Shown piece after piece: positions 1 through 53,198 of a DNA stretch of 53,198 nt. A program made the position numbers and the translations under genes. The notes under the pieces were generated by a model. That model searched no databases and was not told the DNA's origin. It saw nothing but the letters and a program-made list of their open reading frames with translations. Where the stretch lies: IMG/VR virus record IMGVR_UViG_3300027734_000099, positions 1 to 53,198 of that record. One strand, given 5' to 3'. Within the stretch, counting starts at the first letter, position 1. Each line of letters begins with the position of its first letter. The DNA comes from a virus (Duplodnaviria; Caudoviricetes).

Positions 1-275
1 AAAGACGCTCCTCGACCAAATGTAAAGTTAATGATGTAATCGGTAAACGCACGATAATAGTTATAAACCATCTGGGACTCGCCTACTTCACGGCGGTACG
101 ACCAGTGGTGCCCAAGATACATCGCCCAGTTAAGCGAGTAACGATTTAATCTCGGACCATGTACTTCAAATTCTTCATCCGCAAGTTCTACTAAACCAAG
201 GGGCGAAATAGAGATAGTTAAGTCAGAGGACGCAGCTCTGTAACTGGGAGGTGAAAAATCAATACCACCAGCCAT
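1..275 (-). CDS. Portal protein, N-terminal part (runs off window start)
   Basis: Manual translation MAGGIDFSPPSYRAASSDLTISISPLGLVELADEEFEVHGPRLNRYSLNWAMYLGHHW...VYNYYRAFTD; portal-like 'Y.G.H...N' pattern; GGGGAG SD; downstream of terminase. Confidence 0.7.
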   Translation of the reverse strand, partial: MAGGIDFSPPSYRAASSDLTISISPLGLVELADEEFEVHGPRLNRYSLNWAMYLGHHWSYRREVGESQMVYNYYRAFTDYIINFTFGRGAS

Positions 276-293
276 TATTCACAACTCCCCATC

Positions 294-563
294 TTAATTT
301 TTAAAACCTCTTTGTTTTTCTTTTCGTTTCTTCTCTGCTTCTTTACGCTTTTTAGCGTCTTCTGCATCTTGCTTTTCGTCACGAAGTTTTGGATCAACGT
401 CACGCTTTGAAGCTACGAACTTCCCTCCTTGACGAGCATACTCGTCCTTTAACCACTTACTAGCGGGAAAAGATAAATTCTTTGTTCCTCGAGATGGATA
501 CTTAGCTTTAGCTTGACTTCTTAACAAATTCCAAAGTTTTGGATTTGCAGGTGTGTCCGCCAA
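294..563 (-). CDS. Small basic hypothetical protein
   Basis: 89-aa Lys-rich ORF in head-gene operon. Confidence 0.7.
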   Translation of the reverse strand: MADTPANPKLWNLLRSQAKAKYPSRGTKNLSFPASKWLKDEYARQGGKFVASKRDVDPKLRDEKQDAEDAKKRKEAEKKRKEKQRGFKN

Positions 564-589
564 TTTAGATCCTCTCTAAGTAAAGACTC

Positions 590-620
590 CCAACCCCCGG
601 AGAAGGGGTACGGGGGTTGG
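590..620 (-). terminator. GC-rich hairpin (terminator/attenuator)
   Basis: CCAACCCCCG / CGGGGGTTGG 10-bp inverted repeat between genes. Confidence 0.5.
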
Positions 621-642
621 AAGCCTCTACAGTCTACTGTAC

Positions 643-1050
643 TTAGTCTGCTACTTGAGCAGGATTCATGCGTTGGTAGCGTCCACCTGAGCGGATAACT
701 TCTTCAATAACAACCTGTGAGTGATCACCAAAGTTGCCTTGTGAAAATTCTGCGTTAAAGGCTGGAGCTTCTGGCCATGCGGCTGAACCAACATGTGCAC
801 GTTGCTTCATTGTTTCTTCTGGATACTTTTCAAACACGTTAGTGTTGTGGTTTGGACGACCAGCTGGGGTGTCATAACCTTGATCCAAGCCAAGCTGAAA
901 ATCGCTTGGTACATCTGTGTCAGTTGCAATGCCTTCTTCAAAACGTAGTGGTCCACGTTGTCCAGCTACTGCGCCTGCCATCTTGCGTTCATATGTTGCG
1001 CCAACCTTCTCAGGGAATTGAGGTGTTGGAGCAATGTTTTCTACTGCCAT
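643..1050 (-). CDS. Hypothetical protein next to terminase
   Basis: ORF track 643-1068; AGGAG SD supports ATG at 1050. Confidence 0.75.
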   Translation of the reverse strand: MAVENIAPTPQFPEKVGATYERKMAGAVAGQRGPLRFEEGIATDTDVPSDFQLGLDQGYDTPAGRPNHNTNVFEKYPEETMKQRAHVGSAAWPEAPAFNAEFSQGNFGDHSQVVIEEVIRSGGRYQRMNPAQVAD

Positions 1051-1127
1051 GTTATTTCTCCTATGCATAGGGATTGAGGGTCCTCAGGTATAAGTCTCTA
1101 CCCTGGGGCTAGTTTTTAAATGCTAAA

Positions 1128-2723
1128 TTAAGAAAAAAATGGAGAAGCACTAACTTCTACCGTCGGCATAACCATATCCTGAGTCATAGCGCAGGCGATG
1201 GCTAAAGAGTCCACAAAGTCGTCGTGGGCGTGGGCTTCATCAGGGGCAGCCACTAAAAAGTTTGGCCCCTTGTATTGGACTTCAGCATCCGTCATTTGTT
1301 GGTAAAACTTCTTCCAAAGACGTAAACGACGTGTTTTTGCATGGGCTGGCCAAGAAACCATCTGTCGTTGAATTAAAGCTTGTAGGTGTTTCCAACGTTT
1401 AGATTGCTCTGTTGGACTTGAGGTAATAGGAACTACTTCAGCTCTAGGCATTAAAACTTTGAGTCGGCCTGCTACAGCATCTCCAACACCGTTGGAGTCC
1501 ACCCCAATTGCTAAGACGTCGTAGTTCCCAAGGAAGTTAACAATCTGGAAGTATTGCTCTTCCCAGTCATCTCCTTGGATCTCAAGCCAGTTTAAAATAC
1601 GATGGTCGTAATAGCCAAACTCATCAGGACGATCCCAGTCAACCCACACAACAGTAACAACCGTAGAGTCCATTTTTCTAGCGGGGTCAATACCAACAAC
1701 GACGGGAGATCTATGCCAACTTTTAACAAGCTCTTGGGAAGTATCACCAAGATCATCCATAATCGTTGAAGTGACGAACATGCCTCTTTCAAGAAGCCAC
1801 TTACAGTTGTAAGACATTTGGAATTCATCTGAGTCTTCTCCTACTCGTAACATTTCTTTTTTAATAAACTTTTCGTAGTTATCGTTAAACTTAGCTACAT
1901 CTCGCCAATCCCATTGAAAGTGGTTCTGTTTTGCAGAACGTCCAGTTTGCCTACGCTTGTTTAGTTGGATAGCTCTGTAAAAGTTATTTTTAGATGTAGT
2001 AGGGGTTCCGGTCTTTACAATAGTTGCGTTGTAGTAAGCACCCATAGGAGAAATAGACTTAGATACCACAAAGTCATCTGCTTCTTGACACTCATCAATA
2101 ATGATTAGGTGGAAAGACTTAGATTCAATTTTTGCGCGAGGGTTGGCTGTCATCATCATTAGCGTAGATCCTGAGTTCTTTAGCTTGATGTTACGCACAA
2201 CTCCAGGAGTTTTAGTAGCCATATCGTCTATCTCTGGATCACCCAGTACCTCAAGAGCTCGTTCACTAGTTAAACGTGAAACTGTTCTTCCGTACAAAGT
2301 TTCTACCTGTGACTGAATAGGTGCAAACATTCCCACCCAAATACCATCACCAAACTTACCTAGTAGATCTGGATACATCTTTGCAAGGCGAGGAAGGATA
2401 ACCATTAAGGTAGCTACAGTGTTAGCAATTGTCTCTGATTTACCTGACTGACGAGAAGCAAGAGCAGTTACTTCTTCGCCGTCGTTAATGATTACAGACT
2501 CAATAATGCGTCTAGCAAGCGGCTCTTGATATGCGTGAAGCTTATGCCCTACAAGCATTTCCATGAAGGCCATGATCTTGTCTATTAGGGCTTTAACAAA
2601 CTCTTTAGAGAGTTCGTCTAATTCATCAGGTACTTCCTCAGAAAATTCGTCGTCTTCTTGATCTAACTCATCCTCTACATAAAGCTCTTCAAATTGATCT
2701 TCGTTGTACTCAAAATCATCCAT
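1128..2723 (-). CDS. terL: Terminase large subunit
   Basis: Walker A ASRQSGKS, Walker B IIIDECQ, GTP coupling motif, nuclease GIDPA...HDDFVDSLAIA. Confidence 0.93.
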   Translation of the reverse strand: MDDFEYNEDQFEELYVEDELDQEDDEFSEEVPDELDELSKEFVKALIDKIMAFMEMLVGHKLHAYQEPLARRIIESVIINDGEEVTALASRQSGKSETIANTVATLMVILPRLAKMYPDLLGKFGDGIWVGMFAPIQSQVETLYGRTVSRLTSERALEVLGDPEIDDMATKTPGVVRNIKLKNSGSTLMMMTANPRAKIESKSFHLIIIDECQEADDFVVSKSISPMGAYYNATIVKTGTPTTSKNNFYRAIQLNKRRQTGRSAKQNHFQWDWRDVAKFNDNYEKFIKKEMLRVGEDSDEFQMSYNCKWLLERGMFVTSTIMDDLGDTSQELVKSWHRSPVVVGIDPARKMDSTVVTVVWVDWDRPDEFGYYDHRILNWLEIQGDDWEEQYFQIVNFLGNYDVLAIGVDSNGVGDAVAGRLKVLMPRAEVVPITSSPTEQSKRWKHLQALIQRQMVSWPAHAKTRRLRLWKKFYQQMTDAEVQYKGPNFLVAAPDEAHAHDDFVDSLAIACAMTQDMVMPTVEVSASPFFS

Positions 2724-2967
2724 TAGCGTGTCGCTTTACCAAAGATTCTAGGATTACGTGCAAAGCTTCTGCACCAACTCGAGCCTCTTCTAAAGTTCCC
2801 GCATCCTTTGTTTTTTGCCAACTAGATAGGTTGCGACCAATTGTATAGAGAGCATTTTCTGTCCAGGGAATTAACTCACCTGTGGGCAGTGCTTCTACAC
2901 GTTTTTCAATACGAGATTTTTCCTTTTCAGCCTTAGCTGCAGAGTTTTTCTTAAAATTAATACCCAT
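2716..2967 (-). CDS. Hypothetical protein upstream of TerL
   Basis: ORF overlapping terL start; GGAG SD before ATG 2967. Confidence 0.65.
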   Translation of the reverse strand: MGINFKKNSAAKAEKEKSRIEKRVEALPTGELIPWTENALYTIGRNLSSWQKTKDAGTLEEARVGAEALHVILESLVKRHANG

Positions 2968-3250
2968 CGTCTTGTGCTCCGAATCTAACAAAGTCCCAGT
3001 TAACTTCTTCTTCTGGTAATGCCCGTCCACGTACAGCGTTTGTTAATGCTTGACTTTCATCATAGGATGAATTCCAATGACCAATAACTATTGCCAGTCT
3101 AGTGAATGGAAGGCGAATTGAAACTCCAACCCCGCCTCTAAAAGGAAAATCTATTTCTTGAGTTTCAGCTTTTTCCCAAAGAATTGGTGGCTTTACTGGA
3201 TAAACCAAGGTATGCCAATAAAAAGGTCCGATATCTCTTGGGTTTGCCAA
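2957..3250 (-). CDS. Hypothetical protein
   Basis: 97-aa ORF packed in operon. Confidence 0.65.
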   Translation of the reverse strand: MANPRDIGPFYWHTLVYPVKPPILWEKAETQEIDFPFRGGVGVSIRLPFTRLAIVIGHWNSSYDESQALTNAVRGRALPEEEVNWDFVRFGAQDDGY

Positions 3251-3252
3251 TC

Positions 3253-3513
3253 TTAAGCCTCACAATCATGATCCATTACCTCTGCTTCACGCAAGTGTTC
3301 TGCACAGAGTTTACACCGAAACCATCTAGATGGTTGAAAGTTATTTTGTGCGGTTCCACCAGAAGGTACATCTACACCACCATCAGGTTGTGGAACATAG
3401 TCAGTAACCACTTCCGGTGATCTAAACAGTTCAGGTGGAAATGGTCCTTTAGGCTGATGCGCTGTCTCCGGTACGGGATGCCCTTGTTTCGTAACGATGC
3501 GCTCAATACGCAT
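3253..3513 (-). CDS. Hypothetical protein with C-terminal Zn-finger-like motif
   Basis: CKLC...HDC motif. Confidence 0.65.
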   Translation of the reverse strand: MRIERIVTKQGHPVPETAHQPKGPFPPELFRSPEVVTDYVPQPDGGVDVPSGGTAQNNFQPSRWFRCKLCAEHLREAEVMDHDCEA

Positions 3514-3671
3514 TATTCAGCCGGTGTGTCAGTTGTTTTCTTTGTTGTCTTCTTTGGTTCTTCCACTACAGGCTCCGCAATTACTTCTGGAGCTGGTGTC
3601 TCTTTTGGGGCTTCTGTTACCTCAGGAGATACAGGTTGTGGTGTATTCCACGGTGCTGACCATGTTGCCAT
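3513..3671 (-). CDS. Small Pro/Glu-rich protein (52 aa; not in ORF track)
   Basis: MATWSAPWNTPQPVSPEV...; GAGAGGA SD; TAATG coupling to next gene. Confidence 0.65.
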   Translation of the reverse strand: MATWSAPWNTPQPVSPEVTEAPKETPAPEVIAEPVVEEPKKTTKKTTDTPAE

Positions 3672-3703
3672 GTGATATTCCTCTCAAATAATTAAAAACT
3701 ATT

Positions 3704-3750
3704 CTACAGGGGTTTCTTGGTTGCTGACCCCCTGTAGTTACTGCTACGGT
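3704..3750. promoter_or_regulatory. Divergent promoter region with inverted repeat
   Basis: TTGCTG-N18-TACGGT on plus, TAGAAT on minus, CTACAGGGG/CCCCTGTAG inverted repeat. Confidence 0.4.
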
Positions 3751-3893
3751 ATATCCATGGCCCAGGAGACTGGGCCATCACTAACTACGTAACAAAAGGG
3801 TTGCAGTACGAATTCGGCAGACATAGGCCGGGTTGCTTTATGTGGGTGACAGTCACATCGAGTAAGAACTGGCCTTCTAGCCTAGGAGATAGT

Positions 3894-4433
3894 GTGCATA
3901 AAGATGCAAAATCGCAAATCGCAATACTGGTGGCCTATTTAATGCTTATATGCGGGATTCCCGTAGCAATGGCCGCAGAAAATAAATCAGACAGCCCAAC
4001 ACAAACAATAGTAGAGGTCGTAGATCCACTCGACAAATACCGTGGGGCAACAGACCTGACTAATAGCGAGTTGAAAGACCTGCTATCCCTAGTCGGATTC
4101 AAAGGCAACAACCTAAAAGTAGCTTGGTCAGTAGTTATGAAAGAGTCCAGGGGTAACCCAGACTCACATAACAAGACTTCAGCCACAGGGGACAACTCCT
4201 ATGGATTATTTCAGATCAATATGTTTGGCGATCTGGCAGAAAGCCGTAGAGAGAAGTTTGGTATCAAAACCGACGTGGAACTATTAGACCCGGTAATAAA
4301 CGCTCAAGCAGCGTTCTACATGACTGGTAGGGGAACAAATTGGAGTTCTTGGGGTTACGGCCCTGAAGCTTACGATGGGGACCCTGAAGAACCAGGCATT
4401 ACTAAATGGTTTGATGATTTCACTAAAAATTAA
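3894..4433 (+). CDS. Lytic transglycosylase (SLT/lysozyme-like) with N-terminal signal/anchor
   Basis: Catalytic KESRGNP and SYGLFQIN motifs; hydrophobic N-terminus; AGGAG SD before GTG 3894. Confidence 0.85.
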   Translation: MHKDAKSQIAILVAYLMLICGIPVAMAAENKSDSPTQTIVEVVDPLDKYRGATDLTNSELKDLLSLVGFKGNNLKVAWSVVMKESRGNPDSHNKTSATGDNSYGLFQINMFGDLAESRREKFGIKTDVELLDPVINAQAAFYMTGRGTNWSSWGYGPEAYDGDPEEPGITKWFDDFTKN

Positions 4434-4441
4434 ATAATAGT

Positions 4442-4465
4442 AAAGGCCCGGGAGACCGGGCCTTT
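4442..4465. terminator. Bidirectional intrinsic terminator
   Basis: AAAGGCCCGG-GAGA-CCGGGCCTTT between convergent genes. Confidence 0.8.
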
Positions 4466-4470
4466 TCTAT

Positions 4471-4761
4471 TTACTTTTCGTTTTCTTTCTTACCAGCTCT
4501 TCGTTTATTCTCTTTTGCGGTGTTCTTACCATGCTTCAATGCCCTTAGGTTTCCTTTAGAGTCATTGCTGTGGTTGTTGTCCTTGTGGTCAACATCCGTT
4601 CCTCTAGGTAGTTTTCCGTTTTTAGATTCGTAATCGGCACGAGCCTTGTTTTTCGATGTTGTAACCCACTTACCGTTTACTTTTTTCTTGTAAACGTAGA
4701 TAGGGCGACCTCCATTCGCTTTGGAACCTTTGTAGGGACCAAACTTTTTTTCTTCAGCCAT
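4471..4761 (-). CDS. HNH endonuclease
   Basis: DVDHKDNNHSNDSKGNLRAL...N HNH motif. Confidence 0.8.
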   Translation of the reverse strand: MAEEKKFGPYKGSKANGGRPIYVYKKKVNGKWVTTSKNKARADYESKNGKLPRGTDVDHKDNNHSNDSKGNLRALKHGKNTAKENKRRAGKKENEK

Positions 4762-5044
4762 TACTATCTCCCTTGCACGCACATGATGCGTTTAACTTAC
4801 CACAAGGACCGCAGGTAAAACGTTCGTGTGATTCTAAAGAACCTTGAGATTCAAGAGCATTCTCATACTTGTGCACTTCTTTGTAGCTATTAAACTTAAC
4901 GCCGTAGGTAGATGACGCATTAACAACTTGCGGCTCATTCCAAGGACGTGCAGCTTTAGAGGTACGGTCTGCTACAGACATGCGTACAACGCCGCCTCTA
5001 CCGTCCCTAGAACCGTAATGAAGGTCTTTCTTTGAGCGTCCCAT
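4754..5044 (-). CDS. Hypothetical protein, Cys-rich C-terminus
   Basis: CGPC...CAC; overlaps neighbours. Confidence 0.65.
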   Translation of the reverse strand: MGRSKKDLHYGSRDGRGGVVRMSVADRTSKAARPWNEPQVVNASSTYGVKFNSYKEVHKYENALESQGSLESHERFTCGPCGKLNASCACKGDSNG

Positions 5045-5226
5045 TAGTTTTGGTGCTCCCCACTAGCTCCGCGTCCAGGCTTAACATAGCCGTGAAAATC
5101 AGGTGCAGGAGGCTGCTCGTAAGGTAGCCCTGTTAAGTACTCAGCAGCTTCTCTTGCGTTATGTCGCAAAGATTTCTGCTTAGTAGACTTAGGGGGTTCT
5201 GGAGTAAAGTTCTTTACCCTAGACAT
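5044..5226 (-). CDS. Hypothetical protein
   Basis: 60-aa ORF in packed operon. Confidence 0.6.
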   Translation of the reverse strand: MSRVKNFTPEPPKSTKQKSLRHNAREAAEYLTGLPYEQPPAPDFHGYVKPGRGASGEHQN

Positions 5227-5228
5227 TG

Positions 5229-7259
5229 TTAGTCAGCTTTCTTCTTTGGTCCGACTTTTAGTCTGTCCAAAACAGAGTCAGCTGATTCTTCTGTCTCAAA
5301 GTCTTTATTATTTGGTTGCTTACCAAATGGTTGCTTTGCAGCACCCTGTAAAGTCTTAGAGGTTTCAGAGATTGGCTGTGTTGTTCCGGCCATGTAGAAA
5401 GCGTTGCTACGACCTTCTTTAACTTCAAAGTCTGGGAATAGGCTTAGTTGTTCCATAGGCTTAGGGGCGGCTGCTCTATCTTTCTTAGCCTTACCCTTTC
5501 CACCAGGACGTACAGCAAGTTCTTTTCCAGCACTCTTCTGAGAAGCTAAGCTACCTTGAGCTGCAAGAGCTTTGACTTCTTGAGCACCAGTCATCTCTGT
5601 AGTATCGATAGCAAACTGTTGACCTCGGTTTGATTCTGGTTTCCAATTACGATCTGTTGGTTCGTATCTAGAAATGCGATTAACTTCATCTGCAACTTTA
5701 ATTCTAGGTGCCATTTCTTCTTCAGTCCAAGGCTTTGATTGCTTACTTGCCTTCTGACCAATTTTTTCTGTCTGACTCTTAGAAAGTGGACCCTCTAGAC
5801 GTTGATACTTAGCAGGAGAAACCTGTTCAATTACAGGCTTTGGTACACCAGTTCCTGGAAGTACGGGTTGTGAGAACTGAGCTCCCTTACCTGTACTTGT
5901 AAATGTTGGAAGGTCTGTTGGTGGTTTTGAACCAACGAGGACTTCGCCCTTCTTAGCCTTAGGTGGGTACGGAGCTGCATCTGCTCGTGGTCCTCTAGGA
6001 GCCTTTGGCACAAGTATTGGTGCGGTATCTTCAACGTTTGTTGGTGTGTATCGATACTTCTTATCTGCAGGCTGAGTGCTAGAACCATGAGGACGTGTTG
6101 CGGCCTTTGGACGAGAGCTAACTGCAGGTGTTGTACTTCTTGCAACTTTTTTCTTACCAATTTGCTTCATTCCACGAGGAACTAAGCCGCTTACTGTATT
6201 AGCAATTTCTGTTGCAATATCTCCACCACGCTTACGAGAAGCCTTTGATGGACCATGCTCACTTAACATCTCTACACGCATGTGGTCTACAAGATCAATT
6301 CCAGCAGCTGGAGTGTATTGACGGTAAACAGTTTTTCCACCGGCAACCTTCATTGAGTCCCAGCCCTCATGTGAGCGAGTTACTACTGGCTTTCCTTGAA
6401 CATCTCTTGTTACACGTGCAACTTTTCCTTTTGTACGAGTAAACGCAGATGGCATGTCTGGGTGATTTGCAGCAACAGGAATTAGTTCCTTAGTGCTTGG
6501 ATGTTCCCAAAGTGCACCTTCTTTAGGTGTGTGAGTAATTTGACGCTTAGAGTCTTCGTGCTCTTGTGCAATCTTATGCAAACCATGTACGTAAGTCTCA
6601 AGACGCTGACCAGATTGTGAAGCAGCGTTCTTGTACACCTCTTCATCAGCAATACCAAAGGTATGCATAACCTTTGCTAAACGGTGATGATGTCCACCAA
6701 ATACGCTTAAAGGAGTTGCAGGAGAATCAGTTGGGCTAACACCATTAACAGTTTTACCTGTGCGTGCAGCGATCTCACGGTCACGAGTGTGTAGTGCAAC
6801 AGCACGGTCTAAGTGACCCTGTTCTTCTCCAGGAAGTCCCATACCAGACTTCATACGATCAATAAGATTGATTGCTACATCTGGCTTATCTGTTACGTTA
6901 ACAGACGCAGGTACTGCACCACCTTCAGGACGTGAAGGTAGTTTTCCAAAATCAAGTACTGTAGTTTTGTTTACGCGGCCGGTACCTACATTGCCAGCAG
7001 CTGCACGTGCTTCTTGCCCTGGAGTAATCTCTTCAATGTTTGGCTTAGAACGTAGAGGATCTGCAACAGCAGGTGCATCCTTAGGGGCGGAGGTACTTGA
7101 AGGCAAACCTTCCATGCGCTCAGCATTTCCTGCTTGAATACTCTCGTTACTAGCGTCTTTAGCTTGAGCAACAATTACTTCATCTGCTCTTTGTGAAATC
7201 TTTTTTAAACCTTCTTTAGCTGCACCTGCGCTAGGAATGTTACGAGTATCTTTAGCCAT
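5229..7259 (-). CDS. Large basic low-complexity protein (possible internal virion protein)
   Basis: 676 aa, Ala/Pro/Lys-rich, no recognisable domain. Confidence 0.75.
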   Translation of the reverse strand: MAKDTRNIPSAGAAKEGLKKISQRADEVIVAQAKDASNESIQAGNAERMEGLPSSTSAPKDAPAVADPLRSKPNIEEITPGQEARAAAGNVGTGRVNKTTVLDFGKLPSRPEGGAVPASVNVTDKPDVAINLIDRMKSGMGLPGEEQGHLDRAVALHTRDREIAARTGKTVNGVSPTDSPATPLSVFGGHHHRLAKVMHTFGIADEEVYKNAASQSGQRLETYVHGLHKIAQEHEDSKRQITHTPKEGALWEHPSTKELIPVAANHPDMPSAFTRTKGKVARVTRDVQGKPVVTRSHEGWDSMKVAGGKTVYRQYTPAAGIDLVDHMRVEMLSEHGPSKASRKRGGDIATEIANTVSGLVPRGMKQIGKKKVARSTTPAVSSRPKAATRPHGSSTQPADKKYRYTPTNVEDTAPILVPKAPRGPRADAAPYPPKAKKGEVLVGSKPPTDLPTFTSTGKGAQFSQPVLPGTGVPKPVIEQVSPAKYQRLEGPLSKSQTEKIGQKASKQSKPWTEEEMAPRIKVADEVNRISRYEPTDRNWKPESNRGQQFAIDTTEMTGAQEVKALAAQGSLASQKSAGKELAVRPGGKGKAKKDRAAAPKPMEQLSLFPDFEVKEGRSNAFYMAGTTQPISETSKTLQGAAKQPFGKQPNNKDFETEESADSVLDRLKVGPKKKAD

Positions 7260-7780
7260 TAGTAAGTGCCTCCACCTTTTGTAGGACGTGCACGACGTGG
7301 TGACTTAGTTGATGGTGGCTTAGGTGCTGCAGCACTTCCTGAAGAACGACCAGTTTTTGAAGTAGCACGTGATGTAGTTGGGGTTCCTGTTTCAGGTGTA
7401 CCAACCCCTGTTTGTGATCCAAGAGCACGATCTGCCAAACCTTTTTTCTGAAATGAAATTCCTGTTGCGCTTGACTGTGTTACGTCACTTAGATCAGCGC
7501 CTTCTTTTTTGTAGAAACGGGCGCGACTCTTTTCACGCTTAAACCCTGTGTTACCAAGATAATCTTTAGCTGCGGCATCTACAACAGCTTTGTGTGTAGC
7601 ACGTTCCTTAATATGTTCAGTGTCTATCTTTGCACGCTCTCCGTGCAACTCTAGTTGAAGCTGTGCCATTGAGCGGGCACGGTATTGATCGCCAATACCT
7701 CCAAATAACTTACCAATCCAATTTCCTGTTCCTCCACTACGGGGAGCAACAAAGCCCTGGTTATTCTGTGGTGCTGGCAT
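7259..7780 (-). CDS. Hypothetical basic protein
   Basis: 173-aa ORF coupled to next gene. Confidence 0.7.
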   Translation of the reverse strand: MPAPQNNQGFVAPRSGGTGNWIGKLFGGIGDQYRARSMAQLQLELHGERAKIDTEHIKERATHKAVVDAAAKDYLGNTGFKREKSRARFYKKEGADLSDVTQSSATGISFQKKGLADRALGSQTGVGTPETGTPTTSRATSKTGRSSGSAAAPKPPSTKSPRRARPTKGGGTY

Positions 7781-7801
7781 AATAAGGATCCGTTCCTTTG
7801 T

Positions 7802-8002
7802 TTAGATTAATATCATTTTAACTAGTGCGCCTGTTTTTGTAAGCGCATCTGCTTGTTCGTTATAGTGATGGGCGCAGAATGTTAAGACGCCTGTTGCAAA
7901 AAAGGCGCCAAATTGTGCTCTAGCAGAGCACTGGTCACATTGCTCCCGAACCCCCACCGTCAGAAGCTGTAGCTCCTGTTGATCCTCCAACATCTCCGCC
8001 AT
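7802..8002 (-). CDS. Small Zn-binding protein (CxxC...FCxHH)
   Basis: CDQC...LTFCAHH motif; AGGAG SD before ATG 8002, inside upstream ORF. Confidence 0.65.
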   Translation of the reverse strand: MAEMLEDQQELQLLTVGVREQCDQCSARAQFGAFFATGVLTFCAHHYNEQADALTKTGALVKMILI

Positions 8003-8210
8003 AACCAGACTCCTGTCCAAAACCGTTTTGTGCGGTTTCATTTGGGCTATTATCGTTTCCAGGTGCAGTTCCTCCACCCCAAAACCCACCGTAGTAGATC
8101 TGGAACCAAGGAATTCCACCAACTGCGTAGCCACCGCCCAAGCGCCCCACTGTCTTGTGGTGCTTGTGCTTCTTAACCTTGAACTGTTTTTTATCTATGG
8201 CCATACCCAA
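7935..8210 (-). CDS. Gly-rich hypothetical protein
   Basis: 91-aa ORF, basic N-terminus, Gly-rich tail. Confidence 0.55.
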   Translation of the reverse strand: MGMAIDKKQFKVKKHKHHKTVGRLGGGYAVGGIPWFQIYYGGFWGGGTAPGNDNSPNETAQNGFGQESGYGGDVGGSTGATASDGGGSGAM

Positions 8211-8244
8211 ATAATCCCACTATTGTGTGGCACATAAATGCCAA

Positions 8245-8266
8245 AGGCCGGGATTTCTCCCGGCCT
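8245..8266 (-). terminator. Hairpin terminator
   Basis: AGGCCGGGA / TCCCGGCCT stem with GAAA loop on minus strand after 8293-9252 gene. Confidence 0.65.
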
Positions 8267-8292
8267 CTGCGCTATTAAATTGTTTGTGTTGA

Positions 8293-9252
8293 TTATGAAG
8301 CTGCGTAAGGTGTGATTGTGATTGTTGCTGTTGTAGCCACAGATGCAGCGCCTGCTGCTGTTGACTGTGTCTTGATTGTGCTGAAACGTGCTGGGACCTT
8401 GGCTGTACCTGTATCTGCTGCTGAGGAAACGTTTCCTGTTGTCTTAGCGTAGGTAAAGGTAGTTGCTGTAGGTACTGTTGCAATTGCAACAAGTGTTGCA
8501 GCAAGTGTTGTAGCTGTAACTGGTGCAACTGTAACAAGGTCACCAACTGCAAAGCCGTGAGCTGCTGCTGTGGTAATTGTTGCTACGTTGCTTGTAAGGG
8601 CTACGTTAGAGATAGCTGGGGTTACTGCTGAAGCTGTTGTGATGTTAGCTGCTTCGTAACCAGCATCCTTAAGTGTGTCAAGGGCTACTGTTGTTGTTTG
8701 TCCAACTACGTTAGGTACTTGAATGTAACCAAGACCATAACCATCAGCTGCTGTACGAGCTGTTGTCTTTTCTACTTTGCCGTACCACTGTCCTGTAATT
8801 TCACCAGCGTTAGCTGCGTTAGTTACTGTGAACTTAAGTGGAGTTGCTGTAGCAACTGTTGCTGCTGAAAGGTTGTAAGCTGAAGCTGTAAGGCCAGTAA
8901 TGTTTACTGAATCTCCAGCTGCAAGTTTATTTTGTGATGTGTATGTAACAGTTGTTCCGTTACCTGAAGCTGCAGTAACCATATAGTTACCTGCTGCTTC
9001 TACGAATGAAGGGAAGTTAGCCCAATCTGCTTCAATGTCTGAGTGATTTCCAAGTGACGCGTTTAGACGTGCGCTTGGATTCTTTGAGTATCCAGACCAG
9101 CTCTTGTTCTGTGCTGCATTGTTTGCAACTACTTCAACAGCTGTGCCGTCTGTGCGCTCATCATTTGGTTGTGGAGCAAAGTTGCCCCATACAAAATCTA
9201 CGGCAATGTTGCCGGAGGAATCAAGTAGATTCCCGTTGTTATTTACTGCCAT
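8293..9252 (-). CDS. Putative virion structural protein with PASTA-like segment and two beta-rich Thr/Ala repeats
   Basis: VPNVVGQTTTVALDTLKDAGY PASTA-like; two similar 'T.T....(L/F)..GD.V.(I/V)...TF' units. Confidence 0.65.
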   Translation of the reverse strand: MAVNNNGNLLDSSGNIAVDFVWGNFAPQPNDERTDGTAVEVVANNAAQNKSWSGYSKNPSARLNASLGNHSDIEADWANFPSFVEAAGNYMVTAASGNGTTVTYTSQNKLAAGDSVNITGLTASAYNLSAATVATATPLKFTVTNAANAGEITGQWYGKVEKTTARTAADGYGLGYIQVPNVVGQTTTVALDTLKDAGYEAANITTASAVTPAISNVALTSNVATITTAAAHGFAVGDLVTVAPVTATTLAATLVAIATVPTATTFTYAKTTGNVSSAADTGTAKVPARFSTIKTQSTAAGAASVATTATITITPYAAS

Positions 9253-9312
9253 TTTTTATTTCCTCACTGATCAATGTGGTTGTTCGTTCGAACCCACAAA
9301 TGGTGACAGAAA

Positions 9313-9879
9313 TTAAGCTTCTTGTATGTATGTATGGATCTCTCCACCAGAATAGATGTCGTGCTTACAGGCGATCTCGATTGCTCGTCTCACAACCTTT
9401 TCGGCGGACTCGGGTGTACTGATTTTTGCATAGTTCAAAGCCTCAAGTGCGCCCAGTGCAACATCTCCACCACTACCAGCATAGTAAACGCGGCGGGCTT
9501 CTCTATCCCAAGAGTAGTCATTAAAGATCGGGTAAATTACACCGCGGATAGATACAAGCAAGTTAGAGTCTTGCCATGCTGCATCGCCATCTTCTTTACC
9601 TTCAAAGCCTGCATCCTGGAAAGCTTTACGCATTGAGGGAATAAACTTCTTAGTCATAAATGTATCTAAATCAATAGTTGCACCTGGCTTTGGAGGTTTC
9701 CAACCAAATTGCGTAATGTTTCCACCTCTAGAAGCGCCGGAGACAGCTATCAGTACACCGTTGTTATTAACAATCTTAGAAGTGGCAAGTTCCATATAGC
9801 GACCATCTTCATCGGAGGCGCGGGAATCACAACCAATAACGGACCAGCCATCACCTTGAATTGCAACAAGCGTTGTCAT
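9313..9879 (-). CDS. Ntn-hydrolase, proteasome beta/HslV-like peptidase
   Basis: N-terminal MTT, DSR, K at about position 34, GSGG, DIYSGG. Confidence 0.85.
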   Translation of the reverse strand: MTTLVAIQGDGWSVIGCDSRASDEDGRYMELATSKIVNNNGVLIAVSGASRGGNITQFGWKPPKPGATIDLDTFMTKKFIPSMRKAFQDAGFEGKEDGDAAWQDSNLLVSIRGVIYPIFNDYSWDREARRVYYAGSGGDVALGALEALNYAKISTPESAEKVVRRAIEIACKHDIYSGGEIHTYIQEA

Positions 9880-9915
9880 GGGACCCCTTCGATTGGTAAG
9901 ACAATAATAGCCTAC

Positions 9916-10395
9916 CTACTGACCAGCACCCAACTGAAACTCCTCTGGCCTTTTTCGGGGAAGGTTTTGGTATGTAGTCTTACTCCAAGGAGCTCCATCT
10001 AGGTATAGCTCGATAAAATCGTGGGTGGAGTCTGAATTCTTTAGGACATCCCATAGGAGAGGGTCAACTCCATCGTATTGGATCATGGAGCCGTCTCTCA
10101 TGCCTATGACTAGGACTTCCATCTCCTTGTCTAGGGAGTAGCAGGCGTACACAGCTCTGTGGCGTGTCTTGCCTGGACTCTGAGGAGCATCAATGTATTC
10201 ATACCCAGGGCCACACGGACTTGTAGATGACATAGAGGTCATCCGAGCTTCCCGTCCTTCTGGTGTGCTTAGCTCCTCAGGCTCTCCAAATACCTTCTCA
10301 CGGCCTCTTAGAGACAGGTTGAGACGTTTGTTAGTCTCATCCTCATAGGCTTGTCTAAGGCGGTCTAAATCCCGTCCTACGCCGTCTCTAGCCAT
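9916..10395 (-). CDS. KTSC-like domain protein
   Basis: L.I.MRDGSMIQYDGV...W..L..SDS..DFI pattern. Confidence 0.55.
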   Translation of the reverse strand: MARDGVGRDLDRLRQAYEDETNKRLNLSLRGREKVFGEPEELSTPEGREARMTSMSSTSPCGPGYEYIDAPQSPGKTRHRAVYACYSLDKEMEVLVIGMRDGSMIQYDGVDPLLWDVLKNSDSTHDFIELYLDGAPWSKTTYQNLPRKRPEEFQLGAGQ

Positions 10396-10507
10396 CGTAC
10401 TCTTCCTCCAGATGTTTCTCCTCGCACATGCGAGCTAAATCAGGCACTACATAGATTTTTCTACATAGTTGGCAGGTCCAGCGCTCTAGGCGCTCCCGAT
10501 CATCCAT
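10388..10507 (-). CDS. 39-aa C2HC/C2H2-like Zn-finger peptide (not in ORF track)
   Basis: MDDRERLERWTCQLCRKIYVVPDLARMCEEKH... Confidence 0.55.
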   Translation of the reverse strand: MDDRERLERWTCQLCRKIYVVPDLARMCEEKHLEEEYDG

Positions 10508-10562
10508 ATGGAGTGAGTGTATCTCTTGGCTACTGCTTAGAACTGATAAATAACCTGGGTTA

Positions 10563-11267
10563 TTAGGAGTAGTCCTTTTTAGTCCAATGCTTTAATTTAT
10601 ATGCTCCTCCACCCGAATCTATAGCATCTTCTCGCAAACTGTTCTGATTCCCCCTTAAATCATTATTTACTTTAATTTCCCACTCATGACGCTTGATAGG
10701 TATCACCTGTAGATATGGAGTTCCCTTAGGAATGATCCCCTCAAATCCTGTACTTACGCAAAATAAAGCTGATCCTGGTGCTGCAAAGGCATCTGTGTCT
10801 ACTAACCCTGAAAAAGTTATAAATGGTAGATCCGGCCTGTTAAGAGGATGAGTAATTAGAGCGCTATACCCTTCCGGAGTTTTAATTCCCCAAGGAACAT
10901 TCCAAGCAAAAGACCATTCCGAATAACCATTTATACGTTGTAACCCAAGTGAAACAGATGATGACCGCACCTCAAGAGGCCACAACTCTGAATTCCAACT
11001 TAAATCTGGTACAAAACCAGTTTCAACCTCTACCTGCATAATTTTAATATCACACCAAGTAGTCAACATATACCCAGCTGTCATGGCGTCTAGATACGGA
11101 ATGCATGCTTTTGCTGTAAGAGTGTCTCGTGTTTTATTTAAATTATCGCTATGCCTAGGTATTTCCTTGTACCAATCTGGAATTGTCCTTGAAGAGGGTA
11201 CTGGAGATGGTATTACCCGATTAATTGTGTTTGAAGGTGAATAGGTTTCAACAGTTAGTTTGTCCAT
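10563..11267 (-). CDS. dUTPase-fold/DUF6065-like protein (paralog of 49374-50084)
   Basis: IP.WYK, K.C.P.LDA..AGY, TP.GYS.L.THP.NR.DLPF...SG.VD.D, GTP..Q.IPIKR shared with 49374-50084. Confidence 0.7.
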   Translation of the reverse strand: MDKLTVETYSPSNTINRVIPSPVPSSRTIPDWYKEIPRHSDNLNKTRDTLTAKACIPYLDAMTAGYMLTTWCDIKIMQVEVETGFVPDLSWNSELWPLEVRSSSVSLGLQRINGYSEWSFAWNVPWGIKTPEGYSALITHPLNRPDLPFITFSGLVDTDAFAAPGSALFCVSTGFEGIIPKGTPYLQVIPIKRHEWEIKVNNDLRGNQNSLREDAIDSGGGAYKLKHWTKKDYS

Positions 11268-11342
11268 TCCCCCACCCTATCGCACTTAGGCCACTGTATG
11301 AGCATAGATACTCCCAACAGTTCGTCTCACCTGGCCAAACTT

Positions 11343-11414
11343 GGACAAAACGGACATTTAACCCATACCCCCCCAAAACGGACAAAGCGGACAAAAGCAA
11401 ACCAAACGGACAAA
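11343..11414 (+). repeat. Five GGACA(AA) direct repeats at strand switch
   Basis: Copies at 11343, 11352, 11380, 11389, 11408. Confidence 0.75.
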
Positions 11415-11469
11415 TAAACTAATAGTGAAGGCGGTCAGACCGAAGGTTAGAAAGTAGGTAATTCTGTGT

Positions 11470-11508
11470 GCGCCGTATAGTGCGGTTCGATTCCCACTAT
11501 ACGGGCGC
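11470..11508 (+). ncRNA. tRNA T-arm-like hairpin (GGUUCGAUUCC loop on about 15-bp stem)
   Basis: GCGCCGTATAGTG-C-GG-TTCGATT-CC-CACTATACGGGCGC. Confidence 0.5.
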
Positions 11509-11547
11509 GGGCTTACATCTAGTAAGTCTTAGCAGAAGGGGACTATT

Positions 11548-12069
11548 ATGTCCGCACGCGAAAATCTATCTGCCCTGTTGGCTACTCGTGGCAAGGGTGG
11601 CTCATTAGAGTCCATCTCCCAAGCGGGTAAGCACTTCAGCGCCGATAAGACGCTCACACCTTCCGACTTTATCGTAGATAAGTTGGAAGCCTCTAAGGCA
11701 ATCACACTACTCGGCGGGTTCGCCGTATCTACCTATGGCTTCGAGCCAGCGGTGGCTTACTCAATGCGTAATGTGTTTGCTAAGGAGTATGGCAAGGTGC
11801 TAGGTCTATTCGACCTTACACAGCCAGACTTCGTTGCTTCTATCAAGGAGATAGAGCAAGAGATTGCCACAGCAGAAGCCGATAAGGCTTCTCTTGACAT
11901 CTCATTAGGCGTAGATGCGGAACGCTACATCAAGAACGCTACTTCTCAGATTGAGAAGGTTATTGATGGTTCTGTATCGCCTAAAGTTCGCCACGACCTT
12001 CTCACTCTCCAAGCAATCATTGAGAAGAAGTTGGCTTACGCACCACTCAAAGTCGCACAGAACGCCTAG
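11548..12069 (+). CDS. Hypothetical early protein (first gene of plus-strand block)
   Basis: 173 aa, AGAAGGGG SD. Confidence 0.85.
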   Translation: MSARENLSALLATRGKGGSLESISQAGKHFSADKTLTPSDFIVDKLEASKAITLLGGFAVSTYGFEPAVAYSMRNVFAKEYGKVLGLFDLTQPDFVASIKEIEQEIATAEADKASLDISLGVDAERYIKNATSQIEKVIDGSVSPKVRHDLLTLQAIIEKKLAYAPLKVAQNA

Positions 12070-12078
12070 TTCGTAGTT

Positions 12079-12483
12079 AGTGGGGGGAGCAATCCCCCCA
12101 CTCTCTATCTATGTCCATAGTCATCTATGGGCGTAGATGGGGTTATGCCGACCAATCGGCTCACTCTGCTATGTAAGTAGCAGACCCCCGCACACGATTA
12201 CCTACTTTTCGTGTCTTCTGTCTATCGAGAAGCCCTAGCCGTCCCCTTCACAATGTCGGCTAGGGCTTTCTCATTCTCACATAGTGATACAACTCACATC
12301 ATAGATAGTTTGGCTACTGTCAAATTGACAACTATGAGCATTGAGAGACACACCAGGTCTGGGGCTATGTCTAGGGTCTGTTATCAGGTAGGTTGTGGAA
12401 GGCACATCTGTTCATCTATGAGGAGGGTCTTCATAGTATTTGAGTGCTAAGCAGGTGTGCCTCTCACTCTCTATCTGAGAGTG
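12079..12483 (+). ncRNA. Hairpin-dense non-coding region (candidate structured RNA A)
   Basis: Stems 12079-12102 (GCAA loop), 12103-12142 (18 bp, 4 G-U), 12227-12272, 12400-12462 (13 bp), 12465-12483. Confidence 0.5.
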
Positions 12484-12498
12484 TATGAAAGGATAGCT

Positions 12499-12699
12499 AT
12501 GAACTGTATCTATTGCGGACAGCCTGTGCATCCAGAGAGATGGGAAGCAGGCTATGAGTATTGTATGGCTCCTGAGTGTGCTCATCAGTTACGAGAGCGT
12601 GCTGAGCAATACAGGCTCATTTTAGTTCCTAAGCAGGGCTTTACCTATGTAGAGGCTGACTCTCCTCATCTCCTATCTGGTAAGTCATCAGGTAGATAA
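12499..12699 (+). CDS. Small Zn-finger protein
   Basis: CIYC...ERW.AGYEYC...C; GAAAGGA SD. Confidence 0.75.
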   Translation: MNCIYCGQPVHPERWEAGYEYCMAPECAHQLRERAEQYRLILVPKQGFTYVEADSPHLLSGKSSGR

Positions 12700-12717
12700 T
12701 TTCCCCGCGCTTTTTTA

Positions 12718-12826
12718 GTGTTGCTGATGGAAGATACATAGGACGACAGACTGAGGCTCGTAAGGTGTTAATTTGCCTGTGTAGCGTGTAGGTCGACTTT
12801 CCCTATGTATCTCTCATTGGTAATAC
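12718..12826 (+). ncRNA. Long bulged hairpin (candidate structured RNA B)
   Basis: GTGTTGCTGATG/CATTGGTAATAC (12 bp, 3 G-U) plus AGATACATAGG/CCTATGTATCT (11 bp). Confidence 0.5.
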
Positions 12827-12849
12827 CTTTTACCAATAGAAGGAGCATT

Positions 12850-12990
12850 ATGTTCACACTATCGATCAAGATAGGTTTTACCCGTAAGAAGAAAGAGATG
12901 ACAGATGTTGTATGTCATCACTGTGGACAGCCTTATCGTGTTCACATAAATAACATCAGAGCGGTCAATTACTGCACTAGTTGTAAGTAA
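12850..12990 (+). CDS. Small Zn-ribbon protein
   Basis: CHHC...CTSC; AGAAGGAG SD. Confidence 0.65.
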   Translation: MFTLSIKIGFTRKKKEMTDVVCHHCGQPYRVHINNIRAVNYCTSCK

Positions 12991-13014
12991 TACACCAAAT
13001 CTTCCCCGCGAAGT

Positions 13015-13300
13015 TTGAGATGGACAGAGGGCACACTGAATAGGCTGTCGATTGCACGGAGAACTGAATATCTATTGGGGTGTAACTATGAAGATAGATG
13101 GAAAGTGAAGAAGCGAAACAGAACGGACTTGGGTGCCTGAGGAATCCTGTGGCTGATAGTTACCTATCCAAGTAAGAGTGGAGTATGTAGGAAAAGACGC
13201 GACTGTGCTTACATACAGAATGAAACGACGCAAGAGGGACTGTGGCTGTGAGTCTCACGCAATTCCTTCAGTAATTCAGTGTGCCGTCTATCTATCTCAA
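13015..13300 (+). ncRNA. Candidate 286-nt multi-stem RNA with kissing-loop pseudoknot (RNA C)
   Basis: 27-position closing stem 13015-13041/13274-13300; internal stems; GTAACTAT/ATAGTTAC loop-loop pairing; no ORF. Confidence 0.6.
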
Positions 13301-13328
13301 CCGAGGTAGATGACAGAAGGGAGACGCA

Positions 13329-13919
13329 GTGTCAGGTGTAGCAAATGCAATGACACTAGAGCGTTTCTATGAGTACAACCCCCCAATTGACCCAGATAAG
13401 TCATATTGGTGGGCAGTGGATACTATTCAAGTAGGCGATTATGTAAGATCAAATAAAGATAAATACAACACCCACACATGGCGTGTCGTTGCTATCGGCG
13501 CCAATAGTTGGAAGAATATCTCAGTACTAATGGAAATGCCTTCAAACTATACAAAGACATCAGGTATCTATGACAAGTATTGGTCTTATGGTCTCAATGA
13601 GAACAATGAGCCGGTGTGTCGTAGAACTATGTATTTGAACAACATCAAAAAAATCAACCCAGAAAAAGGAGAAGATATGTGCCGCTGTCGTTCGTCATAT
13701 TGTTTTTGCGATAGTGCATTGACATACGAAGTTAATGAGCATTCATTGACTGTTGATGTATCTAAAGGCAAAACAATCCGGCTTACTCTTGAAGAGTGTG
13801 CTGAACTAGCATCATTCTTAGGAACTGCCAAAGGCAAGATAAAAGAAGCCAAGCTTGCTGCTCTCAAAGAGCAACAAGATGAGTTGGCTAAGCAACTAGC
13901 AGAAGTGGAGTCAATGTAA
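13329..13919 (+). CDS. Hypothetical protein with probable in-frame internal start at 13677
   Basis: AGAAGGGAG SD; second AAAGGAG SD before ATG 13677; coiled-coil C-terminus. Confidence 0.75.
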   Translation: MSGVANAMTLERFYEYNPPIDPDKSYWWAVDTIQVGDYVRSNKDKYNTHTWRVVAIGANSWKNISVLMEMPSNYTKTSGIYDKYWSYGLNENNEPVCRRTMYLNNIKKINPEKGEDMCRCRSSYCFCDSALTYEVNEHSLTVDVSKGKTIRLTLEECAELASFLGTAKGKIKEAKLAALKEQQDELAKQLAEVESM

Positions 13920-14005
13920 TGTATATTGAGTTCGAGCCACAGACTATCGTGATTATCTGTATCTCATTAGTCTTCATCGCAGCCATCAGAGCATGGCGTA
14001 AGTAA
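13919..14005 (+). CDS. 28-aa single-TM peptide (not in ORF track)
   Basis: MYIEFEPQTIVIICISLVFIAAIRAWRK; TAATG coupling. Confidence 0.55.
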   Translation: MYIEFEPQTIVIICISLVFIAAIRAWRK

Positions 14006-14006
14006 T

Positions 14007-14126
14007 TCCCAGAGAAAGGGATACACACTTCGGTGTGGTTGGTCTGACGAGACCTGAGGTAAAACACGTCCCGCGCATCGGGGTATATCTGCGTCTCACC
14101 TGAGCATGTGAAGGCTAAACTGCTCA
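14007..14126 (+). ncRNA. Structured intergenic RNA ending in H-type pseudoknot
   Basis: CACAC-TTCG-GTGTG, GGTCT/AGACC, pseudoknot TCAC/GTGA with TGAGCA/TGCTCA. Confidence 0.45.
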
Positions 14127-14145
14127 CCTAACAGAAGGGAAAGCA

Positions 14146-14520
14146 ATGACTATAACCATAGTCGAATGTGCACGCTGTCAGGAGCCACAAGTATTCAAGC
14201 CCATGTCTATGGACTCTGATATACCTGTTGCTTTAGATATATCTTTAGATGGTGGCTACGCAATGTTCGTAGACAACATCTATGCTGAGGGTGGTAAGAA
14301 CCCTCTGCAATTTACGTTGTGCCACAAGTGTGCCCACGAGTTCACAAAGTTCATGTGTATACCTGAGACCACAGTGTTTAACTGGCACTCAAATACAGAG
14401 GAGGAATACTGCAGTGGCTACACCAAAGAATGGTTTAACGAACAGTACGATAAACAAATCGCTTACGTCAAAGAAAACTGGCACAAGCAATTCCCCAACA
14501 ACCCATTCCCCAACTCTTGA
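14146..14520 (+). CDS. Zn-binding hypothetical protein (possible +1 extension to 14629)
   Basis: CARC...LCHKC; AGAAGGG SD. Confidence 0.75.
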   Translation: MTITIVECARCQEPQVFKPMSMDSDIPVALDISLDGGYAMFVDNIYAEGGKNPLQFTLCHKCAHEFTKFMCIPETTVFNWHSNTEEEYCSGYTKEWFNEQYDKQIAYVKENWHKQFPNNPFPNS

Positions 14521-14654
14521 TGAGTTAAAGAAAGACCTGTTCATTGCCATTGAAGTTCTCAATGGTTATACAGAGCACGAAGCATTGCTAAATTGGCAGT
14601 GCACACAAGGGACATGCCAATGTCCATAACAACTACCCCCGAAAGGAGCCTTCA

Positions 14655-14912
14655 ATGGCAGGGAAAAAATCAGGCGGTTCAAGAAATGATAGCCGACCTA
14701 ATGGCAAAGCATGGAAAAAGAATCCTGGCCCAGATGGAGTCAAATCCAAGTTTGAGTCTAGACCAGGTCGTATTAACGGTCGCAGTGCAAGCAACCATGA
14801 GAAACGTGAAGCCTGGAAAGCAGCAGGCGGTCGTGTTGACCACCCAACTATCCCACACTGGCGCACTGGCAAAGTAAGAAAGGAGACAGTAAGTGTTTCC
14901 AATGACGCCTAG
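14655..14912 (+). CDS. Small basic protein
   Basis: GAAAGGAG SD; Lys/Arg/Gly-rich 85 aa. Confidence 0.7.
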   Translation: MAGKKSGGSRNDSRPNGKAWKKNPGPDGVKSKFESRPGRINGRSASNHEKREAWKAAGGRVDHPTIPHWRTGKVRKETVSVSNDA

Positions 14913-15090
14913 CCAATCATGGCTATTCCTGTTCCTATTGTTTTACTCAGTAGGAATTACAGCTCTTGCATACCTATGGCGTAGTAAGTATTATGACTTA
15001 CAGTCATACCGTATCTTTGAGCGTAAGCAACAAGGATACAAACGCACACAGTTAGACGAAATATACTCACAGTCATTTCTTAAAGACTAG
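14893..15090 (+). CDS. Small membrane protein
   Basis: One TM helix; AGAAAGGAG SD before GTG. Confidence 0.7.
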   Translation: MFPMTPSQSWLFLFLLFYSVGITALAYLWRSKYYDLQSYRIFERKQQGYKRTQLDEIYSQSFLKD

Positions 15091-15206
15091 TCTTACACGG
15101 AAGGCGGGAGTTCTATTGAACGAAAACCGGCCCTCGTAAGACCGCACCATCATGCGGTATACAAATGTGATGGAGCTTGTATAGATGTCACAGTCTATGC
15201 AAGCAC

Positions 15207-15433
15207 GTTGGGCAGGGGCATAATGAGTGGCCAAGAACTGAGGGGGAGCATTAGTAAGAAGTGCCTTCGTTTTGTAAGTGGCTAGGTATCCCATGGGGAA
15301 ACTACTCCTGGCTGTGCAACCACTCAAAACATCAAACACTAAATGCGTTTGCTGATGACAGCACACCTCGGGGTAACCCACGTGTGCCGAGGCTAGAGTC
15401 AGGATACCGTGGGAGGTGGCACCCCTGTCCAAC
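15207..15433 (+). ncRNA. Candidate 227-nt pseudoknotted RNA (RNA D)
   Basis: Closing stem GTTGGGCAGGGG/CCCCTGTCCAAC; nested TCCCATGG/CCGTGGGA and TCCTGGCT/AGTCAGGA; crossing TGAGTGG/CCACTCA. Confidence 0.55.
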
Positions 15434-15467
15434 ACAAACAAACCGCACAACAGCAGAAGGGATCAAC

Positions 15468-15758
15468 ATGTTCACAAAACGTAAGTTGATAAAGCGTATA
15501 GAGCGCATGATGGTTGAGCAAGAGCTCGAACTTCATGACCTCGATTCGCAACACAGCAGGGCATACCACAGTGGCATCATAGATGGTCTTGGTATGGCAC
15601 TCTATGAAGTGTCCCCTGTAGTAGCACGTCGTAATCCAATCAGTATCGTATGGTTTGATGAGGACTATGACGATAATCGTATGACAGAGCGTTATCGTGA
15701 AGAAGCATTTGATGCTATAAACGATAGTTCTATCTTCGAAACTGTTGAAGCCAAGTAA
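15468..15758 (+). CDS. Hypothetical protein
   Basis: AGAAGGG SD before ATG 15468. Confidence 0.75.
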   Translation: MFTKRKLIKRIERMMVEQELELHDLDSQHSRAYHSGIIDGLGMALYEVSPVVARRNPISIVWFDEDYDDNRMTERYREEAFDAINDSSIFETVEAK

Positions 15759-15760
15759 CA

Positions 15761-16471
15761 ATGGCAATCAGCAAATGGTCTGTTACAGACTATGACACAG
15801 CCAGCGTATATCTAAGTGAAGGTCGCAAGAAATGGACTCGCCCTTTGTATATGCGTGGGTTGCGCTTAACTAAACGCAGCAATGGAGACATTGCAATAAA
15901 TGACAATTGGTCTAACATGACCCCTGTTATTTATCATAAAGACGGAACTGTAACTATAGAAGCCCCAACAGTTGCTACCCACTTTGGTGGGACTTGGCAA
16001 ACGCTTAGGTCTCAAACTGTTCGTTACAACATCCGCCAGTTCTCTGGTATTAAAGACATCAAACAACAGAACTATCAATGTTATTTGACCTTTCAAGACG
16101 CAGAGGTAACCCCACCCAAAATACAAGGTTGTAGAACTTGTAAACAAACCGGAAGAATTGATAGCTGGTGTAATTCAAGTTACTGCAGCAACGAATGGCC
16201 TTGTGCAGAACACCCTGAAGCAGTGCAAGGAACCAGCGTATCAAGTTGGCATAAAGTTCCATGTGAACACGGCGTGTTGAATGGACACGAAGTTAAACGA
16301 GGACAACAATGCTACTCATGCAACGGGACACGCAAGCGTGACTACGGCAGCAGGTTAGAAACATTTAAGTGGGACGGTTCACCGCTCAAACTTAAAGATG
16401 GCAACATAGTTAAACGACCACCAACCGAACTAGAGAAAAGGATCGCAGCATATGTCCAACTACAAAGTTGA
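15761..16471 (+). CDS. Hypothetical protein with DnaJ-type CxxCxGxG Zn motifs
   Basis: CRTCKQTG, CYSCNGTR and extra Cys/His. Confidence 0.75.
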   Translation: MAISKWSVTDYDTASVYLSEGRKKWTRPLYMRGLRLTKRSNGDIAINDNWSNMTPVIYHKDGTVTIEAPTVATHFGGTWQTLRSQTVRYNIRQFSGIKDIKQQNYQCYLTFQDAEVTPPKIQGCRTCKQTGRIDSWCNSSYCSNEWPCAEHPEAVQGTSVSSWHKVPCEHGVLNGHEVKRGQQCYSCNGTRKRDYGSRLETFKWDGSPLKLKDGNIVKRPPTELEKRIAAYVQLQS

Positions 16472-16919
16472 ATATACCGGTGAGTATATGCCTTCAGCAG
16501 GAGATGCGTCTAGTCCGCTACAAGCGGCTACGCAAATCATTCAAGGCTATATTCCATCTAACATAGTAGAGAGTTCATCTCTACCAGAGTTCAGAGATGC
16601 AACGCTTGGCTACATCTTGCGAGATGTAACTGACCACGACATAGTGCTACGCGCATTGTCAACCGCATTGCGTAGCACCGAAGATACACAAAAGGTTCTT
16701 TGCTACTCTGAATACCTAACAACAATTGCATTCTCTTGGGAGCACAAGCGCCTAGCAGTAGATGCAATGATGCGTAATAGACCAGAGATGACAACACCAC
16801 ACATCTGGTCTGTTGCAGTTGCGCTAAAGAAACAAATGCCTGGCCCTTTCTATCAGACACTAGTCATTGGACAAATGACTGATGCTGAAAGCAAGTGGCG
16901 TTCAATGACAGGTATGTAA
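16452..16919 (+). CDS. Divergent DUF4192-like protein
   Basis: FRDA...AFSW...GP helical pattern resembling 21429-21905. Confidence 0.45.
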   Translation: MSNYKVEYTGEYMPSAGDASSPLQAATQIIQGYIPSNIVESSSLPEFRDATLGYILRDVTDHDIVLRALSTALRSTEDTQKVLCYSEYLTTIAFSWEHKRLAVDAMMRNRPEMTTPHIWSVAVALKKQMPGPFYQTLVIGQMTDAESKWRSMTGM

Positions 16920-17156
16920 CCAACACAAACACGGCCGCATACAGTCAACCGCAGAAGGCACACAACAAGAAATACTCGTTTAAATACTAAACCAAACCCA
17001 AGCCGGAAAGCAATAACCATGGCCTGCGCCGTTATGGTCGATCGTGACACAAAGTCCAACTGACCGTTCTGCCAGGTAGCAAAATCATGTGAGCGAGCCC
17101 GTAGTTGCTAATGAGTTCAGTCCCTTTATTACCTTCGTATGTAAGTTGTGTGCAAC

Positions 17157-17191
17157 GCCGTAGGTCACTCACTAGGTGGGTGGCCTACGGC
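17157..17191 (+). other. 16-bp hairpin at end of a 300-nt spacer
   Basis: GCCGTAGGTCACTCAC-TAG-GTGGGTGGCCTACGGC with G-U pairs on plus strand. Confidence 0.6.
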
Positions 17192-17218
17192 TTCAACCAT
17201 CAACCAAAGGAGAACAAC

Positions 17219-17470
17219 ATGTGCCAAGCGTGTGAGGATAACCACGAAGATGAAGGCAGAGATTGGCAAGATGAATTCAATCAGCTGTCAGAAGTTGAAA
17301 AGCAAGAGTTCTACGATTATGCAGTAGGACAACTAACATTTATCATTGATAAAGCCGAAAGTAACGGCGTGTTGTTTGACCTAATTACTAAATGGCCTCG
17401 TGAGAAGCAGGTAGCGTTTGAAATGGCTGCCGTTATAGAGAACCGCGTCTTAAATGACGAAGAAGACTAA
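17219..17470 (+). CDS. Acidic hypothetical protein
   Basis: AAAGGAG SD before ATG 17219. Confidence 0.75.
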   Translation: MCQACEDNHEDEGRDWQDEFNQLSEVEKQEFYDYAVGQLTFIIDKAESNGVLFDLITKWPREKQVAFEMAAVIENRVLNDEED

Positions 17471-17546
17471 GTTTCCTTAACAAATAGTTAGGGAATGTCA
17501 TAGCAATATGACAAACGATTCCATTACCAAAGAAGGGGTAAAAGCT

Positions 17547-18989
17547 ATGGATATCGCTGTATTCACGGAGTCATATGAACCAACTATGGGGGCAAATCGC
17601 CGTCAGGTTCTAATCACTCCACATGATGGAAATGTACGTATCTATTCACGTAACACAGACGGGACTAAAGGCCCTCACAATAAGTGGGAGGAAACAGACC
17701 TAGATAGTATTACTGGAGAGATATCTACAGGTGAGTCATTAACACGAACACCAGTTGCTGTGTACGTTACAGCAGCAGATGAGCGTGCAATGACTAGCAA
17801 AGGCTATTCCCCAGTCCTTGGCACCAAGGCATGTCAGGCACATACAAAAGCAACAGCTAACACTGACGCAACATCATTCGTAGATCGTATTTGCGAACTG
17901 TATGAAGCAGTAAGTAATGGTGATGATTCGCTTGAAGAATATGTAATTGACAATCGTCGTATGCCAGGCTCGCCTGTTCCAATGGGTGTTGTTCCAACAC
18001 AAACAATCCCCGCACCAACCATCACACCAGTCACAGAGACAGTTGTTCCTACAACCTCTGCACAACAAGGAGCAGTGATTAACGCAGCGCTTGCTTCAGT
18101 GCCACGCATTGAACTTGCTAAGCGTTATGTGCATAGAGATATCTGGTCCCGTCAGGACTTTGAAATCTTTGACCATGCACGTTCACAGAACATCAACGTC
18201 CTTATCTACGGCCCAACCGGCCCAGGTAAGACTACATCTGTTGAAGCATGGGCTGCTGAACGCGGCTTACGCATGGCAACAGTATCTGGTAACGCTTCAA
18301 TGGAGCCAAGCCAGATGACTGGTAAATATGTATCTGATGGCAATGGTTCATTTGCATGGATCGATGGCCCAGTTACAGACGTTGTTCGCAATGGTGGCGT
18401 CTTATTGCTCGATGAGGTTAACTTCATCAGCCCTAAGATTTACACAGTTCTATATTCATTGCTAGATGGTCGTCGTAACATTACGTTGCTAGACCACCAC
18501 GGTGAGACTATTGAGGCTAATAAAGACCTCACTATCTTTGCCACAATGAATCCAGATTACATTGGCACAACACCGCTCAACTTTGCATTCCGCAATCGCT
18601 TTGATATCCAAATCCCATGGGATTACGATGACAAAGTGGAGGCTAAGTTGGTTACATCTAAAGCCTTGCTAGTAGTTGCTAAACAACTTCGCGTTGAAGC
18701 AGGCAAAGGTCAGTATGAAACACCAATCTCAACTAACATGCTTCAGGAGTTTGTCAACTTTGTTGATGCTCTTGGTTATGAGTTTGCAGTTGAGAACTTT
18801 ATCGCTCACTTCTCTGCTGACGAAGCAGCAAGTGTGCGTCTTGTATTCCAGACACACGAGCACAATATCAAGACTGACTTTGGTATTGAGATTCCTATTG
18901 TCGTGGAAGAACAACCTGAAGGTAAATCACCTGAAGAACAACTTATGGAGTGGGCTGGACAATACGCTTCCCATAATGGCGTTATCTAA
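17547..18989 (+). CDS. MoxR/CbbQ/CobS-type AAA+ ATPase with N-terminal extension
   Basis: GPTGPGKT, LLLDEVN, ATMNP, A.RNRF. Confidence 0.9.
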   Translation: MDIAVFTESYEPTMGANRRQVLITPHDGNVRIYSRNTDGTKGPHNKWEETDLDSITGEISTGESLTRTPVAVYVTAADERAMTSKGYSPVLGTKACQAHTKATANTDATSFVDRICELYEAVSNGDDSLEEYVIDNRRMPGSPVPMGVVPTQTIPAPTITPVTETVVPTTSAQQGAVINAALASVPRIELAKRYVHRDIWSRQDFEIFDHARSQNINVLIYGPTGPGKTTSVEAWAAERGLRMATVSGNASMEPSQMTGKYVSDGNGSFAWIDGPVTDVVRNGGVLLLDEVNFISPKIYTVLYSLLDGRRNITLLDHHGETIEANKDLTIFATMNPDYIGTTPLNFAFRNRFDIQIPWDYDDKVEAKLVTSKALLVVAKQLRVEAGKGQYETPISTNMLQEFVNFVDALGYEFAVENFIAHFSADEAASVRLVFQTHEHNIKTDFGIEIPIVVEEQPEGKSPEEQLMEWAGQYASHNGVI

Positions 18990-19000
18990 GAAAGGTAACC

Positions 19001-20905
19001 ATGTATCAAGAACAGCTGGAAGATAACAGCTATTACGGAGAAGCCAGAGATGAGGATACACAAGAACGTGCTATCCGACTCAATGCTCTTTGTCGTGTCT
19101 ATGAACAGGCCGACAGAGTATTAACTGGCGACCCCGTGCTAGTGCACGTTATGCCTGATGGCCCCGCACCAGCGTGGTCTGATGGCGCAGCCATCTATAT
19201 CAATGTTAATGAAATTCAAGACATTGATTTAGAAACATTGACGCAGGTGAACGGCTTGAACTATCACGAGCTGTGTCATCACTTGTATACGCCTCGCAAA
19301 GGCACAACCTTAGTCCAATGGATTCAAGAGCAAAACTACTTCCAAGCGTTTAATATCTTGGAGGACCAACGCATCGAGACTCTATTCGTAGCAAGGTATC
19401 CATCAATATCACCATACCTAACAGCAACAGTTGCTCGTTGGCTTGGTGGTTCTGAAGACACAGGCGGTAACTACCTCTGCATTCGTGGTCGTCGTTATTT
19501 ACCTGTGGATATTAGGCAAGCATTCAGAGATGAATTTGCATTTCCTGAGCTAATTCCTAATATCATTGACATCGTAGACAAGTATCGTTTGCTGGCTTTC
19601 CCCAAAGATTATGAAACAGCAAAAGTATTAGTCGAACGACTCCACAAAGAAGTTCTAGTTCCAATGGGACTAGATGGACAATCATTCGGTGGCGGTCCTA
19701 ATGGATGTGGAGATCGTGCCCCAGTAGGTAAAGGTCGTCCTGAACCTGGCAAGGCACAAGAGAAAGATGCTGCACGTGCTTGCGGTATGGGAACTAAAGA
19801 ATCTACTTTTATTCCTAAACCTAAACAATCAGAGCCATCTAATAATGATGGCAATAGTGCAGGCAACACTCCAACACAAACAAACGACGGCTCCGGCCCA
19901 TACATACCACAAAGCACACAAGAGGCTCTAGATATTAGAGACCAACATGTGAACACACCAACATCACCAACAGCAGGAACTGGCCATGTAAAAAGCATGG
20001 GTGGTGTTCCTAACCATATCGATGACATGTTGAATGACGCTATCAATGAAGTGCTTGATCGTAAAGATGTTCAAGCCGACATTAAAGCCAAGCAACGTGT
20101 AATCGTGGGCGGTGATGGTAAACACGAAGATGTCACCAAGCGTGGCAAATTCAGCAGCACATCTGTGCCACAAGAAGCAATCATTAACTATCGTAAGTTC
20201 GCTAAAGAACTACAACGGTTGCGTGATGATTCAGAACCAGCATGGTCTAAAGAAACTCCATCTGGTCGTCTTAACGTGCAGCGTGTAATCAGAGGCTGTG
20301 AGATTGACCAAGCCTTTGATCGTTGGGAGGAAGGCGATGATGGTTGCGATATTGAAGCAGTCATCCTTGTCGATCGTTCCGGCTCAATGTCTAGTGGACA
20401 GAATGATAAGAAAGCATCTATTGCATGCTGGACTATCAAACGAGCACTAGAACACATTCAAGCACCGGTAACAGTCTATGCATTTGATGACCAAGCCGAA
20501 GTTGCTTACACCCGCACCGAACATGCTCACAAAACTGAGTATAAGTTCATCTATGGCAATGGTGGAACAGAACCGTATCCAGCATTGCTAGCCGCTGAAC
20601 AGCTTCTCATGTCTTCTCGTAAGAAGAACAAAATGCTGTTTATAGTTACTGATGGTGTGTTCAACACAAACAAAAATGACGAGCTAATTGAGCGTATCTC
20701 ACGCCGTGGGATTCTTACTGCAATGACCCTCATCATGAACGACAAAGAGTTCAAATACTATGTGGAAGATAGCAATCAACTAACCCTTGAAGGCTTAAAG
20801 CACAAGTCTGAAGTCTTTGGTCGAATCAGTAATGCCCAAGACCTGCTTCCCTTTGCACGACAGGTTGTTACATCTGCAATCCGCAAACGATCAAGAATAC
20901 GTTAG
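19001..20905 (+). CDS. vWA (MIDAS) protein with N-terminal HExxH metallopeptidase-like domain (CobT-like partner)
   Basis: HELCH, NILEDQRIE, DRSGSMS, GGT, VTDG. Confidence 0.88.
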   Translation: MYQEQLEDNSYYGEARDEDTQERAIRLNALCRVYEQADRVLTGDPVLVHVMPDGPAPAWSDGAAIYINVNEIQDIDLETLTQVNGLNYHELCHHLYTPRKGTTLVQWIQEQNYFQAFNILEDQRIETLFVARYPSISPYLTATVARWLGGSEDTGGNYLCIRGRRYLPVDIRQAFRDEFAFPELIPNIIDIVDKYRLLAFPKDYETAKVLVERLHKEVLVPMGLDGQSFGGGPNGCGDRAPVGKGRPEPGKAQEKDAARACGMGTKESTFIPKPKQSEPSNNDGNSAGNTPTQTNDGSGPYIPQSTQEALDIRDQHVNTPTSPTAGTGHVKSMGGVPNHIDDMLNDAINEVLDRKDVQADIKAKQRVIVGGDGKHEDVTKRGKFSSTSVPQEAIINYRKFAKELQRLRDDSEPAWSKETPSGRLNVQRVIRGCEIDQAFDRWEEGDDGCDIEAVILVDRSGSMSSGQNDKKASIACWTIKRALEHIQAPVTVYAFDDQAEVAYTRTEHAHKTEYKFIYGNGGTEPYPALLAAEQLLMSSRKKNKMLFIVTDGVFNTNKNDELIERISRRGILTAMTLIMNDKEFKYYVEDSNQLTLEGLKHKSEVFGRISNAQDLLPFARQVVTSAIRKRSRIR

Positions 20906-20913
20906 GAGTAATA

Positions 20914-21108
20914 ATGTTCACAATATGGGATGAAGTAACAAGCACGTTAGTTGAAACATTTGATGATTATGAGTCAGCAGAAATGTTTTTATTGCACGTG
21001 TCAGACCTGTTACCCGATGGTGGGGCTAACCTAACCATCGAACCAATATCTACAGTTCAAGATTGGGCTATGGATAACGGCATCGTGTTAGATGGAGTCA
21101 TGTCATGA
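20914..21108 (+). CDS. Small acidic protein
   Basis: AGGAG SD; 64 aa. Confidence 0.7.
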   Translation: MFTIWDEVTSTLVETFDDYESAEMFLLHVSDLLPDGGANLTIEPISTVQDWAMDNGIVLDGVMS

Positions 21109-21263
21109 GTAAATATGAACTCTATCAAACATCTGAACAAATGAAATTGCAGGAAGATGCTCAGTATGCTGCATACCGAGAGAAAACCCGCAAACTGCTC
21201 AAAGAGCACAATGCAGAAGACCTATTACCAATGCTAGGACTAGAGGAGCAAACAAATGAGTGA
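21105..21263 (+). CDS. 52-aa hypothetical protein (not in ORF track)
   Basis: MSKYELYQTSEQ...; ATGA overlap. Confidence 0.6.
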   Translation: MSKYELYQTSEQMKLQEDAQYAAYREKTRKLLKEHNAEDLLPMLGLEEQTNE

Positions 21264-21432
21264 ACAACTCAAAGCACAACAAGAGTTCGTCAATCGTTCG
21301 GGTGAGTGCACATGCATTGTGTACCACCCAGTTGGCGAAGAATACCAACGAGTGTTCATGGAATGGACACGCACTGGCAAAAGTAGCATGGCTATGGCTG
21401 CCCAATTGTTTAGTGAATGTGGCACCAGATGA
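21256..21432 (+). CDS. 58-aa hypothetical protein (not in ORF track)
   Basis: MSEQLKAQQEF...; GAGGAG SD. Confidence 0.6.
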   Translation: MSEQLKAQQEFVNRSGECTCIVYHPVGEEYQRVFMEWTRTGKSSMAMAAQLFSECGTR

Positions 21433-21905
21433 GCATCACTATAACTCGTAAAGAAGCGTGTGAACTAATAACCTTACACGTAGGTGTTCCTGTAGATGAA
21501 ATCATGGAAGAAGCACGAACACGGATGATCTTTGCTGTTAACAATGACATCCAAGTTAGAGACTTCTTTATGGGCTTGCCTGTTAAGCATGATATGAAAG
21601 ATGTATTAAAACTATCTACATTCTTAGCAGGTATGGCAAAGCAAGGAGAAGATGTTCCTTTCTTTACCCTAACTGGTATGTTTGCATATGAAATGGGAAA
21701 TGACCAACTATGTAAGTTGTCCTTAAACTATGCAGAAAAGAACAACCCAAGTTATTCCTTAACACACTTATTAAAGAGAGTAATTATGAGTGGGTGGCCA
21801 AGGGAATCTTTTCTTACTATGCGTAAAGAACTTCACCAAAAAGTTCTGGAGCAATGTTACGTTACAGAACCTGACTATCTAATCACGGAGGGTGAAGATG
21901 CCTAA
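21429..21905 (+). CDS. DUF4192-like protein
   Basis: VRD...AYE.G...A...P.YSL..LL...G.P signature of the actinobacterial family. Confidence 0.7.
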   Translation: MSITITRKEACELITLHVGVPVDEIMEEARTRMIFAVNNDIQVRDFFMGLPVKHDMKDVLKLSTFLAGMAKQGEDVPFFTLTGMFAYEMGNDQLCKLSLNYAEKNNPSYSLTHLLKRVIMSGWPRESFLTMRKELHQKVLEQCYVTEPDYLITEGEDA

Positions 21906-22470
21906 CTGGTGCACCAATACCTTGCTTATAAGTGGGGAGCCAGATGAGGTTCAAAGGTTGTTAGATACAGTTGAAGACGGCAACTCAAGCCTGTCTTTAA
22001 GTAAATTAATAACAACCCCAGAAGAACTAAAAAACACAACAGCTCCATCAAGAAATCCTGAGGAAGAAAAACAACGCCTTAGAGATTTGTATGGCGCAGT
22101 TGATTGGTATGACTGGCAAGTAAATAACTGGGGAACTAAGTGGGATGTAGAAGCACGTATCATAGGTGATACGCATGCTAACGTCAATGTCTCATTCCTT
22201 AGTAAAGTAAAAGAAACTAAACGAGTAGTAACCATGGAGTTTGATAGTGCGTGGGCGCCACCCACACCAGTAATCAAACACATGGCAAAACAATTCCCCA
22301 ACACAAACATTTACCATACATACGACGAGTCGGGAAGTGACTTTTCTGGCTATCACATGTATAGTAATGGAGAATGCGTGAAAGAACAAGAAACAGAGTC
22401 GTTCTCGAACCTTAAGTTCTATTATGAACCTAATGAGGACATCTTTGATTATTTCCCAGACAACGAATAG
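21898..22470 (+). CDS. DUF1281/YubB ferredoxin-like fold protein
   Basis: MPNWC.N.L, WYDW...NWGTKW, FDSAWAPP. Confidence 0.8.
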   Translation: MPNWCTNTLLISGEPDEVQRLLDTVEDGNSSLSLSKLITTPEELKNTTAPSRNPEEEKQRLRDLYGAVDWYDWQVNNWGTKWDVEARIIGDTHANVNVSFLSKVKETKRVVTMEFDSAWAPPTPVIKHMAKQFPNTNIYHTYDESGSDFSGYHMYSNGECVKEQETESFSNLKFYYEPNEDIFDYFPDNE

Positions 22471-22480
22471 GGGGAAGTGA

Positions 22481-22678
22481 ATGAAACCACATCACTTGAA
22501 TATCACGTTTGACGTCAACATTGCCCCATGGCGTATTGATGATCCAACGGACTATAAAAATGCTGATTGGTCATTATGGGTATTCGATAGAAACCTAGGG
22601 CAGTGGGTTCCACATACCGAGTGGAAACGTCCCGGGGAGTCTTGCAAGATTATCCAGATTGAAGTAGTAGATGAGTGA
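22481..22678 (+). CDS. Hypothetical protein
   Basis: 65 aa, GGGGG SD-like site. Confidence 0.6.
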   Translation: MKPHHLNITFDVNIAPWRIDDPTDYKNADWSLWVFDRNLGQWVPHTEWKRPGESCKIIQIEVVDE

Positions 22679-22778
22679 AGCCTCCGGTAGCACTCCGGAG
22701 GACTCCAACTGAAGGCGTGAACTCTGAGCTTTAAGAGTTTACGTGTATAGTCTATATCATAATAGAAGGGAAAAATAC

Positions 22779-23027
22779 ATGTTTGAAATAGGATTCGCTA
22801 GCGGAACTATTAAAGACAAACATATACGAAAACTAGTGGCTGCATTAGAAAATGCAGGGCTAGAAGTCACGGTAACCAAGGGTAAACAACACATCCGTGT
22901 CGAAAACCCCGAGACACATAAGGTAGTATTCTTCGGTGGTAACTCGCTTGGGGACTGGAGAGCCGCAAAAAACATACTGAGAGACCTAAAACAAGTAGGT
23001 TTCAATGAAGATATCAAACTAGGTTAG
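22779..23027 (+). CDS. HicA-like mRNA interferase fold protein
   Basis: L...G......KG..H.....P...DWRA.KN....LK..G; AGAAGGG SD; no adjacent HicB. Confidence 0.7.
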   Translation: MFEIGFASGTIKDKHIRKLVAALENAGLEVTVTKGKQHIRVENPETHKVVFFGGNSLGDWRAAKNILRDLKQVGFNEDIKLG

Positions 23028-23036
23028 GAATAGCAC

Positions 23037-23303
23037 ATGGCTAAAATAACAAAGACACTAACTGCAACACTAACAAAGAACACCGCAGTTGAGAAGGGTG
23101 GAGCATGGCTCCTTACAATCGATTGCTGTGATGACGTAACACATTCTGCGTGGGCTAACCCATCAGCAGCAAAGCGTTACCTGAAGGCATACGTGCAAGA
23201 AAATACCCCACGTAAGTCAATTAAGATGGTAGTTGGTGCTACCAATGAAGCTGGAAAACCAACACACCTATCGGGTGAGCTAAGTTGGAAGGCAGACGCG
23301 TAA
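23037..23303 (+). CDS. Hypothetical protein
   Basis: 88-aa ORF, AGGA SD. Confidence 0.7.
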   Translation: MAKITKTLTATLTKNTAVEKGGAWLLTIDCCDDVTHSAWANPSAAKRYLKAYVQENTPRKSIKMVVGATNEAGKPTHLSGELSWKADA

Positions 23304-23467
23304 TGGATTACGAAACGGTTATGCCATTTAAATCAATTAATGACATAGTTAAAGAAATCAAAGAAGGAACAGACGAACCTCTTTATGAGTTTACTTCTGC
23401 AACTTTTGGGGTTTCTGAGGAAAAACAATGCGGATGTGGTCATTGCACTTGTGGTGACCAAGAATGA
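23303..23467 (+). CDS. Small protein with Cys-rich tail
   Basis: CGCGHCTCG; TAATG coupling. Confidence 0.6.
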   Translation: MDYETVMPFKSINDIVKEIKEGTDEPLYEFTSATFGVSEEKQCGCGHCTCGDQE

Positions 23468-23721
23468 TTACCGCAACAGTTACGTATGAAATACCTGACG
23501 GTATTGATGCTAAGGAGTTTGTAGAAGTTGTTACAGGCGCTGAATCATTTAATACCAGCTACGTGGCATTTCTTCTTGAATTAAAAGATGATGCCCATTT
23601 ATCTATTCCTGTCTCATTTAGCTGGGGGGATGAAACAAATACCCACGGCATTGGTAATGGAAGTCTGGAGCTATGTGAAATAGGTCCAGATGAATGTGAG
23701 CATTGGGAAACTGAAGAATAA
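23464..23721 (+). CDS. Acidic hypothetical protein
   Basis: 85 aa; ATGA overlap. Confidence 0.65.
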   Translation: MITATVTYEIPDGIDAKEFVEVVTGAESFNTSYVAFLLELKDDAHLSIPVSFSWGDETNTHGIGNGSLELCEIGPDECEHWETEE

Positions 23722-23735
23722 GACACAAAGCAAAT

Positions 23736-23761
23736 GGCCCCTCGTCTCACGACGGGGGGCC
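23736..23761. terminator. Terminator between convergent blocks
   Basis: GGCCCCTCGTC-TCAC-GACGGGGGGCC. Confidence 0.75.
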
Positions 23762-23781
23762 AAATGTTTGTGTTGGCGTTT

Positions 23782-23913
23782 TTAGGAGTCGATTTCGTCG
23801 TCTAGAAATAGATCTTCTAGGTCTTCAATATCTTCCTCTTCCAACTCATCAATGATGTCTTCAAAGTCTTCTTCAAAGTCCTCATCAAAAAGGTCTGGAT
23901 TTAGATCTTCCAT
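23782..23913 (-). CDS. 43-aa hyper-acidic protein (not in ORF track)
   Basis: MEDLNPDLFDEDFEEDFEDIIDELEEEDIEDLEDLFLDDEIDS; GGGAGAG SD. Confidence 0.65.
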   Translation of the reverse strand: MEDLNPDLFDEDFEEDFEDIIDELEEEDIEDLEDLFLDDEIDS

Positions 23914-23955
23914 TGCAACTCTCCCAGTACTAGTAGGTATGAAAATCGTACACTA

Positions 23956-25986
23956 TTAATTATTATCTTTAATCAGTTTAACTTCACAGGCATCTGTGGT
24001 GCAGTACGCCTCCCCAACAGCATCTGCGGCCATACCTGCGTACACACCGGCAAAGTCAATTGGGAACAGTTTCATGCGAGCCTCTTCATACTCACTCTCA
24101 GTGATCTGAGTGTATGGCATCTGTGGGTATACAGTGTTACCCATAGGCAAGAACGAAACCGTCTTCAGCTGACCATCATGCATGTGAAGGATAGACGCAA
24201 TAGAGTCTGCTTCCTTCTCAGGGTCAAAGGTCACAGTTACAGATACAGAGTTATCTGACCAATAGCGTTGCGTTACAACGGCAAGCGCTACCTTTTCATG
24301 TACAGATACTTCTTTCTCAGCACGTTTTGCACTGGTTTGGATAGGGAAGAACACGACCGAAGTTGTATCTGGTGATTCAGATGCTGGCTCTACCTGATAG
24401 TTTGCCATTCTGAATAATGGGAGCATTGGGTCAGAGTTAGCAAAACGAATAGCTCTATTAAAGAACTTACCTCCGGATGCCCAGTGAACTCCAGGAGACT
24501 CACCGGCAAGAATGGATACGGTGCCAGATGGCTTGACTGTGGTCATCTTGATTGACTGACGAATACCCAACCATTCAGAATACGACTCGTCGTATCCCTT
24601 GACTACAGCGTAGCCCTCATTGAGCCAGTCACGGAGAATAGTCCAGCCATTGTTGTCAGCAAAGTTAGCAATACCAGAAATTGAGGTTCCGATACGGCGG
24701 TTACGTTGCATGATTGCGTTAGTTTCTTCCCAGTGAGTAGGGAGAAGTGTCACAGTCTTGGCGTATAAGTAGGCAAACTTTAGGGTGCGCTTGAAGTCCT
24801 CTAACGAGTCGTGCCTATTCAAGTAAGTCTCTACCAATGTACACATTTCAAAAGATTCTAGGCTTTGCTCAGCGCATGGGTTATACCCAGCAACACGCCA
24901 ATCTTTATTGTTAGGTGGATCAATCAAACGACCGTATTTGCGTGAAACATCCATCCAGACCACTCCTGGCTCGCCGTTGCGAACAATGCCATCAATGATC
25001 TTAGAGAAATCAGAACCTACTTTTGCCTCAACAGAGTTGTTAGACATCCAAGCCCATCCCGGATTCTTATGATCATAAGAGTTGCGCTCAGGATAAACTT
25101 CAGCATTCTTTAAGTTCAAAAAGTCCTCATCATCAATTCTACCGATGAGTAGCTCAGCTGACCTACGTACGTTTCCAGATACAACACAAACCCCGATTAG
25201 GTTGCCAATATCAGCAATGTCCTTACGGGTTAGTTTTTCTCCTGCACGTCCCTTAAAAATTCTATGAATATAGTTGTGTAGTCGTTCTAGCGGTTCGTGT
25301 CCTGCTGCGGTTCCGCCAAACGTTTTGATTGGAGTGCCTGCTGGACGGATTTCTTTGTAATCAAATACTGGAGCCTTGCTATCTGGCTTGAGGTAAGCAT
25401 TGATGACGGACGTGACGGATTCGACCCATCCTTCTCGGGTGTCTGGTACAACATATGTGTCTCCTTGATTTGGTTCATAGATAGTGAAGTCCTTGTCAGC
25501 CCCCTTATCGTCGAACCCTACTCCGACACCTAACATGGATGCTTCCATTAAGAAAGCAAATGGTTTTGCTGGGTTGAGCTTCGTCATCTCAGTTGTAGAA
25601 ACGAAAGCACAATTCTGTAGTGCGGCAGAGTTCCTCTGCTCATTAACAATTGGAGTTCCCATTACCCATAGTCCGCGTCCTGGCGGTGTCCACTTCAATT
25701 GGAACAACCGGTCAAATGCTTCTTTGGCTGATGATGCAGCTTTAGCATCTGACCAAGGTAAGCGTTGGGATTTAGCGTGGTCTTTTTGAAGGGAATACAT
25801 TCCGTTGATTACGCGTTCGCAAACTTCAACCCAAGTTTCTTTAGTACCGTCCTCTTTAAGACGAGAGTATGTTCGCAAGAAAGTAATTTCTCCGACACTA
25901 TTTCCCGCTGCGTCAGAATACCCCCAAGGAACAGTCTTACCTTTGTATGAGTTGACGAAATCCTCGGCTAATTTAAAAGAAAACAA
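23956..25986 (-). CDS. nrdJ: Class II (B12-dependent, RTPR-type) ribonucleotide reductase
   Basis: PPGRGLW, ALQNC, GNVRRSA, NPCAEQ, TVKPSGT, C-terminal CTTDAC; no small subunit nearby. Confidence 0.92.
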   Translation of the reverse strand: MFSFKLAEDFVNSYKGKTVPWGYSDAAGNSVGEITFLRTYSRLKEDGTKETWVEVCERVINGMYSLQKDHAKSQRLPWSDAKAASSAKEAFDRLFQLKWTPPGRGLWVMGTPIVNEQRNSAALQNCAFVSTTEMTKLNPAKPFAFLMEASMLGVGVGFDDKGADKDFTIYEPNQGDTYVVPDTREGWVESVTSVINAYLKPDSKAPVFDYKEIRPAGTPIKTFGGTAAGHEPLERLHNYIHRIFKGRAGEKLTRKDIADIGNLIGVCVVSGNVRRSAELLIGRIDDEDFLNLKNAEVYPERNSYDHKNPGWAWMSNNSVEAKVGSDFSKIIDGIVRNGEPGVVWMDVSRKYGRLIDPPNNKDWRVAGYNPCAEQSLESFEMCTLVETYLNRHDSLEDFKRTLKFAYLYAKTVTLLPTHWEETNAIMQRNRRIGTSISGIANFADNNGWTILRDWLNEGYAVVKGYDESYSEWLGIRQSIKMTTVKPSGTVSILAGESPGVHWASGGKFFNRAIRFANSDPMLPLFRMANYQVEPASESPDTTSVVFFPIQTSAKRAEKEVSVHEKVALAVVTQRYWSDNSVSVTVTFDPEKEADSIASILHMHDGQLKTVSFLPMGNTVYPQMPYTQITESEYEEARMKLFPIDFAGVYAGMAADAVGEAYCTTDACEVKLIKDNN

Positions 25987-26025
25987 AATAGTACCCTTCT
26001 CTAAAATGATGGTGTATTTACATAA

Positions 26026-27540
26026 TTAATCTATGTGATCAGAGATTATTCTAGTGGTATTCTCCTCAGAAATCCCACCGTTCGGTAACTCCTTTAGGGT
26101 GTTAGCTTTATCACCAAACAAAGCTGACAGTACACCGCCCGAAGTCTGACGTTCTACGGTCAATTTGACAAACTCTTTATTTTCTTCAAGTTCTTTCAAA
26201 CTCTTAACAATCTTAAATAGTCTATCAATCTCTTGCCCAGTGTTAGGATCCGGGTACCCGCCGTTTAGTTCTTCAGCAAATCGAGCAAATGCAACACGAG
26301 CACCTTGCATCTCAATGATGGCATTTAACAAACCCTTAAGTTGGTCTTTAGTCTTTACCTCTACTGGCAAATTGAAAGCACAAGTATTCTGTGGCTTAAA
26401 TGCAGGGCAGTTAGCAGCAACAAAACATGTATCGCATTGTCGCAAACTAGTGTGGGTAGTTTCAATGATAGGAACGTCTCTTATCAGGTCTCTGCCGTCG
26501 CTATCTCTATCCAAAACTGTCTTAGTATTTACCGAAAATACTGGCAAAGTACGCGTTTCTGATGCATCTCTTGCTACTACAGCAGGGCGTTCTACTGCAG
26601 AATCTTTCCGCACCTCAACACCTCTGTTATCAGGGTCTATACCCATAGTTTCCGCAGAACCTGGACTATCTATGTCCACACTGTTATCAGATAACTTCTC
26701 ATCATTTACCACAGTTAGGTGTGGTGGCTTCTTTTTATCCAACGATTTCTCCAGCTCTAGGTATGACCAAATGGCGAGGCGAGTTACCTCATTACTATCA
26801 TCATTAAGAATCTTATCGAAGTCTAGTCCCGCTTTTTGTATAACGTTCTTATAACGGGGACGAGCCTGGTCTTTTTGTTTCTTCTGATATCTGACTAGTC
26901 TAGTGGTATCCCAGACAATAGTTTCACCTCTCATCATTGGAGATAGCCACGATAAAGTGCTTGCGGTTTCCAACGGAACCTGGCGAAGGTTGTCAGGTTT
27001 GGCACAACCTAGCCCGTGGAACTTTGTTCCAAACTGGCTTTGTAGGGCCCTGGTGCGGCCTGAGAGCGTTGTATCGCTATCTATGGTCTCTCCGAGTAGG
27101 GCAACATTCTCCCATTGTTCAGAGAGCGAGAACAGGGCAGCATGCCCCATTTCTGGTTTCCATACTGGCCAGTATTTGTCTTGAAGCTCAAATCCTAAGG
27201 TTTTTCTCTGGTCGGATATCCACTCAGATCCGAGTACTTGGGAGTCGAACTCAATTACCCCAGCAATATGATCATAGTTATTGGCAATGAAATCCTCAAA
27301 GGATGCCGCGTAATCCTGCAGCTCACGGGTGCTTAACCCAGCTGCATCTGCGTGCCGGCCGCCGCCATCTAGATAGACTTTAACGTCGCTTGGGTATTTC
27401 TCTGATAATAGATAGTTCTTGGTTTTTGGCAACCCTCGTTTAGCTAGGCCCCAGTAGCTAACGGATATGTGCTGTACACCCGCATCAATCAACAACAGTC
27501 TGTGGGAGGGGACTTCGCCACCCATAAATACTAGGTTCAT
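26026..27540 (-). CDS. Divergent TGT/DpdA-like TIM-barrel protein fused to Cys-rich domain
   Basis: YLDGGG, WPVW, FHGLG, TASTLSW resemble LDSG/PVFH/HGLG/SVDSTSW; CDTC..C..C cluster. Confidence 0.55.
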   Translation of the reverse strand: MNLVFMGGEVPSHRLLLIDAGVQHISVSYWGLAKRGLPKTKNYLLSEKYPSDVKVYLDGGGRHADAAGLSTRELQDYAASFEDFIANNYDHIAGVIEFDSQVLGSEWISDQRKTLGFELQDKYWPVWKPEMGHAALFSLSEQWENVALLGETIDSDTTLSGRTRALQSQFGTKFHGLGCAKPDNLRQVPLETASTLSWLSPMMRGETIVWDTTRLVRYQKKQKDQARPRYKNVIQKAGLDFDKILNDDSNEVTRLAIWSYLELEKSLDKKKPPHLTVVNDEKLSDNSVDIDSPGSAETMGIDPDNRGVEVRKDSAVERPAVVARDASETRTLPVFSVNTKTVLDRDSDGRDLIRDVPIIETTHTSLRQCDTCFVAANCPAFKPQNTCAFNLPVEVKTKDQLKGLLNAIIEMQGARVAFARFAEELNGGYPDPNTGQEIDRLFKIVKSLKELEENKEFVKLTVERQTSGGVLSALFGDKANTLKELPNGGISEENTTRIISDHID

Positions 27541-28001
27541 TCAAATCTCTTAACATTGCTTCCAAGTTGAGCATCCATAAGCGCTTGACGTTGACGCTCT
27601 ACCTCATCAGCCAGGTCTTGCCACGGCCGTACATCTCGGCTTCTACGAACAAACTTAGGGGCAGCAAAGAGCATAGTTGGTACGCCTTTAGATAAAGCGT
27701 AAGCACATCGATCTGCATCTGGATCTACAAACAAGTCGACTCGACCTTGAGCTTGAGCTATAGCTAGCTGCCGGGAACGTAGGTCTTGGCCTTCAAAGAA
27801 GTATCTATTATCATAGATATCTCCATACCCAACTATGAGGTTAGTACGCAGCCAGTGCTCTGTTAGTTCAGGGCTATGATCCGAGGCAATGATGACCCGG
27901 TAATTTTCTGCAAGAATACGATAAAGCTTGACGCCCTCTGCTATTGGATCGCCTACTTCTGTTCTTAGTACTCCGTCTAATGCTACGAATGCTGTGGCCA
28001 T
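27537..28001 (-). CDS. HAD-like fold protein (first Asp absent)
   Basis: FVALDGVL motif I-like; FVDPD motif IV-like. Confidence 0.55.
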   Translation of the reverse strand: MATAFVALDGVLRTEVGDPIAEGVKLYRILAENYRVIIASDHSPELTEHWLRTNLIVGYGDIYDNRYFFEGQDLRSRQLAIAQAQGRVDLFVDPDADRCAYALSKGVPTMLFAAPKFVRRSRDVRPWQDLADEVERQRQALMDAQLGSNVKRFE

Positions 28002-28009
28002 TTAATACT

Positions 28010-28267
28010 CTAACAATCCCACTTTCTAAGTGCTAGTGCCTTACGAGTTGGCTTGCCATTTTTTTCCATTGGCCCAGGCATACCGCCCATGCGTGCACAG
28101 AAAGATTTACGACGTGCTGCTGATTTAGGAGACTTCTTTGCTTGTTTTGCAGATACTGGTGGCTTAAGGTTGTGTCCTTCTGCTTTAGCAGATGCACGAC
28201 CCTTTGCATTTAATCCACCTTCAGGGTTCTTACCCTCTTTACGTTGCCATGCTGGTGACTTAGCCAT
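28010..28267 (-). CDS. Basic phage protein (DUF6321-like)
   Basis: GKNP.GGLN.KGR...RRKSFCARM.G...KW.C. Confidence 0.75.
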   Translation of the reverse strand: MAKSPAWQRKEGKNPEGGLNAKGRASAKAEGHNLKPPVSAKQAKKSPKSAARRKSFCARMGGMPGPMEKNGKPTRKALALRKWDC

Positions 28268-29135
28268 GGATTCTCCTTATCAGTGTGTCGGTATCTGGTA
28301 ACTCTATGCCATAAGTCTGAAGTTGTTGCTGCTTATCTGCTTCTGTTTTTGTATCTTTTATTGCTCTTAATGCTTGAATAGCGCCAGAACGCTTGCCGGC
28401 TTGCCACCTATAATTATTGAAGTCTGAGTATCCACCGCCAATTTTGCTAAAAGCAATCTTTCTTCCGGCGTGGATATCATCAAAAAATGTAGCTGCTTGG
28501 TCAGTCGCTAACTTTAGTCTGCGCTCTGCGTTCAATCTATGAGCAGGGTTAGTTGCTCCCCTTACCTCTGCTAAAGCATCGGAGTACCGGCTAACAAGTT
28601 CTTTTGCCATCTCGTGGTCTCTGTTTGCTTTTTGTTCCCAAGCACGACTGTATGGTGGTTCTGGGTTCTTATCTGGCTGCACAGTCCAGATATCACCAAT
28701 TAAGTCATAGGCTGCGTATGGGTTGATATCTCTAATATCTGATTGCTCGTTAACGTAGTACGTTAATTCATAACCTTCCCAGTTACGGGTCTTTGGCATA
28801 AGTTCTTTGTTAAATCCTTCGTTTAGTAACGACGCAATTTCTTGATTTGAAAACCCTGCGTACTCAGTGTTGGTTTGTCTAAAAAGAACATAGTTAATTC
28901 CAACTAAACAATCTAAGTCTCCTGGTTCCCGTGCAGCTTCCCACTGGTAAGAAACTCCAGATCCGGCAAGCCAAGCTTTAGTCCAGGTGTGCGGCGAAAC
29001 AAAATGTTGTGCTAAATAATCAAAGAGCATTGATAGTACGCCAGTGCGAACCCACGGTTTTAGACCCTCATTATCAAACAGCTTTGGATCTAGCTGTTCT
29101 GAAGGCCTACTGAAGTAGGAGGTGGCAATGGTCAT
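28260..29135 (-). CDS. Pol-beta superfamily nucleotidyltransferase
   Basis: LAGS...GDLDCLV motif. Confidence 0.75.
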   Translation of the reverse strand: MTIATSYFSRPSEQLDPKLFDNEGLKPWVRTGVLSMLFDYLAQHFVSPHTWTKAWLAGSGVSYQWEAAREPGDLDCLVGINYVLFRQTNTEYAGFSNQEIASLLNEGFNKELMPKTRNWEGYELTYYVNEQSDIRDINPYAAYDLIGDIWTVQPDKNPEPPYSRAWEQKANRDHEMAKELVSRYSDALAEVRGATNPAHRLNAERRLKLATDQAATFFDDIHAGRKIAFSKIGGGYSDFNNYRWQAGKRSGAIQALRAIKDTKTEADKQQQLQTYGIELPDTDTLIRRIHG

Positions 29136-29163
29136 AGTCCTATTCTTTCATAACAAAACAAAA

Positions 29164-29185
29164 GGCAGGCCCCTAAAGGCCTGCC
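29164..29185 (-). terminator. Intrinsic terminator
   Basis: GGCAGGCC/GGCCTGCC followed by TTTTGTTTT on minus. Confidence 0.7.
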
Positions 29186-29201
29186 CGTTGTTAAATTATG
29201 C

Positions 29202-29525
29202 TTACTTATCTTCAGATTGCTTCTTCATTTCTAGGGCTTCTAGACGAGCAATTGTGTACTCAGCGGCTGCTTGAGCTTGAAGGTCAGCAAGAATTTCAGA
29301 TGCATAGCGGCGAACCTCTAGCAAAGTAATTTCCTGTTCAATGGGCATAGTAAACAGATCTTTGTTGCGTTCAACAAATACGTGGCCATCGACATCAATC
29401 AAAACTGCAAAGGCAGTCTTAATCTTTGGATTTTCAAATTGTGCTTCAGGACTTAGGGTTTCAAAAACCTCTTCTGTTGCTTCGTTTACTGGACGGTCTT
29501 CTGACACGGGTTTCTCCTTATTCAT
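29202..29525 (-). CDS. Hypothetical protein
   Basis: 107-aa ORF in operon. Confidence 0.7.
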   Translation of the reverse strand: MNKEKPVSEDRPVNEATEEVFETLSPEAQFENPKIKTAFAVLIDVDGHVFVERNKDLFTMPIEQEITLLEVRRYASEILADLQAQAAAEYTIARLEALEMKKQSEDK

Positions 29526-30099
29526 ACATTCCAGCGGCCTTGCGCTGCTGGGTTACTACGTGGGACTTAACAGGACAAAAATCACAAAGAAACACGTTAG
29601 TGCCTGCTGACTTAGCAGCCGACATCAAACCTGCTTCTTTACGAAGTTCAGCGGTGTTCTTTGGAACAAGCCGCTTGTTCTTTGCTCGCCAATCATGGCA
29701 GCCTTCTTTTGGTCGAAGGTGCTCACTATAGCACTTCATGGCGTCGTCATAGAACGTTGCCTTAGTAGTGTAATAGTCTGGGTCAATATCTGCAAGACCT
29801 CCACCGACCTTGTTACGTAAATTCTGAATAACTTGCTTCTTGACCTCAGGACGTGAGTAAAGCTTTACTCCGATCTTAGATAGGAATCCGTTGTGAGGAA
29901 TACCAGCAGACTCGTGTTTTTCAACAAGGATCTGCAAAGTTACGTCATCATCTGGGTGACCTTCAAAGTCAGGAAGTTCTTCAATTGTTTTACAATTGTA
30001 ACAATACAACAAACGAATTTTAGGACCATCGTCCTTAATCTCTGTGTATGTTCCTTGATCAGCGGGTTGTCCACCCTGACCTAAAATAGGCAATGACAT
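29518..30099 (-). CDS. Zn-binding hypothetical protein
   Basis: CYNC, LCDFCP; GGAGG SD. Confidence 0.75.
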   Translation of the reverse strand: MSLPILGQGGQPADQGTYTEIKDDGPKIRLLYCYNCKTIEELPDFEGHPDDDVTLQILVEKHESAGIPHNGFLSKIGVKLYSRPEVKKQVIQNLRNKVGGGLADIDPDYYTTKATFYDDAMKCYSEHLRPKEGCHDWRAKNKRLVPKNTAELRKEAGLMSAAKSAGTNVFLCDFCPVKSHVVTQQRKAAGMYE

Positions 30100-30128
30100 A
30101 TTATCCTCCAATTAGTAGTGACATCCTA

Positions 30129-31388
30129 CTACAAGTTTGGAGTTTTACCTACTTCGAAAGCAGCAGAACGTGCCTCACGGGAGGCATTTTTGCTGGCCTC
30201 AATATTACGTAAACGTTCAGCCTCAGTATTTAAAGCAATATCTGCGGTTATTTGTTTAGATCTACGAGCTTCTCGTCCAGCGGCAAAGCGCTCAATAATA
30301 CCAACTTCAGGAGCTTCTTGTTCTAGCCCTGTAAGGGTAACTTCAATCCTTCTATTATTAGTCTTAGAAAAACCTCTAGGACGAATGCCCTCTACCGGAA
30401 TACCTGCAGCTGCACGTTCTTCGTGAGACTTACGAAATTCTGGGTTAGCCGCAATCTCTGCTTCTGTGTAACCTGGCAAGTTTTCATTGCTAGTGTCCCA
30501 AGCCTCAGTAGTAACTTTTTTCTTACGTCCACCTTTAGGGTTAGGCGCACCCGCCTTATTTATTCCAAGTCTACGTGTAGATGTTGGCTTACTTTCTGAA
30601 CTTCCATCAGGGCTTTTAACGCCAGCCAAATAATAATTTTTAGTGTTGCCTTTCCTAGCGCCAGGTACTTCTGGGTCTACCTTGCGACGTAAAGAAGATA
30701 CATAGGCGTTTGATTCACCTAAAGTCATATCTGTACCGTCTACATCAATTGTAGGTTCAGCAACATAGTGGCCGCCGCTAGTACGTGCACGTTCTAGTGC
30801 ACGCTCTAAAGTAGATGCTTGTTCTTCTGGGGTACGACGTGCGTTTACCTCTTCAATATGGCTAGATCTTTCTCCGCCACCTTTACCAAGTTCTTCGCTT
30901 TTACGACCAAATAAAGCATCTTCTCCACGCATACCCTTGTTATAAAGAGCACGTTCTAAGTAAGTACGCTTTTCTCGTTCTTGAACTCCACGCCATGCGG
31001 CAAACTTGCCTACATCTTCTGGATGTATACGTCGTTTGCTAACGCCATACTCTCCACGACTAACGCTGTTCTCTATGATCTTTCCTAGATGTGCGTCGCA
31101 TACTGGAGTTTGTTGATCTTCAGATTCTCCCTGAAGTTGTACAAAATGTGTTGCTGGTCCTGAATGACCTAGCGCCATTGAATGAGTAGCTTCGCAATCT
31201 AAATGACCTTTAATTACGTGAGTTTGTAGTTCTGGACTAAAAGACTGTCGTTTAATGGGGTCCATTAAATCCGCAGTATCTGCGGTTGATTGAGTAGCGC
31301 CGTGTTCTACTTTTTTATAAGTATTTTTTTCAGACAACTGGGTTGTGGCAGGAACACTTTGGCGTTCTTCAAAACTTAACTCTGCCAT
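30129..31388 (-). CDS. Hypothetical Arg/Glu-rich protein
   Basis: 419-aa ORF. Confidence 0.75.
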   Translation of the reverse strand: MAELSFEERQSVPATTQLSEKNTYKKVEHGATQSTADTADLMDPIKRQSFSPELQTHVIKGHLDCEATHSMALGHSGPATHFVQLQGESEDQQTPVCDAHLGKIIENSVSRGEYGVSKRRIHPEDVGKFAAWRGVQEREKRTYLERALYNKGMRGEDALFGRKSEELGKGGGERSSHIEEVNARRTPEEQASTLERALERARTSGGHYVAEPTIDVDGTDMTLGESNAYVSSLRRKVDPEVPGARKGNTKNYYLAGVKSPDGSSESKPTSTRRLGINKAGAPNPKGGRKKKVTTEAWDTSNENLPGYTEAEIAANPEFRKSHEERAAAGIPVEGIRPRGFSKTNNRRIEVTLTGLEQEAPEVGIIERFAAGREARRSKQITADIALNTEAERLRNIEASKNASREARSAAFEVGKTPNL

Positions 31389-31645
31389 TATTCACCCTTT
31401 AGTTCTTTAAAACGTCTATTCTCTCTAGCAACATTAATAGATACAACGTTGGATGGCCCACTTAAATTAAACTGTTTTAAATGTTCTGCACGATCTCCGT
31501 TACGTTGTGAACGGATAGCGGGGTGCATTTCAGCGTAAGCTTTCCCTGGAATAGGGACCCAATGAGAGTTGGGTTCAGTAAGGCCAACAGTATCGGAAAT
31601 TTTCCGTACGTTGTCCTTTACTTTTTCCCACTTATCATTAGCCAT
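31388..31645 (-). CDS. Hypothetical protein
   Basis: 85 aa, TAATG coupling. Confidence 0.65.
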   Translation of the reverse strand: MANDKWEKVKDNVRKISDTVGLTEPNSHWVPIPGKAYAEMHPAIRSQRNGDRAEHLKQFNLSGPSNVVSINVARENRRFKELKGE

Positions 31646-31647
31646 TT

Positions 31648-31932
31648 TTAATAATTAGCGCCCATTTGGTTGTTAGTAATATCTGCAACCGGCATAGGAG
31701 CACGACGAGCTGAAGAAGACTTTCCTGATAAAGGGTTTACCTTTGTAGTAGCTTCTTGCTCAATAAAGTCATAGTTCCAATAAGGGTTAAGACCACTGCG
31801 GTTTGCTCGCATGATGTCATCGCCAGTTGAAGGATCAGCTACTGTTGTATTAGGACGCACCTTACGGTACTTACCATCAGTTGCTCCATCATTCATAGAT
31901 GTGTTAAGAGAGCGTGATTTGTTAGTTGCCAT
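31648..31932 (-). CDS. Hypothetical protein
   Basis: 94 aa. Confidence 0.65.
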   Translation of the reverse strand: MATNKSRSLNTSMNDGATDGKYRKVRPNTTVADPSTGDDIMRANRSGLNPYWNYDFIEQEATTKVNPLSGKSSSARRAPMPVADITNNQMGANY

Positions 31933-32093
31933 TACTTTTTATCCTTTTCCTGGTCATAGAGTGGGTGAACTTCTTTTACGCTTGAACCAGCAGCGTATTT
32001 TGAAGATGGGTTGATAGCTCCACCCATAGCCTCACGAGCACGTGATGCGGCTGCAACACGCTTTACAATGTTTTCTCTACGAGGTACTTTCAT
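31932..32093 (-). CDS. 53-aa basic protein (not in ORF track)
   Basis: MKVPRRENIVKRVAAA...; AAGGA SD. Confidence 0.6.
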   Translation of the reverse strand: MKVPRRENIVKRVAAASRAREAMGGAINPSSKYAAGSSVKEVHPLYDQEKDKK

Positions 32094-32095
32094 TG

Positions 32096-32275
32096 TTAGT
32101 CCTTACCTGTAGTAACTTCGTACTTGCCGTCTTGTTCGATAATGCCTTTAGCGTGAGCAGCAGAAGATGCTCCCATAGGTGTTACAGAACCAGACCAACT
32201 TCCGTCTTTAGCTCGAACACTGTGGGTAAATGTTCCACGCTCTTTAGCGTTTTCTCTACGAGGTACAGAACTCAT
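32096..32275 (-). pseudogene. Frameshifted small gene sharing VPRREN N-terminus with neighbour
   Basis: Removing one G at about 32172 joins MSSVPRREN...TTYG to ASSAAHAKGIIEQDGKYEVTTGKD. Confidence 0.5.
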
Positions 32276-32397
32276 TTTTTGCCCGCTTTCTTTTTTTTCT
32301 TGGCTTCTTTCTCTTTTTCAACATCTGCTTTAGTCTTTACCTTAAGCGGTACGACCTTGTACTTAGCAGGTTTGCCGTCTGGAGTCTTAATAACCAT
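32272..32397 (-). CDS. 41-aa Lys-rich peptide (not in ORF track)
   Basis: MVIKTPDGKPAKYK...KKKKKAGKK; GAGGG SD. Confidence 0.55.
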   Translation of the reverse strand: MVIKTPDGKPAKYKVVPLKVKTKADVEKEKEAKKKKKAGKK

Positions 32398-32428
32398 TTT
32401 CTCAGTATCCCTCTTTTTTAATTAATTG

Positions 32429-32710
32429 TCAGCCTGTTTGTTGTTTGCGTATTCTAGGACGAATAACCTTTTTAGTTCTAGAAACGTATTTTGGAGTATT
32501 ACGGCGCCGAGCAACAGCTTGCTCAGAGCCAGGGTTAAGTTTATTAGACTGGCCTGAAGTCCAGCTGCCTGAAGACTTTCTTTCCCAGCTTTCTACTGAG
32601 CTAAAAGTCTTTGTTTTACCTGAAGGTTTTGAAACTCTAGGCTTGGGTGCGCCTGAAGCAGTCTTAGGCTTGCTACGACGAGGGGGTTTGCCACCTGATT
32701 TAGCGCTCAC
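32429..32710 (-). CDS. Highly basic protein
   Basis: 93 aa Lys/Arg/Ser-rich. Confidence 0.6.
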   Translation of the reverse strand: MSAKSGGKPPRRSKPKTASGAPKPRVSKPSGKTKTFSSVESWERKSSGSWTSGQSNKLNPGSEQAVARRRNTPKYVSRTKKVIRPRIRKQQTG

Positions 32711-32873
32711 TCATGGCTCGTTTCATATGCTTACCGTAAAGTCCATTGCGGCAAGTTGGGCACATCTTCCCATCTGTGTACATTGCTTCAACTGGGGTCA
32801 TAAATAGGCCGCACTTAGGACACTCAACGCTACCATCATAGATAGTTTCGTTGCTGTAAATTTCTTTTACCAT
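32700..32873 (-). CDS. 57-aa Zn-ribbon protein (not in ORF track)
   Basis: CPKC...CPTC. Confidence 0.65.
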   Translation of the reverse strand: MVKEIYSNETIYDGSVECPKCGLFMTPVEAMYTDGKMCPTCRNGLYGKHMKRAMSER

Positions 32874-33217
32874 ACCGACTCCGATACGTTTCGGCTAGTT
32901 CCTTGGTATGAAGTAGGGGATTGTGAGTAATCAGTTCTTGTTGGCTGGAACTGTGTGTCCACGTCCATTACGTCCATAATTCCAATAGCCCGTGTACGGT
33001 AACCGTAACGAGGTGGGAATAGCTGTATCTGTGGAAGAGGTGGACGAACAATGTCTTGAACCATTTCTTTAGGAAGGGTTACTGAGCGCACAGCTCGTGT
33101 GAGCAAAGCTTCCTGCGTATCTTTAAATGGTCCCATGTAATCATAGCGAATGCCGGGATCTTCAGAAGTTATAGGGCGACCCTTACTATGATCATAAACT
33201 GAATCTTGGGTCAGCAC
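32867..33217 (-). CDS. Hypothetical protein
   Basis: 116 aa in packed operon. Confidence 0.7.
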   Translation of the reverse strand: MLTQDSVYDHSKGRPITSEDPGIRYDYMGPFKDTQEALLTRAVRSVTLPKEMVQDIVRPPLPQIQLFPPRYGYRTRAIGIMDVMDVDTQFQPTRTDYSQSPTSYQGTSRNVSESVW

Positions 33218-33360
33218 TATTTACACCCGCACTTATTCTTACGCATTTTCCACCACATCCATGCGTGATGAATAGCCATAAGGCCCATAATAATCCACAT
33301 TAACTGCATTTCAGTTATTCCACCACCAGTGGTTAAAAGCATTTGCTCGTGGTCATGCAT
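33217..33360 (-). CDS. 47-aa membrane peptide (not in ORF track)
   Basis: EMQLMWIIMGLMAIHHAWMWW; coupled to both neighbours. Confidence 0.6.
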   Translation of the reverse strand: MHDHEQMLLTTGGGITEMQLMWIIMGLMAIHHAWMWWKMRKNKCGCK

Positions 33361-33902
33361 TATTGGTACCTAGGTTTCAAGTGTTGGAAGTGGGCTGCAG
33401 TTCTTGGGTTAAACTCTGCTGGAACTGTAGATGAAGTATTAGCTTTACCATCATTAACTAGATGAGGTGCGGGCGCAAGATTTTGACGTGGCGCATTTCT
33501 ACGAACATACATAAGCATGCTACCGTCACTATCATCAATCTTTGCCGCAACCTTTAATCTACGATCTGGTTTTAAACCATCTGGCCAAGCATACTCACCC
33601 GGATCAATTCGTTCGCCCTTATGAACTCCGCGTTGATAACCGCGTTGGTTCTGGCGAGACTTAAGTGAATCGAGGACTGTATCTGAAGTTGCGTAAGGCT
33701 TGCCTTTATCGTCACGACGAGAACGAATTGTTCCTAGGTATCCATCTGGATACTCAGCCTCCGGTGTCCTTCCCACACCCATACGTAAAAAGTCCATGGA
33801 GCTTCGTGGTACAACAGGCGTGCCTCCACCACCAGTGGTGGTGTAAGCGCCAATATAACCGCTGGCTCCAAGGTACTGCCAGTTTTGATGTGAGGAAGGC
33901 AT
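33360..33902 (-). CDS. Hypothetical phage protein
   Basis: 180 aa; P.AEYPDGYLGTI..RR.D, YQRGVHKGERID. Confidence 0.75.
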   Translation of the reverse strand: MPSSHQNWQYLGASGYIGAYTTTGGGGTPVVPRSSMDFLRMGVGRTPEAEYPDGYLGTIRSRRDDKGKPYATSDTVLDSLKSRQNQRGYQRGVHKGERIDPGEYAWPDGLKPDRRLKVAAKIDDSDGSMLMYVRRNAPRQNLAPAPHLVNDGKANTSSTVPAEFNPRTAAHFQHLKPRYQ

Positions 33903-33911
33903 ACCTAAAGT

Positions 33912-34199
33912 TTACTTCTTTTTAGGGGCTGCGGCTTTCTTAGTTGCCTTCTTCTTTGAGTCATCCAAGATGGCATTAAGTTGCTTTGTAATCTCTGGAA
34001 GAGCAATTTTGGTGATTAAACCAAATGCTGGGTCCTTTGGGTTAAGCGCACGAAGCGCTACTGGGATTACGGCTACTAATCCGGCTGCAATAAGACCCTT
34101 TGGATCAGTATTGCCTGTTACCCATAGAGCTGCTGCTGCAGAAATAAATGCACGGCCGTAAGAGGCAAGTGCTGCTGATAGTTTTGGATCTAGTTTCAT
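33912..34199 (-). CDS. Holin-like membrane protein
   Basis: 2 TM helices, SYGRAF...RALNPKD..FG, basic tail. Confidence 0.7.
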   Translation of the reverse strand: MKLDPKLSAALASYGRAFISAAAALWVTGNTDPKGLIAAGLVAVIPVALRALNPKDPAFGLITKIALPEITKQLNAILDDSKKKATKKAAAPKKK

Positions 34200-34201
34200 A
34201 G

Positions 34202-34408
34202 TTACTCCTTGTTGTTTCGTTCTGCGATCATAATGTATAGATCGTCAATTCTTGATTCTAGCCTATTAACGGCGTCTTTTAAACTGCTACCAGAATTTGG
34301 CTTAAGTTCGGATAGGTAATGTTTAACCATCCACCGAATCATTATTGCAAATGCGCCGATTAAAGAAGTTATTGAGAGCGCAAACGCTGCCCAGTCTTGA
34401 GGTGTCAT
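34202..34408 (-). CDS. Membrane protein (lysis-associated type)
   Basis: TM helix followed by ELKPNSGSSLKDAVNRLE. Confidence 0.7.
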   Translation of the reverse strand: MTPQDWAAFALSITSLIGAFAIMIRWMVKHYLSELKPNSGSSLKDAVNRLESRIDDLYIMIAERNNKE

Positions 34409-34476
34409 TAAGTCTCCAAGAGATCAAGTTGTATGCGCAACTATGATACATAAAATACACCGCGTCATGTTAAAGT

Positions 34477-36981
34477 ATGAACATAGTTAAGAAGGAGAAA
34501 AAAATAAACCTACTGCGCCTATTCGCAGCACTAATCCTTACACTATTCCTCTTTATATTGGGACAATATTCAGCACACGCCGAAGAACCAACCGTAACTA
34601 CGGTTGTAGTCAGCCCTGCCTCCACAGATTCTTCTCCAAATCCTGTGACTTCTCCTGCTCCCGTAGTAGTTGTTGTGACAACAAGCGATACTTCGACTTC
34701 CACGGTTCAGACCACTGGATCCCCCCAACCAACCACCCAGACGCAAACCCAAACAGTATTAGTAGTTCCAACTGTAACCTCCGTTCAAGAAAAAATTGAG
34801 GTTGCAACTGTAGCACTATCTACTGCGGTAGCCGTAGCTACCCCTGAGCAACAGTCTGCTGCTGCAGCCCCTGTGGTAACAGCTCAAGCAGATATTACAA
34901 CAGCAACGACCGCGGTTGCGGTAGCCGTGACAGCAGTTGCAGCCGTAGATACTCAAACAGCAGTAGTAACGCAAGCCGTTACTAACGTAGATTCAGCTAC
35001 AGCAGTAGTGGCTACAGCAATAACCGCAATGGATTCTCAAACAGCGGTAGTAGCAACAGATACAGTTGCAGTAGCAACAGCCACAACTGCTTTACAAGTA
35101 GCAACTACGCTACCCGCTAACGCTATTACCTATACAACACCTGGTTATGTAGCTCCAGTTGCCCCAGCCGTTCCTACTGTTACAACAACAGTTCTTCCAG
35201 CAATGGGGGATGACGCTGCAAAAATAACAACCCCGTTTGATATTAAAATGGGAACAACAGTATTTGAAGGACAGGGAACAAACAGTCAGATATATGTAAG
35301 CCCTAAAGGAATTATTTCATTTGGTGGAAAAGATTACACATATTGGGACTGGCCTAACATGAAGCCAAACGGTATTTATGTATTTCAATCCGACTTTATG
35401 AGCAGTGGTACAGGTGCAAAAATTACTGTTACTACAACAGAGACCACTTTAAGCGTGGATTGGGATGTTCATAAATGGGGAGATAGTCAAGGTCCTCTTA
35501 CTAATATGAACTGGGATATGACAGTTAACCCAACAACAGGTGAGTGGACTGGCATAGGAACCATGTCTGGAAGCACTGTTGTAAGCGGTGGGCCTAGAAG
35601 CGGTGTTAGACAAAACGGGGTTTTAACTCAACTAACCGCAGTAACTAATACTCAAAAAGAAGCCATAGTTGCAACCGCTACAACTACTTTAGCAACTGCT
35701 CAAACAACTCTTACTACTGATACTGCCGTTCTTGCAACGCTTACAGAAGCGAAAACAACAGCAGTGACAGCACTTGCAACAGCTCAGTCCACACTAACAG
35801 CAGAAACTCAAACATTAACTACCCTCCAATCAACGGCTAATACAGCAGTTACTACAGCAAATCAATTAGCAGATACTGCAACTGCTAGCGTAGCAGTAGC
35901 GGTTGCTGCTCTTCAAGTTCCAACACCTATAGTTCAACCAGTGGTCCCTGTTCCCACCCCGGCTCCAGAACCTCAACCCGTTCCTCAACCTGAGCCAACC
36001 CCTGCGCCTCAACCTGAACCGGTTCCGCAACCTGAGCCAACACCCGTACCTCAGCCAGAGCCGCAACCACAGCCTGTGCCTGTGCCAGAACCAACCCCAC
36101 AACCTGAGCCTGTGCCTCAGCCTGAACCAACACCCGATCCTGCACCTGTTCCAGAAGTACAACCTGAGCCCGTGCCTTCTCCAGAGCCAGCTCCAATGCC
36201 TGAACCTGTGCCTGAGCCACCTATTGACCCACCCACAGAAGAGCCATTACCACCCACAGAACCCCAACCAGAACCGGCAGAGCCCGAAGCGCCACCCGTA
36301 GCACCCGAGGAGCCTCCTGTGGCACCTGAGCCACCTGTGGAACCAGAACCAGCACCAGAGACACCAGAGCCAGAGCCACAAAATCCGTCACCTGAACCAT
36401 CACAACCTCCTGTAGTAGAACCTGCTCCAGAGCCTACCACACCAGCTGAAGAGGTTGCCTCAGCTATTGAAGACGCTAAAGCAGACGGTAAAGTAACTGA
36501 GGCCGAGAAAGAAGTAATTGCAGAAGCTTTGGTTGCCTCACTTGCTCCTGGAGAATCCCTTACTAAAGAACAAATTCAAGAAGCAGGAATTGAGTACAAG
36601 GACCTGCCACCAGAGACTCCTGTCGAGGTTAGGCAGGATGAAAATGGAAATGAAGTTATCATTACAGCAGACGTTGCTGCAGCCCTCGTATTATTAGAGA
36701 ACCCTGCGGAGTTAATTGGCGCAATATTTGATGACCCTGGTCAAGCTCTCCAAGCACTTGGAAGTATCGGTGCGGACATGAGCCCACAAGAACGAGAAGA
36801 AGCAGAAAAGATGGTTGTTGCTGCCGTCATTGCAGGTAATGCTGCAATTAACGCAGTAGGAGCCGCAGCATCAGCTGCTGGTGGAGCTACACGAAGTGGT
36901 GGCGGTACTGGTGGCGGTGGAAGTTCCGGTGGCGGAGGAGCCTCCGGTGAATCTAAAGGCGTTAGGAGACGTAAGCCGTGA
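34477..36981 (+). CDS. Large secreted/surface protein: signal peptide, Thr/Ala/Val stalk, NIDO-like domain, PEP-repeat linker
   Basis: AHA|EE signal cleavage; DD...TPF...[12 protein letters not shown]; long PQPEP repeats; hydrophobic stretch then RRRKP at C-terminus. Confidence 0.75.
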
Positions 36982-37148
36982 GAGTTATTAGAGACATGAT
37001 TGACCAACTATGGACATTGTTAGGCATGTTCATTGCCTGGGTAGTTCTTGATGGATCTGCAAAGACCGTTGTTGGTTATGCAATTGTCGGAACATTAATT
37101 GCTTGGGCCGTTACCTACCCACTACGTAACCCAAAGGATGAGGAATAA
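36978..37148 (+). CDS. 56-aa 2-TM protein (not in ORF track)
   Basis: [26 protein letters not shown]...; GTGA overlap, AGGAG SD. Confidence 0.65.
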
Positions 37149-37149
37149 T

Positions 37150-37512
37150 ATGAAATCAGTAGGAAACATAATTCTGAGAATCGTTGCAACATTTGCTGCT
37201 AGCGGCCTATCAGTTATCGGTGCCGGAGCTATTGCAGGCATCTCAACAGTAAAAGCAATAACAGTGGCTGGCCTTACAGCCGTTGCAGTTGTTGTAGAAA
37301 AGCTTGCCCGTGGGTTTATGAACGATGGAAAGCTAGACATCAATGAGATTAACTCAGCGTTTGCAGCTGTAGACGCACAGTCTAAGACAGCAGCTGATTT
37401 AAAAGTTGAAGCTGTTCAATCTGGCCAAGATATTGTTATTTCATCAGGTGCTAAGCCGGACGGCGAAGTTCCAGCAGAACAACCTGTAGATGAAGGTTGG
37501 GATAAGCGATAA
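37150..37512 (+). CDS. Holin-like membrane protein
   Basis: Two hydrophobic segments; directly upstream of CHAP lysin. Confidence 0.6.
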   Translation: MKSVGNIILRIVATFAASGLSVIGAGAIAGISTVKAITVAGLTAVAVVVEKLARGFMNDGKLDINEINSAFAAVDAQSKTAADLKVEAVQSGQDIVISSGAKPDGEVPAEQPVDEGWDKR

Positions 37513-38060
37513 TGGCAGATAAAGGAACAGCAGCTAAACTAATTGAGGTTGCAACAGGAGAACTAGGAACCATTGAAGGCCCTAAAGATAACGAAACAAA
37601 GTATGGCGCTTACACAAAGGCTAACTTTCAGCCATGGTGTGGATCATTTGTAAACTGGTGCGCTAACGAAGCCGGTGTAAAAGTACCTAATACCGTTTAT
37701 ACGCCTGGTGGAGCAGCAGCATTTAAAAAGGCTAACTCTTGGATTGATGGAGATTTAGCTGACCCAGAGCCAGGGGATATTGCCTATTTTGATTTTCCTT
37801 CAGATGGCGTCGATCGAATTTCTCACGTTGGAATTGTTATCAAAGACAACGGTGATGGAACAGTTTGGTGCATTGAAGGAAACACAAGCCCAGACGATAA
37901 AGGATCACAGCGTAATGGTGGTCAAGTATCTAAGAAGCTTCGTGCGTATAAGAAGAACCCTAAGAAGGTTCAGATTTCTATTGTAGGATTTGGCCGCCCT
38001 AAGTTTGGCGGAGCTCCTGCAGCACCTGTAGCTACTAAGTGTTCTTGCTGCGGTAAATAA
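37512..38060 (+). CDS. CHAP-domain endolysin
   Basis: PWCGSFV, PGD, HVGIV, IEGN. Confidence 0.88.
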   Translation: MADKGTAAKLIEVATGELGTIEGPKDNETKYGAYTKANFQPWCGSFVNWCANEAGVKVPNTVYTPGGAAAFKKANSWIDGDLADPEPGDIAYFDFPSDGVDRISHVGIVIKDNGDGTVWCIEGNTSPDDKGSQRNGGQVSKKLRAYKKNPKKVQISIVGFGRPKFGGAPAAPVATKCSCCGK

Positions 38061-38152
38061 TGTATTACCTCACACACATCACATTTCAAGGAGTATTTTT
38101 AGTAACTCTTTTTGCAGTTACTTTCCTTGGAATGTGGTGGTCTGAGCGCTAG
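38060..38152 (+). CDS. 30-aa TM peptide (not in ORF track)
   Basis: MYYLTHITFQGVFLVTLFAVTFLGMWWSER; TAATG coupling. Confidence 0.5.
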   Translation: MYYLTHITFQGVFLVTLFAVTFLGMWWSER

Positions 38153-39327
38153 CGGTCGTTTCTACCGCCAAGAACAATTAACTCTCTTCGAGGATCAAAT
38201 CCCTCACCAACAACTAAAGAAATAAGTCCTGGTGCGCTTTCAAGCCCAGACTTATCACGGAACCAAGCAGAACCGTTATCCATTGCTGGATTTTGAATAA
38301 ACAATCGTGGCCCTACGTTCTGTGAACGATAGTGGTGATAGTGCCCAACGTTAAGAATGTCTGCATCCGCTACAGAACAACGTCCCATAACTTGACCTTG
38401 CCACCACTTAACCATGTCACGTGCTTGATGGCCATGAGCCATGCCGTACATAACACCGCTTAAGTTAACAGTAAGTGTGCTGTCGTCTGCTGCTGGATAG
38501 CGGAACTCAACGCGATCACGTAAGAACTCACTCTCCTTACAGATATCCTCAACTTGAGCAACTACGTCAATCTGCCAAGAATCTTCAGGACGACTTACTA
38601 AGAAACGCTGTACCTCATCGTGATTCCCAGGTACTACCGGGACAATAATCTTGTCTGTTAAAGGGGCAAGTGCTTTAATCTGAGCAAGAAGCATTCGGCG
38701 TCCAACTCGAACCTGCTCTGAAACACCAATGTCATGGCGCCCCATTACTTTACCTTTTTGACTTGTCATACCCTCGATGCAATCACCAAGTTGGGGTAAT
38801 GCAATTTGTTTAATTCCGTACTTACCCGCTAAATACTTATGGTGCTCAACAGCCTCGTCAATAGACTTAAGAACCCTATCAATAATAGCTGGAGTGTCAT
38901 CTTTACCGTACTGTGTATCACCAATGCTGTACACAGCAGTTAAATCCCCAGTTGATTTAAGAACCTCGGTTGGTTCCCAATTAACAATTAAAGAAAGAAG
39001 TTGTTCTAGATCATAATCAGGGGCGTCTGCTTTACCTGAAGGAACAACGTTAACTCTAAAAGACTCAAGCCAATCACCGTTAAATGTTTGCCAACGTGAA
39101 CGCCTATGAGATACGACAGTCCACTCAGCTGGATCTAGCTTTGCTTCAATAAGAATTTCTTCTGCGCCAGGTGTGTTTCCATCTGGACGTGGAGTAGAAA
39201 CAATAAAGCCACCATCTGTTCCAATTTCAGAACGTGGTCGCCATGCTTCTGGAATACTTTTATTTGATTTGTCTGAACCTTCTTGCCCAGCTTTTATAAT
39301 TTCGTTGTAATCGTCTGCTAAAGACAT
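38149..39327 (-). CDS. Calcineurin-like metallophosphoesterase (Mre11/SbcD-like)
   Basis: GDTQ, LGD, GNHD, HGH, GHYH. Confidence 0.85.
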   Translation of the reverse strand: MSLADDYNEIIKAGQEGSDKSNKSIPEAWRPRSEIGTDGGFIVSTPRPDGNTPGAEEILIEAKLDPAEWTVVSHRRSRWQTFNGDWLESFRVNVVPSGKADAPDYDLEQLLSLIVNWEPTEVLKSTGDLTAVYSIGDTQYGKDDTPAIIDRVLKSIDEAVEHHKYLAGKYGIKQIALPQLGDCIEGMTSQKGKVMGRHDIGVSEQVRVGRRMLLAQIKALAPLTDKIIVPVVPGNHDEVQRFLVSRPEDSWQIDVVAQVEDICKESEFLRDRVEFRYPAADDSTLTVNLSGVMYGMAHGHQARDMVKWWQGQVMGRCSVADADILNVGHYHHYRSQNVGPRLFIQNPAMDNGSAWFRDKSGLESAPGLISLVVGEGFDPRRELIVLGGRNDR

Positions 39328-39551
39328 ACACAATCTCCTCTGCGATGGTCACGAACGGCAGTCTTGCCAAATGTTCCACCGGCACGTCGGAGTAACATAA
39401 ATAAATCTTTTGTACTTAGCTCATCATCTTCAATAGCTATATCAAGTACTTTTTTATCTTCTTCTGGGAGCGTGTCAGCCCACTGTCCTACAATACAAAG
39501 TTTTAAATTACCTAAAGATTTTGCCTCTGCGTATAAATCTTGCAACGACAT
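39318..39551 (-). CDS. Small putative DNA-binding protein
   Basis: 77 aa, HTH-like, HRRG.C.C tail. Confidence 0.65.
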   Translation of the reverse strand: MSLQDLYAEAKSLGNLKLCIVGQWADTLPEEDKKVLDIAIEDDELSTKDLFMLLRRAGGTFGKTAVRDHRRGDCVCL

Positions 39552-39582
39552 TGGTGTCCTCCATAATTTAGTCCAATTACAG

Positions 39583-39615
39583 TACTAGGCCCCGAGGAAA
39601 CCCCAAGGCCTAGTA
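39583..39615 (-). terminator. Hairpin
   Basis: TACTAGGCC/GGCCTAGTA. Confidence 0.5.
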
Positions 39616-39631
39616 ACTAGCATACATCAAA

Positions 39632-39994
39632 TTAGTAAGAAGCACCAGCTCCAGAATCGAAGTTTGTGCGATCACGCTTTGTAGCAGTAGCAATGATTCG
39701 GCCATTAGCCTGAGTCATTCCAGCTGCTGGATCTGTCATCTTTGTATAGCGAGCTTTAATTGAATAAGCAGCTCCCATACGATCCTTACCTGTAGCAGGG
39801 ACGTTGCTACGTGGAGCACCCTTTGATCCGTATGGATCTCCAGCTGCTGTGTTCTTCTTTGGTACAAGTGTGCCTGCCTCAGGTGATGCTGATGGAGAAG
39901 TAAATGCAATTCCATCCTTCATCATAGGCTTGCGACCTTGCTTTGCCATACCTGCAAGCGCCTCGTCAGGGCTTGGGATTGAGCCTTTTGCCAT
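39632..39994 (-). CDS. Hypothetical protein
   Basis: 120 aa, AGGA SD. Confidence 0.7.
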   Translation of the reverse strand: MAKGSIPSPDEALAGMAKQGRKPMMKDGIAFTSPSASPEAGTLVPKKNTAAGDPYGSKGAPRSNVPATGKDRMGAAYSIKARYTKMTDPAAGMTQANGRIIATATKRDRTNFDSGAGASY

Positions 39995-40036
39995 GGTTTT
40001 CCTAACTGTTAAGAGATCTCTTGTTATAAGAATATA

Positions 40037-40318
40037 TCAACTTACATTGATAGTAAAGACTATTGCTGAAATTTGTCCGTCACGAGAGTCCACGGTAGTG
40101 AATCCTGGACGGCAATTTAGGTCAAGACCTCTAGGGGCAACATAGCCTCTAGCAATAGCAATCGCTTTTACTGCCTGGTTTACTGCTGAAGCACCAACTG
40201 CACGGATCTTTACCTGTGGAGTTTCGTATAAAGCATGGGCAATCGCAGAGCCTACTGACTGGGCGTTAGAGCCAGCGCTTACACGCAGGAACTTCTCTTC
40301 ATTATCTTTTTCAATCAC
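40037..40318 (-). CDS. spoVS: SpoVS family (Alba-like) protein
   Basis: LRVS..S...SV..AIA...AVGA.AVNQAVKAIAIARGYVAP.G.DL...P.F. Confidence 0.9.
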   Translation of the reverse strand: MIEKDNEEKFLRVSAGSNAQSVGSAIAHALYETPQVKIRAVGASAVNQAVKAIAIARGYVAPRGLDLNCRPGFTTVDSRDGQISAIVFTINVS

Positions 40319-40377
40319 GGTTTTGTAGTCCTTAGTTTTCGATTTAGAGTCGCCCTCTAAGGAAAAAGGTACGTGAT

Positions 40378-40728
40378 TTAAGAGGCTCCGTCAGCGTATC
40401 CAGCCTCTTTTAATAGGTTTACAAAGTCTTCTAGCCTTAATATTACTGGCCATTCGCCAATAGTTGCCTCGCCTTGCCCGTTAAGTCTTAGTACAGCTAC
40501 AGGTAAATCTTTGCCATTATGGCGATCTTTTAGCTGTTTTATGGCTGCAGAAGGATTAAACCCTGTGCGAGCTTTAACTTCCCAATCAATGCCAATAGTT
40601 CCAGTAACGTCCGTACCCGAACGCCCAGCCCCAGTAGATTCGGCATACGGCCAACCATTAGCAACTAAATAGTTAGCTACTATTTTTTGAGACTTGTAGC
40701 CACGATGTTTTCTACTTTGAGAAGGCAT
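40378..40728 (-). CDS. Holliday junction resolvase-like PD-(D/E)xK nuclease
   Basis: RG...L...GW, D...EVK. Confidence 0.75.
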   Translation of the reverse strand: MPSQSRKHRGYKSQKIVANYLVANGWPYAESTGAGRSGTDVTGTIGIDWEVKARTGFNPSAAIKQLKDRHNGKDLPVAVLRLNGQGEATIGEWPVILRLEDFVNLLKEAGYADGAS

Positions 40729-40736
40729 TAGGCATC

Positions 40737-41528
40737 CTACTCCACTAAATTTTTCTTAATTTCGGAGATCATTTGCTCTCTAAGTTTAGCTTTTTTTGCC
40801 ATAACGTACTTTTCTGTAAGTGGTTTAAATAACCCATAGCGTGCGGATGCTGCACCACACTCAATTTGCAACTGTGCAATTGTGGGTGTTCGCATAAATC
40901 GTTTAAACACAACAGGCCTATCGGTCAGTATATGTAAATACAGTAAATCATCTCCCTCAAGAAAAGTCATTTTTTCTGTAGACATGGGAATATGATAATC
41001 TAGTTGAAATGGTATAAACCATTGTCCGATGTCAAACTCCCCCATGGATAACATTGCACCATCAGCAGGTGATGAGTGTGGGTAATAGGGTGGGGTGCTT
41101 TTAGCAATAACGGGTTCTTCGGCTACAAAAAGCCACATAAAATTATAAAAAACATTAGCATAACCTTCAAAAGAAGATTTACGTATTACGTTTAAAAAAA
41201 TTTTAGAATTTAGGTCAGCCCCAAAAGAACGAGAATTAGTAGGGTAGTTTTCATGTTTTGCTATTTCTTGTGCTGCTGCTTCTAAAAATCCTTTTGGAAA
41301 TGTAACTATATTTTCTACAGGATTTTTAAAAACAAAAACATTACGTGTAGTGTCTTTAAAAGCAGGGCAAGCGTATACGTTATCTACTGCCACCTTAGAA
41401 GGGCGAAGCTTATTTACTTGAGAATATAGGCTTACTGGTTCAGGGTATAGTAACGACCACGATTCTTTATCGCTTTCGTAAGTTGCAGGAGTCCAGTAAA
41501 TAATTAGGGGTTCTTTGTTACCAATCAT
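40737..41528 (-). CDS. Distant relative of the DUF6065-like genes
   Basis: YPEP..L, CPAF.D, GEFDIGQWF; AT-rich. Confidence 0.55.
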   Translation of the reverse strand: MIGNKEPLIIYWTPATYESDKESWSLLYPEPVSLYSQVNKLRPSKVAVDNVYACPAFKDTTRNVFVFKNPVENIVTFPKGFLEAAAQEIAKHENYPTNSRSFGADLNSKIFLNVIRKSSFEGYANVFYNFMWLFVAEEPVIAKSTPPYYPHSSPADGAMLSMGEFDIGQWFIPFQLDYHIPMSTEKMTFLEGDDLLYLHILTDRPVVFKRFMRTPTIAQLQIECGAASARYGLFKPLTEKYVMAKKAKLREQMISEIKKNLVE

Positions 41529-42109
41529 TTTTTATCCATTCGACTAGTAACTAGTTTTTCTAAATCTTCTACAGTGCCGTTATTTAAAAAAATTTGATCA
41601 ACTTTATATCCGTCTAATTCAGACTCAGATACGTGATCATTAACCGGGCCAAAACCTGTTCTTTTTACACGCCAAATTTGACCCCCCATAGTTTTAACCA
41701 TTGAAGCCTCATTCTCAAACCTTACATCTGTTATCACAACAAGTTCACCCGGGCTTACATTATTAAATGCAGTTGTAACCCAGATATTTGTATAAAGTAA
41801 ATCTCTAGCGGCCACACCTAAGTCTTGTAGTAACCTACGAACTTGAGGTTCTTGTTTTGCTTTATCCCAACCAACTAAGTTTACTAAATCTTGTAAATAA
41901 CCCGTAGGGCTACATCCAACCATTGGATTAATTGCATACAAAACTTCTCTTATTTTGTCTGCAAAAGCAAGTCTTTTGTATCCATACTTGTTTACTAAAA
42001 TATCCGCCACGGTGTCTTTTCCAGATTGTGCATAACCTGTAAGACCAATAACACTAGGTTTAAGGCCTAGCTCTTCATCTGTAAATAGAGGAAGCTGCTC
42101 ATAACTCAT
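41525..42109 (-). CDS. Deoxynucleoside monophosphate kinase
   Basis: IGLTGYAQSGKDT, FAD, R..LQ..G, ITDVRF.NE, H.SE. Confidence 0.9.
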   Translation of the reverse strand: MSYEQLPLFTDEELGLKPSVIGLTGYAQSGKDTVADILVNKYGYKRLAFADKIREVLYAINPMVGCSPTGYLQDLVNLVGWDKAKQEPQVRRLLQDLGVAARDLLYTNIWVTTAFNNVSPGELVVITDVRFENEASMVKTMGGQIWRVKRTGFGPVNDHVSESELDGYKVDQIFLNNGTVEDLEKLVTSRMDKK

Positions 42110-42591
42110 GGTGTAAACCTCCGGGTTCTAGAACGCATGCCGCCACCATCTGATGTACGGCGAGTTAATTCACGAGAAACTACTTGTGAATCACGCTCTA
42201 CACTAAGGGCGCGAGTCTCAAGCAATTTACGAAACGCATAACGAGTGTTTAAATCTTCATACAACTCGTTTACTTCTGGTGATACAGCAATCTGTGCCTT
42301 AAGTACCGTTACTTTATCCCCGCCTTTTGTACCGGTCCAGTTCTTAAGCATTGCACCAGCTTCTGCTACATCTACGTTGCGCTGTGCTTCACGCTCATTA
42401 ATTACTGCAATAGCGTGAGCCCCTGAAAGGTGATCGTTCCACTGAGTAAACTGTACAAAAAGATCCATAAGACCCTCGTCGTCTAATTCTGTTATGTCAC
42501 GAGGAAGTTCTGGAATCTCATAGCCAGGCTTTGGAGAAAGAGTAAATCCTAGTTCTCCCAAGCTATCTAATACCTTACGACTTATACTCAT
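42106..42591 (-). CDS. Helical hypothetical protein
   Basis: Coiled-coil, SRELTRR near C-terminus. Confidence 0.7.
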   Translation of the reverse strand: MSISRKVLDSLGELGFTLSPKPGYEIPELPRDITELDDEGLMDLFVQFTQWNDHLSGAHAIAVINEREAQRNVDVAEAGAMLKNWTGTKGGDKVTVLKAQIAVSPEVNELYEDLNTRYAFRKLLETRALSVERDSQVVSRELTRRTSDGGGMRSRTRRFTP

Positions 42592-42758
42592 TGACCGCCC
42601 CATCCTCCGCCTTTAAGTTGAATACCAAATGTAGAGTATTGTCTAAATGCTTCTCCACCGCACTTACATACTATTGCAGGTAAAGGACCATCTTGAATAG
42701 GAAAAAAACTCTCAGTTACTTCTTGACACTTTGAGCACTTGTAATTGTAATCAGGCAT
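42588..42758 (-). CDS. FmdB-like Zn-ribbon protein
   Basis: MPDYNYKCSKC...C.CG...KG.GW. Confidence 0.8.
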   Translation of the reverse strand: MPDYNYKCSKCQEVTESFFPIQDGPLPAIVCKCGGEAFRQYSTFGIQLKGGGWGGQ

Positions 42759-43644
42759 CAATACTCTCCTTATAAGGCTCACACCGTTTACATCCGGCTA
42801 CGGGGTCAATATTACACACAGGTGGTCGGTTGTTGTCAACTGCCCAAGCAATGTCCAAGGCTTGATCAAACAGCTCCTTGGTAAACTCTGGGTTGTATTT
42901 GACAGTAAACTCTTTATAATCTTGGTTAGCTTTAAGCTCATAGATAAATACGATCTCTTCTGGTGCAGACGGAAGATCTCCGTTCTCAACCATTAGATGA
43001 GTTAAGTGCAGGTAAACCTGACCCTGTAATTGATGGGCACGAAACGGCGCACGAATATTGCGCCAAGCTTTTTCTAAATCACCATCAGACTGAGCTAACA
43101 AAGCCGGAGCCTCAAAGCGAAGTGTTCCAGCACCAATAGACTTAATCTCAATAAGGCAGTCTTCTCCCAATGTTTTAACCCAACCATCTGAGTGACCACC
43201 AATCTTGTGCTTGTCACTCCACAGAGGAACTTCACGGTATTCAAAAACCCCACACTCTGGGTCATCAAAATTTAAATCAGAAGCAAGTTCCCAATCTGAA
43301 GGTCCACACTCCGAGCACTCCCACTTACCGTAAAGCACGCCCATTTCTGTAAGCCACTTCTGCCACTTAGCGTGGATCGTGTGCCCCTCATCAAAGATAG
43401 ATTGAAGACGAAGAGTAGGCTTTTCACGCACCTCTTTGTAGTTACCTTTAATTGCATGGTACTGGGCAAGATGACACCACTCAGGTTTAATCATGTCAGA
43501 TGGGTGAATAATATCCATGCGACGATTATCAAAAGGCTTAGATAACAAGTGGCGCTCAATAGCGCCCATTAAACGAGTATCTCGTTTAGTTGCGTCTAAG
43601 AATGCTTTTAAAGAAATCGCCTTAGGCTTGCCCGTATTTGCCAT
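42751..43644 (-). CDS. Cas4/RecB-like exonuclease
   Basis: G..IH, GHSDG, IEIKS, Q.QVY, terminal CKRC. Confidence 0.8.
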   Translation of the reverse strand: MANTGKPKAISLKAFLDATKRDTRLMGAIERHLLSKPFDNRRMDIIHPSDMIKPEWCHLAQYHAIKGNYKEVREKPTLRLQSIFDEGHTIHAKWQKWLTEMGVLYGKWECSECGPSDWELASDLNFDDPECGVFEYREVPLWSDKHKIGGHSDGWVKTLGEDCLIEIKSIGAGTLRFEAPALLAQSDGDLEKAWRNIRAPFRAHQLQGQVYLHLTHLMVENGDLPSAPEEIVFIYELKANQDYKEFTVKYNPEFTKELFDQALDIAWAVDNNRPPVCNIDPVAGCKRCEPYKESIDA

Positions 43645-43951
43645 CCTGGTCTATCCATTCTTCTAGTGTTAAACCTTGTTTTTCATACTTACGCTTTGCT
43701 GCATTTCTTTCTCTGTGTGACATGCCACCAAAGATTCCATGCAACTCATCGTTTATGATAGCTTCTTTAAGACATTCTTTGCGAACTGGACAAGCTGGTC
43801 GCCCATCCTTTCCCCAACAGATTGCTTTAGCTTTATCTGCTATCGGTTTGTATAAAGCTTTATCTCTTGGTGGGAAAAATATCTCTGTATCTTCCCCTCG
43901 GCATTTAGCCCTGTATCTCCAAGCCCATGTAGGCTCGTCGTCATATTCCAT
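43622..43951 (-). CDS. whiB: WhiB family transcription factor
   Basis: W..RAKC, FFP, AKAIC, CPV..EC, GIFGG...ER. Confidence 0.92.
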   Translation of the reverse strand: MEYDDEPTWAWRYRAKCRGEDTEIFFPPRDKALYKPIADKAKAICWGKDGRPACPVRKECLKEAIINDELHGIFGGMSHRERNAAKRKYEKQGLTLEEWIDQDGKYGQA

Positions 43952-44269
43952 TTAGTCACCCCTGAGTGCGTTACGAAGTTCAAAGAAATCCTCCTCTCCT
44001 AAAACTACATAGTTCTCGCCATCAAGGTGAAGACCTAAAACCGGAATACGACTATCAAGGATAGCCTCGGTAGTAATCTTCTTAAGAACTTCTGATTTAA
44101 TGGTTATTGACTTTTTGCCGGTCCATTTGTGCTCAATCAAAAGATCATTACTTCGTACATCCCCTTTACGTGACCAGAAAGCGCCTGACGCTGCAGAACG
44201 TTTTCCATCCACAAGTTTCTCTAAACGCTTCTCATGCTTTAGAGATTGCTTTTGTCCCTCACTCTTCAT
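43952..44269 (-). CDS. Second resolvase-like PD-(D/E)xK nuclease
   Basis: E..., SGA...KGD, IEHK. Confidence 0.7.
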   Translation of the reverse strand: MKSEGQKQSLKHEKRLEKLVDGKRSAASGAFWSRKGDVRSNDLLIEHKWTGKKSITIKSEVLKKITTEAILDSRIPVLGLHLDGENYVVLGEEDFFELRNALRGD

Positions 44270-45308
44270 CTAAAGCCAATATAGGTTGGGCTTTAATTGT
44301 GCTAAGAACAGCTTTACTGAGTTCTTCACGTAGCTCAATTTCTTCTCTAAGAGAATCAATAAGAGCCTGTGCTCCTTGCCACTTACGATCACCGTAGTAC
44401 ATCCAACCACCACGACGTTCTACAATGTTGTTAAGAATAGATAGGGCAACAATTTCTTTACCGGTGTCATAACCACCAGCATCAATTGCACCGCCTTCTG
44501 CAAAGTAAAAGTCTAGATAAGCTGTTTGCTGAGGTGGGAAAGTCTTGTTCTTAATAGTACGAACACGAATAGTTTGACCTACGCGTCGTTTACTTTCTCC
44601 GGTACCAACCTCAACCCAATCGTCACGTTTAACTTCACATCGTACGCTGTACGCATAGTCTTTACCTAAACCACCAGGAGTAGTTCTAGGGTCTCCATGC
44701 ATAACGCCAATCTTCATACGATACTGGTTGATCATAATTCCTAATACTGGTCGTTCGGATTCGATGAGGTCTCGTTTGGTAGCTGACGCCACTTTTCTAA
44801 AGAACTTATTGGTAATAAGTGCGCCACGACCCACAGTAAATTCTTCCATATGCTTTTCATCTTCTGCGCCAGGAACAAGGGCTGGAAGGGAATCCACAAC
44901 AACCATGTCAACAGCCTTGCTTTCCATAAACTGAATAACCGAATCAAAAGCATCCTCCATACTATTAGTTTCTACAAGTAGTACACGACTGTTATCTACA
45001 CCGCATAATTCAGCGTATTTTGAATCAAAATCTTCAGCAGCAATCCATACAGCTGTAAAGTCAGGGTTAATCTGTTGATTAGCTGCAATAGTTCTTAAAG
45101 CAATTGCAGTTTTTCCGTGTGAAGCTTCTCCCACTAATTCAACCCAACGATTCATAGGCCAACCCCCACCTAGAACAACATCAAGTGTAAGAGAACCAGA
45201 AGTAATGCGTTGTGATAGTCGAGCTTCCCCAGCTAGAACAACAGTGTTTGCTCCAAGCTTCTTATTGATGCCTGCTGCAATCTTTAGTGCCTCTGCGTTT
45301 AGTGCCAT
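44259..45308 (-). CDS. recA: RecA-like recombinase
   Basis: GS..LD..LGGGWP, GEASHGKT, VVVDS, INQ.R.KIGV..G.P.TTPGG. Confidence 0.92.
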   Translation of the reverse strand: MALNAEALKIAAGINKKLGANTVVLAGEARLSQRITSGSLTLDVVLGGGWPMNRWVELVGEASHGKTAIALRTIAANQQINPDFTAVWIAAEDFDSKYAELCGVDNSRVLLVETNSMEDAFDSVIQFMESKAVDMVVVDSLPALVPGAEDEKHMEEFTVGRGALITNKFFRKVASATKRDLIESERPVLGIMINQYRMKIGVMHGDPRTTPGGLGKDYAYSVRCEVKRDDWVEVGTGESKRRVGQTIRVRTIKNKTFPPQQTAYLDFYFAEGGAIDAGGYDTGKEIVALSILNNIVERRGGWMYYGDRKWQGAQALIDSLREEIELREELSKAVLSTIKAQPILALDEE

Positions 45309-45700
45309 TATTCAAGTCTCCCTACGATTGTTGTTGGATTAAATCCACCGCTTTGATTTGGTTGCTTAGCAGCAATTGTTGGACCACTGCTAGCAGAACC
45401 TGTACCGCCTGCTCCAGTACCAGACTGGACAATTGGATACCCGCAATCATAACAACGTTTGCGCTGAGTGCCAACTGGTGCCATATAGTTGCCGGACATA
45501 CATCCAGGACAACGTTCGGTATCTCTAGCACTTTGTGCCCTAGAAACTAACTGGTCTTGTTGCTGATCATAAGAGACCTGCACATTAGGAGTCTGTTGCG
45601 GTGGTCGATAAACATTTGGTTGATAAGGGGTTGTTGGTGGGGTATCCGGCATAGGACCGTTGTTTCCTAATTTTTTTGCCCACCAATTGTTATTACTCAT
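45308..45700 (-). CDS. Zn-ribbon hypothetical protein
   Basis: CPGC...CYDCG. Confidence 0.7.
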   Translation of the reverse strand: MSNNNWWAKKLGNNGPMPDTPPTTPYQPNVYRPPQQTPNVQVSYDQQQDQLVSRAQSARDTERCPGCMSGNYMAPVGTQRKRCYDCGYPIVQSGTGAGGTGSASSGPTIAAKQPNQSGGFNPTTIVGRLE

Positions 45701-46115
45701 TGTCTATACCTACCTTTGATTCAATTAATCCAATATTTGATAGCGTTGATACGCAAGATACTGAAGAAGCCAAAGCAACCATTCTAAACAATTGATTTAT
45801 ATGGTCTAGCCCCTCTAATGGAATTTCTTGTTCATCTTTATCAGCGTCTAACATATACGCAGACGTAGCTACCTGGGCAAGAATGTCAGCATGAGCATCT
45901 ATAAAAGGTAAAAGAGCAGAAATATTACTTAAACGCTTTTGATGAGCATCTTCTTCCATCTCAGCTACTTCATCTGAAATTGGTGGAAGACCCATCATCT
46001 CAGCAATACCCTCTGTTGGTGTAAGCATTGCATCATAAACAATCTGTCGCATTAAAACGCTAAGGGGTACCTGAGTAACTGTAATCTTGCTTTTATTACG
46101 CTTCCAGAAACTCAT
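45693..46115 (-). CDS. Hypothetical protein
   Basis: 140 aa. Confidence 0.7.
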   Translation of the reverse strand: MSFWKRNKSKITVTQVPLSVLMRQIVYDAMLTPTEGIAEMMGLPPISDEVAEMEEDAHQKRLSNISALLPFIDAHADILAQVATSAYMLDADKDEQEIPLEGLDHINQLFRMVALASSVSCVSTLSNIGLIESKVGIDNE

Positions 46116-48088
46116 TTAGCTTCTCCCCACCGTTTAACAATTGTAATGTCTGCAAGCATTGGTACCTGCAAAGCTTTAATTTCTTCCATAGCTTTACGAA
46201 TCTGTTCGGCTGTTTCTTCTGCAATTTCAGTAGGAGTAACAGTTACTAACTCATCGTGCACAGTTAGGATCAGAGACGCCTCTTCTGGAATCATCTTGTT
46301 AGCCCTAATCATAGCAAGCTTAATGAGGTCTGCTGCCGACCCCTGGATTACCGTGTTAAAGGCCTGACGCTCTGCTCTAGACCGTTTCCAGACCTCATTA
46401 GACCTAAGGTCGGGTAGATAACGTCTACGCTTTAAAAGGGTGCTGACATAAGGAATTGGTGCTTGCCTACGGCTATCAGCAATAACTTGTTTCTTGTACC
46501 TAGCAACTGATGGAAACTTCCTAATAAACTCATCAAGTAAGTCCCTAGCCTCTGCCAAAGAACAACCAATTGAGTCGGAAATCTTGTCTGGACCTACACC
46601 ATAAGCAAGAGATAGAACTAATACCTTACCCGCTTTGCGGTCTACGCCCATTGTGTTACCAATAGTTGTATAAATATCTTCTCCGTTTAAGTAGGCACCG
46701 CACATAATTCGATCTTGGCTAAAGGATGCAATAACACGTGGTTCAATCTGACTGTAGTCAGCAACAACTAAAGAGTAACCCTCTGGAGCTACAAATAAAT
46801 TGCGGATTGCTTTGCCGTTTACTGTGTGGGGGGCAGGTACGTTTTGAAGGTTAGGGTTACGACTAGAAAAACGACCGGTCTCAGCACCGTACTGTACAAA
46901 GTCCGTGTGGATTCGGCCTTTAAACATAATACTTTTCTTAGAGGTAACTTTAGATTTACCTGCAAGAGTTCTAGTTATATCCCCACCCATGTACGGGATT
47001 ACGTAAGTTGTTAAAAGCTTATTAAGATCAGAATACTCAATTAATGCATCAACTAAAAGATCTTTTCCTGCAAAAGCCTGCAGCGCAGGTTCTGATACAG
47101 AGTAATCTGCTACTGAAGAAGGCTGGCCTTCTTCCGCACGTTTTTGTCCAGCAGGGGTCAAAACTTTAGGCCGTAAACCTCTACCCCCGTCTTTCTTAGA
47201 CGAGTAAAGAAGTTTTTGTTTTTCTGGAACACTATTAATGTTAATAGCTTTTCCAGCAAGACGATAGATATTTGCTTTACAGGTTTCTAGCTGTACCTCA
47301 AGGTTTGCTTTAAGTTTACTTAGCTCAGTAACATCAATATCTGCGCCACGAAGTTCCATGCGACAGATAACTTCAAGAACGTCCATCTCTAAATTAAAAA
47401 TGCCAGACAAACCATCTGTAAGAAGGTTTGATTGATACTTTAAATACAGCTTCCAAGTCCACTCTGCGTCAAGAGCGGCGTAGGTAGCTACTTCTTCAAA
47501 GGAATACTTCTCTACTTCTTTACCCACACCCTTAACCATGTGGTACCCAAACTCACGCTTTAGACAGTCATCAAGACCTAGATCATTACGGTTTTGATTG
47601 TCTAAGATAAACGCAGCATTTAGCGTACAAAAATACTTAGGTGATGGGAGCTTTCCTACGTACTTAGTAACGCTTTGCAAATCAAACTTAAGGTTATGCC
47701 CAATCTTTACCTTATCTCCATTAAGTAAAGGTTTAAGGGCTTTAAACACTTCTCCAGCAGTTAGTTGCTCAGGTGCTGGACCAAATACCTTTGTTGCTTT
47801 GCGCTCATCTTTACTATAGTCAGAGTCTCGTAGTTCCATGCCTTTTGCAACACGCGCCACTGCAGAAGGTAGCAGCGGATAGTCTGTACGAAGATACTCA
47901 CCATTTGGGTGGCCCATAGGAATCACATCGACTCGACCATGAGTTGCTAAAGCAATCCAAGTAACAGTGTTTTGACGTGGGTCTCCGCGATGGTCTCCAA
48001 CAGTTTCTACGTCAAAACAAAACGCGTCTACTTTATCGTAGGCGTTAACTAATTTTTTAAGTTGTTTTTCGGTTGTAACAATATTCAT
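46112..48088 (-). CDS. polA: Family A DNA polymerase with 3'-5' exonuclease
   Basis: FDVET, HNLKFD, YAALDA; TGRFSS.NPNLQN, DYSQIE.R, QGSAAD, VHDE. Confidence 0.93.
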   Translation of the reverse strand: MNIVTTEKQLKKLVNAYDKVDAFCFDVETVGDHRGDPRQNTVTWIALATHGRVDVIPMGHPNGEYLRTDYPLLPSAVARVAKGMELRDSDYSKDERKATKVFGPAPEQLTAGEVFKALKPLLNGDKVKIGHNLKFDLQSVTKYVGKLPSPKYFCTLNAAFILDNQNRNDLGLDDCLKREFGYHMVKGVGKEVEKYSFEEVATYAALDAEWTWKLYLKYQSNLLTDGLSGIFNLEMDVLEVICRMELRGADIDVTELSKLKANLEVQLETCKANIYRLAGKAININSVPEKQKLLYSSKKDGGRGLRPKVLTPAGQKRAEEGQPSSVADYSVSEPALQAFAGKDLLVDALIEYSDLNKLLTTYVIPYMGGDITRTLAGKSKVTSKKSIMFKGRIHTDFVQYGAETGRFSSRNPNLQNVPAPHTVNGKAIRNLFVAPEGYSLVVADYSQIEPRVIASFSQDRIMCGAYLNGEDIYTTIGNTMGVDRKAGKVLVLSLAYGVGPDKISDSIGCSLAEARDLLDEFIRKFPSVARYKKQVIADSRRQAPIPYVSTLLKRRRYLPDLRSNEVWKRSRAERQAFNTVIQGSAADLIKLAMIRANKMIPEEASLILTVHDELVTVTPTEIAEETAEQIRKAMEEIKALQVPMLADITIVKRWGEAK

Positions 48089-48108
48089 AACGCTCCCTTG
48101 TTAGGTGC

Positions 48109-48154
48109 GCTGAGGGCTCATCAGAGAAAGGAGACAAGAGAATGAGCCCTCAGC
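48109..48154 (-). promoter_or_regulatory. 13-bp hairpin with anti-SD loop upstream of polA
   Basis: GCTGAGGGCTCAT/ATGAGCCCTCAGC; sense-strand loop contains CUCCUUUCU. Confidence 0.5.
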
Positions 48155-48168
48155 ACTATTAGTTGAGG

Positions 48169-48870
48169 TTAGTTAGCTGATGCAATTTCACGAGCAATCT
48201 CAGCAAGTTCAGCCTTGGTAGATGTGTGAAGTGCATCTGGTCCAAGTGGCTTCATTGTTTTAATTAGCTCTGAGGCTGCAACAGGGTCAATACCCCAATC
48301 CTCAGCAAGGTCACGCTCTTTTACAGGAGTAATTGAGTATGATGTTTTTGTACCGGCGCCTGTTTTGCTTACAGCCCAGTAGATGTCAGGACGACTAAGT
48401 GGGCCAGTCTTCTTATCAGAATCAAGCTTCTCAAGTTGTCCACATAGACGAACACCAACAATCATTAACTGAAGTTGTGGGTCTTCGTCAGATAGATTAA
48501 GAACAGTAAACGCAAATTTTTGATCTGGCTTACTTCCGACAGCAACTAGCGGGTCACCCTCACCAATGCTTATAAATGACTTCTTTCCAGGACGGTTAAC
48601 CCAGTGCTGCATAAAGCTCATTGGCTCATTACCAATAAACTTAATTAGCTGGACGTCTTCGTCAAATCGGAAGTCGGTTGCGAATGTTTTGTTGGACTTT
48701 GCTACAGCCTTCTTAGCTGCTGCCCAACCGGTTTGAATTACTGAAGAACGCTCAGGAACTTCAGTCTCATCTTCGGCTGCAAAGATTTCTTCAAGATTCT
48801 CTGCAGTAGGTGTCTCGACTACATAAGAGTCGACGTTAGGTGTTTCGTTGTTTTCAATGCGGATACCCAT
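48169..48870 (-). CDS. Putative ssDNA-binding protein
   Basis: QHW, KTG.G.KTSY motifs; position next to polA. Confidence 0.55.
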   Translation of the reverse strand: MGIRIENNETPNVDSYVVETPTAENLEEIFAAEDETEVPERSSVIQTGWAAAKKAVAKSNKTFATDFRFDEDVQLIKFIGNEPMSFMQHWVNRPGKKSFISIGEGDPLVAVGSKPDQKFAFTVLNLSDEDPQLQLMIVGVRLCGQLEKLDSDKKTGPLSRPDIYWAVSKTGAGTKTSYSITPVKERDLAEDWGIDPVAASELIKTMKPLGPDALHTSTKAELAEIAREIASAN

Positions 48871-48916
48871 TTGGATATTCCTTTCATAGTCAATGGATCA
48901 ATGGATCATGGTCATA

Positions 48917-49381
48917 TTAAGTTGTTTCTTGAGAGTGAATCTTAGTCCACTTTTCCATCAATTCAATTGATAGATCAGGATGTCGATTCCAGTCAATCCT
49001 AGGGGCTTCAAGAAGTCCCCGAGACTGAAAACTCTCGATAGTTGCTTCGACAATTGCTTTGCTGTACATCCGCCATCCGGGCTTCTTTACACCATTAACA
49101 ATCATTGACTTTAAGCGATAGGGTGCACGCGGTATATAACCTTTTCGTTCCCAAAGCCTCAAAGTAACTAACGGTCTGCCTAACGCAAGAGCCATAGCTC
49201 CTGCGCTAAACAATTCTAGCACCTTTCCGTTTGGTAATGCTTTGACTTGTGGGTCAGCATTCCAAGCGGTTGGTGTAGAAACTGTACGTGGTTTTGCATT
49301 TGGATCTGGTTCACGACGTTTGCGTTTAGAGCCAGGGTAGTAATCATCCAGGCTCTTAAACAACTTGTCAACTTCATCCAT
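48917..49381 (-). CDS. MerR-like HTH DNA-binding protein
   Basis: A.ALGR..VTLRLWERKGYIP...R.Y. Confidence 0.75.
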   Translation of the reverse strand: MDEVDKLFKSLDDYYPGSKRKRREPDPNAKPRTVSTPTAWNADPQVKALPNGKVLELFSAGAMALALGRPLVTLRLWERKGYIPRAPYRLKSMIVNGVKKPGWRMYSKAIVEATIESFQSRGLLEAPRIDWNRHPDLSIELMEKWTKIHSQETT

Positions 49382-50084
49382 AGTTTTTTTTTGTCCAAAA
49401 ATTCTTTTTATAGGACCGATAAATAGTTTGAGCAAACTTATTGTACCTAAGTATAGAGTCTTTTTTAGAAAACTCAAGTTGCTTTCTAGACCAGCTGTCT
49501 CGTTTGATTGGAATTATTTGAACTATTGGAGTTCCTTTTTCAATAATTCCTTCAAAGCCTTTTCTTATATAAAAAGGAAAATCAACTGACATTGGGTGGG
49601 AATCAGCGTCTACTATCCCACTCAGGGTTTGAAAAGGAAGATCCATCCTATTTAAAGGATGAGTAAACAGAAGGCTGTAACCAGGAGGCGTTTCAATTAC
49701 AACATTGTTTAAAAATTTATACGCCACATTTACATAGTCTTCTGAAACAGGAAACCCTTGAGTTTGAACGGTTGGGTGGTTAGCCACCATCTCTTCTTCT
49801 ACGCGCCACTTAAACTCTGGATAGCCGTGAATGTTATTGGAAACCTCAACATCCGCAGATAAAGTAAGCATGTACCCTGCAGAAAAAGAATCAAGAACAG
49901 GCTGACACCATTTCATAGTTGCCATAGAACCCTTGCTAGCCATGTCTAAAGTAACTTTGTCGTGACCAGGCAGCATGTGCCTCATATCTTTAAACCATTT
50001 TGGTATGCTAGAAATTGCAGGGGTTGGAAACGGCTCAGTAACACTGGATACAAGTGTTTGAGGTATAAGTTTTAGTGTTTTCAC
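49374..50084 (-). CDS. dUTPase-fold/DUF6065-like protein (paralog of 10563-11267)
   Basis: Shared motifs with 10563-11267. Confidence 0.7.
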   Translation of the reverse strand: MKTLKLIPQTLVSSVTEPFPTPAISSIPKWFKDMRHMLPGHDKVTLDMASKGSMATMKWCQPVLDSFSAGYMLTLSADVEVSNNIHGYPEFKWRVEEEMVANHPTVQTQGFPVSEDYVNVAYKFLNNVVIETPPGYSLLFTHPLNRMDLPFQTLSGIVDADSHPMSVDFPFYIRKGFEGIIEKGTPIVQIIPIKRDSWSRKQLEFSKKDSILRYNKFAQTIYRSYKKNFWTKKNYG

Positions 50085-50092
50085 GTTTTTCC

Positions 50093-50527
50093 TTAAGATT
50101 TAGAAGGAATAAAAGCCCAAGTAATTTTCTTAGGGAACATCGTATCGATATCCTCTTCAGTTAATTTACCTTCGTATAGACAAGACATTACCTCGTCTTC
50201 GTTAAGCACTGGCTGCATAGAGTAGCAGCGGTCTGCTAAACCTTTTTCTTTAAGAATTTTAGCTGCTTGATCTACATCAAGTGTTTGAGAAACTTTGCGT
50301 TGACGTTGCAAAGATCGATACCCATCTACCTCTTGTTCTAGTGGATACCATAGATGACCTTTGTCATCTGGCTCTCCCTCTGCATCTACAAGATCAGAAA
50401 GAAATGTTTTTAATTGTGATTGTTCTTTAGTTAAATCGTCAACTTGACGCTTAATAGCAATAAACTGTTGAACTTTACTTAGTACTGAACTTACCGGTTT
50501 TTTGTCCGGTGGGATGATATTTGGCAT
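50093..50527 (-). CDS. Hypothetical protein
   Basis: 144 aa; AAAGGAGG SD; upstream TTGCAC-N18-TAGGAT promoter-like site. Confidence 0.75.
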   Translation of the reverse strand: MPNIIPPDKKPVSSVLSKVQQFIAIKRQVDDLTKEQSQLKTFLSDLVDAEGEPDDKGHLWYPLEQEVDGYRSLQRQRKVSQTLDVDQAAKILKEKGLADRCYSMQPVLNEDEVMSCLYEGKLTEEDIDTMFPKKITWAFIPSKS

Positions 50528-50576
50528 GTTGCCTCCTTTAAAAACATCCTATACCACCCCACCGACAAAGTGCAAG

Positions 50577-51068
50577 TTACTTGATGGTAATAGTTTTAGG
50601 CTTCTTTTCCTCAGGAAATTCTTGCTTCAAAGTAATTCGAAGCAGACCGTCCTTGAGCTCAGCGCCCTTTACAACTACGTACTCAGCTAAAGCAAAATTC
50701 TGTGAGAATTCCCGACCTGCAATGCCTTTATGAACATAGTTAGTTTCAGCGTCTGAAAGCTTGCCTTCTACGGTCAGCGTAAGTTCTTTGACCGTAATTG
50801 TGATGTCTTTCTTTGAGAAACCAGCAACCGCTAACTCTAAAACATGCTCATCCCCATTTTTAAGAACGTTATATGGAGGATATGTAGAGGTTTTTGCTTC
50901 TAACGCAAGTTCCTTGAGAGTTTCAAACATTGGATCAAAGCCAATTGCCCATCGATTAATGTTTGGAAATAAGCTGTTTATTGTTAATGGGGCTGGAAGT
51001 TGTGCTGGCTTTTTAATGTGCCAGTCGTGATCTGGGTAGCCTTTTCCAGGCATAGGCAGAATAGCCAT
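50577..51068 (-). CDS. Small heat-shock protein (Hsp20/IbpA-like)
   Basis: IGFD, YPPYN, ELAVAGF, HKGIA.R.F...F.LAE, A.LKDGLL. Confidence 0.92.
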   Translation of the reverse strand: MAILPMPGKGYPDHDWHIKKPAQLPAPLTINSLFPNINRWAIGFDPMFETLKELALEAKTSTYPPYNVLKNGDEHVLELAVAGFSKKDITITVKELTLTVEGKLSDAETNYVHKGIAGREFSQNFALAEYVVVKGAELKDGLLRITLKQEFPEEKKPKTITIK

Positions 51069-51148
51069 AATTATCTCCTTAGACGATAACTAGTAATAGA
51101 CCCCCCATTGTGGGCAGGTCTTAAGGTGTAACAATAGTACCACGGGGT

Positions 51149-51292
51149 TTATTCCGCAATATACTTTTTTAATGCCTCAACGATCACGTCGGTCACTGTG
51201 CGGCCCTCGATGGCGGCCTTGTCTTTTACAGCAGCCCAAAGGTCGCTGGCTACACGAATAGTCCGTGTTGGTGTCTTAGGTGCGTTAGGCAT
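51149..51292 (-). CDS. Ribbon-helix-helix DNA-binding protein (47 aa; not in ORF track)
   Basis: TPTRTIRVASDLWAAVKDKAAIEGRTVTDVIVEALKKYI. Confidence 0.75.
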   Translation of the reverse strand: MPNAPKTPTRTIRVASDLWAAVKDKAAIEGRTVTDVIVEALKKYIAE

Positions 51293-51301
51293 TGAATAAG
51301 T

Positions 51302-52864
51302 CTAAACCGTGATGTTCTGTAGGAAAGCCTTAAGTGAGCCTGCAGTTAAAGCTACCCCGCCTTTGTCGTCAATGCCTTCCCCGTCTACTACAGCGTTAGC
51401 AATTGCTATTTTTTGCTGCAACATAGTGTGTTGACGCTCTTCAATAGAGCCTTCCATTAAAAAGTCTTGGATTACTATGGTCGACCAGGTAGATGACGCC
51501 CTACGAATTCTACCGTTGCGTTGTACAGCGAGGCCAGCATTCCACGGCAAGTCGTAATTGATGAGAAGATTAGCTTGAGGCAAATCCACACCATACCCAC
51601 CGGCATCAGAACTAACAAGTATGCGAATACTGGGATCAGTTTGAAAACTAACTTTAGATTCTTCTTTAGCCTTAGCATTCATTTCTCCTGTGTAAGGGGT
51701 ACTACCCCAGCTTGAGAGTAAGGTATCTCTAATAATATCTACCATATGAACGTAACTGGTAAATATAACAACTTTGTTGCCTTCATACTCTCCTAAAAAG
51801 TTATCAACATACTCTTTTAATGCAGAAAGTTTAGGAGACTTAGTTACTTTATCTAAACGGCCGGTTTCTTTTAGGTCAGCTACATACCCAGAAGATTCTA
51901 CTGAAAACTGAAGTAACTCTGGATGATCGCAAAGCATTCTCAATGACGTTAGTTTAGACATAATTTTTCCTCGTAATGCGTCTGCGCCCTCAAAAGAATT
52001 TGCCTGACCATAATGAGAGAAAATATCAAAGCTAGACCCGTAAGAATCCATAGCTTCATCAAGATCCGTTAAAATCTCATTAGCAATACTCTTATAAAGC
52101 TTAGATCCCGCAGAATCAAATTGAATTAAAATAGGCTCAGCAAATATTGTTTCAGGAAGATAAGGGGCTACATCTGGGTCTGACTGACGTTTACGAACAC
52201 ATGCTGCAGATAAGGTTTTATTTAATAGGGGTAAGTTTCTGTATCTGTCTACGCCACCAAACCTATTTCGTACAATAAACGTTTGATCAAACAAATCAAA
52301 TCTTCCAAGAAGACTATTGTCTACAAACTGCATAATTGAGTAGAGCTCTTCTGGTTTTCCGTTCTCTACCGGTGTACCAGTAAGAGCAAATTTATAATCG
52401 CTCTTTAATTTTTTTACGTACTTGGAGCGTTTGGATCTAAAACTTTTGATTGCGGTTGCTTCGTCGCAGATAATGAATCCTGTAGGGAGCTGTCGTACAT
52501 ACTCCCAGTCATTAACAACTTGCTCGTAGTTAATAATGACGTAATCAACAAGTGTATGCCCCCAGTCGAAGGCTTGCTGGTATTGTTCGATACGCTGTTT
52601 CGGCGTTCCATCAATAACCAAAGGTGTTGAAGAGTCATCGGTAAACTTCCTAATCTGATCTGCCCACTGGTATTTGAGGCTAGATAGACAGATAACTATA
52701 CCTGGCTCCATTATCTTCTGTTCGTCCATAAGACGTTCGATAGCTGCAATTGTAAGCACTGTCTTACCAAGGCCAAGATCATAGGCAACAAGCATCTTGC
52801 CGCGTTCGCACATAGCATCTACAGCTTCCGGTTGATATGGAAGCAAGGTGCCAGTAAACGTCAT
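51302..52864 (-). CDS. SNF2-like superfamily 2 helicase
   Basis: DLGLGKT, DEAT, LTGTP.EN, G.G.DL..A, QR.GRI.R. Confidence 0.9.
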   Translation of the reverse strand: MTFTGTLLPYQPEAVDAMCERGKMLVAYDLGLGKTVLTIAAIERLMDEQKIMEPGIVICLSSLKYQWADQIRKFTDDSSTPLVIDGTPKQRIEQYQQAFDWGHTLVDYVIINYEQVVNDWEYVRQLPTGFIICDEATAIKSFRSKRSKYVKKLKSDYKFALTGTPVENGKPEELYSIMQFVDNSLLGRFDLFDQTFIVRNRFGGVDRYRNLPLLNKTLSAACVRKRQSDPDVAPYLPETIFAEPILIQFDSAGSKLYKSIANEILTDLDEAMDSYGSSFDIFSHYGQANSFEGADALRGKIMSKLTSLRMLCDHPELLQFSVESSGYVADLKETGRLDKVTKSPKLSALKEYVDNFLGEYEGNKVVIFTSYVHMVDIIRDTLLSSWGSTPYTGEMNAKAKEESKVSFQTDPSIRILVSSDAGGYGVDLPQANLLINYDLPWNAGLAVQRNGRIRRASSTWSTIVIQDFLMEGSIEERQHTMLQQKIAIANAVVDGEGIDDKGGVALTAGSLKAFLQNITV

Positions 52865-52866
52865 TA

Positions 52867-53046
52867 TTACTCCCCTACTTTCCTAACGGTCACAGGGCCG
52901 CACATAGAAGCGTAGTACTCATCTTCTCGTTTACGAACAGCCTCTTTGCGCCTCTTATATCCCCGAGTGTACTCCATGGCACCACCCATAGAGCCGCCGA
53001 TGCTTTTTCCTTTAGTTACTGCAATTTTACTTCCCTTTTTAGCCAT
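52867..53046 (-). CDS. Small basic protein
   Basis: GGAGAGGA SD before ATG 53046. Confidence 0.6.
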   Translation of the reverse strand: MAKKGSKIAVTKGKSIGGSMGGAMEYTRGYKRRKEAVRKREDEYYASMCGPVTVRKVGE

Positions 53047-53198
53047 AGATCGCATCCTCTCCAAAAACAAAATGCTTTGCTTTTGCAATGCCGTACTCAA
53101 TCTGTTCTTTACTCATGTCACCAATATCTTTTAATCCGCTGTCGCCGTAGTTAAAGAACCAACACTCCATGCCTGACTCTTTACATTTAGCAAACATT
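53039..53198 (-). CDS. Probable primase (TOPRIM) C-terminus, partial
   Basis: ...LKDIGDMSKEQI... resembles the primase KD..D motif; upstream of helicase. Confidence 0.5.
   Translation of the reverse strand, partial: MFAKCKESGMECWFFNYGDSGLKDIGDMSKEQIEYGIAKAKHFVFGEDAIYG

Follow-up and report, generated by a model that had tools for sequence, protein, structure and literature searches.

In the early region of phage T7 and in the early mRNA of phage SP82, RNase III processing sites lie between the cistrons of a transcript made by the host polymerase. Each site in T7 is one bulged hairpin of ~60–80 nt, and together they make up one loose family. In rRNA operons, processing stems flank a large folded RNA, and tRNA-like punctuation is known in polycistronic transcripts. 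Large ncRNAs with complex folds, among them GOLLD and ROOL (Rfam; 500–800 nt), are found in phages and lake metagenomes. Candidate structured RNAs from IMG/VR intergenic regions were reported by Fremin, Bhatt and Kyrpides in 2023 (PMC10690425); the accessible part of that report lists tRNA-like structures, terminators and upstream cis elements, with 8495 DNA-virus candidates of 29–151 nt (mean 67 nt). The UG27 reverse-transcriptase ncRNA arrays of gut phages, according to the accessible part of a preprint (bioRxiv 10.64898/2026.09.22.753630), consist of tandem ~150-nt units with one fold, located beside the RT and two accessory genes, and the units are gained and lost.

The locus described here occupies positions 11420–17218 (+ strand) of the window, i.e., the whole 53,198-nt stretch of DNA that was analyzed, from an uncultured freshwater phage, and contains small co-directional genes interrupted by seven folded non-coding spacers (sp1–sp7) with the modules R1–R7 (Table 1). 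Like the T7 and SP82 sites, these are structured spacers between co-directional cistrons, with duplexes of ~20 bp a short distance 5' of the ribosome-binding site that follows. Unlike in T7, R4, R6 and R7 are 200–280-nt multi-junction folds with invariant loops; each module is a separate family, and an actinobacterial host is probable. As with rRNA processing stems, a long flanking helix would give a double-strand nuclease the means to cut out the core, and the tRNA-like element of R1 could mark a cut site in the manner of tRNA punctuation. However, the enclosed RNAs are neither rRNA nor tRNA, and the R1 helix, unlike that of a tRNA, extends 4 bp past the acceptor-like end. GOLLD and ROOL are likewise large complex-folded RNAs of phages and lake metagenomes, but R4, R6 and R7 are smaller and have no Rfam match. 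The PMC10690425 set shares the IMG/VR source and the type of evidence (covariation in conserved intergenic regions) and is set apart by its size range, since none of the candidates in the accessible part of the report is as large as R4, R6 or R7. The UG27 arrays, as far as that part of the preprint describes them, are also sets of structured ncRNAs that phages encode and whose modules are gained and lost, whereas here no RT was found, the modules differ in fold and genes lie between them.

A search of the whole window against Rfam gave no matches at the gathering score, in agreement with the first-pass annotation, in which no known family had been recognized. For positions 11000–17700, two chance-level rows only (E ~9) were obtained, four divergent loci yielded nothing relevant, and no match was found among 50,697 GenBank phage records. 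R1–R7 are predicted to be new RNA families, of a general kind that is known, and three of the elements rival ribozymes or riboswitches in size and intricacy.

Table 1. Spacers and RNA modules of the region (SD, Shine–Dalgarno; the SD-supported starts were taken from the sequence).
Feature	Position	Strand	Description
sp1	11420–11547	+	non-coding, bounded by SD-supported starts
R1	11440–11547	+	5' leader of the 173-aa gene, the first one (11548–12069)
sp2	12070–12498	+	non-coding, bounded by SD-supported starts
R2a	12080–12143	+	part of sp2; alignment A6
R2b–R2f	12146–12498	+	chain of conserved hairpin modules
sp3	12700–12849	+	non-coding, bounded by SD-supported starts
R3	12716–12830	+	long bulged hairpin, ~23 bp, plus inner helices
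sp4	12991–13328	+	non-coding, bounded by SD-supported starts
R4	13022–13302	+	280-nt multi-helix RNA; alignment A7 and RNAalifold
sp5	14007–14145	+	non-coding, bounded by SD-supported starts
R5	14034–14132	+	100-nt element, near-invariant sequence, three short helices
sp6	15091–15467	+	non-coding, bounded by SD-supported starts
R6up	15091–15172	+	two conserved hairpins 5' of R6
R6	15173–15446	+	270-nt multi-helix RNA; alignment A8 and RNAalifold
sp7	16920–17218	+	non-coding, bounded by SD-supported starts
R7	16960–17191	+	core 16960–17155 and terminal hairpin 17157–17191; alignment A9

The spacers total 1860 of the 5799 nt of the region (~32%), and the coordinates first proposed for them proved correct within a few bases. 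The absence of a credible ORF was borne out as well: no ORF is common to the homologues, the longest stop-free run does not stay on one strand or in one frame across 14 R4 and 14 R6 homologues, and a 125-aa minus-strand ORF (15073–15450) is open in the window and L006 only (L numbers denote related loci). TAA, TAG and TGA each terminate confident genes (nine genes), so recoding is not involved. Outside the region the window is gene-packed, as had been claimed, with 93% ORF cover (a crude greedy cover, by a script that over-calls ORFs in spacers). Each of the spacers contains an element that is also present in related freshwater phage contigs of ~100 kb. This lineage probably consists of actinophages, an origin assumed earlier that remains plausible: the closest cultured PolA relatives are Streptomyces phages (38% identity) and DUF4192 is present in one ORF.

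The fold energies were compared with those of dinucleotide shuffles, spacer by spacer. The extensive folding claimed for all seven spacers was found in sp1 (z −2.97; 0/200 shuffles as good), sp2 (z −9.30; 0/100), sp3 (z −3.20; 0/200), sp4 (z −2.51; 0/100) and sp6 (z −3.31; 0/100), but the energies of sp5 (z −1.31; 20/200) and sp7 (z −1.59; 12/200) were no better than chance, and both are retained because of conservation and covariation. When single sequences were folded, the plus strand was better than the minus strand by 9–37 kcal/mol in sp1–sp4 and sp6, both strands of sp5 folded equally and the minus strand of sp7 folded better, so the earlier argument from G-U pairs for the plus strand fails for sp7 at this level. 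It holds for the aligned pairs of all modules, where G-U cells greatly outnumber A-C cells (R1, 31 vs. 1; R2a, 79 vs. 0; R3, 54 vs. 4; R4, 228 vs. 24; R5, 36 vs. 0; R7, 38 vs. 7), which identifies the plus strand as the folding strand. The structure is selected at the RNA level, on the transcribed (+) strand. Single-stranded DNA could in principle give the same strand asymmetry.

Covariation was looked for in homologues and found: compensatory changes keep the base pairs, with little of this in R5. In these counts, made by script, the structure was predicted from the same alignment in which the pairs were counted and the controls were slid partners, which favors the predicted structure over the controls. 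Conserved structure is clearly supported for R1, R3, R4, R6 and R7, and the counts support that of R2a too. In R1, 33 pairs were found, 15 of them compensatory, with 94.9% paired vs. 34–51% slid (6 distinct sequences). Its outer stem (11462–11466 with 11533–11537) touches the SD and surrounds a long hairpin (11469–11509), whose core (11473–11504) resembles an acceptor/T-arm, being a minihelix of 12 bp capped by a 7-nt T-loop (UUCGAUU). The next hairpin is at 11510–11528; in L002 and L003 its sequence is different and the pairing is kept. R1 is not a tRNA but a minihelix resembling one; it has the 12 bp and the T-loop and lacks D and anticodon arms and a 3' CCA.

Directly 3' of the stop codon of the 173-aa gene, R2a begins with a GC-rich hairpin (12080–12101), followed by a 13–15 bp hairpin with conserved G-U pairs (12103–12143); it is 97% paired, with 6 compensatory pairs (18 distinct sequences). 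In the R2b–R2f chain, a 15-bp hairpin (12227–12272) is nearly invariant; R2c is 99.6% paired with 2 compensatory pairs only (16 distinct sequences), and R2f 100% with 3 (4 sequences). The identity of sp2 is ~95% with L002 and 86% with L003, and that of the adjoining gene with L003 is 72% (DNA). The final module of the chain (12400–12485), built as GGAAG-stem...stem-UCUCAC, is paralogous to R3. The RNAs are in general distinct from one another, as first described, with the exception of the paralogous modules R2f and R3. R3 has 37 pairs, 12 of them compensatory (96.2% paired vs. 34–49% slid; 8 distinct sequences), and ends ~14 nt upstream of the SD of a 46-aa gene.

The closing helix of R4 (23 pairs, ~13023–13049 with 13270–13296) encloses at least six more helices and invariant unpaired stretches; 3' of it stand a small covarying hairpin and then the SD of a 196-aa gene. 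Compensatory changes were found at 36 of 53 pairs (A7, RNAalifold), 95.9% were paired vs. 33–45% slid, and 0/500 shuffles reached these values on all five measures. The R4 covariance model revealed an untrained, very divergent member (L016, 4239–4517; 34.1 bits) that retains the closing helix, and in the enlarged set 53 of 64 pairs were compensatory (32 distinct sequences). R5 shows extreme sequence conservation and little covariation (19 pairs, 99.1% paired, 3 compensatory only; 37 distinct sequences). BLASTN matches to it were obtained in 24 of 38 loci, and its 5' motif was found on 47 further metagenome contigs. The loop UGAGC of a CAC...GUG hairpin and a downstream GCUCA, read by eye, form a possible pseudoknot, and R5 ends 10 nt upstream of the SD of a 124-aa gene.

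R6up contains 21 pairs, 98.4% paired and 6 compensatory (9 distinct sequences). In R6, 21 of 43 pairs are compensatory (A8, RNAalifold) and 94.7% are paired vs. 37–52% slid; for four of the five measures no shuffle did as well (0/500), and for "further pair types" 205/500 did. Its 3' half contains a probable pseudoknot, and a CA-rich unpaired tract and the SD of a 96-aa gene follow. One hairpin is present in some relatives and absent from others. The closing helix has only ~9–12 pairs, a length that counts against a nuclease-cut reading. R7 has 40–49 pairs, 94% paired vs. 26–42% slid, and 27–30 compensatory pairs vs. 3–9 slid (11 distinct sequences). Its terminal hairpin (15–16 bp, GC-rich) has a stem sequence that is wholly different between relatives, and R7 ends ~15 nt upstream of the SD of an 83-aa gene.

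At least seven distinct RNA structure modules, conserved and on the plus strand, thus follow one another in the region in a fixed series. The order from R1 to R7 is constant among relatives and each module is single-copy per genome region, while the ORFs in between are swapped or lost. The gene 3' of R4 is the 196-aa gene in the window, a 28-aa gene in L007/L008 and a 96-aa gene in L021–L024 and L027. In L007/L008, the R3 module stands upstream of a 66-aa gene instead. L012 and L013 keep R4, R5, R6 and R7 (plus R3 or R2a) with only 4 of 15 window proteins, and there R5 is directly followed by R6. R6 lies mostly upstream of the 96-aa gene, and R7 lies in every case between a 155-aa and the 83-aa gene. 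The modules are independent of the next gene, and the retention of order during ORF exchange argues against gene-specific leaders.

All genes and modules of the region are on the + strand. No sigma-70-like + strand promoters were found in the spacers (the region contains five such sites, one of them on the + strand inside a gene; shuffles, 11.7), nor were terminator-like sites found 3' of the modules on that strand. Five complete relatives yielded no phage sigma factor; a search for a phage RNA polymerase, run without a positive control and hence given no weight, gave no match. The common strand and the lack of spacer promoters and of a phage sigma factor make a single transcription unit plausible. 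No RNase III was found in the five complete relatives, so host enzymes would be needed. Closing stems shortly before the next SD, seen earlier in three spacers, were found for R3, R4, R6 and R7; duplexes of at least 20 bp occur in R3 and R4 and 15–16 bp hairpins in R7 and R2c, in each case 10–35 nt upstream of the SD.

We tentatively favor, at somewhat less than even probability, the reading that the modules belong to one polycistronic transcript, which host nucleases cut at the long closing helices, with the large cores possibly being freed. Host RNA polymerase would read the block as one long transcript from ~11430–11440, on which the modules would act post-transcriptionally. The closing helices or terminal hairpins of R3, R4, R7, R2a and R1 would be entry or stop points for host nucleases, with RNase III-type cuts in duplexes of at least 20 bp and hairpins blocking exonucleases. 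Such cuts would divide the transcript into pieces, each separately stable and separately translated, and would also release the R4, R6 and R7 cores (~200–280 nt) as separate RNAs that may act in trans. The R1 minihelix may mark or protect the 5' end of the first message or be a handle for a tRNA-processing enzyme. The shuffle-level energies of sp5 and sp7 were counted against the processing reading.

It is rather unlikely that the modules are gene-specific cis-regulators, i.e., a riboswitch, protein-binding translational operator or thermosensor for the ORF directly downstream. Every module ends 10–35 nt before a strong SD, which the outer stem of R1 abuts; the near-invariance of R5 and its possible pseudoknot by the SD recall ligand- or protein-binding RNAs, R4 and R6 are compatible with aptamers in size and in their invariant loops, and the neighbors of R7, and mostly of R6, are constant. 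However, at least three different genes follow R4, R6 can directly follow R5, the place of R3 relative to the 66-aa gene varies, no terminator-like site stands after the modules on the + strand and no known riboswitch class was matched; moreover, seven different sensors within one 6-kb operon would have no known precedent. The complex conserved folds, independent of flanking genes, and the mimicry of a tRNA acceptor/T-arm by R1 would also suit independent trans-acting phage ncRNA genes with their own non-canonical promoters, directed at the host and without action on their own transcript (decoys against tRNA- or RNA-targeting defenses, sponges for RNA-binding proteins, ribozymes). Short motifs that recur at module borders may represent promoters of an unusual type or signals for processing: UUCCCCGCG is present at 12701 and 13002, and UCUAUCUAU-like words number 31 in the window vs. 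11.9 expected. This possibility is nevertheless doubtful, as the spacers lack a promoter or terminator consensus, the five complete relatives lack a phage sigma factor and UUCCCCGCG (at most one mismatch) occurs three times in the window, a chance level reached in 91/100 shuffles.

DNA-level elements, namely ssDNA folds or protein sites (replication origin, single-strand initiation, packaging or injection signals), are very improbable. Five phased ACGGACA repeats lie in the strand-switch region where the block begins, the cumulative GC skew changes direction at about 11–12 kb and DNA hairpins tolerate G-T wobbles, but on the coding strand seven different complex multi-helix folds each sit precisely in the interval from a stop codon to the following SD, with many G-U and few A-C cells and invariant unpaired loops; no known DNA signal is similar, and double-stranded protein sites would lack compensatory pairing. 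The slightest probability is given to reverse-transcriptase templates (retron/UG27-like) or mobile RNA remnants (group I/II introns, MITE-like), which are largely refuted. Phage ncRNA arrays that gain and lose units are described in the accessible part of the preprint (10.64898/2026.09.22.753630), the closing helices resemble terminal inverted repeats and module positions shift relative to genes. Against this, no RVT_1 was found in the window or five complete relatives (positive controls were detected), the units have various folds and sizes instead of repeating a single ~150-nt unit, the R4 covariance model matches no other module, no intron family was matched, and the modules are single-copy in constant order.

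Within the favored reading of a transcript cut by host nucleases, cutting may not explain some modules in full. A plain nuclease site needs just a 60–80-nt hairpin; the multi-junction folds of R4, R6 and R7 and the near-invariant R5 exceed what processing needs, which points to an additional function of R4–R7, such as ligand, protein or catalytic activity. Two RNA-library contigs (depth 2–8 contigs, which may include DNA) cover 11440–12046, i.e., R1 with the first gene, and 13043–13193 inside R4.

The plus-strand block at 11420-17218 contains a series of new and conserved RNA structures, which are folded on the strand from which the genes are read. Each of its seven non-coding spacers (sp1-sp7) contains a conserved RNA module (R1-R7), including, in sp2, a chain of hairpin modules (R2a-R2f) and, in sp6, two hairpins that precede R6 (R6up).

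Non-coding spacers of the block (plus strand) and the RNA modules inside them. BLASTN matches were counted over 38 related loci, some of them duplicates. Compensatory pairs (kept through changes on both sides) are given as fractions of the predicted pairs; the counts for R1, R2, R3, R5, R6up and R7 were obtained with our own script from the RNAalifold structure with slide controls and are biased toward the structure, which comes from the very alignment that was scored.
Spacer	Position	Loci matched	Module	Module position	Compensatory pairs
sp1	11420-11547	5	R1	main-arm helix 11473-11504	15/33
sp2	12070-12498	20	R2a-R2f		R2a 6/22; R2c 2/15
sp3	12700-12849	5	R3		12/37
sp4	12991-13328	15	R4	13022-13302	36/53
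sp5	14007-14145	24	R5		3/19
sp6	15091-15467	15	R6up; R6	R6 15173-15446	R6up 6/21; R6 21/43
sp7	16920-17218	11	R7		27/40

With each gene taken to begin at a start codon that follows an SD, as judged from the sequence, the spacers account for 1860 of the 5799 nt of the block; a greedy ORF cover over-calls ORFs within them, so the non-coding share obtained in that way is an underestimate. Recoding or missed genes in the spacers were rejected on the basis of stop-codon usage (TAA, TAG and TGA each terminate confident genes in the window) and because no reading frame was kept in strand and frame across 14 R4 and 14 R6 homologues, which agrees with the first-pass annotation, where the spacers were described as having no credible ORF. 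Indel lengths in two alignments (A5 and A8) were not multiples of three. The extensive folding noted in the same annotation was found for five spacers, which folded better than every dinucleotide shuffle (z of -9.3 for sp2), but not for sp5 and sp7, where 20 and 12 of 200 shuffles, respectively, were as good. Folding on the plus strand, which had also been claimed, was better than that on the minus strand in five spacers when single sequences were used, equal in sp5 and worse in sp7. Alignments supported the claim for all modules: G-U cells were more frequent than A-C cells in each (228 vs. 24 in R4, 79 vs. 0 in R2a, 36 vs. 0 in R5 and 38 vs. 7 in R7), and this excess indicates that the plus strand is the folding strand.

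Covariation in homologues, which had been named beforehand as a check, was found in both R4 and R6. In the R4 structure predicted by RNAalifold from 14 sequences, 95.9% of cells were paired, compared with 33-45% in the slid control with shifted 3' pairing partners, and 0 of 500 shuffles reached the observed value on each of the five measures. Using 32 distinct R4 sequences, 53 of 64 predicted pairs were compensatory. In addition, the R4 covariance model found a member outside its training set (L016 4239-4517; 34.1 bits, full model length), the closing helix of which is rebuilt with different bases. For R6, 94.7% of cells were paired vs. 37-52% in the slid control; 0 of 500 shuffles reached the observed value on four measures, and 205 of 500 did so on 'further pair types'. 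The script counts lend support to R1, R2a, R3, R6up and R7 as well, whereas R2c and R5 are almost invariant. The enlarged alignments also comprise 25 distinct sequences of R6, 37 of R5 and 11 of R7, and pseudoknots are proposed for R5 and R6.

R2 begins with a GC-rich hairpin located right after a stop codon and ends with R2f, a paralogue of R3; in the loci L007 and L008, an R3-type module occupies the position of R2f in the window. The closing duplexes of R3 and R4 contain about 23 pairs each, R3 having inner helices besides, and the closing helix of R6 contains only 9-12 pairs. R4, R6 and R7 each form a multi-junction fold of 200-280 nt, in which some unpaired runs are invariant. At its 3' end, R7 has a 15-16 bp hairpin with a stem sequence that is wholly different between relatives. 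The distance from the end of each module to the next SD is 10-35 nt, and only the outer stem of R1 contacts an SD. A short form of R5, lacking the 3' part, was found in two related loci (L036 4354-4423 and L176 1468-1537); the deletion falls between two CUGC..UCACCU copies present in full-length R5.

R1 is a three-way junction; its main arm, a 12-bp helix capped by a T-loop, corresponds to the acceptor/T-arm half of tRNA. As in a tRNA-like minihelix, a coaxial acceptor/T stem (7 + 5 bp) carries a 7-nt T-loop. T-loops have the form UUCRANY and are closed by G-C; the loops UUCGAUU, UUCGACU and UUCAACU were found among five distinct R1 sequences, and the stem pairs vary in a compensatory way. The helix contains 12 uninterrupted pairs in four relatives (L002, L003, L025 and L007), and the window has one extra bulged C (position 11482) that is absent in them. 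R1 has neither the two remaining tRNA arms (D arm and anticodon arm) nor a 3' CCA, and its helix continues 4 bp further. A tRNA or tmRNA gene was rejected, since ARAGORN revealed 0 such genes in the window and R1 had no tRNA-clan Rfam matches even at E up to 10. In a distant relative, two tRNA genes (L039 839-1003, minus strand; Rfam tRNA, 52.9 and 51.4 bits) lie upstream of the corresponding block.

The related loci were found via the 173-aa protein of the block (two close contigs) and via the cobaltochelatase CobS-like ATPase (36 more, mostly from genomes of ~100 kb). At the DNA level, the spacers were as conserved as the neighbouring genes or better; for example, sp2 was 86% identical to that of L003, and the adjoining gene was 72% identical. 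Scanning metagenome contigs for a 27-nt motif of the 5' part of R5 brought in 47 more, and profile searches over 86 sources detected R4 in 48 and R6 in 36. No match to 11200-17600 was found via blastn among 50,697 phage records. The pattern used for scanning bacterial genomes, which had just 17 fixed bases and a gap of variable length, was too weak and returned at least 119 stretches; these were considered chance matches, as nhmmer with the R4 and R6 profiles matched the short pattern alone (best 12.2 bits, E 0.025), and the scan is therefore uninformative on the modules in bacteria.

In line with the first-pass annotation, which had assigned the RNAs to no known family, none of the 4227 models of Rfam 15 matched the window at gathering score. 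At E up to 10, the region 11000-17700 gave just mir-9201 (17.3 bits vs. 95.5) and sR55 (15 vs. 35), and four divergent related loci gave only two tRNAs elsewhere and chance rows. Three look-alikes were rejected, namely a hammerhead-like word CUGACGA in R5, which is not kept (CAGACAU in relatives), an RNase P-like word ACAGAAC in R4, found in the window only (AGUACGG in relatives), and a cobalamin-riboswitch-like word in R6 without Rfam support. A literature search of limited reach found no publication describing R1-R7. A 2023 IMG/VR intergenic-region screen describes 8495 candidate RNAs of 29-151 nt (PMC10690425), and pieces of R1-R7 may be among them. In our assessment, R1-R7 are new RNA families, although their general kind is already known.

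The order of R1-R7 is kept among the relatives, and the ORFs between the modules vary. Depending on the phage, R4 is followed by a 196-aa, 28-aa or 96-aa gene; in the loci L012 and L013, R5 directly precedes R6, and these loci retain R4 to R7 together with R3 or R2a, whereas just 4 of the 15 query proteins of the window are kept. This arrangement argues against gene-specific leaders and favours modules that have their own function. That the modules regulate the adjacent genes specifically is therefore rather unlikely, although R7 consistently, and R6 mostly, lies upstream of the same gene family, which is true of no other module. It also seems doubtful that the modules are independent trans-acting RNA genes; no sigma-70-like plus-strand promoters were found within the spacers, and of plus-strand terminator-like sites there were three, all inside genes. 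Several motifs were considered as repeated phage promoters and rejected: the 21-mer at 12461-12481 and the R5 3' motif each occur once in the window, and UUCCCCGCG is, within one mismatch, no commoner there than expected by chance.

Signals acting at the DNA level are very improbable, and pairing in every module favours G-U over A-C. Least of all do we expect templates of a reverse transcriptase or remnants of mobile elements. The UG27 arrays are phage ncRNA arrays that depend on reverse transcriptase (bioRxiv 10.64898/2026.09.22.753630), whereas PF00078 (RVT_1) was absent from the window and from 5 of 5 complete relatives, the control genomes giving matches. Moreover, such arrays (UG27, retron) are tandem units of one fold, and R1-R7 do not share a single fold: the R4 model matched R4 homologues only (other modules at best 16 bits, E at least 0.029).

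We propose instead that the modules and genes would lie on one message transcribed by the host and that the modules would work post-transcriptionally. In the early region of phage T7, structured sites are nuclease processing points, and rRNAs are released from processing stems. By analogy, the long helices and terminal hairpins could be points of nuclease entry or blocking, and the large cores might be freed. R3 and R4 resemble T7-type RNase III signals in two features, namely an intercistronic position in a co-directional array and a duplex of at least about 20 bp. RNase III and sigma-70 region 2 were not found in five complete relatives; the search for a T7-type RNA polymerase was negative, had no positive control and is not counted as absence. 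Four metatranscriptome runs gave 24 contigs on the region at a depth of about 2-8, which cannot show ends and may include DNA. At this shallow depth, one contig covers 11440-12046 (R1 and the first gene) and another lies inside R4; R5 is covered at 0.4 in one run, and the gaps at R2 beyond 12063, R3 and R6 are not evidence. Three contigs, each from a different study, stop at 12046, 12052 and 12063, just before the GC hairpin at 12080; these ends are not even a weak hint of termination.

That R4, R6 and R7 are so complex and R5 so invariant suggests an additional role, for example in binding or catalysis. A bolder version of the proposal, to which we give a low probability, is an RNA 'toolkit': R4, R6, R7 and R5 would be cut out of a single early transcript and target the host in trans, one or more of them being a new ribozyme, a ligand- or protein-binding class or an RNA/tRNA-defence decoy, with R1 as a tRNA mimic and the RNAs conserved more faithfully than the intervening proteins.

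RNAs with complex folds of more than ~200 nt and strong covariation are rare, and earlier examples have proved to be ribozymes, riboswitches or the cores of RNA-protein machines. In the block, large and well-supported folds are packed closely together: three large and four smaller RNAs within about 6 kb make up ~1/3 of the sequence and outlast nearby protein genes, which makes the block a small and testable reservoir of new RNA families. It could also serve as a model of early expression in phages of abundant freshwater bacteria that do without a polymerase, sigma factor or RNase III of phage origin. Should the cores indeed be set free and target the host, they would represent a novel form of RNA-based takeover or counter-defence; if they are mere processing or stability modules, the principle of the T7 early region would be clearly extended to RNA structures that are far larger and more varied.

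The window is an entire IMG/VR virus record (53,198 bp) with an estimated CheckV completeness of about 54% and a GC content of about 45%. Minus-strand genes lie to the left of 11.3 kb (e.g., terminase, 1128-2723), followed by plus-strand genes from 11.5 to 23.9 kb; the remainder is on the minus strand and includes genes for ribonucleotide reductase, RecA, DNA polymerase I, helicase and a queuine tRNA-ribosyltransferase/7-deazaguanine DNA transglycosylase DpdA-like protein (26026-27540; PHROG 887, E 2.9e-57). The latter, together with a CobS/CobT cobaltochelatase-like pair of an AAA_5 ATPase and a VWA protein (17508-20905, plus strand), points to modification of the DNA with 7-deazaguanine and to a system of the MoxR/VWA type. 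By PolA, the closest cultured relatives are Streptomyces phages of ~113-116 kb (38% identity, full length), and one ORF carries DUF4192; an actinobacterial host is plausible from these similarities. Phages infecting 'Ca. Nanopelagicales' are reported to have been isolated (PMC10202952).

Small zinc-ribbon proteins are encoded between the modules. Among the ORFs of the block, the one kept most widely encodes a 236-aa protein (15761-16471, plus strand), which was detected in most related loci and, judged by eye, has DnaJ zinc-finger-like cysteine repeats of the CxxCxGxG type; it matched no Pfam or PHROG family and, as a query in the related-locus search, recovered nothing. A small ORF (22743-23027, plus strand) weakly matched a HicA-toxin-like Pfam family at E 6.5e-05, its 23.4 bits falling short of the cut-off of 27. 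A GC-rich kilobase (36001-37000; 0.54 vs. about 0.44 around) lies inside an 834-aa ORF (34477-36981) without Pfam or PHROG matches. Two ORF-free gaps, 23722-23955 (z -5.6/-3.9) and 8135-8292 (z -5.0/-4.6), fold far better than shuffles on both strands (own script, 40 shuffles); the former is located at the convergence of the plus and minus gene blocks, where it may terminate transcription in both directions. The minus-strand gene next to R1 encodes a 234-aa protein (10563-11267; PHROG 7084, function unknown) with a 36%-identical paralogue (49380-50033, minus strand). The divergent control region between this gene and R1 (11289-11417) contains an inverted repeat GGCCAC...CCTGGCC and five phased (A)ACGGACA(A) copies, conserved in L002 and L003 and partly in L025, which probably serve as operators or iterons at the point where the coding strand switches.

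What the first reader, a model, noticed from the sequence alone, without database searches (positions are those of the whole stretch)
13015..13300. 286-nt multi-domain RNA with 27-position closing stem and kissing-loop pseudoknot
Seen: 13015-13041 pairs with 13274-13300 (two mismatches). Internal stems are ATCTAT/ATAGAT (13070/13094), ACTTGGGTG/TATCCAAGT (13127/13165), GTATGTAGG/CTTACATAC and GGGACT/AGTCTC. The loops of the first two carry perfect 8-nt complements GTAACTAT (13082) and ATAGTTAC (13156). The linkers are purine-rich. Inference: a tertiary-folded large ncRNA. Its size is similar to actinobacterial Ms1 RNA, so an RNA polymerase decoy is one possibility, but no sequence match is claimed.
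Basis: partly seen in the sequence, partly recalled or inferred. Interest (0 to 1): 0.75.

Follow-up and report, generated by a model that had tools for sequence, protein, structure and literature searches.

The report
New structured RNA in lake phages
A stretch of about 290 bases in a freshwater phage genome folds into a conserved non-coding RNA with a long closing stem and two loops that pair with each other; it matches no catalogued RNA family and its job is still unknown.

Summary
The 27-position inverted repeat, three of the four internal stems and the 8-nt loop-loop complement are at the stated coordinates. The + strand folds far better than shuffles (z -5.05).

I found 32 distinct full-length homologs, all in phage or metagenome contigs. 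There is one copy in each of 3 complete ~100-kb genomes. The phage is an actinophage-like virus that carries WhiB.

On a structural alignment, 96.5% of cells pair and 33 of 79 pairs show compensatory changes (0 of 500 shuffles reach this). The loop-loop kiss itself covaries. There is no conserved ORF and no Rfam match, even at E<=10.

The flanking genes differ between genomes. A strong intrinsic terminator follows in 17 of 29 loci examined. The 3' arm of the closing stem has a second, covarying partner just downstream.

Best reading: an autonomous phage ncRNA, made from the early transcript and probably released or insulated through its long double-stranded stem. Its target is unknown. The Ms1-like RNA polymerase decoy idea has no support.

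The fourth stem (GGGACT/AGTCTC) is displaced by a covarying long-range helix.

The boldest open reading is self-assembly through loop contacts made between molecules.

The parts
12987..13014 (+). Conserved upstream block: GTAATACACC, 5 nt, TTCCCCGCGAA, GT. It is private to this locus. Role unknown: 5' leader, processing signal or protein site.
   Evidence: Present directly upstream of the element in all group A and B loci, in 1 or 2 tandem copies. The 11-mer occurs once per complete ~100-kb genome in 3 of 3 genomes at up to 1 mismatch. It is absent from the group C member L101.
13015..13041 (+). P1, 5' arm of the closing stem
   Evidence: In the 32-sequence alignment, helix 1 has 97.5% of cells paired and 3 pairs with changes on both sides. 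The terminal pair switches U-A to C-G in L029 (also in L076, per the alignment). L101 carries two compensatory changes in the inner stem.
13274..13300 (+). P1, 3' arm of the closing stem. Its outer part (13290-13298) has a second possible partner downstream.
13044..13055 (+). P1b and P1c 5' strands (13044-13047, 13050-13055). They pair with 13259-13264 and 13269-13272 and extend the closing rod to about 37 pairs.
   Evidence: Helix 2 is 100% paired with 2 pairs changed on both sides (G-C 24 / A-U 8), plus an inserted pair in the L043 group.
13063..13106 (+). Hairpin-1 domain. Base helix 13063-65/13104-06; stem H1 13070-76/13093-99; loop carrying kiss site K1, GTAACTAT, at 13082-13089.
   Evidence: The base helix is 100% paired with 2 of 3 pairs changed on both sides. 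H1 is 97.9% paired with 4 of 6 pairs changed on both sides. In L101 the H1 stem has an entirely different sequence.
13107..13126 (+). Purine-rich conserved junction (GTGAAGAAGCGAA...) and the P2 5' strand (13118-13121)
   Evidence: The GAAGAAG and ACGGA blocks are invariant in 32 sequences. P2 is 93.8% paired and 5 of 5 pairs change on both sides.
13127..13173 (+). Hairpin-2 domain. Stem H2 13127-35/13165-73; inner hairpin around 13145-13153; kiss site K2, ATAGTTAC, at 13156-13163 in the internal loop.
   Evidence: H2 is 100% paired with 4 of 9 pairs changed on both sides. The inner hairpin has 3 of 3 pairs changed on both sides. For the kiss in an anchored register, 235 of 256 cells are canonical, against 209.3 +/- 4.4 (maximum 224) when partners are permuted (0 of 2000 reach it) and 82-151 when the partner is slid.
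13178..13231 (+). Hairpin-3 domain, variable in sequence. Stem 13183-91/13208-16. The apical loop carries GACGCGAC, which is replaced by GUCAUGA or UCUAGA in other members.
   Evidence: Helix 10 has 7 of 7 pairs changed on both sides and 97.3% of cells paired. Loop variants are listed; palindrome statistics are.
13240..13258 (+). P2 3' strand (13240-13243) and the small local hairpin GTGA/TCAC (13248-51/13255-58)
   Evidence: The local hairpin has 122 of 128 canonical cells. L101 carries a compensatory U-A to C-G change.
13290..13311 (+). Alternative 3' hairpin. The outer 3' arm of P1 (13290-13298) pairs with 13303-13311. This pairing excludes the outer part of P1.
   Evidence: -14.8 kcal/mol against a shuffle mean of -5.2 in the window. 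A hairpin of this kind with 8 or more pairs is present in 25 of 31 distinct sequences. Compensatory changes occur in L034, L030 and L067.
13320..13331 (+). GGGAG (13320-13324) and the GTG start (13329) of the downstream 196-aa ORF. In most relatives an intrinsic terminator sits here instead.
   Evidence: A terminator with its T-run at +61 to +72 is found in 17 strong cases of 29 examined. Only the last 72 aa of the ORF are conserved, in 3 relatives.

Best explanation
The region 13015-13300 (+ strand) encodes a member of a so far uncatalogued family of phage non-coding RNAs. The family is found in ~100-kb WhiB-carrying, actinophage-like phages of fresh water.

Fold. The 5' and 3' ends form a rod of about 37 pairs (P1, P1b, P1c). 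The rod carries a branched core of three hairpin domains joined by conserved purine-rich strands. The loop of hairpin 1 pairs with an internal loop of hairpin 2 (the kiss), which locks the core into a compact fold.

Shown here: the RNA-level structure, its strand, its non-coding nature, the kiss, single copy per genome, and independence from the neighbouring genes.

Inferred:
(1) The RNA is made by the host polymerase as the last part of the early leftward-to-rightward operon, or from its own start next to the private upstream block. In most genomes it ends at an intrinsic terminator about 60-70 nt after P1.
(2) The long perfect or near-perfect double-stranded stem is a processing and insulating device. 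It belongs to a set of similar long stems that punctuate this early region. A double-strand-specific nuclease such as RNase III would cut it. That would release a stable core RNA of about 250-290 nt. The downstream fragment would then refold into the alternative 3' hairpin as a protective 5' end.
(3) The released compact RNA acts as an independent molecule that binds a protein or other factor during early infection. The partner is not known.
For: Structure:
- + strand MFE z -5.05, against -3.88 for the - strand.
- On the MAFFT alignment of 11 sequences, 97.9% of cells pair and 16 pairs change on both sides (0 of 500 shuffles; slid controls 0-5 pairs).
- On the model-fitted alignment of 32 distinct sequences, 96.5% pair and 33 of 79 pairs (253 cells) change on both sides (0 of 500; slid controls 5-12 pairs).
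- Sense-strand CM scores are 193-330 bits; antisense scores are 25-37 bits.

Kiss:
- Homologs fetched with a pattern in P1 only carry three alternative complementary pairs within group A, plus a different pair in group B.
- L101, fetched with a junction pattern, carries a further variant.

Non-coding: stops and frame-shifting indels occur in every frame, and variable columns number 58/96, 65/95 and 60/95 by codon phase.

Autonomy:
- The upstream gene is p46 in 4 loci and absent in 4. The downstream gene differs or is absent.
- The element averages 78% column identity, while the neighbouring protein p173 falls to 43-47% amino-acid identity.
- There is one copy in each of 3 of 3 complete genomes.
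- A strong terminator follows in 17 of 29 loci.

Processing model:
- The alternative 3' hairpin is conserved in 25 of 31 sequences with compensatory changes.
- Two further long stems upstream (12384-12478 and 12718-12826) are each followed by a local hairpin that uses the stem's 3' arm, then by the SD of a small gene.
- The 3' arm of P1 resembles the 3' arm of the first of these (score 10 against 3.1 +/- 1.6; 1 of 300 shuffles).

Expression: two lake or freshwater metatranscriptome libraries from different studies hold exact contigs inside the element (13043-13193 and 13058-13195).
Against: - No end of the RNA was mapped. The RNA-library contigs also cover coding parts of the phage, and the tool warns that DNA can be present in such libraries.
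- No promoter-like site was found on the + strand in 11200-14200, so the transcription start is unknown.
- RNase III cleavage is pure inference.
- The group C member has a shorter P1 (21 pairs). I saw no upstream block and recognised no alternative 3' hairpin there by eye. So these flanking devices are not universal.
- A strong terminator followed by more genes on the same strand fits a cis-acting regulator equally well.
- Homologs were fetched by exact patterns, so the invariance of the pattern regions is partly by construction. The sequences are related, so the number of independent events is small. Alignment A7 was fitted to the model's structure.
- No partner protein is suggested by conserved neighbourhood: p124 is close by in 4 of 4 group A loci examined but absent near L101.
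Confidence: 0.55

Rival explanations
1. Cis-acting regulatory RNA of the early transcript. Once transcribed, the folded RNA acts on the transcribing polymerase or on the terminator that follows, as a processive antiterminator or a factor-dependent attenuator. It thereby controls read-through into the downstream early or middle genes.
For: The layout is structured RNA, then about 60 nt, then a strong intrinsic terminator, then further genes on the same strand, in 17 of 29 loci. In several of these the next ORF starts right after the T-run. The element sits in a long, highly structured early leader with other conserved hairpins. The 3' arm of P1 has an alternative, covarying partner, as expression platforms do.
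Against: The alternative hairpin does not overlap the terminator stem, so no mutually exclusive terminator/antiterminator pair is visible. A P1 of 27-37 pairs is far too stable to be a switching helix. The terminator is missing from the other 12 of the 29 loci examined (11 without a hit, plus the weak L079 hit). Six of these, including the window, instead show a purine-rich stretch and an ORF start. The downstream genes are not the same.
Confidence: 0.2
2. The covarying loop contacts form between molecules, not within one. K1 of one RNA pairs with K2 of another, and/or the palindromic apical loop of hairpin 3 pairs with itself. The RNA would then assemble into a dimer, ring or larger RNA-only particle.
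For: Covariation cannot tell pairs made within a molecule from pairs made between molecules. In ROOL and GOLLD, loop pairings first called tertiary from covariation proved to be intermolecular (passages of bioRxiv 10.1101/2024.12.08.627333). The hairpin-3 apical motif G-N-C-N-N-G-A-C keeps a self-complementary centre in all three variants: CGCG in 23, CAUG in 6 and CUAG in 1 of 32 sequences. The 8-nt palindrome of the GUCAUGA type is reached by 535 of 20000 shuffles.
Against: The CGCG palindrome alone is not unusual (11834 of 20000 shuffles), and UCUAGA is only mildly so (3192 of 20000). Two members (L034, L030) have a shortened hairpin 3 with no palindrome. By rough helix-length reasoning an intramolecular kiss is feasible (inference only). 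No multimer test was run.
Confidence: 0.15
3. RNA polymerase decoy in the manner of 6S or Ms1 RNA. The RNA would sequester host polymerase during takeover.
For: The size is similar. The host is probably an actinobacterium: WhiB is present and the closest DNA polymerases are from Streptomyces phages at 38% identity. The RNA sits in the early region.
Against: No match to any Rfam family, including 6S and Ms1, at E<=10. The consensus fold is branched with three hairpin domains and a kiss, not a rod with a promoter-like bubble.
Confidence: 0.06
4. Nothing more than an intercistronic processing and stability module. Under this reading the inner 232 nt have no function of their own.
For: Similar long stems with a local 3' hairpin precede the two small genes upstream.
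Against: The core is the best-conserved stretch of the region. It has invariant junction strands, six covarying helices and a covarying tertiary pair. The other two stems enclose only about 40-60 nt. Group C keeps the core but not the outer stem sequence.
Confidence: 0.08
5. Metabolite-sensing riboswitch, or a DNA-level element such as an origin, packaging site, MITE or retron template.
For: The closing P1 with a multi-helix junction and a kiss resembles some aptamers. The unique upstream motif with tandem copies and a long inverted repeat resembles origins.
Against: No Rfam riboswitch matches, and the downstream genes vary. The structure is strand-specific with many G-U pairs. The element is single copy with no repeats elsewhere. 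No reverse transcriptase was found in 4 of 4 records. Terminators lie on the same strand.
Confidence: 0.05

Closest known systems
Large ornate bacterial and phage ncRNAs of unknown function (GOLLD, ROOL, OLE, raiA)
   Same: They are structured, conserved and non-coding, and some are carried by phages. Their purine-rich junctions and loop-loop pairs were detected by covariation (passages read).
   Different: No covariance-model match to any of them. This RNA is much smaller, 269-293 nt here; their larger sizes are recalled, not from a call. The phage lineage and habitat set differ. No evidence yet of multimers.
phi29-type packaging RNA (pRNA)
   Same: The general plan is the same: the 5' and 3' ends form a long helix, and one hairpin loop and one internal loop carry mutually complementary sequences that covary. 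The pRNA features are recalled, not from a call.
   Different: No Rfam match. The kiss is 8 nt rather than about 4 (recalled). This phage has a T4-type large terminase and a ~100-kb genome, so it has no known need for a packaging RNA.
RNase III processing stems (T7 early mRNA sites; stems flanking rRNA precursors)
   Same: Long double-stranded stems formed by sequences flanking a unit, repeated between cistrons of an early transcript. The T7 and rRNA facts are recalled.
   Different: Here one stem encloses a 232-nt conserved, tertiary-folded core. Cleavage is not shown.
Processive antitermination RNAs (HK022 put, EAR)
   Same: A structured RNA in an early transcript upstream of terminators. 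The put and EAR facts are recalled.
   Different: This RNA is three to four times larger, has no sequence or model similarity to them, and no functional test was possible.
6S and Ms1 RNA
   Same: Size is similar to Ms1 (recalled). The host is probably an actinobacterium.
   Different: The fold is branched, not a rod with a bubble, and there is no Rfam match.
Candidate structured RNAs of the IMG/VR screen (Fremin, Bhatt, Kyrpides 2023, PMC10690425)
   Same: The source collection is the same. That screen reported 8495 candidates in IMG/VR, and 1241 of them contain a predicted terminator (abstract and passages read).
   Different: The main text names no motif of this description.

Membership tests
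Any Rfam 15 family (4227 models, including 6S, Ms1, GOLLD, ROOL, OLE, HEARO, raiA, pRNA, group I/II introns, riboswitches, Y RNA-like) | Covariance-model score at or above the gathering score | tested here: not met
   0 matches in the whole window at gathering score. No match overlapping 13015-13300 at E<=10. 0 matches at E<=1 in four loci that carry group A, B and C members.
6S / Ms1 RNA polymerase-binding RNAs | Rod-like fold with a large central bubble that mimics an open promoter | tested here: not met
   The consensus fold has a terminal rod, then two multi-helix junctions, three hairpin domains and a kiss.
6S / Ms1 RNA polymerase-binding RNAs | Binding to RNA polymerase holoenzyme or core | not testable with these tools
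   Needs a pull-down or gel-shift experiment.
phi29-type pRNA | Association with a phi29-like protein-primed genome and its packaging ATPase | tested here: not met
   The window encodes a T4-type large terminase (Terminase_6N/6C). Related complete genomes are ~100 kb.
phi29-type pRNA | Complementary hairpin-loop and internal-loop sequences that pair between molecules | tested here: inconclusive
   The complementarity and its covariation are shown. Whether the pairs form within or between molecules cannot be told from sequence.
Riboswitch | Aptamer coupled to an expression platform in which P1 competes with a terminator or SD-sequestering helix, upstream of functionally related genes | tested here: not met
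   The alternative partner of the P1 3' arm does not overlap the terminator stem. P1 is 27 pairs. The downstream genes differ.
Retron msr-msd RNA | Adjacent reverse transcriptase gene | tested here: not met
   RVT_1 was found in 0 of 4 records (the window and three complete relatives). The control rang in 3 of 14 genomes.
MITE / insertion-sequence remnant | Multiple copies with terminal inverted repeats and target-site duplications | tested here: not met
   One copy in the window and one in each of 3 complete genomes. The internal helices covary as RNA.
RNase III-type processing stem | Double-stranded stem of about 20 pairs or more formed by the flanks of the released unit | tested here: met
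   27 positions in the window, with fewer mismatches in many relatives.
RNase III-type processing stem | Cleavage by RNase III in vivo or in vitro | not testable with these tools
   Needs end mapping or an enzyme assay. The RNA-library data held here are contigs only.
Self-splicing intron | Interrupts a gene whose exons join into a continuous frame | tested here: not met
   The upstream ORF ends at a stop 24 nt before P1. The flanking genes differ between genomes. There is no intron model match.

The most novel reading that the evidence does not exclude
The RNA is a self-assembling particle. The covarying K1-K2 pairs and the palindromic apical loop of hairpin 3 would be contacts between copies. 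A ~290-nt phage RNA would then build a dimer, ring or cage without protein. It would be a small actinophage counterpart of the ROOL/GOLLD/OLE assemblies or of the pRNA ring, made early in infection.
Probability: 0.15. Interest if true: 0.85.

Novelty: new variant of a known kind. Interest (0 to 1): 0.62.

Why it matters
Few phage ncRNAs of this size have a fold supported helix by helix, tertiary contact included, and almost none come from phages of the abundant freshwater actinobacteria. This one is small enough (about 290 nt) for chemical probing and cryo-EM. It is single copy and better conserved than its neighbouring genes.

It also offers three testable devices in one locus: a long processing-type stem, a competing 3' hairpin and a covarying kiss. 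If it binds a host factor, it would show a new takeover route. If it assembles with itself, it would extend RNA-only quaternary structure to a much smaller RNA. If it acts on the polymerase in cis, it would be a new class of antiterminator.

Even without a function, the alignment and model are ready to become a new RNA family entry.

Tried and rejected
Searches that found nothing useful:
- blastn (distant mode) of 12400-14000 against 50,697 phage records: no match.
- Relatives of the downstream 196-aa protein in viral contigs: none.
- Pfam and PHROGs on the neighbouring small proteins: nothing.
- Long inverted repeats at the syntenic place in 11 distant relatives that share only the phrog_7084 protein: nothing comparable.
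- The covariance model found 0 hits in 58 unrelated or distant loci (558,670 nt).
- The model confirmed 0 real members among the 32 pattern hits in bacterial and archaeal genomes. The P1 pattern found 0 stretches there.
- The kiss-based pattern in viral contigs returned 25 stretches. 11 are family members. 9 are one unrelated AT-rich phage sequence and 5 are scattered chance matches.
- The sigma-70-type promoter scan found none on the + strand in 11200-14200.
- No T7-like RNA polymerase in three complete relatives, but that search's control rang nowhere, so it says little. No Sigma70_r2 either.

Ideas I considered and dropped:
- I looked by eye for pairing of the upstream TTCCCCGCGAA block with junction strands, with the G-run in the tail and with the hairpin-3 loop. 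I found only 4-6 pairs, not conserved. The block does not covary with the hairpin-3 loop variants.
- Enrichment of CsrA-type GGA motifs: 8 in 286 nt, about what the composition predicts (my count).

A statistic that did not discriminate:
- The position-free 'longest complementary run with G-U allowed' was uninformative. Shuffled loops reach 5.9 on average, so the 5-6-pair kiss of group B is not beyond chance on that measure alone. Its support comes from the anchored-register counts and from the one-sided changes in L068 and L072.

Read data:
- Parts of 12000-14200 without cover in the three RNA libraries say nothing.

Tools and files I could not use:
- Supplements of PMC10690425 are closed, so I could not check whether the motif is already listed there.
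- Literature searches listed no paper describing this RNA. That is a limited search, not proof of absence.
- Complex prediction, structure prediction and protein database searches were not used.
Full report
WHAT IS THERE.

The window is a 53,198-nt IMG/VR virus record, estimated 54% complete. It encodes:
- a T4-type large terminase, a class II ribonucleotide reductase, a family A DNA polymerase and an SNF2 helicase;
- CobS/CobT-like AAA_5 and VWA proteins;
- a WhiB protein at 43700-43921 on the - strand.

Its DNA polymerase is closest to ~113-116-kb Streptomyces phages, at 38% identity. I therefore read it as a phage of a freshwater actinobacterium. That is an inference from WhiB, from the polymerase and from the library labels 'lake water' and 'freshwater'.

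The element lies on the + strand in a gene-poor stretch (12070-13328). This stretch follows a divergent gene junction at 11268-11547 and holds only two small CxxC ORFs, at 12499-12699 and 12850-12990.

THE OBSERVATION.

The 27-position closing stem has two mismatches and one G-U.

The + strand folds to -95.6 kcal/mol (z -5.05; 0 of 200 shuffles as good). The - strand folds to -75.1 (z -3.88). An 8-nt Watson-Crick complement between the two loops arises in 437 of 200000 shuffles of the loops.

HOMOLOGS.

Protein-anchored searches gave two relatives. Four exact-pattern scans then added more:
- A pattern in the P1 5' arm and the bases just after it found 8 viral stretches.
- A pattern in the kiss loops found 25 stretches, of which 11 are family members.
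- A pattern in the two P1 arms found 31 metagenome stretches. All 31 are true members, with nhmmer E<=8.4e-49.
- A pattern in the central junction found 49 stretches, of which 13 are family members. Two of those are new and identical to each other: L101 and L108.

After removing duplicates there are 32 distinct full-length sequences of 269-293 nt. They fall into three groups:
- Group A: 17 sequences, including the window.
- Group B: 14 sequences.
- Group C: L101.

Each of three complete ~100-kb relatives has exactly one copy. Neither of two patterns found a real copy in one genome each of 185,579 bacterial and archaeal species.

Caveat: because retrieval used exact patterns, the invariance of the pattern regions is partly by construction.

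SECONDARY STRUCTURE.

RNAalifold on 8 and on 11 sequences, and counts on a stated structure, agree.
- On the MAFFT alignment of 11 sequences, 97.9% of cells pair and 16 pairs change on both sides (0 of 500 shuffles; slid controls 0-5 pairs).
- A covariance model built from that alignment aligned all 32 distinct sequences. There, 96.5% of 2493 cells pair, and 33 of 79 pairs (253 cells) change on both sides (0 of 500 shuffles; slid controls 5-12 pairs). That alignment is fitted to the structure, which favours it. The MAFFT-based count does not have that bias.

Supported helices:
- P1, P1b and P1c
- a 3-pair helix closing the hairpin-1 domain
- H1
- P2 (5 of 5 pairs with double changes)
- H2 and its inner hairpin
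- the two-part hairpin 3 (7 of 7 pairs in its upper stem)
- a 4-pair local hairpin

One 3-pair helix is weak (74.7% paired).

Bases 13240-13243 covary with 13118-13121, not with 13251-13254.

THE KISS.

The kiss is GUAACUAU / AUAGUUAC in 14 distinct sequences. The variants are:
- L075 and L055: GGAACUAU / AUAGUUUC (U-A becomes G-U).
- L066: ACAACUAU / AUAGUUGU (two compensatory changes).
- L101: GUAACUGC / GUAGUUAC (U-A becomes C-G, and A-U becomes G-U).
- Group B: GGCUA(A) / (U)UAGUC at the same places in the two loops. L068 has GACUA / UAGUC and L072 has GGCUA / UAGCC.

I anchored the register on the shared CUA/UAG core. In that register:
- 235 of 256 cells are canonical.
- Permuting partners among sequences gives 209.3 +/- 4.4, with a maximum of 224 (0 of 2000 reach the observed value).
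- Sliding the partner gives 82-151.
- Positions -2 (A-U 18, G-C 14) and +3 (U-A 17, A-U 7, C-G 1) change on both sides.

Against: in group B position -3 is broken in 14 of 14 sequences and position +3 in 7 of 14. Its kiss is therefore only 5-6 contiguous pairs, which is not unusual on a position-free measure. The A-to-B switch may be a single evolutionary event.

The group B and most group A sequences were fetched with a pattern that does not include the kiss, so this test is not circular.

NOT CODING, AND STRAND-SPECIFIC.

Every frame is broken by stops or frame-shifting indels in some homologs. Variable columns show no codon periodicity (58/96, 65/95, 60/95).

Sense matches to the model score 193-330 bits and antisense matches 25-37 bits.

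No Rfam family matches at gathering score. None matches the element at E<=10. None matches four loci carrying other family members at E<=1.

CONTEXT.

The neighbours vary:
- The 46-aa ORF upstream is present in 4 of the first 8 loci.
- Of the downstream 196-aa ORF, only the last 72 aa are conserved, in 3 loci, and it is absent from L030.
- The upstream 173-aa protein drops to 43-47% identity in L029, L031 and L033.

The element itself keeps 78% mean column identity across all 32 sequences.

A block GTAATACACC-N5-TTCCCCGCGAAGT precedes P1 in groups A and B, in one or two tandem copies. Its 11-mer occurs once per complete genome. Group C lacks it. I could not assign it a role.

Downstream, my script flagged a terminator-like hairpin plus T-run in 18 of 29 loci. 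I gave it 29 of the 31 distinct sequences then known: L032's contig ends too soon, and I left out L071. L071's flank shows a GC-rich inverted repeat followed by a T-run, like the others. Of the 18, 17 are strong (-18.9 to -31.3 kcal/mol, T-run at +61 to +72). One, L079, is weak and lies in an ORF.

The window and five others (L034, L030, L068, L064, L079) instead have a purine-rich stretch followed by an ORF start.

A SECOND PARTNER FOR THE 3' ARM.

The outer 3' arm of P1 (AUCUAUCUC) can pair with GAGGUAGAU a few bases downstream. In the window this hairpin scores -14.8 kcal/mol, against a shuffle mean of -5.2.

A hairpin of this kind with 8 or more pairs is present in 25 of 31 distinct sequences. 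Compensatory changes occur in L034 (U-A to A-U, which breaks the P1 pair), L030 (C-G to U-A) and L067. The L043 group (4 sequences) and L078/L056 lack it. They have changes that keep or improve P1 instead.

Both pairings therefore seem to be under selection, and they exclude each other over about 10 pairs.

THE WIDER LEADER.

The 430 nt before the first small ORF and the spacer before the second hold further conserved hairpins:
- 12074-12107, in 13 distinct sequences, covarying
- 12227-12271, in 17 distinct sequences, covarying
- long stems at 12384-12478 and 12718-12826

In the window, each long stem is followed by a local hairpin that uses the stem's 3' arm (-11.6 and -12.4 kcal/mol, against shuffle means of -6.8 and -5.5). 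The SD of the next gene comes after that.

The 3' arm of P1 resembles the 3' arm of the 12384-12478 stem (score 10 against 3.1 +/- 1.6; 1 of 300 shuffles). The other arm comparisons are not significant.

This repeated design is the main basis for my processing model. Cleavage itself is not shown.

EXPRESSION.

Three RNA libraries from three studies hold parts of 12000-14200. When laid:
- X1 has an exact 151-nt contig at 13043-13193.
- X3 has an exact contig at 13058-13195, with 13-letter loose ends on both sides. I take these to be adapter remnants (recalled, not from a call).
- X2 has a relative's contig over 13228-13281.

Coding parts of the phage are covered too, and DNA can be present in such libraries. 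This is weak support for transcription and says nothing about the ends.

HOW IT MOST LIKELY WORKS.

Shown: a compact, strand-specific RNA fold with a covarying tertiary pair. It is single copy and independent of its neighbours.

Inferred: the RNA is transcribed with, or at the end of, the early operon. It is insulated and probably excised through its long double-stranded stem. The downstream fragment refolds into the alternative hairpin. The core acts as a free RNA on an unknown partner.

I put 0.55 on this package.

The main rival, at 0.2, is a cis-acting role on the polymerase or on the terminator that follows. The layout fits that role, but no competing terminator/antiterminator pairing is visible.

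The boldest reading that the data allow is self-assembly, at 0.15. Covariation cannot separate pairs made within a molecule from pairs made between molecules, as the ROOL and GOLLD structures showed (passages read). The apical loop of hairpin 3 keeps a self-complementary centre in all three of its variants (CGCG 23, CAUG 6, CUAG 1 of 32; two members lack the loop). The statistics are modest: 11834, 535 and 3192 of 20000 shuffles for the three types.

COMPARISON AND NOVELTY.

The RNA is not a member of any Rfam family. It is not a retron: no reverse transcriptase was found in 4 of 4 records. It is not a repeat or MITE. It is not an intron, and it does not show riboswitch logic.

In plan it works most like a processed, stand-alone structured ncRNA. 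Formal likenesses are to rRNA-type or T7-type processing stems, and to the two complementary loops of pRNA.

It may already be one of the 8495 unnamed IMG/VR candidates of Fremin et al. 2023 (abstract and passages read). The lists are in supplements that I could not open. My three literature searches listed no description of it.

I rate it a new RNA family within a known general kind, with interest 0.62.

Noticed in passing
window 12074-12107: A hairpin (GUGGGGGGA...UCCCCCCAC) sits right after the stop of the 173-aa gene. It is conserved in 13 distinct relatives with compensatory changes. No T-run follows; CUCUCUAUCU follows instead.
   Followed up: partly
window 12227-12271: A perfect 12-16-pair hairpin (GAGAAGCCCUAGCC...GGCUAGGGCUUUCUC) with a conserved 15-nt loop, present in 17 distinct relatives. 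One compensatory U-A to C-G change was seen.
   Followed up: partly
window 12384-12478 and 12718-12826: Two more long imperfect stems (27 and 25 positions) lie upstream of the small CxxC ORFs at 12499-12699 and 12850-12990. Each is followed by a local hairpin that reuses its 3' arm, then by the gene's SD. The first stem's 3' arm resembles the P1 3' arm.
   Followed up: partly
window 12698-12997: The module 'long stem plus 46-aa ORF' lies between two copies of the TTCCCCGCG motif (12701 and 13002, 301 nt apart). It is absent from L032, L035, L029 and L031. L032 and L035 then carry two tandem motif copies. This looks like cassette gain or loss by recombination between the short repeats.
   Followed up: partly
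window 13183-13216 (hairpin 3 apical loop): The loop motif GACGCGAC is replaced in other members by a 7-nt loop GUCAUGA (6 sequences) or by UCUAGA (1 sequence). All have self-complementary centres.
   Followed up: partly
window 14146-14520: A 124-aa CxxC protein with no Pfam or PHROG family is 81-98% identical in four relatives, far more conserved than its neighbours. It lies 0.4-1 kb downstream of the RNA in group A but was not found near the group C copy.
   Followed up: partly
window 13329-13919: In the 196-aa ORF downstream of the RNA, only the C-terminal 72 residues are conserved (67-69% identity, in three relatives). The N-terminal 125 residues have no counterpart there.
   Followed up: no
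window 43700-43921 (-), 17508-20905 (+), 23956-25986 (-): A WhiB-family protein, a CobS-like AAA_5 ATPase with a VWA (CobT-like) partner, and a B12-dependent class II ribonucleotide reductase. This gene set fits a freshwater actinophage.
   Followed up: partly
L101:2553-2821 (-): A divergent family member in a related 35-kb phage contig has a 21-pair P1 of different outer sequence and no upstream motif. It sits directly upstream of homologs of the window's 15468-15758 and 15761-16471 genes.
   Followed up: partly

Follow-up and report, generated by a model that had tools for sequence, protein, structure and literature searches.

Stable RNAs beside tRNA genes, such as the phage T4 tRNA-cluster RNAs and the MALAT1/mascRNA-type 3' ends, are released by tRNA-processing enzymes. 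GOLLD, ROOL, HEARO and OLE are large, ornate RNAs, some of them phage-borne, whereas riboswitch aptamers and structured 5' leaders combine a multi-helix junction with invariant joining strands and a variable periphery. A further group consists of orphan RNAs of phages and metagenomes, coming from Weinberg-type surveys and from a comparative survey of IMG/VR that reports 10,006 candidate structured RNAs (PMC10690425). Two other sources place the phages of acI/Nanopelagicales-type Actinobacteria among the commonest lake viruses, with whiB as a marker gene (PMC10914622; PMC10202952).

Here we analyzed a 53,198-nucleotide stretch of DNA (hereafter, the window; IMG/VR record IMGVR_UViG_3300027734_000099), a fragment of a freshwater actinophage genome in which a gap without genes, at positions 15091-15467, contains three conserved hairpins and a 227-nt core. 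The comparative analysis shows that this gap is non-coding and that its + strand encodes a conserved structured RNA, in which the hairpins H1-H3 are followed by a domain of ~227 nt closed by helix P1; that a conserved RNA structure exists on this strand is, in our assessment, close to certain. This RNA resembles the orphan RNAs of phages and metagenomes in being limited to uncultured viral and metagenomic sequences, in its covariation and in its location upstream of genes, but it matches none of the 4227 families of Rfam 15. With riboswitches and 5' leaders, it shares the junction architecture, the proximity to a start codon and the association with one downstream gene family (WhiB) in about half of the cases; it differs from them in that no terminator or Shine-Dalgarno (SD)-masking helix was found, in that it also precedes unrelated genes, and in that whiB occurs without the RNA as well. 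Like GOLLD, ROOL, HEARO and OLE, it is phage-associated, complex and covarying, but at about 230 nt it is smaller than these, and it has no similarity to Rfam families. Finally, distant relatives have a tRNA-like acceptor/T-arm element immediately 5' of P1, which is reminiscent of the tRNA-adjacent stable RNAs, although the window contains H3 at this position, ARAGORN calls no tRNA, and processing is putative.

In single-sequence folding, the + strand of the 378-nt gap scored well below shuffled sequences (z -3.43; 0/100 shuffles as good), whereas the 233-nt core folded alone gave a modest signal (z -2.49; 2/200 shuffles as good), so that the case is carried by the comparative data. We found 35 distinct homologues. 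When these were aligned to the model, 97.0% of the pair cells in 8 nested helices were paired, and compensatory (double) changes were detected at 27 of the 42 pairs, compared with 17.9±1.9 in shuffled alignments, none of 500 of which reached 27, and with 6-10 in slid controls. An alignment of 10 sequences made with MAFFT only gave 95.7% paired cells (39-49% in slid controls) and double changes at 16 of the 42 pairs, against 7.5±1.6 in shuffles (0/500 reach 16). The covariation check proposed in the initial annotation thus came out well above both kinds of control. Furthermore, G·U pairs are frequent, for example, in 14, 12 and 16 of the 35 sequences at three pairs; because these would be A·C on the opposite strand, the RNA is placed on the + strand.

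The data show that the ~227-nt domain folds into a nested three-way junction. Its helices are P1, P2, which bears P3 along with the invariant GGUAUCCCAUGGGGAAACUACUCC module, and P4, which bears P5 and a GNRA hairpin. The three hairpins that had been noticed 5' of the core are conserved, with compensatory changes. H1 (15092-15140) begins directly where the upstream 62-aa ORF ends with its stop codon; the outer H1 stem CUUAC/GUAAG is present in 7/7 sequences, and the inner stem-loop still forms a hairpin despite the difference in sequence among relatives (RNAalifold, 7 sequences, alignment A8). H2 (ACCGCA...UGCGGU, 15141-15158) has 6 pairs, of which the closing one covaries (AU in 5, UA in 1 and GC in 1 of 7 sequences; RNAalifold). 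H3 (15175-15204) has a 12-bp stem with compensatory changes at 4-5 pairs and several G·U pairs, and a conserved loop region, GAUGUCAMAGU; the conserved linker ACG(U)U (15205-15208) adjoins it on the 3' side. H3 is found without the core in L007, L019 and L022, and in more distant relatives, it is replaced by the tRNA-like element, that is, a 7-bp acceptor-like stem and a T-arm-like hairpin directly 5' of P1. The acceptor-like stem covaries (GCCUGUG/CACAGGC, GCCUGUA/UGCAGGC, GUGCAUA/UAUGCAC, GCCAACG/UGUUGGC); ARAGORN found no tRNA at this element even with a lowered threshold, its four calls all being on the opposite strand, and in the L037 homologue, the element reaches a weak 13.8 bits with the Rfam tRNA-Sec model (cut-off 47).

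The 12-bp stem P1 (15207-15218/15422-15433), which closes the 227-nt core, is conserved as annotated, with both sides changed at 7 of the 10 modelled pairs in alignment A7 (GGGG/CCCC, GAGG/CCUC, GAAG/CUUC and GAGAC/GUCUC). It is followed by J1/2 (CAUAA, 15219-15223), where AUAAU (15220-15224) is at least 94% conserved in the profile of 35 sequences, and by the 5' strand of P2 (UGAGUGG, 15224-15230). The 3' strand of P2 (CCACUCA) and J2/4 (AAA) occupy 15320-15329, with UCAAAAC nearly invariant; double changes affect 4 of the 7 pairs of P2, including a switch from GUG/CAC to UUA/UAA in relatives. Within P2, alignments and the minimum free energy fold place a variable hairpin, P2a (15240-15270), which is missing in L027, L003, L023 and L031 and present in some other relatives. 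The fold includes an invariant 26-nt hairpin/internal-loop module, the P3 module, within 15281-15312, a region that comprises the P3 stem (15281-15286/15307-15312), an internal loop (UAU / AAACUACU) and the hairpin P3a (UCCC-AUG-GGGA, 15289-15299), with double changes at 3 of 5 pairs in P3 and 4 of 4 in P3a. A leader peptide starting at the AUG of the module was considered and rejected: its stop codons are not conserved, and codon 2 encodes G, E or W among relatives.

On the other side of the junction, the 5' strands of P4 (CAUC) and P4b (CAC), at 15330-15339, pair with 15415-15418 and 15409-15411, respectively (3' strands GUG ... GGUG, 15409-15418), and one of these pairs (143/366 in alignment A7) is AU in 13 sequences, CG in 11, UG in 5, UA in 3 and GC in 2. 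P5 (GCACAC/GUGUGC, 15361-15366/15382-15387, in all 15361-15387) encloses the GNRA hairpin GGG-GUAA-CCC (15370-15379), the loop of which is GUAA, GCAA or GAAA in relatives; P5 shows double changes at 4 of 6 pairs and reads GCGUUGC/GCAACGC in L010 and L011. Downstream of P1, an unpaired CA-rich tail, ACACAAACAAACC (15434-15467), with the SD-like GAAGGGA (15457-15463), precedes the 96-aa ORF that starts with the ATG at 15468. Both the window group and L031-type relatives conserve this tail. Sequestration of the SD by the 3' strand of P1 was examined by eye; the candidate pairings do not covary with P1, and this reading was dropped because P1 changes among relatives but the SD region does not.

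All sequence strings in the initial annotation are located where it placed them, and we recomputed their pairings. Not all of the proposed architecture survived. The two potential pseudoknots are not supported, the first because it depends on long-range stems that are not conserved and the second because it is invariant and clashes sterically with a covarying helix. Specifically, TCCCATGG/CCGTGGGA (15289/15407) is paired in 73.8% of cells, a value reached by 364 of 500 shuffles, with two pairs broken in 8 of 10 sequences, whereas TCCTGGCT/AGTCAGGA (15306/15397) is 80.3% paired, lacks compensatory changes, has one pair that is broken in 9 of 10 sequences and competes with the covarying P3. Accordingly, the pairing TGAGTGG/CCACTCA (15224-15230/15320-15326) is genuine, being conserved with compensatory changes as P2, but it is nested rather than crossing. 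In the "compact unit", P5 covaries and the GGG-GUAA-CCC hairpin is kept, whereas CCTCGG/CCGAGG is 96.4% paired without any covariation, cannot form intact in L023, is deleted from L031, and uses bases of P5 and of the GNRA hairpin. The two pairings of this unit can at best alternate with each other, as they have bases in common and abut with zero nucleotides left over for the loops of an H-type knot. Another candidate pseudoknot, GGUAUCC (15285-15291)/GGAUACC (15402-15408), is 100% paired in 10/10 sequences, yet invariant; it overlaps the covarying P3 and P3a, its partner is absent in L029-type relatives and in L032, and we do not claim it.

A covariance-model scan of the whole window against Rfam 15 (4227 models) gave no matches at the gathering threshold, and at E<=10, only two weak matches were obtained between 14800 and 15700, both outside 15091-15467; thus, the RNA matches no catalogued family, and the same holds at the cut-off for the L037 homologue and for the sister family described below. 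The absence of group I intron and RNase P motifs noted in the initial annotation agrees with these scans, in which there was no covariance-model match to either. ARAGORN detected no tRNA or tmRNA in the window. Among GenBank phages, blastn searches with 3 kb of the locus found no close relative, those with 298 nt gave a single 31-nt match (E=1) that was taken as chance, and those with the sister family found nothing. Searches of viral contigs with the 236-aa neighbour protein and with an exact 32-mer of the "compact unit" yielded no matches, nor did a literature search with four 14-letter strings of the RNA. In genome contigs, the pattern of the module was matched 5 times, compared with ~9 matches expected by chance; the only one of the five with a full-length RNA (78 bits) was L076, a contig of a Nanopelagicaceae MAG, the other four having no match to the model. 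Relative to Rfam 15, this RNA is a new family, occurring in uncultured freshwater phages that carry whiB genes (actinophages).

The 26-nt P3 module recurs in another RNA family, with members of about 290 nt, represented by loci L038-L071 and about 43 metagenome loci, in other phages. The module is identical and is the only part of this sister family that is matched by model R1, and the three-way layout of P1, P2 and P4 is shared, but the joining strands and the 3' domain are different. The homology of the two families rests on the module and the similar layout. The sister family also differs in having a TGnTATAAT-type promoter-like site upstream and, downstream, a terminator-like stem that covaries and ends in a U-rich tail. 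In 20 viral-contig loci, it is followed by at least 10 different ORFs, and whiB was not found among them. Judging from these signals, the sister family appears to be a free-standing RNA gene with its own promoter and terminator. The two families, with 35 distinct and 12 aligned sequences, respectively, contribute well-supported alignments to the few medium-sized orphan RNAs on record, from which new classes of riboswitches, ribozymes or RNPs usually emerge, and together offer a testable handle on how uncultured phages control or supplement host takeover.

In 33 of the 35 homologues in the window family, a same-strand ATG ORF begins 11-33 nt past the model match, the exceptions being L118, where there is no downstream DNA, and L123, a partial match. 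These ORFs are WhiB-like in 17 cases, of the 96-aa type in 10 and 50-52 aa long in 6. All seven RNA-adjacent WhiB-like ORFs tested match PF02467 (E 4e-22 to 5e-12; 46.8-78.9 bits, cut-off 23.6), and the 96-aa ORF of the window itself has no Pfam or PHROG match. The linkage to whiB extends across the deepest splits of the family, where tblastn loses the other neighbours. L007 has H1-H3, the ACG linker and the CA-rich tail followed by whiB, and lacks precisely the P1-closed core, which identifies the core as a discrete module inside a whiB leader.

The reading we tentatively prefer, at slightly short of an even chance, is that the P1-closed domain acts in cis, within the 5' leader that precedes a gene of the early operon. 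The ancestral and commonest site would be that directly preceding the start codon of the gene for the phage WhiB-like transcription factor. The domain would be transcribed along with the upstream genes and fold as an independent unit, and the invariant junction and the P3 module would bind a ligand or factor, setting the translation efficiency of the next ORF or the stability of its mRNA. We infer that the window lineage lost whiB and that the same leader was retained and now precedes the 96-aa ORF. The spacing, the whiB linkage and the coreless L007 leader all favour such a cis-acting leader, as does the absence of any promoter-like or + strand terminator-like site between 15091 and 15467. 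Six RNA-library runs contain 0.17-0.20 of the sampled words of 14600-16000. On the window, contigs of four of these libraries cover 14600-14961, and one also covers 15130-15211. This contig starts in the upstream gene, passes through H2/H3 and reaches P1-P2 of a close relative, which hints weakly at co-transcription. At 15212-16000, there is no contig cover, which is uninformative because these data are assembled contigs, from which neither expression levels nor transcript ends can be read.

Several observations weigh against the cis-acting leader. No expression platform was found, and the SD lies 20-30 nt beyond P1; covarying structure is kept in the 16 of 33 homologues with a next gene other than whiB; and in a tightly packed phage operon, any element ends up near the next start codon. 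Among 15 complete relatives, 7 have no copy of the RNA, and in three (G001, G002 and G005), WhiB occupies the same slot without it. The free-standing appearance of the sister family points in the same direction. The riboswitch-like character suggested initially stays a live option given the conserved aptamer-type fold with covariation, a generic feature of riboswitches, and the position directly 5' of an ORF; an expression platform was looked for and not found. We consider it unlikely that the P1-closed domain serves as the aptamer in a novel class of riboswitch or factor-sensing leader that times or tunes an Fe-S WhiB-like host-takeover regulator in phages of abundant freshwater Actinobacteria; in that case, the 26-nt module would be a recognition element that can be moved between RNAs and has been used again by a free-standing phage RNA gene. 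An uncatalogued, conserved 230-nt RNA fold is tied to phage whiB in many lineages; should it merely stabilise the leader, it would be a solid but ordinary new RNA family.

A plausible although, on balance, doubtful alternative is a stable RNA acting in trans: the P1-closed domain would be cut from an early polycistronic transcript and would serve as a decoy or scaffold by binding a host or phage factor via the invariant P3 module, with the 5' end set by H3 or, in distant relatives, by tRNA-processing enzymes acting on the tRNA-like element. The apparent promoter and terminator of the sister family and its unrelated downstream genes fit this possibility, and so do the persistence of structural selection beside three downstream gene types and the accessory distribution of the RNA, which is carried by 8 of the 15 complete relatives. 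The covarying acceptor-like stem and T-arm-like hairpin are also compatible with it, the weak Rfam tRNA score notwithstanding. The window family, however, has no 3'-end-forming signal, and the argument from the sister family is as strong as the module and layout that connect the two. Clustering of 7014 ORFs (>=45 aa) from the 15 complete genomes produced 67 core clusters but none that separated the carriers (8 of 8) cleanly from the non-carriers (0 of 7), so that no co-occurring phage protein emerged; the best RNA-associated cluster (8/1) contains ORFs of 47-81 aa. Moreover, the linkage to the whiB start codon is tight and ancient, as would be expected of a leader.

The put RNAs of phage HK022, elements of roughly 70 nt, act in cis on the transcribing RNA polymerase, causing processive antitermination. 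By analogy, the RNA might promote early read-through of downstream terminators; it heads a long + strand early gene block in the window family, and the sister RNA sits between a promoter-like site and an intrinsic-terminator-like hairpin. We nevertheless regard this as improbable because the RNA is far larger than put elements, shows no similarity to any catalogued antiterminator RNA and, in the window family, has no promoter directly upstream.

Self-cleavage or another RNA-processing role, the ribozyme-like side of the initial annotation, is very improbable. Location between genes of a polycistronic transcript and a three-way junction with highly conserved joining strands would suit such an element, and in the hammerhead core, the joining strands of a three-way junction are CUGAUGA and GAAA. 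The joining strands here, CAUAA(UGA) and AAA, do not contain the G residues of the hammerhead core; no Rfam ribozyme family matched even at E<=10, and neither a conserved cleavage-site feature nor any other feature pointing to cleavage was identified. That the region instead works at the DNA level, as an operator, origin or packaging signal, or is an ordinary spacer with chance stems, is hardly credible: the inverted repeat H3 can also be found without the core, but the compensatory changes far exceed those in shuffled and slid controls, and the many G·U pairs would not match on the opposite strand or in cruciforms of duplex DNA. Protein-coding can practically be dismissed, also by the criterion set in the initial annotation, whether as an N-terminal extension of the 96-aa ORF (15261-15467) or as a minus-strand 125-aa ORF (15073-15450), since both frames are open in the window, but in L004 and L003, the extension is closed just 5' of the ATG; in L002, the minus-strand frame breaks into 47-48-aa pieces, and it differs in other relatives; neither frame has a Pfam match; and the homologue alignment tolerates indels of 1-40 nt, with substitutions that track base pairs, not codons.

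A gap of ~600 nt at the same slot in L019 and L022, considered as a possible third family, proved to be a homologue of another non-coding element, located at 13030-13325 of the window.

The RNA at 15091-15467 (+ strand) fills a 377-nt gap between a 62-aa ORF (end 15090) and a 96-aa ORF (ATG 15468), inside a block of small + strand genes, and comparison of its homologues shows a new, conserved plus-strand fold. The core is a three-way junction of helices P1, P2 and P4. P1, recognized as the closing stem in the initial annotation (15207-15218/15422-15433), forms part of the nested fold tested here and is joined by J1/2 (CAUAA) to P2, which encloses P3 and a variable hairpin; J2/4 (AAA) connects P2 to P4, and P4/P4b enclose P5 and a GNRA hairpin with the loop GUAA, GCAA or GAAA. 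At least 94% conservation across 35 sequences was found for the centre of P1 (CAG/CUG), for AUAAU and UCAAAAC, and for the P3 module, a 26-nt hairpin/internal-loop unit (GGUAUC.cAUGg.GA.A.UA.UCC). The 3' domain (P4-P5) is swapped for other structures in members of the L029, L129, L032, L037, L076 and L090 types.

All the strings quoted in the initial annotation are present where it placed them. The gap folds better than shuffled sequences on the + strand (z -3.43, 0/100 shuffles as good) and more weakly on the minus strand (z -2.21, 5/100), and the 233-nt core alone gives z -2.49 (2/200); single-sequence folding is therefore only suggestive. Relatives were gathered via the CobS-like protein as 36 loci from viral contigs of roughly 100 kb, of which 14 contain the gap sequence (nhmmer), with two more recovered by a profile. 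The eight nested helices (42 pairs) were evaluated in a MAFFT alignment of 10 sequences made with no use of structure: 95.7% of the cells were paired, compared with 88.9±0.8 in shuffles, and 16 pairs had changed on both sides, compared with 7.5±1.6 (0/500 shuffles reaching either value), and pairing fell to 39-49% when the 3' partners were slid 1-3 columns. From this alignment we built the covariance model R1. A wider scan of viral, genome and metagenome collections for the most conserved 24-nt pattern yielded 17 full-length R1 matches in 58 sources and 30 in 80 further sources, counts in which some entries are the same contig in two collections. In 35 sources chosen to give distinct rows and aligned to R1, 97.0% of the cells were paired and double-sided changes occurred in 27 of the 42 pairs (17.9±1.9 in shuffles, 0/500; 6-10 when slid), although this alignment, unlike that of the 10 sequences, is fitted to R1 and hence biased towards the model. 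Conserved structure is supported in both alignments against shuffled and slid controls. Because G·U pairs occur often (at three pairs, for example, 14/35, 12/35 and 16/35), the folded strand is the + strand.

The two potential pseudoknots proposed initially are not upheld by the comparative data. The long-range stems 15289/15407 and 15306/15397 perform no better than shuffles, with pairs broken in 8-9 of the 10 sequences, and the latter competes with the covarying P3. Since these stems fall away, TGAGTGG/CCACTCA (15224/15320) survives as an ordinary nested helix, not as a crossing one. The crossing helix CCTCGG/CCGAGG is invariant, broken in L023 and deleted in L031, and overlaps P5 and the GNRA hairpin, leaving zero loop nucleotides. 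Another candidate, GGUAUCC/GGAUACC, was rejected as invariant and overlapping covarying helices. With all candidate knots unsupported, we claim no pseudoknot.

The three hairpins preceding the core, H1-H3, are conserved as well, with double changes in 6 of 26 pairs (7 sequences). In distant members, H3 is replaced, directly 5' of the RNA, by a tRNA-like element (L037:4763-4836, L032 ~4538-4616, L031 ~4707-4806, and upstream of P1 in L129 and L109). This element has an acceptor-like stem of 7 bp, which covaries from one lineage to another, as well as a conserved GAAGGAC, a variable hairpin and a hairpin resembling a T-arm, whose loop is UGCAAAU, UUCAAUU or UUCGAUU; ~1 unpaired base, CG(U)U and P1 come next. 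ARAGORN called no tRNA in it, and it scored only 13.8 bits with Rfam tRNA-Sec. H3-type hairpins with the same conserved loop, GAUGUCAAAGU, also occur without the core at L019:3500-3545 and L022:3410-3445, directly preceding the 96-aa homologue, and H3 by itself may be a signal.

The RNA is an accessory element: among 15 relatives with CheckV 100% complete genomes, 8 carry exactly one full-length copy and 7 none at E<=0.1, the carrier G010 showing an additional weak match (12.6 bits, E 0.08). No phage protein has the same presence pattern across these 15 genomes. Among the 35 distinct homologues, 33 have a same-strand ATG ORF starting 11-33 nt past the R1 match, the exceptions being L118, without downstream DNA, and L123, a partial match; an SD-like motif accompanies 28 of the 33 (regular expression). 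These ORFs are WhiB-like (17), of the 96-aa type (10, window included) or of 50-52 aa (6). PF02467 was matched by 7/7 WhiB-like ORFs tested, the others being assigned by blastp or a shared N-terminus. The most divergent members (L032, L037 and L129 type) are whiB-linked, and the window's other neighbours are no longer found in them by tblastn. The order in L002 is RNA, whiB, 96-aa homologue, and the window has an L002-like order minus the slot whiB, that is, the copy directly after the RNA. The leader at L007:3363-3500 retains H1-H3 together with the ACG linker and CA-rich tail, has a whiB gene next, and exactly lacks the P1-closed core, making it a natural "core-less" leader. A slot whiB without the RNA is present also in G001 and G002, and the RNA without a slot whiB in G006-G008 and the window; besides the optional slot copy, all 15 complete relatives carry two or more whiB-like genes elsewhere in the genome (tblastn). 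A 15-kb contig in a Candidatus Nanopelagicaceae MAG (L076) contains a full-length copy of the RNA (78 bits) with a 142-aa WhiB after it, which is either a hint of the host or a phage contig binned with it. Separately, an ORF of 107 aa at L010:3582-3905, which lies downstream of the RNA, weakly matches the AcrF31 Pfam family (E 0.0027; 18.1 bits, under the cut-off of 27), probably by chance.

We tentatively favour a role for the core as a cis-acting leader domain because its linkage to the whiB start codon is ancient and tight, the RNA is without a promoter and terminator of its own, and the core is an optional insert within the whiB leader. Part of 14600-16000 is present in six RNA-library runs; four of these have contigs over the upstream gene, one of which extends across H2/H3 and reaches P1-P2 of a close relative. 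Such coverage agrees with co-transcription of the RNA and the upstream genes, in contigs that give no ends, strand or level and might include DNA carry-over.

A processed, trans-acting RNA is nearly as plausible: the RNA is retained before unrelated genes, a tRNA-like or hairpin element adjoins its 5' end, and a sister family resembles a free-standing gene. R1 matches only positions 56-81 (the P3 module; in a few cases, a near-equivalent span) in 20 viral-contig sources (L038, L039, L041, L043, L044, L046, L048, L051, L053-L055, L060, L061, L063, L064, L066-L069 and L071) and 43 metagenome sources (~43 loci). The sister unit, of ~290 nt, has a TGnTATAAT-type sequence just 5' and ends in a GC-rich hairpin of 12-15 bp and a U-rich tail; its layout, P1 / P2 (module and GNRA-type hairpin) / P4, is that of the window's family. 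In 12 sequences, 94.1% were paired (RNAalifold and pair counts), with double changes in 18 of 50 pairs compared with 8.2±2.1 in shuffles (0/500), and the terminator-like stem covaries. A simple scanner placed promoter-like sites before and after the L053 unit, the terminator of which it did not call, its loop being above the scanner's limit. The first downstream ORF is diverse (at least 10 N-termini in 20 loci), and the upstream gene is often the same one (C-terminus ...KRPIEDFEAVFITEWE). Contigs carrying the family reach 130 kb; no whiB was found in 20 of its viral-contig loci, and there was no match among Rfam families or GenBank phages.

Compared with a leader domain or a trans-acting RNA, antitermination is an unlikely role, and a ribozyme, suggested initially from the complexity of the structure, is more doubtful still. 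The proposed cmscan search produced no Rfam 15 family at gathering score in the whole window and no match overlapping the gap at E<=10, and ARAGORN found no tRNA or tmRNA in the window. A DNA element or chance structure is highly improbable beside the covariation described here. Least credible, to the point of being negligible, is a coding sequence: the initial annotation had set the RNA against an in-frame protein extension, and this comparison favours RNA, because no ORF on either strand is common to the homologues, the frame upstream of the 96-aa ORF is closed in both L004 and L003, a 125-aa minus-strand ORF is broken in other relatives, and neither frame matches Pfam.

No Rfam family and no GenBank phage matches the RNA, and four of its motif strings were not found in the literature searched. 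We rate it as a new family of a known kind, structured phage leader or ncRNA, rather than a new kind of system; it might already be listed among the 10,006 unnamed candidate structured RNAs that an IMG/VR survey reports (PMC10690425).

The window, a 53,198-base virus record from IMG/VR with an estimated completeness of 54% (CheckV), encodes a T4-type large terminase, a family A DNA polymerase, an SNF2 helicase and, at 43622-43951 (- strand), a WhiB-family protein (PF02467, 65.4 bits), which serves in the literature as a marker for phages of Actinobacteria (PMC10914622). DNA runs with this stretch carry freshwater or lake water labels. A CobS-like AAA_5 ATPase (17508-18989) followed by a CobT-like VWA protein (the pair spanning 17508-20905) is co-encoded on this one phage fragment with a B12-dependent (class II) ribonucleotide reductase (23956-25986). 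About 2 kb upstream of the RNA lies a second conserved non-coding stretch, 13030-13325 (+), with ORFs of 41-43 aa only and no match in Rfam, which is probably the "first large RNA" of the initial annotation. It is matched by the L019 gap (E 1.7e-20, nhmmer) and has homologues in many relatives, including some without the RNA studied here (G002, G003).
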